34,764 bases of DNA from Candidatus Xenobia bacterium (GCA_045863235.1 BTUM01000082.1:1-34764), one strand, 5' to 3'; numbered from the stretch's first letter, positions 1 through 34,764 are shown. Notes: a model not told the origin generated them from the letters alone. Numbers and translations: made by a program.

Positions 1-47
1 GACGAACGCATGTTCCGGGCTCCGCTCCGCAAGCGGATCATGACTGC

Positions 48-77
48 AAAAAAAAATGCCCGCTTGAGCGAGCGGGC
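48..77 (-). terminator. Intrinsic terminator of the Gly-rich gene
   Basis: GCCCGCT-N6-AGCGGGC stem (58-77) followed on the minus strand by a T9 run (A9 at 48-56), about 55 bp past the stop at 133. Confidence 0.85.
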
Positions 78-132
78 CGAAGCCTGTCTTGTCGTGAGCT
101 GGCCTCTGGCAAGAGCCAGGGCCTCCCAAACC

Positions 133-591
133 TTAGCGAGGAGGGCACACTCCGCCGGCGCAGCCACCGCCGCCGGCCATCAGGTTCTGGAGCAGGGCGG
201 CGATCATCTGCTCGGTGTTGGCGTCCTGCCCGCCCTGGTCACCGCCGCCGGCGCCCTGGGCTTCGCCCGAGCCGGCGAACTGATCGACGATCCCCTTCAC
301 GGTATCCATGACCCCGCTCAGTCCACCGCCGCCGCCGGCTCCGCCAGCGCCGCCGCAGCCACCGGCCCCGCAGGCGCCCTTGGCTGCCTCACCCGCTTTT
401 CCGAGCAGGCCTCCGCCGTCTTTGCCGGCGCCACCGAGCTTGCTGAGCAGCCCGCCGCCGTCCTTGCCGCCCCCGAGCTTACTCAGCAGCCCGCCGCCTT
501 TGCCGCCGCCGAGCTTGCCGAGGAGGCCACCGCCCTTGCCGAGGCCTTTGCCGAGACCACCTGCCAGTTTGCCGATTCCTGCTCCGAGCAT
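133..591 (-). CDS. Glycine-rich 152-aa protein with GGGLL(S/G)KLGG repeats and C-terminal CAGGVCPPR
   Basis: GGAGG SD 8 nt before ATG, GC3-biased codons and its own terminator; overlapping plus-strand ORFs look like shadows. Confidence 0.8.
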   Translation of the reverse strand: MLGAGIGKLAGGLGKGLGKGGGLLGKLGGGKGGGLLSKLGGGKDGGGLLSKLGGAGKDGGGLLGKAGEAAKGACGAGGCGGAGGAGGGGGLSGVMDTVKGIVDQFAGSGEAQGAGGGDQGGQDANTEQMIAALLQNLMAGGGGCAGGVCPPR

Positions 592-665
592 CGTGTTTAC
601 CTCCGATTGTCGCTGTTGTTATCCCGATGATAGATGCTCGGACAGGCTCTCGGGCAGGAGGGAGA

Positions 666-736
666 CTTTACAATTGTGTTAACTAGGGACCAGTTTTGTT
701 AACAGCCGACCCCGGTTTTCTTGCTTTCTTGTAACA
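666..736. promoter_or_regulatory. Putative OmpR-type direct-repeat boxes
   Basis: CTTTAC-N5-TGTTAA (666-682), TGTTAACA (697-704) and TGTAAC (730-735) in an AT-rich patch upstream of 591. Confidence 0.45.
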
Positions 737-773
737 AAGGTGACAGGGTCGTGAACAAAGTGCGCCTGAAAAC

Positions 774-2651
774 TCAGCGGGAGTCGAGAAGTTGTTGCAA
801 GACCCCGGCCGCGTCGGGATGGCCGAGCCGCCGGGCCTGCTCGAAGGCGGCCACGGCCTGCTCTCCTCGCTTGAGCGCGTAGTGAGCAAGGCCCAGATCG
901 AACCATGTCTGGGGCATGCCCGGGTCGGCCTGGAGAGCCTTCTCAGCGTAGGCGGCCGCCTCGGCCGGGCGTTCCAGACGCACCAGCATCATGGCCAGCA
1001 GAGCGCAAGCCTCGGGGTGAGCCTGGGCCATCTCCAGAAACTGGACCGCCTCGGGGTAACGCTTCTGGGATAGCTTGAGACGACCCAGGGCCAGCCAGGC
1101 ACGGTGGTCGCGGGGGTCGAGGTCGGCCGCGCGCATCAGGCTGTCCTCGCCCCCCCGGTCGTTGCCCATCGCTCGCTGCACCAGGCCGAGCTGGTAGTGG
1201 GCCTGGGCGTTGGTTGGCTGGATCTTGATCAACTCGGCAAAGGTGGCCGCCGCTCGCTCCAGCTTGCCCGACCGGGCCAGGGCCATACCCAGACCGATGC
1301 GATACTCGGGGGCGTGGGGCGCGAAGGTGAGGGCCAGCTCGAAGTTGCTCAGCGCCTCGGCGTAGCGCTCTCGTCCGGCCTGAAAGCAAGCCAGGCTGTA
1401 GTAGGCGCTGTGATACTGGGCGTCGAGCGTGAGAGCGCGCTCGTAGGACTTCTGAGCCGCGTCGTCCTCACCGAGAAGCTCCCAGGCAAGTCCGGTCTCG
1501 GTCCAGCCGCTGGCGTCCTCGCGCATGGTCAGGCCGCGCTCCAGGCACTCCAGGGCCGGACGCGGCTGGCCCATCTGCACCAGGGCGTGGCCTTTGTGCA
1601 TCCAAAGCTCGCGCCGCTGGGGATGGGTCTGAAGACAATGGTCGAGGAGCTCGAGCGCCTCTTCGCGGTGTCCCAGGCTGAGCAGGCACACGGCCCGGTT
1701 GTCGAGCTCGCTGACGTCGAAGCTGTCCGGCATGGGAGGCTGGGGAGCTGGCTGTCCGGTGAGTCTGGCGTAGATTCCCTCGAGCCTTTGTCGCACGGCC
1801 GCGAAGTCGCTCGGGCGGTCGGCGAGCTTCTTGGCCAGGCAGGCCTGGAGCAGCGCGTCGAGCTGCTCGTCGCCCTGGTAGCGGGGGGGAGCCAGGGAGA
1901 AATGCTGGTAGGCCAGCGTCATGGGGTTATCCCCCTGGAACGGGAGCTGCCCGGTCAGCATCTGGAAGAGCATGACGCCGAAGGAGTAGACGTCCGCCCG
2001 CGTGTCCACGTTCGCGGCATCAGTCCACTGCTCGGGCGGCATGTGGGTGCAGGTGCCCATCATGCTGCCGGCGCCCGTGAGCGAGACGTCGGGAGGGGCG
2101 GTAGCCCGACCCTGGCCTAGCTGCTGGAGGTAGTTGCCCATCGCCTGGTTCTGGCGGCTGGAGGGCTCGCTCACCTTGGCCAGGCCGAAGTCGGTAATCT
2201 TGAGCTGGCCGTCTCTGGTCAGCATGCAGTTGGCGGGCTTGATGTCGCGGTGGACCCGCAGGCCCATGGAGGCGGCGTGGGTCATGCCGTCGCAGAACTC
2301 CAGGGCCAGGCGCAGTGCCCGCTCGGGCTTACGCAGCTCGCGGGTGCCGATCAGGTCGGACAGATCGCCCCCGTCCACATACTCGAGAAAGAGCAGCAGC
2401 TCCTCGCCAAGGGGAAGGAAGTAGTGAGCGCGCACCAGGTTGGGATGGCTGCCCACCTTGATCCAGGTATAGGCCTCCTGGCGGAAGCGCTCGAGCACCT
2501 CGGCGTCGCGCTGTTCGGCCTGGAAGGTCTTGATGGCCAGGGGCACCTTGTCGCGCAGGTCGAAGGTGATGTAGACCCTCCCGAGGCCGCCCTGGAGCAC
2601 CCGGTAGACCTTCCAGCGGTTGTCGATGACCTGCCCGACGCGGTATTCCAT
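774..2651 (-). CDS. Hanks-type Ser/Thr protein kinase with C-terminal TPR repeats
   Basis: GGLGRV, AIK, HRDIKPAN, DFG, MPPE and DVYSFG motifs; TPR-patterned C-terminal half; AAGGAGG SD. Confidence 0.95.
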   Translation of the reverse strand: MEYRVGQVIDNRWKVYRVLQGGLGRVYITFDLRDKVPLAIKTFQAEQRDAEVLERFRQEAYTWIKVGSHPNLVRAHYFLPLGEELLLFLEYVDGGDLSDLIGTRELRKPERALRLALEFCDGMTHAASMGLRVHRDIKPANCMLTRDGQLKITDFGLAKVSEPSSRQNQAMGNYLQQLGQGRATAPPDVSLTGAGSMMGTCTHMPPEQWTDAANVDTRADVYSFGVMLFQMLTGQLPFQGDNPMTLAYQHFSLAPPRYQGDEQLDALLQACLAKKLADRPSDFAAVRQRLEGIYARLTGQPAPQPPMPDSFDVSELDNRAVCLLSLGHREEALELLDHCLQTHPQRRELWMHKGHALVQMGQPRPALECLERGLTMREDASGWTETGLAWELLGEDDAAQKSYERALTLDAQYHSAYYSLACFQAGRERYAEALSNFELALTFAPHAPEYRIGLGMALARSGKLERAAATFAELIKIQPTNAQAHYQLGLVQRAMGNDRGGEDSLMRAADLDPRDHRAWLALGRLKLSQKRYPEAVQFLEMAQAHPEACALLAMMLVRLERPAEAAAYAEKALQADPGMPQTWFDLGLAHYALKRGEQAVAAFEQARRLGHPDAAGVLQQLLDSR

Positions 2652-2671
2652 GGCTATCCTCCTTTGCAGCT

Positions 2672-2705
2672 CTACAGTTGCGCCACTCGATGTCCGCGAG
2701 TGTAG
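2672..2705. repeat. Degenerate CTACA...TGTAG palindrome related to the 18278/27310 element
   Basis: CTACAGTTGCG-N12-CGCGAGTGTAG; the right end resembles GGGAGTGTAG of the full element. Confidence 0.35.
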
Positions 2706-2814
2706 AAACCGCCTGCACCCCTACGCTGTCAACGTTGAGCTTCGTCGCAGCGCCCGTGCCAGCCGGTGAGAAAGTGTTTCGAGCCGCTCGTGGCACGGGT
2801 CAATGCGACCAGGT

Positions 2815-3441
2815 CTAGAGAGCCCACCAGAGCAGCAAGAGAATGACCGAGGCCGCCTTCCCGCAGCCAGATTTCCCCGCCGCGGCCAGGGTCTTCTCCA
2901 CTTCCTGGGCCTCAAGGTCGGCCTGCCGGGCCTCCTCCTCCTTGCCCGCCTTGCGCAGCATCTCGGCCCTGGCTCTCATGTAATTCGCCGACTCTCTGGG
3001 AATCTGGCCGACCTTCTTGCAGAACTCGAGCTCTGCCCGGGCGGCCTGGCCGAAGTCGTTGGCGGCCTGATCGAAAAGCTCCATACGAATATAGGTCTTG
3101 GCCCGGTTGACAAAAAAGAACGCGTTCAGGGGGTCGAGCTCGATGGCCCGGGTGAAGTCCTGCAGAGACCGGGCATGCTGGCCGAGCAGTCCGTAACCGA
3201 TAGCGCGGGTGCTGTAGAATGGCGCATAATCGGGCTGCACGGCGATTCCTCGCTCGCATTCGGCGATCATCTTGTCCGCCTCCCCGCGCACCTGAAAGAC
3301 CGAGGCCAGCCCGATGTATGCGTCACAGTAGCCCGGGTCGGCCTTCAGGGCCTGCTCGAACAGCTCGAGAGCCCTGTCGTGCTGGTCGGCGGCGTAGGCT
3401 TCCCGGCCCGATTTCATCAGGGTCTCGGCCTGACTGGCCAC
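2815..3441 (-). CDS. TPR protein paralog 2 (208 aa) with C-terminal SGCG plus hydrophobic tail
   Basis: GTG at 3441 overlaps the upstream TAG (TAGTG) and gives the same 208-aa length as the paralog; TPR pattern. Confidence 0.85.
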   Translation of the reverse strand: MASQAETLMKSGREAYAADQHDRALELFEQALKADPGYCDAYIGLASVFQVRGEADKMIAECERGIAVQPDYAPFYSTRAIGYGLLGQHARSLQDFTRAIELDPLNAFFFVNRAKTYIRMELFDQAANDFGQAARAELEFCKKVGQIPRESANYMRARAEMLRKAGKEEEARQADLEAQEVEKTLAAAGKSGCGKAASVILLLLWWAL

Positions 3442-4067
3442 TAGAGCGCCAACCACAGGAAAAGCAGGATGATGGCGGCTGCTTTGCCACACCCGGATCC
3501 GGCTTTCCCCGACATGGCCTTCTCGAGCTCTCGGGCTTCTCGCTCGACCTCCTGGGCCTCGTTTTCCTTACCCGCCCGACGCAGCATTTCCACGCGCGCC
3601 AGCATGAGGGCAACCGCCTCACGGGGGGGGTGCCCTCGCTCCTTGGAAACCTCGAGCTCAACCTGGGCGGCCTTCTGAAAGTCGTCGGCGGCCTTGTCGA
3701 AGGCCTCCATCTTGATGTAGGTCTTGGCTCGTGCGGCGTACTGAAGGAAGTTTCGAGGCTCCAGCTCGATGGCTCGGGTAAGATCTTGCAGCGACCGGGC
3801 ATGCTGGCCGAGCATCTGGTAGGCGACAGCGCGAGTGCTGTAGGCCAGGGCATGGTCTGGCTGAACGGCGATGGCTCGCTCGCACTCCTCGATCATCTTG
3901 TCAGCCTGGCCCCGCTTCTGGTGCACTGCGGCCCGAGCGATATAGGCCTCGCAGTAGCTGGGGTCGGCCTTCAGGGCCTGGTCGAAGAGCTCGAGCGCCC
4001 GGTCGACATCGCCGGCGCGGAAGGCTTCCATTCCTGCTTGCCGGTGAGCCTCAGCTTGCTGGTTCAT
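3441..4067 (-). CDS. TPR protein paralog 1 (208 aa) with C-terminal SGCG plus hydrophobic tail
   Basis: TPR repeats; colinear with 2815-3441 (DRALELF.QALKADP, LGQHARSLQD.TRAIEL); G-rich GGAG SD. Confidence 0.9.
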   Translation of the reverse strand: MNQQAEAHRQAGMEAFRAGDVDRALELFDQALKADPSYCEAYIARAAVHQKRGQADKMIEECERAIAVQPDHALAYSTRAVAYQMLGQHARSLQDLTRAIELEPRNFLQYAARAKTYIKMEAFDKAADDFQKAAQVELEVSKERGHPPREAVALMLARVEMLRRAGKENEAQEVEREARELEKAMSGKAGSGCGKAAAIILLFLWLAL

Positions 4068-4263
4068 GTGACTCCCCCCTCTTGGGGCAGATCTTTCACG
4101 TGGGGCGAGAGGCTCCTTCGTGTGGTCCTGGACCAGGCTGGTTGTCTTGAGAAATTTTCCCTGTTGCAGGCAGGATCTTGATCGGCCTTAAAGAATCGCC
4201 AGCCATTCGGACCCCCCAGCGGCGCGGGGTCCCGCCTTCCGCCCGGAAGGCCATCTGAAGGAG

Positions 4264-4674
4264 ATGACCCTGATTCCCTGTCAAGTCCCGGATACCTCAT
4301 TGGCTCACGAGCTTTCTGCTCGCTACCAACTGTCCGCCGTGGTGGCCTCGCGCGACCTCGACGGTGACTACGAGATCGACTGGATGGTGCTGGCTGCCTC
4401 CGGCGCTTGTTTGACCGCCTGTCGCCTGCTGATCGCTGGCGACGATCACTACTGCCTGCCGGGGGTTCTGGTGCAACGCATCCTGCGGGCCAATGCCGAG
4501 AACCCCTGCCTCAAGCTGATCGGGGGAAGCCTGCTGGTGGGCCAGAGGGGGTTCTCCGACCTGGGACGGTTCCGCGGCCTGGATCCGCACCAGGCGATGA
4601 AGCTGTTTCATCGTTCCCGCTCGGGCCGAGAGTGCGATTGGGACTGGCTCGACTGGTCTCGGGGAAGGGGCTGA
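4264..4674 (+). CDS. Hypothetical protein (136 aa)
   Basis: Fills the gap, GC3-biased codons; the AGGAG abuts the ATG so the start is uncertain; no family recognised. Confidence 0.55.
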   Translation: MTLIPCQVPDTSLAHELSARYQLSAVVASRDLDGDYEIDWMVLAASGACLTACRLLIAGDDHYCLPGVLVQRILRANAENPCLKLIGGSLLVGQRGFSDLGRFRGLDPHQAMKLFHRSRSGRECDWDWLDWSRGRG

Positions 4675-4685
4675 GAAGCGCGCTG

Positions 4686-4964
4686 CGGGTAAGGAACGGA
4701 TGCTCGCAGCCGCGCCGTCCGTGGGCGAACGCCTGTTTGTTCCCGGCGGGTAGGAACGGATGCTCGCAGCTGCGCCGTCCGTGGGGCGAACGCCGGTTTG
4801 TTCCCGCCGGGTAGGAACGGATGCTCGCAGCTGCGCCGTCCGTGGGGCGAACGTCTGTTTGTTCCCGCCGAGTACGAGCGGATGCTCGCGGCGAGGATGG
4901 GCGGGACGAACGCAGCGTCTGAGGCTGAGCCCGTGGGGCGAACGCCGGTTTGTTCCCGCCGGGG
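4686..4964. repeat. 61-bp tandem REP/BIME-like array (3 full units plus 1 interrupted unit)
   Basis: Units start at 4686, 4747, 4808 and 4869; each has a GTGGGGCGAAC...GTTTGTTCCCG imperfect hairpin; lies between convergent genes. Confidence 0.9.
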
Positions 4965-4967
4965 TGG

Positions 4968-5690
4968 CTACGCTTCCTGGAAGACCATCGAGTGCATGGC
5001 CACCACCTCGAGCAGCAGGTCGTCTTCCTTGCTGGTCATGGTGGACTCGGTCTCCAGGCTGAGCAGGTGCCCGGCAACCAGGTCGAACTCGAAGCGGCCC
5101 TTGCCGATCAGCGTGTAAACGTTGCCCTCGGTGCCGGCGGTATCGCCCTCGTAGCGCACTTCCTGCGAGTCGAACAAGATGGTGATCTTGTTCTCTTTCA
5201 AGGCGTTGACGCGATAGAAGCTGGCCACCTCGATGGGCTGGTTGCGACCGGTCGGGAAGTGGAGCTGGTTGACTTTCCACTCCGACCCCACGCCCACCTT
5301 GGGTTCGGGCAGGAGGAGCATGGTGGCCTCCATCGGGTCGCTGGCCTCGATCACCTGGCCCAGGGGGGTGTGCTTGAAGTAGACGATGCGCGGCTCGCCC
5401 ACCGGCAGCGGCTGCCCGTCCAGCGAGCGCTCCACCGGGGTGTGGTAGGAGAGGACATAGAAGCCCTGATCCTCCTCGTCCTGGGCGATCACCTTGTGGC
5501 GCACGTCCGAGACGAACTCTTCCTTGGCCCGGGTGGAGAATCGGGGCGAAGCGTCGGCGTTGCGGAAGACCTGCAGGGTCGAGCGGAAGCTCAGCTCCAG
5601 CCCGGGCTGGTAGCGATAGCGAAGCTCCTTGGAGGCCTGAGGCACCACCAGGCTCTCCGGGTCCAGGACGGGTCGCAGTACGGTGGTCAT
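4968..5690 (-). CDS. Hypothetical beta-rich protein (240 aa), DUF6263-like pattern
   Basis: ATG at 5690 overlaps the upstream stop (ATGA); LRYRYQPG, LPEPKVGVGSEW and GKGRFEFDLVAGHL patterns. Confidence 0.75.
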   Translation of the reverse strand: MTTVLRPVLDPESLVVPQASKELRYRYQPGLELSFRSTLQVFRNADASPRFSTRAKEEFVSDVRHKVIAQDEEDQGFYVLSYHTPVERSLDGQPLPVGEPRIVYFKHTPLGQVIEASDPMEATMLLLPEPKVGVGSEWKVNQLHFPTGRNQPIEVASFYRVNALKENKITILFDSQEVRYEGDTAGTEGNVYTLIGKGRFEFDLVAGHLLSLETESTMTSKEDDLLLEVVAMHSMVFQEA

Positions 5691-6769
5691 GAGCTCTCTC
5701 CTTCCAGTCTCTGGCGGGTCGCCACGTATTCGGGCTTGTCGCTCGAGACCGCCAGAGCGCGAGCGATGCTCTCCAGAGCCTCCTCGCGCTGGCCCAGGAC
5801 ATCCTGACACAGGGCCAGGTTGTTCCAGGCGTCGGCGTAGTCCGAGCGCAGCTCGACGGCCTTCTTGAGGGCCTGCATTCCCCGCTCGGGGTCGCCGGCC
5901 TGCAGCCAGGCGGTGCCGTGCTCATAGTGCAGGTCGGCTCGCTCGGGCAAGAGCAGGGCCGCCTTCTGGTAGGCCCGGGCAGCCTTCTCGAGCTTGTTGA
6001 GCTTGAGCAGGGTATCTCCTTGCAGCTCGAACACGCGGGCATCGGTGGGGTCGAGCTGGCCGGCCAGGGCCAGCGCCTCGAGAGCTTTCTCCCACTGCTC
6101 CGAGCGGTGCAGGGCCAGGGCCCAGAGGCGCACCACCCGCGGGTTCCACTCTTCCTCGTTTTCGTCTAAGGCGCGCTGGGCGGCCTCGGCGGCCTCGGCA
6201 AACTGGCCCTGCCCGAAGAGGGCGCTGGCCAGGTTGTACTCGATGTCCGGCGAGGTGCCCAGGCGCGCGGCCGCGCGCAGGGCGTCGGCGGCCTCGGCGT
6301 AGTCCTCGAGGTGGTGGCAGGCCAGCCCGAGCAGGCGCTGATACCCGGCGTTGGTGGGGTAGAGCGCCACTGCCTGGCGCAGGGCGGCTCGGGCTCGCTC
6401 GTAGTTGGGCTGCTCCTGGTAGAAGAAGGCGCAGCCAAGTCGGTAGTAATGCTCGGGATTGAGGGGCTCGCCCTCCACCGCTTCTTGATAAAAGTGGATG
6501 GCGTCGCGGAACATGCCCTTGTTGAACAACACTCCGGCCAGGTCGGAGCGGTGCTCGGACGAGGTTACGTCCAGCTCGCAGGCCTGCTTGAGAAAGAACA
6601 GGGCGTTCTCACTGTCACCCTGCACGGCGTACAGGTTGCCCAGCGCGGCATAATACTCCGCCTGGCCATCCTGTTGCACGGCAGAAGTGAGGCAGTTGAG
6701 CGCCCGTTCGTTGTCTCCGCTGCGGGCCGCTTCCAGCCCCTCTTCGTAGAGGTCGCTGGCGGTCGGCAC
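5687..6769 (-). CDS. TPR repeat protein (360 aa)
   Basis: About 9-10 TPR-like units; GTG directly follows the TAA of the upstream gene. Confidence 0.9.
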   Translation of the reverse strand: MPTASDLYEEGLEAARSGDNERALNCLTSAVQQDGQAEYYAALGNLYAVQGDSENALFFLKQACELDVTSSEHRSDLAGVLFNKGMFRDAIHFYQEAVEGEPLNPEHYYRLGCAFFYQEQPNYERARAALRQAVALYPTNAGYQRLLGLACHHLEDYAEAADALRAAARLGTSPDIEYNLASALFGQGQFAEAAEAAQRALDENEEEWNPRVVRLWALALHRSEQWEKALEALALAGQLDPTDARVFELQGDTLLKLNKLEKAARAYQKAALLLPERADLHYEHGTAWLQAGDPERGMQALKKAVELRSDYADAWNNLALCQDVLGQREEALESIARALAVSSDKPEYVATRQRLEGESS

Positions 6770-8377
6770 TTACGCCCTGGCGCCCACCGCGAGCTTGCGG
6801 TAGCTCGGCCACCAGTCCCAGGTCGCCTTCTCTTGTCCATCCTGGACGAAGGTCGACTTGTAGTCGGTGTGGGCGGTGTAGATCTTGGAGATGCCTAGCT
6901 CGCGGCAGGTCTTGATCTCACCCTCGGTGACGAGGGCGTCGCCGGTCTCGTCGACCCACACGTGGATGTTGTTCTTCTCCATGTCGGCCAGCGAGACGAA
7001 GCCTTTCTCCTCGGTGTCGAGCTTGGCCAGCTTGGAGTACCCGTCCTTGAAGCCGCCGGCGTCGCCGAAGAGGTGCTTGCCGTTGGGAACATCCTGCTTG
7101 TCGTCCGGCTGGCACAGCAAGGCACCGCCTGGATTGACCCACTCCACCAGCTCCTTGACTCCATCGGCGTCGAGGTCGAACATCCGCTTGTTTTTGGCGC
7201 TGAACTTGTGAGGATGGGGTTTCCACTCCCCGTCCTCGACCGGGGGCACGCCGTCGCCGGCAAGATCGAGCAGGATCGGGGTGCCGGACTTCACGGCCGC
7301 TTCGTAGGAGGCTTTGGCCCGGGCGTAAGCGGCCTGGTCCTGCACCCCGCCGCCGCCGGAGCAGCCCTGGCCGGACTCGGACATGGCCACCGAGATGGCC
7401 AGGCTCATCGGGATGCCCTGCGAGTTCATGAAGGTCACCGCCAGCGACATCGCCATGGCCGAGCCGCCAGCGCCCTCGGCCGCCGCTCCGGCGCCGCTCT
7501 GGCCGCCCTTGGCCTGGTAGAGGTTGGCGTAGGAGTCGTTGACCTGAGCCATGGACTTGCGGGTGCCAGAAAGCTTGCCCCGGCCGCCGACCTGTCCGTC
7601 ATGCCCCTTCATGCCGATCTTGCCGAACTCGGACTCGACCATCATCTGCTTATAAAGCTCGGCCGGGCCAACCTTGTTGATGGCCTTGGGGTTCTTCAGC
7701 TTGGGGTCTTGCTTGCCCTGAGCGTACTGCTGGCGGAGCTGCTCGAAGGGCATGCCGAAGCGCTGCTCGAGGGCCTGCTTGAAGGCTTCCGGGGGAGCGT
7801 TGGGGGGCAACATCTTCATACCGGCGCCGGGGCCGAGCGACTTGGGATTGGCGATCAGCTGCTGGACAGCGCCCGGGCCCTGCATCCCCGGGGAGAAGCC
7901 CTGTCCGAAACCAGGCTGCATTCCGGGGAAGCCACCGCCGCCGGGCAAACCGGCCTGGGCGTGGGCGAAGGGCATTCCGTTGGGGCCGATGCCCGCGAAG
8001 GCCTGGGCGCCGGGCACGCCGGCGCCGGCGAAGGCCTGCGGCATACCGCCGAACTGGGGCATCCCGCCGAACTGAGGCATGCCGAACTGGCCAAAGTTCT
8101 GGGGCCCGAAGGGCTGGGGCTGGCCGAACTGGGCCAGGGGGTTCTGCTGCTGGCCGGCCCCGCTCATGCCGGCGAAGAGGCTCATCAGGGTGAGCAGCAG
8201 GGGAAGCTGCTGGGCGCTCAAGTTGGGGGCGCCGAAGTTGTTGCCGAGCAGCGCGCTCCCGGCGTGGCCGTCGCAGGCGGGGCAGTGGCCGCCGAGGTTG
8301 GGGCCGATACTGGCCGTGAAGCCGGGGGCGCCGACAAAATTGGCCGTCAGAGCCGGGTTGAAGTTGTTTTGGATCAT
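6770..8377 (-). CDS. Gly/Gln/Pro-rich protein with a C-terminal FrpC self-processing-module (SPM)-like domain
   Basis: PILLDLAGDG...FDLDADG...WV...NGKHLFGD...GYSKLAKLD...VWVDETGD...GEIKT.RELGI follows the SPM motif order; AAGGAG SD. Confidence 0.85.
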   Translation of the reverse strand: MIQNNFNPALTANFVGAPGFTASIGPNLGGHCPACDGHAGSALLGNNFGAPNLSAQQLPLLLTLMSLFAGMSGAGQQQNPLAQFGQPQPFGPQNFGQFGMPQFGGMPQFGGMPQAFAGAGVPGAQAFAGIGPNGMPFAHAQAGLPGGGGFPGMQPGFGQGFSPGMQGPGAVQQLIANPKSLGPGAGMKMLPPNAPPEAFKQALEQRFGMPFEQLRQQYAQGKQDPKLKNPKAINKVGPAELYKQMMVESEFGKIGMKGHDGQVGGRGKLSGTRKSMAQVNDSYANLYQAKGGQSGAGAAAEGAGGSAMAMSLAVTFMNSQGIPMSLAISVAMSESGQGCSGGGGVQDQAAYARAKASYEAAVKSGTPILLDLAGDGVPPVEDGEWKPHPHKFSAKNKRMFDLDADGVKELVEWVNPGGALLCQPDDKQDVPNGKHLFGDAGGFKDGYSKLAKLDTEEKGFVSLADMEKNNIHVWVDETGDALVTEGEIKTCRELGISKIYTAHTDYKSTFVQDGQEKATWDWWPSYRKLAVGARA

Positions 8378-8448
8378 GAGAGCACTCCTTTGGCAGAGTA
8401 TTTGATCTCAAGATACCACCCACCCCCCGGTCCATCCAGGGTGACGGT

Positions 8449-8465
8449 TATTAAATGTTTGTTAA
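8449..8465. promoter_or_regulatory. TATTAA-N5-TGTTAA direct-repeat box
   Basis: 11-bp periodic repeat in an AT-rich patch about 70 bp upstream of the SPM-like gene. Confidence 0.45.
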
Positions 8466-8497
8466 ATTTATGAACTGCGTGATCCGGGGGTGGGCAT

Positions 8498-9205
8498 TCA
8501 GGCCGCCAGCCCCATCACCACGGGTCGCAGACCGTGGAGGCTCTGGCCGGCCAGGGTGTTCTGGCGGGCCAGCTCCAGCTCGAGCAGCTCGACCGGATTG
8601 CGGTAGCGCCGAGACAGGGTCTCCACCAGCATGCTGACCACGCCCTCGCGGAAGCGCTCTTCTTGCAAGAGATCGAGCAGCTCCAGGCAGGTAGCCGCAA
8701 GTCGCTGGAAAGGATTGCGCAGCAGGGCCTGGCCGATGGCTCGCGAGCGTCGGGGGACCAGGTGGATCAGGCCCAATCCGAGCCGGCCCAGGTCGGCGTG
8801 CTCGGGAAACTGGAGAAGAAACTCCAGGGCCCGGCGGGTGAGTCGCTCGGCCTCGTGTCCTCCAGACACGGTGTCGGCGGGGTGGTAGGTCAGCAGCTCG
8901 CGGGCCACTTGCGAGAGCGCCCAGCTCGGCCGGTCAGCCAGGGTCAACCCGGTGCGACTGAGCTGCAGTTCGGTGCTGGGGGACTCGGTCTCCGAGAGCA
9001 GGGCTCGGGTCAGCTGCAGGGCCGGCGAGCCCTCGGACAGGGCCTCTACCGCTGCCCGGGCCGCCGCGGCTCGATCCAGCCTTCCGGGAATGCTCGCCAG
9101 TGCCGCCCAGACCGCCGGGCCAGACTCACAGAGCATGCTCTTCTTCAGGGCCTGTCGGGATTCGTGCTCTCGAACGATGGCCAGTAGCCTGGGCAGGAGC
9201 GTCAT
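8498..9205 (-). CDS. Hypothetical alpha-helical protein (235 aa)
   Basis: GAGGAGG SD; Leu/Ala-rich; shares an AL..L...PE....R unit with the 9560 and 24087 proteins. Confidence 0.75.
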   Translation of the reverse strand: MTLLPRLLAIVREHESRQALKKSMLCESGPAVWAALASIPGRLDRAAAARAAVEALSEGSPALQLTRALLSETESPSTELQLSRTGLTLADRPSWALSQVARELLTYHPADTVSGGHEAERLTRRALEFLLQFPEHADLGRLGLGLIHLVPRRSRAIGQALLRNPFQRLAATCLELLDLLQEERFREGVVSMLVETLSRRYRNPVELLELELARQNTLAGQSLHGLRPVVMGLAA

Positions 9206-9274
9206 CGGGGCCTCCTCACGGTTCGGCTTGTTGCTGATCCTAACCGGAAGGAGGGAGGCAAGGTTCCCTGTCGG

Positions 9275-9292
9275 TGTTAACGCTTTGTTACC
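9275..9292. promoter_or_regulatory. TGTTAA-N5-TGTTAC direct-repeat box
   Basis: 11-bp period, upstream of a candidate -10 TAGGAT (9237-9242, minus strand) for gene 9205. Confidence 0.5.
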
Positions 9293-9338
9293 GAGATCTG
9301 TCGGTTTCGTGGCAAATTGCGACGCCTGGTAATAGAGC

Positions 9339-9563
9339 TTAGCCCGCGAAGCGAAAGCGGGCCAGGCGGTTGAGCACCTCGGCCGGGACGGTCCAACCCT
9401 GACCTTTGTTGCGGTGGGGCTCGAGGGCTTCCTCGGGCAGGTCCACCTCGAGCGTGACCTGGCCCCGACCGGTGGGCAGCCTGGAGAGTCGAACTCGGCC
9501 CGAGAATCCCGTGGCCAGAATGGCCTCCGCCCTGGCTCGAGAGGTGCGCAGGTAGACCTTCAT
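9339..9563 (-). CDS. Small 74-aa protein, possible degenerate ADP-ribosyltransferase-like fold
   Basis: ATG overlaps the upstream stop (ATGA); KVYLRTS..AEAILATGF...V.LS...LEVDLP...W.VP. Confidence 0.65.
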   Translation of the reverse strand: MKVYLRTSRARAEAILATGFSGRVRLSRLPTGRGQVTLEVDLPEEALEPHRNKGQGWTVPAEVLNRLARFRFAG

Positions 9564-12500
9564 TCGCGGTTCTTGGCTACGCGCACGCTGCCCACGATGA
9601 CCGAGTCTTCCTTCTCCTGCACTTCGCTGCGAGGGCCGCCCTGAGAGGCCACCACTATCCAGTAGTTTTCCTGGTAGCTGGCCAGATCTTTGGCCAGCTG
9701 GCTGCCGACCTTCACGATGTTGGCTCGCGAGCCGTCCTGCTCGATCGCGCTGGAGGCTTTCTCGAGTAACGGCAGCATCAGCCTGGTATCCCCCCAGCCC
9801 TTGCAGGCGACCATCAGCTCGTCGAAGAGCTTTCGGGCCACCGCGGTTGCGCTCTCGTCGCTGAGGTAGTTGCCGACGTAGGTCAGGAAGCTTCCCAGCC
9901 GAGCGATGTCCTGCGGAGTCCGGTTCGGCTCCTGGTTCAAGAAGGCGTGGGCCAGGTAGATCCGGTCGTTGGTGGAGGGCAGATCCATCCCCAGCACCTT
10001 CTCCATCGCCTCGAAGTAGCTCGCCTCCATCTGCTTGCCTCCGCCCCGGGCCATCGCCTTGAGCTCCTCGCAGGTCAGCCGGGCCACCCGCAGCTGCTGG
10101 CTGCCGCCGCCCGCCTGTCCCAGAGCCGCCTGGCCCACCAGCCAGAGCTGGAGCATGGGGTCGGCGTCCGTCCGCCGGTCGATCTGGTGGAAGGCGTAAT
10201 GCATGGCGTTGGCCCGCAGGTCCACCGTCTCCAGCGGAAGATCGGCCATGCGTCGCAGCATGTTGCCTGAGTGCCGCAGGGCCGGCGCGCCGGCCGAGGC
10301 GGCGGTGATCTCCCCCCACTTGGCAAAGGCGGCTACCCGGCTGGCAGAGCCGGGCCAGTTGATCTGTTGGACCGTGCTGCGCAGACTCCCCACCTGGTTG
10401 GCCAGCAGGGCCAGGCCTGCTTTGAGAGCCGGACCCGCCTCGGTGGGGGGCAGCCACTGCTCCAGATCCAGGAAAAACCCGGCTACTTCCTCGTTGGCCT
10501 GGTTGCCCTGGGCTCCGGCCTCGGTCTTGATGGCCTGGAAGATCTGGCGCTGCATGTGCAGCTCGTCCTCCTGGTTGCCGCTGGCCAGGGTGCCGGCCAG
10601 ATAGGCCAGCGGGATCCCTCTGGCCTGGCGGAAGTGGTCGAAGTAGTCCACCGCCCGCTGCAGGGTGGCGCTGCCAGCGGTGGGGTCGCTGAGCGGTTGC
10701 TGGCTGTGCTGGATCAGAAAGTCGAGCAGCGATTCCTCATTGGGCTGGCTGACCAGCGGCTTGAGGAGGGGCAGAGCCCGGGTCAGGCAGCGGGCGGCCT
10801 GGACGCTATCCCCCGCCGAGGACGCGGCCGCTTTGACCTGGAGAAGCGCCTGGTGCAAGCTGGCGGGCTGAGGCAGGCTTTTCCAGCGGGCCAGGGCAGA
10901 CAGGATGGTCTGATCGCGGTAGGGTCCCCGGGCGCTCTCGGCCACTGCCACGAAGGCCGAGAGGTAGGCGGCCTGCTTGGGATCCTGAGCCCCGGCCGCT
11001 TCCCAGCGCATGAGCTCGAGGCTGGACTTCGGGTCGCGCGTGCTGGTCACCGTATCCGAGGCGACCAGCCCGGGAGTCAGTTTGGGATCGGCCACCAGGC
11101 GCGCGGCCCCGCGGGCCAGTTGATCCCCTGACAGCTTCAGCTTGCGGGCAATCTGCAGCCAGCTGTCCAGGCGGGAGCGATCGGTCGCGCCCTCGCGCAA
11201 AGTGGTGAAGATGGCGTCCCCGAGGGCATCAGGAACCGGACGCTGGAGCAAGGACTGCACCAGCGGCATCCCGGCGGTGGCGTCGAAGGCTTTGCCCGAG
11301 GCGGCCTGGTCCAGGCAGAACTGGTGGATGAGGCGCCTGATGCTGTCGTCGGACGAGCTTCTGGCAAGCGGGCGACAGAAGTCGCGCCAGGCACCGGGCA
11401 AGAACTCTTCCAGCGCAGCGCCGACCTCGGCCGGGCGGTTGCTGGAGCGAAGCACGCCGGCGCCCACGAACACGGCTCCCTTTCCCTGTCCCAGCCTGGT
11501 CAGGGCGGCTTTGCGGAGCTCCTCGCTGTCGCATGTGGCCAGGCGCATGAGCTCGGCGTCCTCCGTCCCGGCCAGTTGTGCCAGGGGAGCAAGGGCGGCT
11601 TTCAGGCGCTCGGGGGGGAGCTGGTCCACCCGTCCCCCGCACGCCTTCACGGCCTCCGCCGGGCTGCCCGGGCGGGTTCTGGAGGCTTCCAGTGCCCATT
11701 CGGCCGGCTCGGAGGGGTCGAGCATGGCCGCCAGGGAGGCCAGAAAAGCTCCCTGCTCGGCACTCTCGCTGGTTGCCTGACCGGTTAACCATTCGGCCGC
11801 CAGGTCGCCGCGCAGACCGACCGCCTGGCTGATGGCCTGGTCGGCGTCCAGCTTGCCTTCGAGAAGATCTAGCGTGGTGGCCAGGGCTTGCTCCGGAGCC
11901 AGTTGCTTCTGCTGGCACCAGGCGGCGAACCCGGGATAGTGGGCGTTCTTGGGCAGGTCATCGATCGCCCTGCGAGCCAGCTCGGGCGAGAGCTTCCCCA
12001 GCTCCTGGGAGACATCTCGCAGGGCCGCCAGCGGCTCGGTTCGGGTAGCCACGGCCCGCAGGATGGCACCCTTCTCCCGGTCGCTCTGGCCGCTCGCCAG
12101 CCAGCTGCGAGCCCAGCTCTGCTGCTCAGCAGGGAGGCTGGAGAGCACTTCTTGCTCGACCTTCAATCGCCGCTCGGGAGCCACACGGGGCAGCGCCGTG
12201 GCGGCCATCGACAAGACCGAGGCTCCGGGTCGGCTCAGCTCGAGCAGTCCGGCCTGCAACATCGAGTAGTCGCCATCCAGGCTGGCCAGCAGGCAGGCAG
12301 CCTTTTCGCCCGAGGCCGATAGCTCTCCCACGACCTGCCTCATCAGCGCCAGGCGGGCCGCTGTATGGAGCCCCGTGGCTCTGGTTGCCCAGGCCGCCAG
12401 GGCGGGGGGGTCGGAGGGACGAGGGGTGGACAAAAGCTCCAGTCCCGCTCGACCGGCGTTCGAGCCGGCCAGAGCCCGGGCCATCGGATCGTCGGATCGA

Positions 12501-12841
12501 CGCCCCACTTCGCGACAGGCCAGCTCGGCCCGCTCCGGGGGAGCCTCAGGGCCCAGCGCGGCCAGTGCCACTGCGGCCAGGAACGAGCTCGAGGCGGCCG
12601 CCTGGCTGGCCGTGCTGTCTCCGATGCGGGCCAGCGCTTCGCGCAGCAGGGGCACGCGCAACTTGTCTTGCTTCTCTTCAGCGGCAACGGTCTGGACCAG
12701 GCGAGCGGCCGGCTCATACTCTGGCAGGGCGGCCAGCTGCTCCAGGGCCTCGTTGGCGGCCTGCAGCCGCTTGCTGGTGCCATAGAAAAGGTAGCTCTTG
12801 TCCATGCGCGCAACGGCGTCATGGCAGATCGGTCCATGCAT
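9560..12841 (-). CDS. Large Ala/Leu-rich helical orphan (1093 aa) ending in EVQEKEDSVIVGSVRVAK
   Basis: 3.3-kb uninterrupted ORF; no signal peptide; no SD, likely leaderless. Confidence 0.85.
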   Translation of the reverse strand: MHGPICHDAVARMDKSYLFYGTSKRLQAANEALEQLAALPEYEPAARLVQTVAAEEKQDKLRVPLLREALARIGDSTASQAAASSSFLAAVALAALGPEAPPERAELACREVGRRSDDPMARALAGSNAGRAGLELLSTPRPSDPPALAAWATRATGLHTAARLALMRQVVGELSASGEKAACLLASLDGDYSMLQAGLLELSRPGASVLSMAATALPRVAPERRLKVEQEVLSSLPAEQQSWARSWLASGQSDREKGAILRAVATRTEPLAALRDVSQELGKLSPELARRAIDDLPKNAHYPGFAAWCQQKQLAPEQALATTLDLLEGKLDADQAISQAVGLRGDLAAEWLTGQATSESAEQGAFLASLAAMLDPSEPAEWALEASRTRPGSPAEAVKACGGRVDQLPPERLKAALAPLAQLAGTEDAELMRLATCDSEELRKAALTRLGQGKGAVFVGAGVLRSSNRPAEVGAALEEFLPGAWRDFCRPLARSSSDDSIRRLIHQFCLDQAASGKAFDATAGMPLVQSLLQRPVPDALGDAIFTTLREGATDRSRLDSWLQIARKLKLSGDQLARGAARLVADPKLTPGLVASDTVTSTRDPKSSLELMRWEAAGAQDPKQAAYLSAFVAVAESARGPYRDQTILSALARWKSLPQPASLHQALLQVKAAASSAGDSVQAARCLTRALPLLKPLVSQPNEESLLDFLIQHSQQPLSDPTAGSATLQRAVDYFDHFRQARGIPLAYLAGTLASGNQEDELHMQRQIFQAIKTEAGAQGNQANEEVAGFFLDLEQWLPPTEAGPALKAGLALLANQVGSLRSTVQQINWPGSASRVAAFAKWGEITAASAGAPALRHSGNMLRRMADLPLETVDLRANAMHYAFHQIDRRTDADPMLQLWLVGQAALGQAGGGSQQLRVARLTCEELKAMARGGGKQMEASYFEAMEKVLGMDLPSTNDRIYLAHAFLNQEPNRTPQDIARLGSFLTYVGNYLSDESATAVARKLFDELMVACKGWGDTRLMLPLLEKASSAIEQDGSRANIVKVGSQLAKDLASYQENYWIVVASQGGPRSEVQEKEDSVIVGSVRVAKNRE

Positions 12842-12849
12842 AGGGGTGC

Positions 12850-12881
12850 AGTTTATCCGACGGGGCTGAAAGGGGGCTGAA
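12850..12881 (-). promoter_or_regulatory. Putative promoter: TTCAGCCCC direct repeat plus TAAACT -10
   Basis: Perfect 9-bp direct repeat with 11-bp period (12862-12870, 12873-12881); -10 ends 8 nt before ATG. Confidence 0.55.
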
Positions 12882-12914
12882 TGTTCAGCGAAGTTGGGTA
12901 AGGCGCGGCGTGGT

Positions 12915-13499
12915 TCAGCTGATTGTCGATACTCCCGCGCCGCGGGAGTGCAGCAAAGCCTGGCCGCGCGGTGAGAGCCGATAGCCCACCTTGAGGCTCT
13001 CGGTGAGCCCGAGCGCCTTCAGCTTGCGCACGTCAGCCTTGAAGGTGGGCTTGTCGCGCCCGATGCTGGCGGCGATGTCGGCCGCCAGCTCAGCCGGACG
13101 GGCGGCGATCAGCTCCAGGGTGGCCCAGGTCCAGGGGCCACGAGGGCTGGCCCGGTCCAGTCGGGCCAGCTTCTCGAGCAAGGTGGGAAGGTCCAACTCG
13201 GTATCCTGGCGCAGGGCAATGCGGGGATCGGCCCCGGCCCAGCTGACCTCGATGCGGTAGCAATCGCCCTCGCGGGTCAGTTGGGCCAGCAGGTCCTCCC
13301 GGGTGGCGTAGCCGGCCCGGCGGGCGTCAGCAGCCGATATGCGGGCCGGATCAACCACCTTGACCGAGCCGATGGCCAGCACTCCGAGCCGCGTCGTGAG
13401 CTGTCCACCGGCCTTGACGGTAGCGCGGCGCCAACGGCGGAAGACCAGTGTGATGGTTCCTGCGCGGATCCCTTCCAGACAGTCGTTCTTGAGCAGCAT
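12915..13499 (-). CDS. ASCH-like domain protein with C-terminal winged HTH (194 aa)
   Basis: GIRAGTITLVFRRW...VKAGG, DARRAGY, FKADVRKLKALGLTESL.VGYRLSPRG; TGATG coupling with the upstream gene. Confidence 0.85.
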   Translation of the reverse strand: MLLKNDCLEGIRAGTITLVFRRWRRATVKAGGQLTTRLGVLAIGSVKVVDPARISAADARRAGYATREDLLAQLTREGDCYRIEVSWAGADPRIALRQDTELDLPTLLEKLARLDRASPRGPWTWATLELIAARPAELAADIAASIGRDKPTFKADVRKLKALGLTESLKVGYRLSPRGQALLHSRGAGVSTIS

Positions 13500-14143
13500 C
13501 AGTAGCTCAGACCGATGGCCTCGGTGAGGAAGCGGCTGAAGGGGGATGCCTCCTGGCAGTAACCGGAGAAACGCTGAAGGAAGTCTTTCTGGCAGGCCTG
13601 CTTTTCGGTGAAGGTCCGCATGGCGATGAAGTCCTTGCGCTTGAGGTCCTCGACCAGCGGATGATCGGCGGCATAGCCCTGCGGAGGGCGCTTGAGGCTC
13701 TCCCCGCCCAGTTCGAGGGGCTCGACCGCCTGCTTCCAGCTGCGGGGATTGTCGGAGATTGCTTCCCGCACAAGGGCGGCCACCTTCGGCTCGGGCTGAT
13801 ACAGGCCCACTCCCGCGAAGACCGATCCCGGCTCGAGGTGGAGGTAGAAGCCGGGGGCGTGGATGTCTTTTGCCTTTTCGTGGCGGAACTGGGCCGCCGC
13901 GTGGGTCTTGTAGGGCGACTTGTCGCGCGAGAAGCGCACGTCGCGGTGGATGCGGAAGAAGGAGCGCTTGTCGGCCATGAAGTGGGGGCTGATCTGGTGC
14001 AGGCAAGGAGCGAAGGCCTCGATGAACTCCGCGAAGGGCCCTTTGACGGCCTGCTCGTAGCGCTTCTTGTTTTGCTCGAACCAGGTCTTGTCGTTATTTT
14101 CTTTCAGCTCGCTCAGAAAACGAAACAGCTCTTCGGTGAACAT
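13499..14143 (-). CDS. DUF2461 (TIGR02453) family protein
   Basis: FLSELKENNDKTWF, FRIHRDVRFSRDKSPYKTH, GFYLHLEP and LKRPPQGY motifs; ATG at 14143. Confidence 0.92.
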   Translation of the reverse strand: MFTEELFRFLSELKENNDKTWFEQNKKRYEQAVKGPFAEFIEAFAPCLHQISPHFMADKRSFFRIHRDVRFSRDKSPYKTHAAAQFRHEKAKDIHAPGFYLHLEPGSVFAGVGLYQPEPKVAALVREAISDNPRSWKQAVEPLELGGESLKRPPQGYAADHPLVEDLKRKDFIAMRTFTEKQACQKDFLQRFSGYCQEASPFSRFLTEAIGLSY

Positions 14144-14231
14144 AGACCGACCCTTCTTGCCGGCCAGGCTGCCTCCTCGGTCGGGAATTTCCTGAGAGGG
14201 GGGCCAGCCCCCGGGTCGAGAATCGGCTCTC

Positions 14232-14804
14232 ATGCGCAAGATGATCATGACCTTTTGCCTGCTGGCTTTGCTGGTGGTCCCTACCCGGGCCGCCCCGACC
14301 GACGCCGAATTCAAGGAGTTCCTCTTCTTTGCCGTGCTCGAGGGCCTGTTCGAGCAAGGGCTGCCCGACAACACGGTGGACCGACTGCTGCAACGCGACG
14401 CCATGAGCGGCCAGCCCTTCCTGTTCGTTTACGGCTGTCCCATCTGCCACCCGACCTACGATGCGCTGCGGCTCTATCGCAGCCGCCAGCCCATGTGGGG
14501 AGACAAGCGCGAGAGCCGAGACTTTGCCAGCAAGGTCGAGCCGGCCTTGCTCAAGCGGCTCAACGCAGACGATCCGACCACACGGGCGGAGGCCTTCGGA
14601 GAGCTGGTGGAGCAGTTCGTGGCTGCCCGCATCGCGACCAGTCGGTTCACGCCGGCCGAGCTCAAAGCCTGGCGAACCAAGCTCGACGAAGGCAAGCAGC
14701 GGGGAGAGGAGCAGCTCAAGCAATATCAGGCTCAGGGTAACACGACCTACAGCTGGATGAAGAGCTGCTCGATGTGCAACGGGGCCAATCGGGGAGCCAG
14801 GTAG
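14232..14804 (+). CDS. Secreted hypothetical protein with CPICH and CSMC motifs
   Basis: Sec signal MRK..FCLLALLVVPTRA; GC3-biased codons. Confidence 0.8.
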   Translation: MRKMIMTFCLLALLVVPTRAAPTDAEFKEFLFFAVLEGLFEQGLPDNTVDRLLQRDAMSGQPFLFVYGCPICHPTYDALRLYRSRQPMWGDKRESRDFASKVEPALLKRLNADDPTTRAEAFGELVEQFVAARIATSRFTPAELKAWRTKLDEGKQRGEEQLKQYQAQGNTTYSWMKSCSMCNGANRGAR

Positions 14805-14876
14805 GCCCGGAAGCGACAGAGCGGCCGGAGCTTCTGGTCCGGCCGCTCGGCAATCGGGCTCTGAAGTCCGGCCGCA

Positions 14877-14917
14877 AACCTCTTCGTGGTGGAGGTCTCC
14901 TCCACCACGAAGAGGTT
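14877..14917. terminator. Perfect 19-bp stem hairpin between convergent genes
   Basis: AACCTCTTCGTGGTGGAGG-TCT-CCTCCACCACGAAGAGGTT; a second 11-bp stem lies at 14819-14848. Confidence 0.6.
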
Positions 14918-14922
14918 CAGTG

Positions 14923-15378
14923 TCAGGCCGGCATGGCCGTTTTCATGCGCTCCATCATCTGGGCCGGGGTCAACTCCTCCACCTGGGTGGCAATCGACCA
15001 GCTGTAGCCTTCCGGATCGCGCAGCTTGCCGTAGCGGTCCCCCCAGAACTGGTTGGCGAGCGGCATCTCGACGGTGGCTCCGGCGGCCACGGCTCGCTCG
15101 AAGACCTCGTCGGCATCCTCCACGTAGAGCATGCAGCCGGCTGGCGAGCCGCCCATGGTCTTGGCGCTCTTCTGGCCCATCATCTCGTCGGCCAGCATCA
15201 GCACGTGGCCGTTGATGCGAAGCTGAGCGTGCATGATCTTGCCGCCCGGTCCGGGCATACGCATCATCTCCTCGGCCCCGAAGGCCTTCTTGTAGAATTC
15301 GATGGCCGCGTTGGCATCGGACATCACGAGGTGGGGAATCATTCGGTCCATTCCGTCGGGTACAGGTTTGACAGCCAT
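14923..15378 (-). CDS. VOC / glyoxalase-bleomycin resistance (PhnB-like) protein
   Basis: AIEFYKKAFGAEE, GKIMHAQL and QFWGDRYGKLRDPEG; start MAVKPVPDG after a GGAGG-like SD. Confidence 0.93.
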   Translation of the reverse strand: MAVKPVPDGMDRMIPHLVMSDANAAIEFYKKAFGAEEMMRMPGPGGKIMHAQLRINGHVLMLADEMMGQKSAKTMGGSPAGCMLYVEDADEVFERAVAAGATVEMPLANQFWGDRYGKLRDPEGYSWSIATQVEELTPAQMMERMKTAMPA

Positions 15379-15500
15379 TTGGGCTTTGCCCCCTTTCTGG
15401 AGTGGGCGGTCCATTGGTCGAGTTTGTAACAATTTCCTGCTAGATCTGTTCAGTCAGGCTGATTTTTGCGAGAATGGAACCGAATCCAAAGGAGGGGTCT

Positions 15501-16979
15501 ATGGATCCGATCGCACTGTCCGTCAACACTGCCCCCGCTGGCCCGCCGCTGGCTACCCCGCCAGGAGGGGCGGCCCAGGGCGCGCAGGGAGCCCCGGCCC
15601 AGGCCCGCCCGGCCGACCCGGCCAACCCGATCGTGCCGGCCGAGGCCACCCAGGCCTCCGATGACCTGCTGGCAGGGTTCCAGGGCATCCTGCTGCCCGG
15701 GATGCAGCAACAGCAGATCCCGCGCTCGCAGAATCCGCTGATGGGCGTGCCCATCGGGCAGCTCACCGACAAGCAGATGGATGAGGTCTTCGGGAGCCGA
15801 TCGGATGAGGCCAGGGGGGTTGCGTCCGTGCTGCCCTCGCTGACCGCGGGCGACTTTCTGCAGCTTCGCGAGGACCCCACTGCCCTGGGCGAGATCATGG
15901 AGCTGATGGAGCTGCGCCCCGACCTGAACGTGGGCGACCTGATGTACCGCGACTCCAAGGGCAACCTGCAGATCAACGGGGCGGTGCGCGATGCCAACTC
16001 GCGCGATCTCATGGTCAACCGGCCCGACATCAAGCCGGTGGAGCTCACCGACATGCGAGCCTCCTTCGCGGCCGATCTCAAGCAGCCGGCTCTGGCCGAC
16101 GTCGCCTACAAGTCGGCCCTGCAGTTGCTCAAGACCCGCTCGGACGTGCGTCCGCAAGACCTCTCCCAGCTGATGACCCGCATCCTGCGCGGCACAGGCG
16201 GCAGCAATGACCCCGGCAACGCCGCCGCCGCGGTGGAGATCTTCAAGACCGGCACCAAGCTCATGCAGACCCGCACCGACATCCAGCCGCACGACGTGGC
16301 TCGCCTCTCCGACACGGTGGCCATGATGGGCGGCAAGCAAGACGGCAAGTCGGGCATGAAGATCGCCAACGCCTTTGCGCAGGCGGCCGACTTCCTGGTC
16401 AGCAAGCCCGGCTCCAACGTGGGCGAGGTGGCCGAGCTGGCCACCACCGTGCGCCAGCGCATGCCGGGCGAGAGCGGTGACGATACCGATGCCCGGCTGG
16501 GGGTGTTCACCACCGGTCTTCAGATGATGAAGAACGTGCCCGGCCTGGGTGCCGCCGGCATCGGCACCATGCTGCAGAAGGCGGCCATGGGCCCGCCGCC
16601 CCGCGCGGGGCAGGACATGATCAACGCCTTCAACACGATGGGGGCCAACATGCTCAACGGCCGGGCCAGCATGAATCTCCTGACCGACCGCACCCAGCGC
16701 CCGACCGACCCCCGCAACCAGCAGCAGCAGGCCCAGGGCGGCGAGATCCTGCTCGATGCCGGCGGACGCGAGGTGGCTCCCATCCAACCGATCGCCGGGC
16801 GCGACCAGCAGGGCGACGCGGACGGCCAGGGAGGCCAGGGCCAGAACGACCAGGGGCAGAACGGGCAGAACGGCCAGGGTCAGAACGGTCAGGCGGAAGA
16901 TCTGAACAACGCCCCCCTGGTCGGTCCCGAGCGCACCCCCATCCCCCGCCAGTTCATCCCCCGCAACCTGCGTCGGTAG
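15501..16979 (+). CDS. Hypothetical protein with about six RPD[LI]-type helical repeats and a Gln/Gly-rich tail (492 aa)
   Basis: AAGGAGG SD before ATG 15501; strong GC3 bias. Confidence 0.85.
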   Translation: MDPIALSVNTAPAGPPLATPPGGAAQGAQGAPAQARPADPANPIVPAEATQASDDLLAGFQGILLPGMQQQQIPRSQNPLMGVPIGQLTDKQMDEVFGSRSDEARGVASVLPSLTAGDFLQLREDPTALGEIMELMELRPDLNVGDLMYRDSKGNLQINGAVRDANSRDLMVNRPDIKPVELTDMRASFAADLKQPALADVAYKSALQLLKTRSDVRPQDLSQLMTRILRGTGGSNDPGNAAAAVEIFKTGTKLMQTRTDIQPHDVARLSDTVAMMGGKQDGKSGMKIANAFAQAADFLVSKPGSNVGEVAELATTVRQRMPGESGDDTDARLGVFTTGLQMMKNVPGLGAAGIGTMLQKAAMGPPPRAGQDMINAFNTMGANMLNGRASMNLLTDRTQRPTDPRNQQQQAQGGEILLDAGGREVAPIQPIAGRDQQGDADGQGGQGQNDQGQNGQNGQGQNGQAEDLNNAPLVGPERTPIPRQFIPRNLRR

Positions 16980-17011
16980 GATGCCCGCGGGGGGGCTGAG
17001 AACACCTCCCC

Positions 17012-17842
17012 TTGCAACCTTACGTGGGGCGCTTTGCGCCTTCTCCCACCGGGCCTCTGCACGAGGGCTCGCTGGTGGCCGCCCTGGCCAGCTGGCTGGA
17101 TGCCCGTTTCCACCGGGGGCGCTGGCTGGTGCGAATCGAGGACGTGGACGGCCCGCGCTGCTCTCCGGCCCACACCAGCACGATTCTCGAGCAGCTCCGG
17201 GGGCTCGGTCTGGATTGGGACGGGGAGCTGGTCTACCAGTCCGAGCGCGGGGCTCTCTACCGCCAGGCCCTGGAGGAGCTGACCAGCCGGGGCTGGGCCT
17301 ACCCTTGCGGCTGCACCCGCAAGCAGGTGCCGGGAATCTACCCGGGCACCTGTGCCGCGGGCTTGCAGGGTAAGACAGCACGCTCGACGCGCCTGCGGAC
17401 CCGACAGGGGGAGGAGGAGATCGTGCTCGATTGGCACGACCGCTGGCTCGGCCCCCAGCGTCAGAACCTGACGCGCGAGGTGGGCGACTTCGTGCTGCAC
17501 CGGGCCGATGGGGTCTGGGCCTACCAGCTGGCCGTGGTGGTGGACGACGCCGAGCAGCAGGTGACCCACGTGGTGCGCGGCCAGGACCTGGTGGACAACA
17601 CTCCCCGCCAGTTGCACCTGCAGCGGCTGCTGGGCTATCCCCAGCCCCGCTACCTGCATACGCCTCTGGTGCTGGCCGCCGATGGGCAGAAGCTGTCCAA
17701 GCAGACAGGGGCGACAGCGCTGGATCTGAGTGACCCCGTCGGGGCGCTGCAGCGAGCCGCCCGGGTGCTGGGGCTGCCAGCGATTCAGGCCGATACGCCC
17801 GCGGCCTGGTTGGAGCAGGCGACGCGGGCCTGGCCAGGATAG
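17012..17842 (+). CDS. gluQ: Glutamyl-Q tRNA(Asp) synthetase
   Basis: [44 protein letters not shown] and KLSKQ; short, with no anticodon-binding domain. Confidence 0.93.
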
Positions 17843-17928
17843 CGCCTGCAGGAGCAGCTCAACAGCGGATCAGTTCTGCCAGGAGTCCAACGACGCTACC
17901 TGTCACCAACTGCGGTTATCATTGTCCC

Positions 17929-18192
17929 ATGAAGCGATTGACCTGTCTCGCCCTGATCCTTGCACTTGCTCTCGCCGCTTTCGGCGAGGCCTATCGTGTG
18001 CGCGTCAAGCGCATCGGCCAGGACCTCTACCAAGACCTCAACACGGGTATCGTCATCCAGACTCAGTATTGTTACGAGTACAGCTACGGCGACGACGCCA
18101 TACTGGTCTGGGAAGGGGAATACAGCTTCAACAACAAGCTTATCTTCCAAGTAAGCGGCAACAGCTACCGAGTGCTAAAGCTCATGCGCTGA
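17929..18192 (+). CDS. Small secreted protein (87 aa, TQYCYEY motif)
   Basis: Sec signal peptide; TATCAT -10 ends 6 nt before ATG; lower GC than neighbours. Confidence 0.8.
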   Translation: MKRLTCLALILALALAAFGEAYRVRVKRIGQDLYQDLNTGIVIQTQYCYEYSYGDDAILVWEGEYSFNNKLIFQVSGNSYRVLKLMR

Positions 18193-18277
18193 GAGATTTC
18201 AGGCTCTCTGTTGGCGGGGCTCCCTGTCAGATCGGCCCGAGGACTTGTGCGCGCAGTTTCCCTGGTTGACAAGGTCG

Positions 18278-18353
18278 GGCTACACTCCCGCGCGTTGAGC
18301 TGTTCAGAATTGGAACGCGCGGGAGTGTAGACAATCTGTTGGACGGCGCCGCG
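18278..18353 (+). repeat. 76-bp palindromic dispersed element, copy 1
   Basis: 17-bp perfect arms CTACACTCCCGCGCGTT (18280-18296 / 18314-18330) plus a conserved tail; 74/76 identical to the reverse complement of 27310-27385. Confidence 0.92.
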
Positions 18354-18376
18354 GCTTTGCTGGACGCGGGGACACC

Positions 18377-19780
18377 TCAAGCCGTGCGGCTGAGCAGAAA
18401 GCCAGCCATGGCCGAGGCGATCAGATCCCCTTTGAGGGCTTCGGCGCGGCGCAGCAGGTCGGTCTGCTCGTTGCCCTCCACCAGTTGGCTCAGGCGCAGT
18501 AGGACGCGGGTTTGCAGATTGGGCTCGCGGTTGTGCTCCAGGGCAGCGCGCAAAGCCCTTACGGCGTCCTCGGGACGTCCCAGCGCCTCCAGTGTCACCC
18601 CCTTGCGGTAGAGCAGGGGAGGCAAGAGCGGTGCTTCGGCCAGCGCCTTGTCTGCCTCCCGCAGGGCCTGGTCCGGAGGCATGTGCTCGAGGTCCATCAG
18701 CGTCTCCCACACCTGGTGGCTCAGCCTTCCCTCGGCCAACTCGGTGGCCAGCCAGGCGTCGTTGCGCGAGTGAAACCAGCCCGGTGCCAGGCGCTCCACC
18801 TCGGCGTAGTGGTCCAGGGCCTCACGATAACGCTTGAGGTAGACCAGGGTGAGGCCGGCCATGAAACGGCAGTCGGGCTCGTGGGGATCGGCCTTCTGGG
18901 CCTGCAAGAAGCTCTCGAGCGCCTCCTCGAAGCGGGCCTGGCCGGCCAGCGACTTTCCCCGTTCATTCAGGCGACGCGATTCGCCCAGGCTGGCCTTGTT
19001 CCGCCGAAAACCAAACTGCACCCGGGCATCGCTCTGGTACTTCAGGTCGGAAAGCTCGACTTCCTGATCGTTGACCGTTGCCAGAATGCGCAGCAGGGGC
19101 TCGCTCTGGACCTGATCGGCGGCCCTGCGCCAGGTCTCCGAGCCGGTCAGGGAAGCCACCAGCAGCGCGTATTCCCGGGCTTTGTCGCGCCGATCGCGGT
19201 AGCGCTCGAGCTCGTAAAGCTCGCAATAGTAGCGGGCCATTCCTTCGCGATCATCGCGCTGACGGCATAGCTCCACGGCCTTCAGGGTGGCTTGCTCGGC
19301 CTGGTCGAGCTGGGCGAGGTGAAAATGACAGGCGGCCAGCGAGCCAAGCGTGTAGGGCATGAGCTGGTCGGCTCCCGGTCCGCTCAGGCCTTTCGTGTCC
19401 TCGTAAAGCTGCAGCAGATCCTCGCGAGCAGCCGTAAAGTCGCCGTGGTCCATCTTGAGCTGGGCCCGCTGCAGACGCACCTGCCACTGGCGCAGGGGAT
19501 TCTCCTCATCGGTGCCCTGCAGCAGCTCGAGCAGGCTGGTGTCGTTGAGTCGCTCGGCGAAAAAGCGGGCGATGGCGACTAGGCCGTTGCCGTAACGCTG
19601 GATCTGCTCGCGGTCCTGGCGCACCGAGTCGGGGGCGCGGCGCCAGTCGGGGAAGGCCTGCAGGATGGCCTGGTGGTTCTTGCGGCAAAGCTCGGCGAAG
19701 GTGCCAGCGTCGCCTCTCGCCACGGCGGCGAAAAGCTGCTCGCGCAGGTCGGGCTTCTTGCCGAACAGGTTGAAGAACAA
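18377..19780 (-). CDS. TPR repeat protein (467 aa)
   Basis: Multiple TPR-like units (LGSLAACHFHLAQLDQA, AGLTLVYLKRYREAL); TTG start uncertain. Confidence 0.85.
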   Translation of the reverse strand: MFFNLFGKKPDLREQLFAAVARGDAGTFAELCRKNHQAILQAFPDWRRAPDSVRQDREQIQRYGNGLVAIARFFAERLNDTSLLELLQGTDEENPLRQWQVRLQRAQLKMDHGDFTAAREDLLQLYEDTKGLSGPGADQLMPYTLGSLAACHFHLAQLDQAEQATLKAVELCRQRDDREGMARYYCELYELERYRDRRDKAREYALLVASLTGSETWRRAADQVQSEPLLRILATVNDQEVELSDLKYQSDARVQFGFRRNKASLGESRRLNERGKSLAGQARFEEALESFLQAQKADPHEPDCRFMAGLTLVYLKRYREALDHYAEVERLAPGWFHSRNDAWLATELAEGRLSHQVWETLMDLEHMPPDQALREADKALAEAPLLPPLLYRKGVTLEALGRPEDAVRALRAALEHNREPNLQTRVLLRLSQLVEGNEQTDLLRRAEALKGDLIASAMAGFLLSRTA

Positions 19781-19833
19781 GGCAAACGAGTTTTGCTATA
19801 GGCCATGAGAACCCCTCTCGCGAAGGGCGCCGG

Positions 19834-21468
19834 ATGGATGCTGACGCCATCATCGTGGGAGCGGGCCTGGCCGGACTGGTGGCCGCCTGCGAGCTTTCCG
19901 ACCGGGGCAAGCGAGTGATCGTGCTCGACCAGGAGCCCGAGCAGAGCCTGGGAGGGCAGGCCTTCTGGTCCTTCGGGGGGTTGTTCCTCATCGATTCGCC
20001 CGAGCAGCGACGGCTGGGTATCAAGGACTCGCTCGACCTGGCCGTGGCCGACTGGATGGGAACGGCCGCCTTCGACCGCCCCGAGGATCACTGGCCCCGA
20101 CGCTGGGCCGAGGCCTACCTGAACTTCGCGGCCAGCGAGAAGCGCGACTGGCTGCACGGGCTGGGGGTGCGCTTCTTCCCGGTGGTGGGCTGGGCCGAGA
20201 GGGGCGGCGGCCAGGCGGGCGGTCACGGCAACTCGGTGCCTCGCTTTCACGTCACCTGGGGCACCGGTCCGGGACTGCTCGAGCCCTTCATCCGCAAGGC
20301 TCGCGCCGGCCCGGTACAACTGCGATTTCGTCACCGCGTCAGCGAGTTGCTCGTCAACGCCGGTGTCGTCTGCGGAGTGCGGGGCGAGGTGCTCGAGCCC
20401 AGCTCGATCGAGCGTGGACAGGCCAGCTCGCGGGCGGTGGTGGGCGATTTCGAGCTGCGCGCCGGCGCCGTGATCATCACCTCGGGCGGAATCGGGGGCA
20501 ATCCCGAGCTGGTGCGCAAGAGCTGGCCCGCCCGCCTGGGCGAGCCTCCAAGGAGCATGCTGTCGGGCGTTCCCGAGCATGTGGACGGGCGCATGCTGGC
20601 CATCGCCGAGGCGGCCGGAGGCAGCGTGATCAACCCCGACCGCATGTGGCACTACACCGAGGGGATCCAGAACTGGAGCCCCATCTGGGCTCGGCACGGG
20701 ATCCGCATTCTGCCCGGACCGTCCTCGCTCTGGCTGGACGCCCGCGGCAACCGCCTGCCCGCGCCGCTCTTCCCGGGATTCGACACGCTGGCCACCCTGC
20801 GCCACCTGCGCAGCACGGGCTATGATCACTCCTGGTTCGTGCTCACCCAGAAGATCATCGAGCGCGAATTTGCCCTGTCGGGCTCGGAGCAGAACCCCGA
20901 CCTGACCAACAAGAGCTGGTTGGGGGTTCTGGGACGCATCTTGCCCGGGGCCCCCCCACCGGTGGAGGCCTTCAAGAAGAAGGGCCCGGACTTCGTAGTG
21001 GCCCGTGAGATCGGCGAGCTGGTCAGGGGGATGAACGCCCTGACCGAGGAGAGTTTACTCGACCCCGAGGCCATCGAGCGGATGATCCGGGTGCGCGACC
21101 TGCAACTCGACAACCCTTACGGCAAGGACCTGCAGCTAGCGGCTCTGCGCGGAGCTCGCAAGTATCTGGGGGATCGGCTCATCCGCGCCGCCAAGCCACA
21201 CAAGCTGCTCGACCCCCGGGCCGGGCCCCTGATCGCGGTGCGGCTGCACATTCTGACCCGCAAGACGCTGGGCGGTCTGCACACCGATCTCCAGGCCCGG
21301 GTGCTCGGGCCCGGCGGAGAGGCCGTTCCAGGCCTGTACGCCGCCGGCGAGGTGGCTGGCTTTGGTGGGGGAGGGATGCACGGATACAGCGCGCTGGAGG
21401 GCACCTTCCTGGGCGGCTGCCTGTTCTCGGGCCGGGTGGCGGGACGGGCGGTAGCCGGGCAGGCTTGA
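19834..21468 (+). CDS. FAD-binding dehydrogenase (COG3573, KsdD-like)
   Basis: IIVGAGLAGLVAA, GGQAFWSFGG, NSVPRFH.TWGTG, RKTLGG, GLYAAGE and LEGTFLGGC. Confidence 0.95.
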   Translation: MDADAIIVGAGLAGLVAACELSDRGKRVIVLDQEPEQSLGGQAFWSFGGLFLIDSPEQRRLGIKDSLDLAVADWMGTAAFDRPEDHWPRRWAEAYLNFAASEKRDWLHGLGVRFFPVVGWAERGGGQAGGHGNSVPRFHVTWGTGPGLLEPFIRKARAGPVQLRFRHRVSELLVNAGVVCGVRGEVLEPSSIERGQASSRAVVGDFELRAGAVIITSGGIGGNPELVRKSWPARLGEPPRSMLSGVPEHVDGRMLAIAEAAGGSVINPDRMWHYTEGIQNWSPIWARHGIRILPGPSSLWLDARGNRLPAPLFPGFDTLATLRHLRSTGYDHSWFVLTQKIIEREFALSGSEQNPDLTNKSWLGVLGRILPGAPPPVEAFKKKGPDFVVAREIGELVRGMNALTEESLLDPEAIERMIRVRDLQLDNPYGKDLQLAALRGARKYLGDRLIRAAKPHKLLDPRAGPLIAVRLHILTRKTLGGLHTDLQARVLGPGGEAVPGLYAAGEVAGFGGGGMHGYSALEGTFLGGCLFSGRVAGRAVAGQA

Positions 21469-21497
21469 GCGCGGGTTGGGAGCGCACGACCCGATGC

Positions 21498-21908
21498 CTA
21501 TTCGACGACCACCGTGAACGAGAAGTCGCTCGGATTGTCTTTGGGCGCAAAGACTCGCATGTAGGTCATGGTCACTGTCGCGGTCCCGACACCCGTCGCC
21601 TGGTAGACCCATGTCTCCGTGCCGGGAGCGCCGACCACGGGTTCTTCATCCTTCCCCGGGTCCGCGGCAGCATCGTGCTGGGAGGAGAGCATCTTGACGA
21701 CCTTCGGATCGGGAGGCGTCGGGAGAGTCCACTGGTAGCCGGTGGAGGGGTTCGACTCGAGTCGCACCGTAATTCTTGTGCCGGGCGCGACCTTGATCGT
21801 CTTCCCGTTGTCGCTTGACAACAGCGTCACATCCTCCGGGGAGGCGTTGCCGGCACAAATCAGGAGCACCGCCAGAATGAGGGTTTGAATCGTATGTCGA
21901 GTCTTCAT
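21498..21908 (-). CDS. Chagasin/ICP (MEROPS I42) protease inhibitor family protein
   Basis: Signal peptide; LESNPSTGYQW and VGAPG loops; YMRVF in place of the usual Y.RPW. Confidence 0.9.
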   Translation of the reverse strand: MKTRHTIQTLILAVLLICAGNASPEDVTLLSSDNGKTIKVAPGTRITVRLESNPSTGYQWTLPTPPDPKVVKMLSSQHDAAADPGKDEEPVVGAPGTETWVYQATGVGTATVTMTYMRVFAPKDNPSDFSFTVVVE

Positions 21909-22151
21909 TGCCCTCAGGTTTGACGGGGCATGGTGGTCTCCTCTGGACAGGCTTCACCACGTTTCTGTGCGACAAATGAGGCCAGATCGGCGGGCCCCGC
22001 CGCCCCAAGAAATTGAATCTTCTTCCAGCTCAGGCGGGAATCCCATCCCCACGCGGCGCGGCGCGCTGTTCCCCCGGCACTTCCTCTCCGGGCAGGAAAT
22101 TGAACATTTTACGGCGAACATCGTCACCAGCTTGCCCGGAGGATTTGCCGC

Positions 22152-23096
22152 GTGAAGACCCGAGTCTTGAGTGCCTGTTTCCTGCTCGCCCTGGCCCTGC
22201 CCTCAGTGGCCCAGGCGCCCGCCGAGACGCCGTCCGCCGCTCCTTCGGCTCAATCGAAGCAAGCCCAGACCGACTACCGCTACTACAAGGTGACCGACAG
22301 CGACACCGTCGACACCATCTGCATGCTGAACAACTGCGATGCCCGCACCCTGCTGTCGCTGAATCCCCAGCTGAAGCTGCGACGGCCGCAGGAGCTGGGG
22401 GTGGTGTTCGTTCCCTGTCCGCCCCCCCCGCCTCCCCGCAAACGCAAGGCCAAACCGGTCGAGGTCGTGGAGTCGGAGCGCATCGATGCCAACACCCCCG
22501 ACGATCTGACCGACGATGAGATCGCTTTGTTGATCGAGCAGGCCATGGGCAAGAATGCGGGCCGGGGCCCGGTGGGGGCGGCTTTCCCCCAGCATCGCAA
22601 CCTCTTTTATGGCAGCGACGGGCGCGTGGTGGAGATCCCCAGTGCCGCCCCTCCGCCGCCGCCTCCTTCGGCGAGCAAGGACCGCAGGCGCACTCTGGCT
22701 TCGCGCCGGGGCCGGGCCATCGGCGGCCTGCTCGGCACGGCCAAGCGCTACATGGGCGTCCCCTACGTGTGGGGCGGCGAGGACCCGACCGGCTTTGACT
22801 GCTCGGGCTTCCTGCAGCACGTCTACGCTCGCCACGGCGTCATGCTGCCGCGCACCGCCGACCTGCAGTTCAACGTCGGCATGAAAGTGGCCCGTGGCAA
22901 GGAGCAGCCGGGCGACATGGTCTTCTTCGAGACCTACTGCCCCGGTCCGTCCCACTGCGGCATCTATATCGGGCGCGGCTACTTCATCCACGCCTCGTCC
23001 TCGCGCGGGGTCACCATCGCCAATTTGAGCGAGGACTTCTTTGCCAGCCGTTACCTCGGCGCCAAGCGGGTGATCGGCGGGAACCGACGCCGCTGA
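22152..23096 (+). CDS. NlpC/P60 (C40) peptidase with signal peptide and LysM-like domain
   Basis: YVWGG...GFDCSG, HCGIY and FIHASS; N-terminal YKV...DTVDTI...LLSLNP. Confidence 0.93.
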   Translation: MKTRVLSACFLLALALPSVAQAPAETPSAAPSAQSKQAQTDYRYYKVTDSDTVDTICMLNNCDARTLLSLNPQLKLRRPQELGVVFVPCPPPPPPRKRKAKPVEVVESERIDANTPDDLTDDEIALLIEQAMGKNAGRGPVGAAFPQHRNLFYGSDGRVVEIPSAAPPPPPPSASKDRRRTLASRRGRAIGGLLGTAKRYMGVPYVWGGEDPTGFDCSGFLQHVYARHGVMLPRTADLQFNVGMKVARGKEQPGDMVFFETYCPGPSHCGIYIGRGYFIHASSSRGVTIANLSEDFFASRYLGAKRVIGGNRRR

Positions 23097-24055
23097 ACCG
23101 GCGCGACTTTTTGCTCGGCACGGCGGCCCTGGGGGCCGCCGTTTCGCTTCCCGCCCTTGCCGAGGTGCCCCTTCGCATCCAGTGCTCGGACCTTTCTCAG
23201 GCCGAGCAGCGCAAGGTCGTGGCCGATCTGAAGGCCCTCACGGGCGGCCCCCGGCAGCCTCCGGCCGAGCGGCTCGAGTCGGGGCGGCGCTGGCTGGCCG
23301 GCCTGGAGACCCCGGCCGGTGAGTGGCTCGAGCTTCCCGATGGGCCCCGAGTGCGCGTCCTGCAAGCCCGGAGCCCGCGAGGAGCGCTGCTGCAGCTGCA
23401 CGGCGGCGGCTGGTGCCTGGGCGCGGCCACCAGTGGCGAGGAGCAACTGGCCCGGCTCTCGCTGGCCACCGGGTTGACCGTCGTGAGCGTGGACTACCGG
23501 TTGGCCCCCGAGCACCCCTTTCCGGCCGGCCCCGAGGATTGCCTGAAGGCGGCTCGCTGGCTGCTCGAAAGCGAGCTGGGGGCAGGCAAGCTCTACTTGC
23601 GGGGCTCCTCGGCGGGGGCCCACCTGGCCGTCTCAACGCTGGTTGGGTTGGGCGCAAAGGCGGCTCGCTTCGCGGGCGCGGTGCTCTACTACGGGGTCTA
23701 CGACCTGGCCGGCACACCATCCCGGCTGCTGGCCGCGGATGAAGACCATCCCGACCTTGCTCCTACCTCGATGGAGGAATACACGCGCTGGTTTCTGCCT
23801 ACGGGCACCGATCGCCGCCGGGGCGACGTCTCGCCGCTTTATGCCCGGCTGGAGGATCTGCCCCCGGCCTTGATGCTGGTGGGAACGCAGGACATCCTGC
23901 TGGACGACAGCCTGTTCCTGGCTGCCCGCTGGGGCGCGGCCGGCAGTGAGGTGGATCTGGTGATCTATCCGAACGCGCCTCACGGATTCGACGGCTATCC
24001 CACCGAGATGGCCCGCGACGCGCAGGCTCGCGAGGTGGCTTTTCTGAAGGCTTGA
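23093..24055 (+). CDS. Tat-exported alpha/beta hydrolase (HSL/family IV esterase); start probably CTG 23093
   Basis: HGGGW, DYRLAPEHPFP, GSSAG, D and HGF; in-frame NRRDFL precedes the TTG at 23111. Confidence 0.88.
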   Translation: MNRRDFLLGTAALGAAVSLPALAEVPLRIQCSDLSQAEQRKVVADLKALTGGPRQPPAERLESGRRWLAGLETPAGEWLELPDGPRVRVLQARSPRGALLQLHGGGWCLGAATSGEEQLARLSLATGLTVVSVDYRLAPEHPFPAGPEDCLKAARWLLESELGAGKLYLRGSSAGAHLAVSTLVGLGAKAARFAGAVLYYGVYDLAGTPSRLLAADEDHPDLAPTSMEEYTRWFLPTGTDRRRGDVSPLYARLEDLPPALMLVGTQDILLDDSLFLAARWGAAGSEVDLVIYPNAPHGFDGYPTEMARDAQAREVAFLKA

Positions 24056-24086
24056 GCCAGGCGAGGGACCGCGCGTTGGTGGCCGG

Positions 24087-25490
24087 TCAGCTTTTGGGCG
24101 TCTCGACTTCCCAGTCGCGCTTGCGCAGCTTGAGCCGCACCCCTCCCACCACCATCTGCCCGTCCTTCTCGCCGATGGCGGTGGTCTCGCCGGCTCCGGC
24201 GGCGGCCCGGGCCATGGCCAGCAACGACCCCGAGGCCGGGGCGGGAAGCTGCTCCAGGCTCCGCAGAGTGGAGCGGATCAGCTCGATATCCTCATTGTAG
24301 GATTCGGAACGAGCCAGCTGACCATCCAGGCGCTGGCACAGGGTTGTCACCTCGGGGGTGGCGTAGAGTGCTCCGATGGCCTGCAGGGCGGCCTGGCCCG
24401 AGCGGGAGGCGCTGCGCAGGTTGATGGCCGCGGCCGCTTCGGTCATGCGCTCGGCCACCGTGCTGGCCGAAGGACGAGGCGATTCGGCCAGGGCCAGGGT
24501 GGCCACGCGGCACACTTCGAACTGGGCCAGGTGGGTGCTGCTCTGGCTGGCGGCCGCCAGGGCCATGGAGGCCACCGGCTCGTGCTCGAGCTGGCCTTTG
24601 AATTGCGACAGGGCCAGGGTGGCCACCTCGCTCTTGTCGATGGGGCTGGGCGGATAAAGGCTCAGGGTCTGGTTGACCCGGTTGAAGACCGAGAGCGCGT
24701 CCGTCTTGCCAGCGTCGAAGTCTTCCAGCACCGAGCGGGCCACCATCAAGCAGACCTTGTAGTCGCGGCACTTTTCCAGCATTTCCAGGGCCACCCTGGA
24801 GACCGCCGCCTGCTCGGGTTTCTGGGAGGCTTCCTGCAAGAGCTCGGTGGCTCGAGCGTAGCTGGCTTGCACTCCGGCGACCCGGTCGAGTCGGCTGAGG
24901 TAGCCTTCCGGGGCGGCCGGAGCCGGGGCCGGCCCCTGGCTGATCGAGGTGAGGGCTTCCTTGTAGAGTCGAGCGTCCTGGTTATGAGTGCGGTTGAAGG
25001 TAGACTGGTGCAGCGCCTGGCCGGCCTCGGGATGCTGGCTCAGCTCGCGACAGGCCAGCTCGCCGATCTTGGCGTGGTCGGCCTGGAACCGCTCGCAGGC
25101 GCTCATCATCTCCAGTGCCAGGGGCGCGATCAGACCGTTCGCGAAAGGCTCGGGCTGCTTGAGCGCGGCCCGGTAGAGAGCCCACTCGGAGTCGTAGCCG
25201 GTCACCGCTGCTCCGGCCTGGATGCAAAAGCCTGCCGCCACCTGGCAGGCGGTGCGCTGGGAGAGATACTCCATGGCGGCGCGGCCCAGGGTGACCTTGG
25301 CTTTTGTGTCTTTGCCAAAGTCGGACATCCGCAGGGCCTGGGAATACAGCTCGCGCCCTTCGACGGCTTTGTCGGGCTCTTTCTGGTAGCGGTCGGACAA
25401 CTCGCCCAGCATCGAGCGCGTGGACGGGTCGGGCGCCACCACTTGCAGGTGTTGCGCCAGGCCAGCCAGATCGCGGTGGAGCACGTTCAC
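24087..25490 (-). CDS. Helical-repeat orphan (467 aa) ending in IGEKDGQMVVGGVRLKLR
   Basis: Long ORF with GC3 bias; GTG start 6 nt after TAGACT; no SD and no signal peptide. Confidence 0.85.
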   Translation of the reverse strand: MNVLHRDLAGLAQHLQVVAPDPSTRSMLGELSDRYQKEPDKAVEGRELYSQALRMSDFGKDTKAKVTLGRAAMEYLSQRTACQVAAGFCIQAGAAVTGYDSEWALYRAALKQPEPFANGLIAPLALEMMSACERFQADHAKIGELACRELSQHPEAGQALHQSTFNRTHNQDARLYKEALTSISQGPAPAPAAPEGYLSRLDRVAGVQASYARATELLQEASQKPEQAAVSRVALEMLEKCRDYKVCLMVARSVLEDFDAGKTDALSVFNRVNQTLSLYPPSPIDKSEVATLALSQFKGQLEHEPVASMALAAASQSSTHLAQFEVCRVATLALAESPRPSASTVAERMTEAAAAINLRSASRSGQAALQAIGALYATPEVTTLCQRLDGQLARSESYNEDIELIRSTLRSLEQLPAPASGSLLAMARAAAGAGETTAIGEKDGQMVVGGVRLKLRKRDWEVETPKS

Positions 25491-25496
25491 GCCGAG

Positions 25497-25528
25497 AGTC
25501 TACCCGGAAGCCCTCAAAGAAGGCTAAA
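25497..25528 (-). promoter_or_regulatory. Putative leaderless promoter similar to the one at 12850-12881
   Basis: TTTAG-N6-TTGAG then CGGG-TAGACT; 20/31 ungapped identity with the 12850-12880 segment. Confidence 0.5.
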
Positions 25529-25721
25529 CCGGGGGCTCGGCCAGCGAGCAGGTTTCGCTGGTGGGATCGAAGACCAGCCTCAGCTTTCCCGATTCCAGGG
25601 CTGCCCGCATCGTCTTCACCTTGTCCGCCACCGGGGTCAGCTCGGTGCCGTCCCGAGAAGCGATCTCCTCGAGCAGCCCCTGGAGCGCCTCGGGACTCAA
25701 GTCGCGAAAAGGGATCTCCAT
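25524..25721 (-). CDS. YheU (UPF0270) family protein
   Basis: MEIPFRDLSPEALQGLLEE..SRDGT...L.SG...LVFD..SETC. Confidence 0.88.
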   Translation of the reverse strand: MEIPFRDLSPEALQGLLEEIASRDGTELTPVADKVKTMRAALESGKLRLVFDPTSETCSLAEPPV

Positions 25722-25772
25722 TCGGGCCCCTTTGGCGCAGGAGTTGGATCGGCCTGCAAGGTATTTCCCTGC

Positions 25773-26054
25773 ATGCCCAGAGCAGTCTGGAACGGACAGG
25801 TGATCGCCGAGAGCGACGACACGGTGGTGGTGGAAGGCAATCACTACTTTCCGCCCCAGAGCGTGAAGGCCGAGTTCCTTCGGCCCAGCTCCCACACCAG
25901 CACCTGCTTTTGGAAAGGGACGGCCCACTACCACGACCTGGAGGTAGGGGGTCAGCGCAACCCTCAGGCTGTCTGGTTCTATCCTGACCCCAAGCCGGCG
26001 GCAGAGCAGATTCGCGGTCGTCTCGCCTTCTGGAAGGGCGTGACGGTGTCCTGA
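25773..26054 (+). CDS. DUF427 domain protein
   Basis: AVWNGQVIAESDDTVVVEGNHYFP, C.WKG.A.Y and AVWFYP.PK. Confidence 0.93.
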   Translation: MPRAVWNGQVIAESDDTVVVEGNHYFPPQSVKAEFLRPSSHTSTCFWKGTAHYHDLEVGGQRNPQAVWFYPDPKPAAEQIRGRLAFWKGVTVS

Positions 26055-26486
26055 ATGGCGTCTTCTCTGTACAAGACGATCCTGGTGCCGCTGGACGGCT
26101 CGGGCCTGGCCGAGCTGGCCGCGGTGCATGCCGCCGAGCTCTCGCGTCTGGCCTCGGCCCGACTCGTCTTCGTGCGCGTGGTCGCCTCCGGCAAAGGGGT
26201 TCGGCAAGCGGCCGACTATCTCTTCCGGGTCAATCAGGAAGCTCACTATGAAGGGCTCAAGACTGATGGGATGGTCAAGAAGGGCGACCCCGCCGAGCAG
26301 ATCGTGCTGGCAGCGGCCGAGACCGGAGCCAACATGATCGTGCTCAGCTCCCACGGCCGCACCGGTATCTCCCGTCAGGTCTTCGGCAGCGTGGCCGAGG
26401 CCGTGGTGCGCCTGGCCCCCTGCCCGGTGATGGTGGTCAAGGCTTCGCCCAGCTTGCCCGACGAAGAGCGTCGCCAGACCGCCTGA
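26055..26486 (+). CDS. Universal stress protein
   Basis: ILVPLDGS, GDPA..I, IVLSSHGRTG and FGSVAEAVVR.APCPVMVV. Confidence 0.95.
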   Translation: MASSLYKTILVPLDGSGLAELAAVHAAELSRLASARLVFVRVVASGKGVRQAADYLFRVNQEAHYEGLKTDGMVKKGDPAEQIVLAAAETGANMIVLSSHGRTGISRQVFGSVAEAVVRLAPCPVMVVKASPSLPDEERRQTA

Positions 26487-26491
26487 TCGGC

Positions 26492-27205
26492 TCAGGCGGT
26501 TGGAGGAACGGCCTGCACCTGGCCACGCTCCTTGAGGTAGCTCAGCACGTGGTAGGAATAGGCGGCGATATCGCCGGCCAGGCCGATGGCGGTGAAGGTG
26601 GGGGCCACTCCCGCCAGGGCGGGGAGCAGCTTGTCGCCCAGAGCGCCCACCAGGCCCACCACGTCGGTGGCCACGTGCACGCCGTCCACGATCTTGTCGG
26701 TCAGGGGGGCGTCCTTGTTGGCCAGGGTATCGCGCAGCTTCTTGGCATCGAGCAGCAACGCAACCACGCGCAGCATCGGCAGAAAGGCTTTGTCGGCCAC
26801 GGTCTGGACCTCGCGAGGCAGGCCGGAGTAAACCTGGGTTTTGACGCCCAAAGCCGACTCCTTGAAGGCGAAGGCCGGGTCGGCCTGCACGAGCTTGCTG
26901 GCCTCCTCAGCCGCGGCGCTGATGAAGAGCTGGCCGCCGCGGATGGTGCGCTCCATGAGGCTGGGTCCTTCCTTGCTGACCTTGAGCACCTGTTCACCGT
27001 CCACGGTGATGGTCAGCTCCGAGCCGTTGCCGCCGATCTTTCCTGCCACCTGCTTGGCGAATTCAGGCGAGCTGAGCAGGTTCTCCACGAGCTTGTCGCC
27101 CAGGTCGGGGGTCTCGGGGGGCGTGCCCGGGTTTTCGGGCGGGGGAGGTGGGGTTGGAGTCTCGGCTCGCATCGGCCGGGTGTAGGGGGTGGATGTGATC
27201 TGCAT
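26492..27205 (-). CDS. Hypothetical protein (237 aa) with Pro-rich N-terminus and hydrophobic C-terminal helices
   Basis: GGAG SD before ATG 27205 (MQITST...). Confidence 0.8.
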   Translation of the reverse strand: MQITSTPYTRPMRAETPTPPPPPENPGTPPETPDLGDKLVENLLSSPEFAKQVAGKIGGNGSELTITVDGEQVLKVSKEGPSLMERTIRGGQLFISAAAEEASKLVQADPAFAFKESALGVKTQVYSGLPREVQTVADKAFLPMLRVVALLLDAKKLRDTLANKDAPLTDKIVDGVHVATDVVGLVGALGDKLLPALAGVAPTFTAIGLAGDIAAYSYHVLSYLKERGQVQAVPPTA

Positions 27206-27309
27206 GAGGTTCTCCAGTTGCAAAAAGATTGGGGTGGGGAGGGCCCCGGCCAAGTCAGCCGGGATCCCCCCCGCAGTTTTAAGGCGCCGTTGATCACTTC
27301 AGGAATTGG

Positions 27310-27385
27310 CGCGGCGCCGTTCAACAGATTGTCTACACTCCCGCGCGTTCCAATTCTGAACAGGTCAACGCGCGGGAGTGTAGCC
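27310..27385 (-). repeat. 76-bp palindromic dispersed element, copy 2 (inverted)
   Basis: Palindrome spans 27333-27383; 2 mismatches versus copy 1. Confidence 0.92.
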
Positions 27386-27412
27386 AGCCTCAGGCAGGCT
27401 CTGGTCGGACCC

Positions 27413-29743
27413 TCAGGCCAGCAGCCACTCGGGAGCCGGCGGAGCGGGAGGTTCAGGAGCCGGCGGAGCGGGAGGTTCAGGAGCCGGCGGAGCGGGAGGT
27501 TCAGGAGCCGGCGGGGCGGGCGGCTCGGGAGCCGGCGGGGCGGGAGGCTCGGGAGCCGGCGGAGCGGGAGGCTCGGGAGCCGCGTCGCCCAGGATGGTCA
27601 GGCGGTCGATGCGGATACCGTCTTTTTCGATCTTGTCGTCGGAGGTCAGGCGGAAGCGAAGCTGCACCGTCTTTCCCTCGAAGGCACCCAGATCGACCGT
27701 GTGGCTTTTCCAGTCGGACTTGCCGGTCAGGTTGGCCACTCCGGTCCAGCTCTCCCCGTCCTCGGAAACCTCCACGGCCACGTTGTCGCGCCGGGTTTGC
27801 AGGTCGTAGGCGGCTTCGAAGGTGAGCAGGGGACGGGTCACCGAGCTCAGATCCAGCGGACGCGACACCAGCGAGCGGTTGGCGTTGGGCTCGTAGTTGC
27901 CCTCGGGGCTGTCGCTCCAGACCCGGCCACGGCCTTCGGCTTCGGCCAGGGCCCAGCTGCCCTCGCCCGTGAAGTTGGGCGCGGTGCCGTCCATGTCATC
28001 CTCGAAGGCAATGCGCGAGGCGGGCACGGTGATGGCCGTGGTGCGAAGCTCCGAGCGGTTGCCCACGTTGTCCTGGTAGCGCACGGCCACGTGCACGGTA
28101 CGCTCCTCGGTGGAAGGAGCCAGCTCCAGCGTCTTGCTCTCGACCGTGCCGGTGGCGCTGGCGGCGCCCGAAGCCAGCACGCTGGCCTCGTCGAAGCTCA
28201 CCTGGCCCTCGGCCGCCTCGCCCTCCACGATGGGCCGATCCGACCACACCAGCTTGTAGGAGCTGGCCTGGCCGCACCAGCCGTCGTCACCGGTGGCCGT
28301 GAAGCGGAGCTGGATGGACCGGGTGGTTACCGCGTCGGCGCTCAGATCGTTGGGCGCTCCCGGAGCAACCTGGTCGTTCTCCAGGCTGTTGGCCGCGTTC
28401 AGGAGTCCGCCGCTGACCGTCTGGCCCTGCATGCTGGCCAGCGGGGTGGAGCCATGGATCAGTCGGGACTTGATCTCCTCGTTGCTGGCCTCGGGATAGA
28501 CCGTGGCGATGAGCCCGGCCACGCCGGAAACGTGAGGGGTGGCCATGGAGGTGCCGCTCATGCTGCGGTATCCCTCTTCGCTGATGTAGGTGGAGTAGAT
28601 GTCCTTGCCGGGCGCGGCCAGGTCGACCGAGACGGCGCCGTAGTTGGAGAAGTTGGCCTTGGCACCGTTGCGGTCGATGGCTGCCACGGCCACGATGTTG
28701 TCGAGCTCGAAGCTGGCCGGGTAAGCCGGACGCACATCGTTGTTGCCGCCGGCGTTGCCGGCCGCGAAGATGTGCAGCGCGTCGGAGGCCTGCAGGGCCT
28801 CTTTGAGGGCCTGGTTGGCTCCCCCGCCGCCCCACGAGTTGGAGGTGATGCGGGCCCCCATCCGGGTGGCGTAGTTGACGGCCTTCACGGCGTCGGACAA
28901 CTTGCCGCTGCCGTTCTGGTCCAGGAACTTGACGGCCATCATCCGGGCGCTCCAGTTGACGCCCACCACGCCCTGGCCGTTGTTGCCCTCGGCCGCGATC
29001 GTGCCGGCGCAGTGAGTGCCGTGGCCCTGGTCGTCCATGGGATTGCCGCTGTCGGTGATGGCGTTGTAGCCGTGAACGTCGTCGATGACTCCGTTGCCGT
29101 CGTTGTCGATGCCGTCGCCGGCGATCTCGCCCGGGTTGGTCCAGAGGTTGTTGGCCAGGTCCGGGTGGTCAACCTTGATGCCGGTATCGATGACGGCGAT
29201 GACCGGACCCTGGGTGCTGCCGGTGGTGACCTTCCAGGCCGCCAGGGCGTTGATGTCGGCGCCGGCCGTGCCGCCGTCCTGGCCGGTGTTCTTCAGGCCC
29301 CAGAGGCGGGAGTCCAGGTCGTTGGGCACTCCGGGCTCGGGGGGAGCGGGCTCAGGGGGAGTGGGGGGAGCGGGCTCGTCGTCGAGTCGCAGGATCTCGT
29401 TGGCCACCGCGTAGGACACTCGCGAGTCGCCCTGCATGGCCTGCATGGCCTGCTCGGTGCTCATCCCCTCGGGCAGGCCCAGGCGCAGCAACTGGCCGGT
29501 CGAGCTCTGGGCTCCGGCCCCGGGCATGGCGATGGTCTCGAGCACCCGGGCGCCGTACTCGGCCACCAGGTCGTCCATCGAGCCGCCCGGCTGAAGTTTG
29601 ACCAGGACCTCGCCAGGCACGTGCTCGGGCAGACCCGAGGTCGTTACCGTGTCCTGGGGCAGCGGCGGCTCGGCCGCGGCCGGGGCGCTTTGAGGCCGCT
29701 GGGCCAGCGCCTGGTTGCTGGAATTCAGAGAATGAATGATCAC
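27413..29743 (-). CDS. S8 subtilisin-like serine protease with prodomain, FN3-like and beta-sandwich domains and a Pro-rich tail
   Basis: VIDTG, HGTHCAG, AAGN and GTSMATP; GAGGAG SD before GTG. Confidence 0.95.
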   Translation of the reverse strand: MIIHSLNSSNQALAQRPQSAPAAAEPPLPQDTVTTSGLPEHVPGEVLVKLQPGGSMDDLVAEYGARVLETIAMPGAGAQSSTGQLLRLGLPEGMSTEQAMQAMQGDSRVSYAVANEILRLDDEPAPPTPPEPAPPEPGVPNDLDSRLWGLKNTGQDGGTAGADINALAAWKVTTGSTQGPVIAVIDTGIKVDHPDLANNLWTNPGEIAGDGIDNDGNGVIDDVHGYNAITDSGNPMDDQGHGTHCAGTIAAEGNNGQGVVGVNWSARMMAVKFLDQNGSGKLSDAVKAVNYATRMGARITSNSWGGGGANQALKEALQASDALHIFAAGNAGGNNDVRPAYPASFELDNIVAVAAIDRNGAKANFSNYGAVSVDLAAPGKDIYSTYISEEGYRSMSGTSMATPHVSGVAGLIATVYPEASNEEIKSRLIHGSTPLASMQGQTVSGGLLNAANSLENDQVAPGAPNDLSADAVTTRSIQLRFTATGDDGWCGQASSYKLVWSDRPIVEGEAAEGQVSFDEASVLASGAASATGTVESKTLELAPSTEERTVHVAVRYQDNVGNRSELRTTAITVPASRIAFEDDMDGTAPNFTGEGSWALAEAEGRGRVWSDSPEGNYEPNANRSLVSRPLDLSSVTRPLLTFEAAYDLQTRRDNVAVEVSEDGESWTGVANLTGKSDWKSHTVDLGAFEGKTVQLRFRLTSDDKIEKDGIRIDRLTILGDAAPEPPAPPAPEPPAPPAPEPPAPPAPEPPAPPAPEPPAPPAPEPPAPPAPEWLLA
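27428..27581 (-). repeat. 24-bp coding tandem repeat (PEPPAPPA, about 6 copies)
   Basis: Direct 24-bp periodicity at the subtilase 3' end. Confidence 0.95.
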
Positions 29744-29897
29744 CGGAAAGTCCTCCTCAATCTTGTCGCCCGATTCTTGCGGGCTGAGGGAACTCTAGCT
29801 CAGGTGATTGTTAACGAAAGTGAACTGGTTGCTAGGAATTATGAACTGCAGAACGCCTCCAATGCTGTGTTCCTCAGTTCATCTGTGACTCAATTTG

Positions 29898-30260
29898 TTA
29901 ATGATTGTCCACCAGCCGATTGAGCACAACCTCGCCCGTTGCGAGCTGCAGTGCGATCTCCTGGCCGTAGTCGCGCACGTAAGTGGTCAGGTGAACCACT
30001 CCTCGGTCGCGGTCAAAGGTCAGGCGCTGGCCGCTCAGGTGGTCGCCCAGGATCCACTGATTGGGCGGACCTCGCCGCGGGTCGCAGTTGGGAGCCAGGC
30101 GCCAGCCATCCTGCAGCATCAGCTTGGGCTTGGCCCAGTAGCTCTTCACTCGAAAGCTCTTCAGGTCCACCAGCGCCGACATCATTCCCGCGCTGCGCAG
30201 GTTGCTGAGCAGGCTCGCGTCCACGTGCGAGCTGTAGAAGACGTTCCCGTTTCGGTTCAT
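29898..30260 (-). CDS. Hypothetical protein (120 aa)
   Basis: GGAGGT SD 8 nt before ATG; globular composition. Confidence 0.75.
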   Translation of the reverse strand: MNRNGNVFYSSHVDASLLSNLRSAGMMSALVDLKSFRVKSYWAKPKLMLQDGWRLAPNCDPRRGPPNQWILGDHLSGQRLTFDRDRGVVHLTTYVRDYGQEIALQLATGEVVLNRLVDNH

Positions 30261-30621
30261 CTGGCGTCACCTCCGACGCTCTGAGCATAGCCGGGCCACC
30301 TTTGCAAAATCTTGGGGAATGTGAACGGAGAACTTCCCGTTGTCGGTCGTCGGAAGACCTATCTTCGGCCCCGGCAGTGAGGGCAGGGCTCAACCTTTTT
30401 TCAGGACCCATCGGTGGCCTATCTCATGGGAAACCGAATCGATAAGAACGTCTTGGTTATGCCATTTGGTCGTGGTCCCCTCCCCTGGAACAGGTGGTCG
30501 GCAGGCGTGGAATACGCACCTCGATGGACGAGACCGGATGACCCGGCTCATCGCCCCGGCTTTCCCGGACAGCTAAACTCACGTTGAAGGAGGACGGGGG
30601 AAATGTCGGCTTCATACGCTT

Positions 30622-30888
30622 GTGGCTTTCGTCCTGGTGCAGCAAGATCCAACGGGATGGCAGGCTCTCTTCTGCGGCGGGGTGCTTCTCCTGGTGCACG
30701 GTCTCTACTGGCTCAGTCGCCTGCAGATTGCTGCGAACGGACCCCCTGGCAAGAGGAAGGCCGGGGTCCGGTTGCCTGATTTTGCGGCGCGCAAGGAGCT
30801 GATTGTGGACCTGGACGACACCAATTCGACCCGCGAAGTCCTCGAGCGATTCATGTCGCGGCCGGACAGCCCACCCGAGGAGCGCTGA
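30622..30888 (+). CDS. Small hypothetical membrane protein; start uncertain
   Basis: One hydrophobic segment; the strong SD and ATG at 30603 are out of frame by 1 nt. Confidence 0.4.
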   Translation: MAFVLVQQDPTGWQALFCGGVLLLVHGLYWLSRLQIAANGPPGKRKAGVRLPDFAARKELIVDLDDTNSTREVLERFMSRPDSPPEER

Positions 30889-30922
30889 AGGGGCAGATGA
30901 TAGGACCTCCCCGGCAAGGGCG

Positions 30923-31600
30923 TCAATCTCCCAGAAACGGCCGCTGCGATTGCAGCATGACCCGCCGACAATCCCGATCCACCCGCGCCCGCAAGTACTC
31001 CGCCAGAGCCTCCCCGCTCCGTTTTCCCGCCCGGATCGCCTCGGCCAGGTAGTAGGCAAAAAAACCGTGCCCTCGTTCGCTCCAGTCAAAAGCCCTCTGC
31101 CCCGGAGAGCAGGCAAACAGGGCTCCCCCAAACCGCCGGGCTACCTCCGCCGTCAACCGGTTGTCACTGCAGCACAGCGCCTCCACCGGCTCGTTGCGCC
31201 AGGCATCGAGCAGCACCAGGACCCGCAGGCCAGAAAGAGAGCGGTAAAGCGTCTCGGCTGACAGAGCGCTCTGCTCTAACTGCCCCGGGTGGCTGTCGCT
31301 CAGCATCAGGTAACCCCCCAGGCTGTGCCCGAAGAAGGCCACCACCACGGGCTCATCCGACCGAGCACCGGAGGCCAGCCTGGCCAGGCGGAACCCGAAA
31401 GTGGCCCGGTCGGCCTCTTCCAGCAGGTCGACCTCGAACCCCCCGGCCCGCAGGGCTTCAGCCAGCAGCCGGGCGTCCGACCGGGCATGCTCGAGGTCGG
31501 ACAGGTGGTGATAGCTTTCCTGTCCGACCACCAGGGCCACGCCCTCGCGAGCCCAGGCCGGAGAGAGCAGCAGCAAGAACAAGCACGCGATCCATCTCAT
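30923..31600 (-). CDS. Secreted caspase-like (C14/orthocaspase) domain protein with catalytic Cys replaced
   Basis: Signal peptide; ALVVG..SY..L..L....DA, FFGHS, LLDAWRN, ACSPGQ.A and HGFF. Confidence 0.85.
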   Translation of the reverse strand: MRWIACLFLLLLSPAWAREGVALVVGQESYHHLSDLEHARSDARLLAEALRAGGFEVDLLEEADRATFGFRLARLASGARSDEPVVVAFFGHSLGGYLMLSDSHPGQLEQSALSAETLYRSLSGLRVLVLLDAWRNEPVEALCCSDNRLTAEVARRFGGALFACSPGQRAFDWSERGHGFFAYYLAEAIRAGKRSGEALAEYLRARVDRDCRRVMLQSQRPFLGD

Positions 31601-31767
31601 GAGTTGAGCTTAACCGCCGGCACCCCGGCTCCAAATGACCTGGATCAATCCGAGCTCTTCCGAGCTGTTCGTATGACCGGAGAAAAATGGCTTTACTGTT
31701 GATTAGAGATGTTCGCTTTTTGAACCGCCGGTTCAAAATGGGAGCATCTGTTCGAACCGGGAATGGC

Positions 31768-34764
31768 TCATTCTGTCTTGTGGGTGATCCCGTGGAGCAC
31801 CACGGCTGCCCAGGAGCGACTGAGTTGGGGAGCGTCCTCAGTGAAGGCCAGTCCGCAGGATAGAACGTCGCTATCACTGATTCTGCGACACCAGCGCGCC
31901 TCGCACCGGACCGCCGAGACGTTGCCGGAGGCAGTGGCGGGGTGCATCTCGATGATGGCCCCCTTGGCCAGCCGCTCGGGGGTCTCGATGCGAATGCCGG
32001 TCAGGGAGATCTCGTTGACGTGGGCCTCGAAGCTGGACAGGCCGACAAAGCAGCGGACCTTGAAGCTGCACTTCATGCGCGGAGCGCGCCGTTCCTCGAC
32101 CTGAGCCGCCCCGCCCCCGAGCTCGGTGAAGGTTGGCTCGGCGGGTCGGAACTCCAGGAACTCCTTGAGCATGATCTCCCGAATCTCGGCCAGCTCGGCC
32201 TCGGTTCGCTGAGCCGACATGGCGCGAGGCAGCTCCTTGGGGCGCACGGCTGGCTTAGAGGCCGGTGCGCTGGCGGCGGGAGCGGCCTTTTCGACCAGAC
32301 CCTTCTTGGGGCTGGCTTCGGCAGCCGGGTTCTTGTCCAACACCCGCTTGGTCTCGACGCCCGGGGTCCGTTCGACCAGTCCGCGCTTGGGACTGGCCTC
32401 CACTCCGGGGGTCCTCTCTACCAGCCCGGGCCGGACCTTGCCCTCCTGGGGCTTGTCACCGCCCTTCTTGGCGAGCTTTCGCGGGGTGCCCTTCTCCACG
32501 AGGCCCTGCCGGGTGGGGGCGGGCTCAGGGGCGGGCTCAGGGGCAGGCTCGGGCTCGACCATGGTCGGAGCGGGGGGCTCTGGCTCCACCGGAGGCGTGA
32601 CCGTTCCGGGCTTCATTTTGCCGCTGGGCGGCTGGACGCTCAGTTTGCCAGTGGGCGGCTTGACGGCCGATTTGGTCGCCACGGGCGGGGACTTGGGCGG
32701 CCCCGGTTTGGAGGGCGGTTTGACCGCGCTCCTGGGAGGCTGGACAGTCTCCTGCGAGGCAGGGGGCTCGATCGCACTCTCCTGCGAGCTCGAGGGTGGC
32801 TTGACCGAAGGAGGCTTGACCGATGATCCGGTGGGAGGCTTCGCGGCCGGCGGCTTGACCGAGGCCGTCTCTTGCGAGCCGGGAGGCTTGACGGCGGGCG
32901 GCTTGACCGAGGTGGGTGCCTTGGCGGCCGGAGGCTTGACGGCGGGCGGCTTGACCGAGGTCGGCGCCTTCGCGGCCGGAGGCTTGACGGAGGGGCTCTC
33001 TGCCTTTACCGGGGGCTGGACGGAAGGCGGCTTGATGGGGCCGCTGTCAGCCTTCACGGGTGGCTTGACAGTAGGCGGCTTGATGGGGCCGCTGTCTGCC
33101 TTCACGGGTGGCTTGACAGAAGGCGGCTTGATGGGACCGCTGTCAGCCTTCACGGGGGGCTTGACGGAAGGCGGTTTGATGGAGCCGCTGTCGGCCTTCA
33201 CCGGAGGCTTGACGGAGGGCGGCTTGATAGAGCCGCTGTCGGCCTTCATCGCGGTGACGGGAGGCGGTTTGATGGATCCGCTGTCGGCCTTCGCCGGGGG
33301 AGCGGTGGAAGGTGGCTTGCCCGACTTCACCGGGAATGCTGGACTGGAAGGGGCGGATTGCCGGCCTGTCGGGTAGGCAGGGCGCGGTGGGCCGGGCCGG
33401 ACACTGGCAGCAGGCTTGGGCTCGCTCTCGGCCGGGACGCTGGCAGCGGGCTTGGGCTCGGGTGGAGCTGGCTCCGGAGCTGGCGTCGGGGGCGCCTGCT
33501 CGGCTCGGGCAGGCGCTGAGGTCTGGGGTGGCGGGGCCACCGGACGGGATTGGCCGGGCGCCCCCAGAGGCTGTGAAGGGGTTGGTCTCCTGGGCGGACC
33601 TGGACGGCCGACTTCGGTCGGTGGGGGAGAGACGGGCTGGAACTCCACCACAGGCTGGAACTGGACGGGCGCCGGCATCGATCGCGCCGGGGCGCTGGCA
33701 GCCTGAGCACTGGCAGCAGATCGGGACGTCGACGGAGGGGATTCCACCCGGGTTGCCTCGGGCTCGCTCTGGGCCGAAACTTTCTCAGGACGGGGCGGAG
33801 GTTGCTCGGATACCACTGTTGGCTCGGCAGCCTCCTCGACAGAAGGCTCGGCTTCCTCTTCGGCCTCCTCGACGGACAGCTCGGCTTCCTCCTCAGCCTC
33901 CTCCTCGACGGACGGCTCGGCTTCCTCTTCGGCCTCCTCGACGGACGGCTCGGCCTCCTCTTCGGCCTCCTCCTCGACCGACGGCTCGGCTTCCTCTTCG
34001 GCCTCCTCGACGGATAGCTCGGCTTCTTCCTCAGCGGCCTCCTCGACAGAAGGCTCGGCTTCCTCTTCGGCCTCCTCGACGGACGGCTCGGCTTCCTCTT
34101 CGGCCTCCTCGACGGACAGCTCGGCTTCCTCCTCGGCCTCCTCGACGGACGGCTCGGCTTCCTCTTCGGCCTCCTCGATGGACGGCTCGGCCTCCTCCTC
34201 AGCCTCCTCGATGGCAGGCTCGGCCTCCTCGACAGCAGGCTCGGCTTCCTTCTCAGCCACCTCGACGGCCAGCTCGGCTTCCTCCACGGAGGGCTCGGCT
34301 GCAGCTTCGGCCTCCTTGACCTCCAGCGCAGCAGCCGCCAGTTCAGGCTCGGCTACGGCTTCTGTAGCCGCCACCTCGGGCTCGGGAGCTGCCTTGCTCG
34401 GTCGCTTATCCAGAAAACCGCGCTTGGCGCCTCCAGCGCTCCGCTCAACCAGACCACGCTTGCCCTCGGCTGGCACCGCACCGGAATGGCGCTCCACCAA
34501 ACCGCGCTTGCCTTCGGGAGCAGGTGCCTGACCTTTGGTGCCGCCTCGCTGGACCAGCCCAGCCCTGAGGGGGGCAGGCTCCGCCGACTCTTCCGACTGC
34601 TCTGCCTCGGGAGCAGGCTCCTGGACCTCAGGCTCGGGTTGAGCCTCCTGCTCGGGAGACCCGGCGGTGGCTTCCTGATCGACGAATTCCGGCCAGGCTT
34701 TCGCTTCCGGGGCGGGCAGGGAGGCCTCGGCCTCCGGCCAGGCTCCTCCCTCCGGGGCGGGCAG
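31768..34764 (-). CDS. Large low-complexity protein with C-terminal PilZ domain (5' end outside the window)
   Basis: Frame stays open from 34500 to the window end; RRAPR...EISLTG...ARWC...GLAF PilZ pattern. Confidence 0.88.
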   Translation of the reverse strand: MPAPEGGAWPEAEASLPAPEAKAWPEFVDQEATAGSPEQEAQPEPEVQEPAPEAEQSEESAEPAPLRAGLVQRGGTKGQAPAPEGKRGLVERHSGAVPAEGKRGLVERSAGGAKRGFLDKRPSKAAPEPEVAATEAVAEPELAAAALEVKEAEAAAEPSVEEAELAVEVAEKEAEPAVEEAEPAIEEAEEEAEPSIEEAEEEAEPSVEEAEEEAELSVEEAEEEAEPSVEEAEEEAEPSVEEAAEEEAELSVEEAEEEAEPSVEEEAEEEAEPSVEEAEEEAEPSVEEEAEEEAELSVEEAEEEAEPSVEEAAEPTVVSEQPPPRPEKVSAQSEPEATRVESPPSTSRSAASAQAASAPARSMPAPVQFQPVVEFQPVSPPPTEVGRPGPPRRPTPSQPLGAPGQSRPVAPPPQTSAPARAEQAPPTPAPEPAPPEPKPAASVPAESEPKPAASVRPGPPRPAYPTGRQSAPSSPAFPVKSGKPPSTAPPAKADSGSIKPPPVTAMKADSGSIKPPSVKPPVKADSGSIKPPSVKPPVKADSGPIKPPSVKPPVKADSGPIKPPTVKPPVKADSGPIKPPSVQPPVKAESPSVKPPAAKAPTSVKPPAVKPPAAKAPTSVKPPAVKPPGSQETASVKPPAAKPPTGSSVKPPSVKPPSSSQESAIEPPASQETVQPPRSAVKPPSKPGPPKSPPVATKSAVKPPTGKLSVQPPSGKMKPGTVTPPVEPEPPAPTMVEPEPAPEPAPEPAPTRQGLVEKGTPRKLAKKGGDKPQEGKVRPGLVERTPGVEASPKRGLVERTPGVETKRVLDKNPAAEASPKKGLVEKAAPAASAPASKPAVRPKELPRAMSAQRTEAELAEIREIMLKEFLEFRPAEPTFTELGGGAAQVEERRAPRMKCSFKVRCFVGLSSFEAHVNEISLTGIRIETPERLAKGAIIEMHPATASGNVSAVRCEARWCRRISDSDVLSCGLAFTEDAPQLSRSWAAVVLHGITHKTE
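32810..33290 (-). repeat. Coding repeats KADSG[PS]IKPPSVKPPV (48 bp) and related KPP units
   Basis: 48-bp periodicity across about 33000-33250, degenerating outward. Confidence 0.9.
33830..34290 (-). repeat. Coding acidic repeats EEAEPSVEEA (30/33 bp)
   Basis: More than 10 near-identical 30-33 bp units. Confidence 0.92.

Follow-up and report, generated by a model that had tools for sequence, protein, structure and literature searches.

The stretch of DNA analysed here, referred to as the window, is 34,764 nucleotides long and constitutes contig C82 of an 8.36-Mb Vulcanimicrobiota genome (G000) that is 97.6% complete. Two long orphan genes are located on its minus strand, and the C-termini of the encoded proteins, which had been picked out in a preliminary description of the sequence as sharing a motif, are both present. 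The first gene (9560..12841, minus strand) encodes a protein of 1093 amino acids that has no Pfam match, has paralogues, and whose homologues are close ones only (49-100% identity), all of them ending in the tail that occupies its own last 20 residues (9563..9622, minus strand; 26.2 bits). The second (24087..25490, minus strand) encodes a protein of 467 amino acids, again without a Pfam match, that is predicted to comprise an all-helical body, a short linker and a tail at residues 439-456 (24123..24176, minus strand) with the predicted fold of a three-stranded beta-meander. The model of the 467-residue protein has a mean pLDDT of 82.5, the tail region falling to about 50 with the same three strands at low confidence, and comparison with PDB folds returned none at E≤0.001. 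Among nine homologues of this protein, extending down to 57% identity, the VVGGVR segment is unvarying, and invariant residues account for 11 of 19 positions in the tail, compared with 165 of 430 in the body. Each gene is preceded by a predicted promoter. That of the 1093-residue protein (12850..12882, minus strand; score 28.9) is composed of a TTCAG direct repeat with an 11-bp period (12882-12866), a 10-nt spacer and a TAAACT -10 element (12855-12850), with the ATG 8 nt downstream, such that the transcript is predicted to be leaderless. A degenerate form of the direct repeat (25529-25513), also followed by a 10-nt spacer and a -10 element (TAGACT), makes up the promoter of the 467-residue protein (25497..25529, minus strand; score 30.4), the GTG start being 6 nt downstream and the gene likewise predicted to be leaderless.

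The motif shared by the two proteins is real. However, the exact consensus originally drawn from them was over-fitted, since it matches just these two of 59,553 ORFs in the genome. The consensus of the tail, which spans 18 residues and mostly ends a few residues from the stop, is [VIL]-x-E-x4-V-x-V-G-G-V-R-[VL]-[RKP]-[RK]-R. With the corresponding profile, 187 of the 7,113 called genes score at least 10 bits within their last 60 residues, compared with a single match in mid-protein control windows; a cut-off of 12 bits is passed by 178 of the 187 tails, spread over 81 contigs, and the larger number still counts one FHA protein and about three matches of 10-11 bits that are probably false tails. 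An iterated, looser profile gave 167 matches of at least 12 bits, 162 of which lie within 30 residues of a stop where approximately 15 would be expected by chance, thereby ruling out a chance origin, and the same profile found no match among reversed decoys. The proposal that a conserved C-terminal tag is carried by diverse cargo is therefore strongly supported, as the many further matches are nearly all C-terminal. The bodies of the tail proteins are mostly but not wholly unrelated: 183 of them group into 92 BLAST clusters, and the 1093-residue protein has paralogues.

Conservation within the 162 tails is pronounced. Four hydrophobic positions are kept at 99-100% and a fifth at 88%; position +7 is K or R in 91%, with no tail stopping before it, and at least two K/R residues occur within four residues after the third strand in 149 of the 162. 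The tail follows a helix and then a linker rich in P, G, S and T (48-66% at positions -15 to -11), as had been noted from the two founding proteins, and is succeeded by 0-30 free residues. Synonymous codon use in the tails is close to the genome average, indicating that the constraint acts at the protein level. A DNA repeat or recombination site was excluded, as synonymous codons vary and there is no conservation past the stop in 66 tails. A free C-terminus is not required either, since five proteins carry the tail internally: in four it is followed by a repeat domain of 170-220 amino acids, and the fifth has two tails. The repeat domains are found at C3:76161, C3:123379, C32:68044 and C135:163 of the genome, and two body-plus-tail units in tandem at C10:924.

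AlphaFold predictions for 91 tails yielded a three-stranded beta-meander with a core pLDDT of 76-78, i.e. three strands as opposed to the two of the hairpin envisaged in the preliminary description. From the alternating residue pattern, the hydrophobic residues would sit on one face of this fold, and a partner for the tail is expected on that account; a homo-trimer prediction scored 0.02, a value that carries no weight either way. Searches of domain libraries were without result. Pfam searches with the 91 tails returned five families with one member each (best E 0.028), five tail fragments gave no match in NCBIfam, and the best sequence match in the PDB had an E of 1.4. Foldseek found no structure at E≤0.001, only generic beta-meander entries such as GAPDH at E≥1.5, and VIA found none at Z≥2, the atlas entries for the tail all being below threshold. 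The Pfam, NCBIfam, PDB, Foldseek and VIA searches are all weak with a query of 31 residues. A suspected likeness to strands of FlgD, CsrA or the foldon had no Pfam support. For the C-terminal strands of FHA domains as a possible origin, one FHA protein scored 13.8 bits and the hhalign probability was 8.9%. A search of the literature outside subscription journals found no description of the motif or of the machine discussed below. The tail is real, widespread within one lineage, and matches no described domain in the libraries searched.

The distribution of the tail was examined with the same profile in 201 genomes of the phylum, of which 26 have a match. Besides G000, 14 genomes distributed over five families have at least three matches, whereas the eleven with a single weak match (E 0.004-0.048) were left out of this tail-rich set. 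All 33 of the matches examined in relatives lie within 16 residues of a stop, a few divergent C-terminal copies occur in one genome of family f3, and a search of 1.84 billion representative sequences returned 14 significant proteins, every one of them tail-ended. The scans of the proteome and of relatives that had been called for thus found further, C-terminally enriched matches and no described domain. The consensus holds in all five families, in keeping with a partner that the bacterium itself produces. A tail protein of 291 residues (C100:12369-13244, locus L029) has tail-bearing homologues in genomes of distant families (G035 and G020), and together with the beta-propeller proteins described below it is likely to represent ancestral cargo.

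The promoters of the two window genes proved to be members of a much larger set. A TAnnnT element is located 5-8 nt before the start of 83 of 182 tail genes, versus 490 of 5,621 others, with TTCAG-N5-TTTCAG 10 nt upstream of it, giving the overall pattern TTCAG-N5-TTTCAG-N10-TAnnnT. A genome scan at a score of at least 18 identified 365 sites, versus 11 in decoys, which were assigned to 327 genes, 114 of them with tails; 73 of the 187 tail genes have no promoter match at this score, and reversed-genome decoys never reach a score of 25. Since the first matrix had been trained on tail genes, a second was retrained on 198 non-tail sites, and it recovered 117 of 187 tail genes, the two in the window among them, versus 152 of 6,730 others (odds ratio 72). 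Within the regulon, tails occur in 98 of 201 leaderless genes and in 5 of 90 genes with a 5' leader of at least 20 nt. The exact pattern, for which reversed controls gave no match, is present in 7 of 10 genomes and is conserved in four families; it was not found in the tail-bearing genomes G070 and G020. Pho-box and SARP sites also have an 11-bp direct repeat about 10 bp before the -10 element, and these systems resemble the present one, as does the PIP-box/HrpX regulon, in that one direct-repeat promoter marks a large regulon of secreted proteins. They differ in that the sequence here is TTCAG-N5-TTTCAG and the tail genes are mostly leaderless. The genome has 25 BTAD matches. All four RNA runs are contigs, and X1 covers 29 of 30 bins but neighbouring genes too.

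The N-termini of the tail proteins are also distinctive. Many begin M-x-I/V and are rich in S, P, T, A and Q, with D-x-V-x-L-S frequent, a style also seen in flagellar-type export leaders, and the tail proteins of distant families likewise begin MKIEN-, MEISN- or MRIND-. A leader classifier was trained on tail-less co-regulated genes, a set defined on co-regulation as opposed to proven cargo, and with 98 tail proteins it gave an AUC of 0.92 versus background and 0.82 versus other leaderless genes. The share above threshold was 76% for tail proteins versus 61% for tail-less co-regulated proteins (p 0.11); FliK and the needle-like protein pass this threshold, FliE and the FlgJ-like protein fall below it, and the two window proteins, with scores of -0.5 and -0.8, are below its value of 0.63. 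None of the 98 is Sec-like, and by a crude rule for hydrophobic leaders 1 of 186 tail proteins is classed as such, versus 1,080 of 6,134 background genes, in agreement with the earlier statement that a Sec signal is lacking. With respect to the features used to recognise type III cargo, therefore, a Sec signal is absent while an S/P/T-rich leader and an export apparatus are present, and the tail proteins are probably type III-type cargo.

Pfam scans of 154 of the 187 tail proteins revealed no match for 117, 26 beta-propellers, 6 proteins with MAM-type (MAM/jelly-roll) repeats and 3 proteins that match enzyme families, two of them weakly, and a hydrophobic segment is present in 37 of the 187. 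Conversely, enzymes make up 22 of the 70 tail-less regulon proteins scanned (from a total of 191), with RNase II, endonuclease I, phosphatases, peptidases, GDPD and acyltransferases among them. The difference in enzyme share (3 of 154 versus 22 of 70) has a p value of 6e-10, a looser cut-off having applied to the first tail batch.

A candidate machine for export of these proteins is encoded by a flagellar-type basal-body and export cluster at C27:54348-79219 (loci L047 and L048) and C74:1-3983 (L181). The C27 part comprises FlgBC, FliEFGHIJKMNOPQR, a gene of the FlgE/F/G family, an flhB-like gene read from the sequence, and FlhA at the cluster end, while flgF, flgG, flgJ and fliA are on C74. 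The FlhA protein fits the FlhA model (809 bits) better than the SctV model (609 bits). Three tandem copies of a gene for a protein of 66-81 amino acids follow flhA, one of them with the promoter motif described above; the motif was not found before the core export genes. This family matches no SctF model, and is termed needle-like from its size, position and copy number; a 473-residue protein beside the cluster ends in the same domain. Searches of the 97.6% complete genome for flagellin, FlgD and FlgI were negative, as was that for a motility stator, the single MotA/ExbB match adjoining an ExbD-like gene. Flagellin is present in 13 of 38 genomes, and eight of these, sampled in pairs, have two full-length FlhA proteins. 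In a tree of 21 FlhA sequences, which was midpoint-rooted without an SctV outgroup and carries a long-branch warning, the copies linked to flagellin group apart in a clade of their own (100/100), and the G000 protein is placed outside it among short-branched copies linked to the 66-81-residue gene. That gene occurs in 53 of the 201 genomes (0 of 114 in family f15), with an flhA homologue nearby at 14 of 51 loci, and is present in all 14 tail-rich relatives. In family f2, 14 of 19 genomes have this gene and no tail match, from which it follows that export as such does not need the tail.

According to PMC3459982, a non-flagellar type III system has the secretin SctC with it and lacks flgB, flgC and fliE, which are regarded there as flagellum-specific. 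The cluster resembles an injectisome as described there in having a flagellum-derived export core without flagellin, adjoining small needle-sized genes, and a large set of co-regulated genes for cargo that bears N-terminal leaders. It differs in that flgB, flgC and fliE are kept, the cluster is without a secretin and FlhA scores as flagellar, and judged by PMC3459982 it qualifies neither as a motility flagellum nor as an injectisome. Secretins are encoded in T2SS-like and type IV pilus-like loci or alone, not in the export cluster. None of the 19 genomes searched had a match to the T6SS marker TssC or to a VirB4-type ATPase (PF19044); the control for the latter matched in 7 of 14.

Proteins that could recognise the tail were also sought. 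FliW is absent from the genome, and no conserved neighbour gene of tail genes and no tail-linked locus were seen; searches for CesT and eCIS-tube proteins carry no weight, as their controls were themselves unmatched. Five proteins consist of only the cytoplasmic part of FlhA (C80:28012, C3:26973, C1:377631, C106:14866 and C107:13658; loci L002-L006), one such protein being apparently fused to a FliG-like N-terminus, and FlhA-family matches in relatives number up to 19 per genome. These paralogues were rejected as readers of the tail, being equally common in tail-poor genomes. A family of about 115 residues has a member in the window (29898-30260, minus strand) and 10 paralogues, several of which adjoin genes with leaders and, in family f3, lie close to the export cluster. 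As a candidate chaperone it tracks the tail in part: within f2 its distribution agrees with that of the tail (5 of 19 genomes, the same genera), but every one of the 16 tail-poor f3 genomes has a member too, and searches of f4, f11 and f19 returned none.

Taken as a whole, the tail seems to be an additional, second signal of type III-type cargo and not the sole export signal, and it looks like a new form of C-terminal sorting tag tied to a seemingly undescribed flagellum-derived export system. The reading that we favour, with a probability of roughly 0.4, is that a partner of the bacterium's own flagellum-derived type III export machine recognises it as a docking tag, by which approximately 180 non-enzymes would be sorted into a cargo class of their own. 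One activator would bind the TTCAG repeat and switch on more than 300 genes together, and the S/P/T/A/Q-rich leader would feed the cargo into the FlhA/FlhB/FliPQR gate. The hydrophobic face and terminal Arg of the tail could then bind a chaperone or the export gate, in the manner of flagellar subunit C-termini, so as to send propellers, helical-repeat and membrane-inserting proteins out apart from digestive enzymes, the non-enzyme class probably serving to establish contact with prey or host cells. A precedent comes from PMC10936197, according to which the hook subunits of flagella carry a targeting signal at the C-terminus, and late subunits and needles are bound by chaperones at theirs. The signal of FlgE and FlgD is alike in being C-terminal, beside N-terminal ones, and in serving a flagellar-type gate; it lies, however, within structural subunits (I376, R380 and Y382 of FlgE in PMC10936197), whereas here some 180 proteins without a structural role carry a portable beta-meander behind a linker. 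The tail and the C-terminal signals of flagellar subunits gave no sequence match. Against the docking reading, the leaders of both window proteins are below threshold, 73 of the 187 tail genes have no promoter match and none of the candidate readers qualified; in addition, the cluster has no secretin and no FlgI for passage of the outer membrane, and T2SS-like and pilus-like secretin loci exist.

Like every function proposed here, a role of the tail in export, as opposed to tethering or localisation in a target cell, is inferred. Rather unlikely, in our estimation, is a post-export tether, whereby cargo would pass through the type III channel with its N-terminus leading and the tail, emerging last, would clip to a filament tip or the cell surface and display a library of adhesin-like domains for prey recognition. 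The binding-type bodies (26 beta-propellers and 6 MAM/jelly-roll proteins of 154, one helical body, and the 37 of 187 with a hydrophobic segment) are consistent with this, as are the tail-less enzymes, the flexible linker between body and tail, and the occurrence of the machine in many genomes without tails. However, bodies of these types are widespread among injected effectors, a partner at the tip or surface was not found, and five proteins have about 170-220 residues past an internal tail. It is also unlikely that the tail is an address used in the target cell after injection, its hydrophobic face and basic end binding an anionic membrane or a conserved prey or host protein. The basic residues after the third strand (149 of 162 tails) would fit, the co-regulated nucleases, phosphatases and haem peroxidase resemble injected or digestive enzymes, and predation has been suggested for a related family, and for that family only, in PMC9259500, whose tables list T3SS-model matches marked 'no_decision'; PMC11484240 makes no mention of secretion. 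Yet the membrane-acting enzymes of the regulon (acyltransferases, GDPD and the desaturase) have no tail, the classical nuclear-localisation pattern, rejected on this basis, fits only 7 of 162 tails, and the consensus is unchanged over five families.

We regard the remaining alternatives to the docking tag as improbable. In one, tails would pack together in foldon-like fashion to oligomerise or co-assemble the bodies, as might be expected of a hydrophobic face that must be buried, of a tail placed after a linker at the chain end, and of the one two-tailed protein; the near-invariant basic end and the single consensus over about 90 body families nevertheless favour a single shared partner. In another, equally improbable, the tail would signal export through a secretion pathway that is separate and hitherto undescribed, as the preliminary description had it. 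Part of that proposal stands, namely the C-terminal tag on diverse cargo, and it is in keeping with the many unrelated proteins that share the tag without a Sec signal, the weak leaders of the window proteins, and a distribution of the tail narrower than that of the type III cluster. A wholly separate pathway is less likely because the same proteins have type III-like leaders, at least as strong as those of tail-less co-regulated proteins, and a promoter in common with a needle-like gene, and because the searches for VirB4-type and TssC proteins found no second system and no tail-linked locus was seen. The analogy made with the T9SS CTD and T4SS signals is apt in so far as these are common C-terminal tags on unrelated cargo, with a basic end in the case of the T4SS; T9SS cargo, however, has a Sec signal and a CTD of about 70-80 residues as opposed to an 18-residue tag without a Sec signal, and in comparison with the T4SS no VirB4-type ATPase was found and the tail is predicted to be folded. 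No common C-terminal tag is known among injectisome effectors. Finally, a turnover tag, i.e. a protease signal that removes unsecreted cargo, is very improbable: the chain end is basic and hydrophobic and C-terminal degrons exist, but the predicted fold includes a fixed GG turn, 0-30 free residues come after the tail, and five proteins have it internally.

In its broadest form, the docking-tag reading leads to the tentative suggestion that this lineage turned a duplicate flagellar basal body into an injection machine of its own, independent of the injectisome, with a new needle subunit, a one-promoter regulon of more than 300 genes, and cargo addressed at both ends, an N-terminal leader for export being supplemented by a folded tag at the C-terminus, which would separate about 180 proteins of contact or recognition from digestive enzymes. 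The prevailing view is that N-termini of low conservation address type III cargo, and the ranking of cargo by such machines is a question of long standing; if the suggestion is correct, a short, conserved and portable C-terminal tag on some 180 cargo proteins would make ranking testable by simple fusions. The tag and promoter together also single out several hundred candidates for secretion in an uncultured, possibly predatory lineage, and an export machine that falls under the definition of neither flagellum nor injectisome would be a candidate second exaptation of the flagellum.

Several further genes were observed in the course of the analysis. Enzymes and domains with export-like leaders occur in the regulon, for example at L163:8317-10062, L166:14510-16963, L175:3928-4905 and L162:9676-11229, leader-fused examples being RNase II, a haem peroxidase with TPR, a lipid desaturase and a UVB_sens_prot domain. 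The window itself encodes a kinase-TPR protein followed by several TPR proteins (774-6769, minus strand) and a long Pro/Glu-rich protein with a PilZ domain at its end (31768-34764, minus strand). Four other window genes (27413-29743, 26492-27205 and 6770-8377 on the minus strand and 15501-16979 on the plus strand) have high leader scores with neither a tail nor a promoter match; their products include a subtilase with about 14 similar paralogues, and may represent a further class of cargo.
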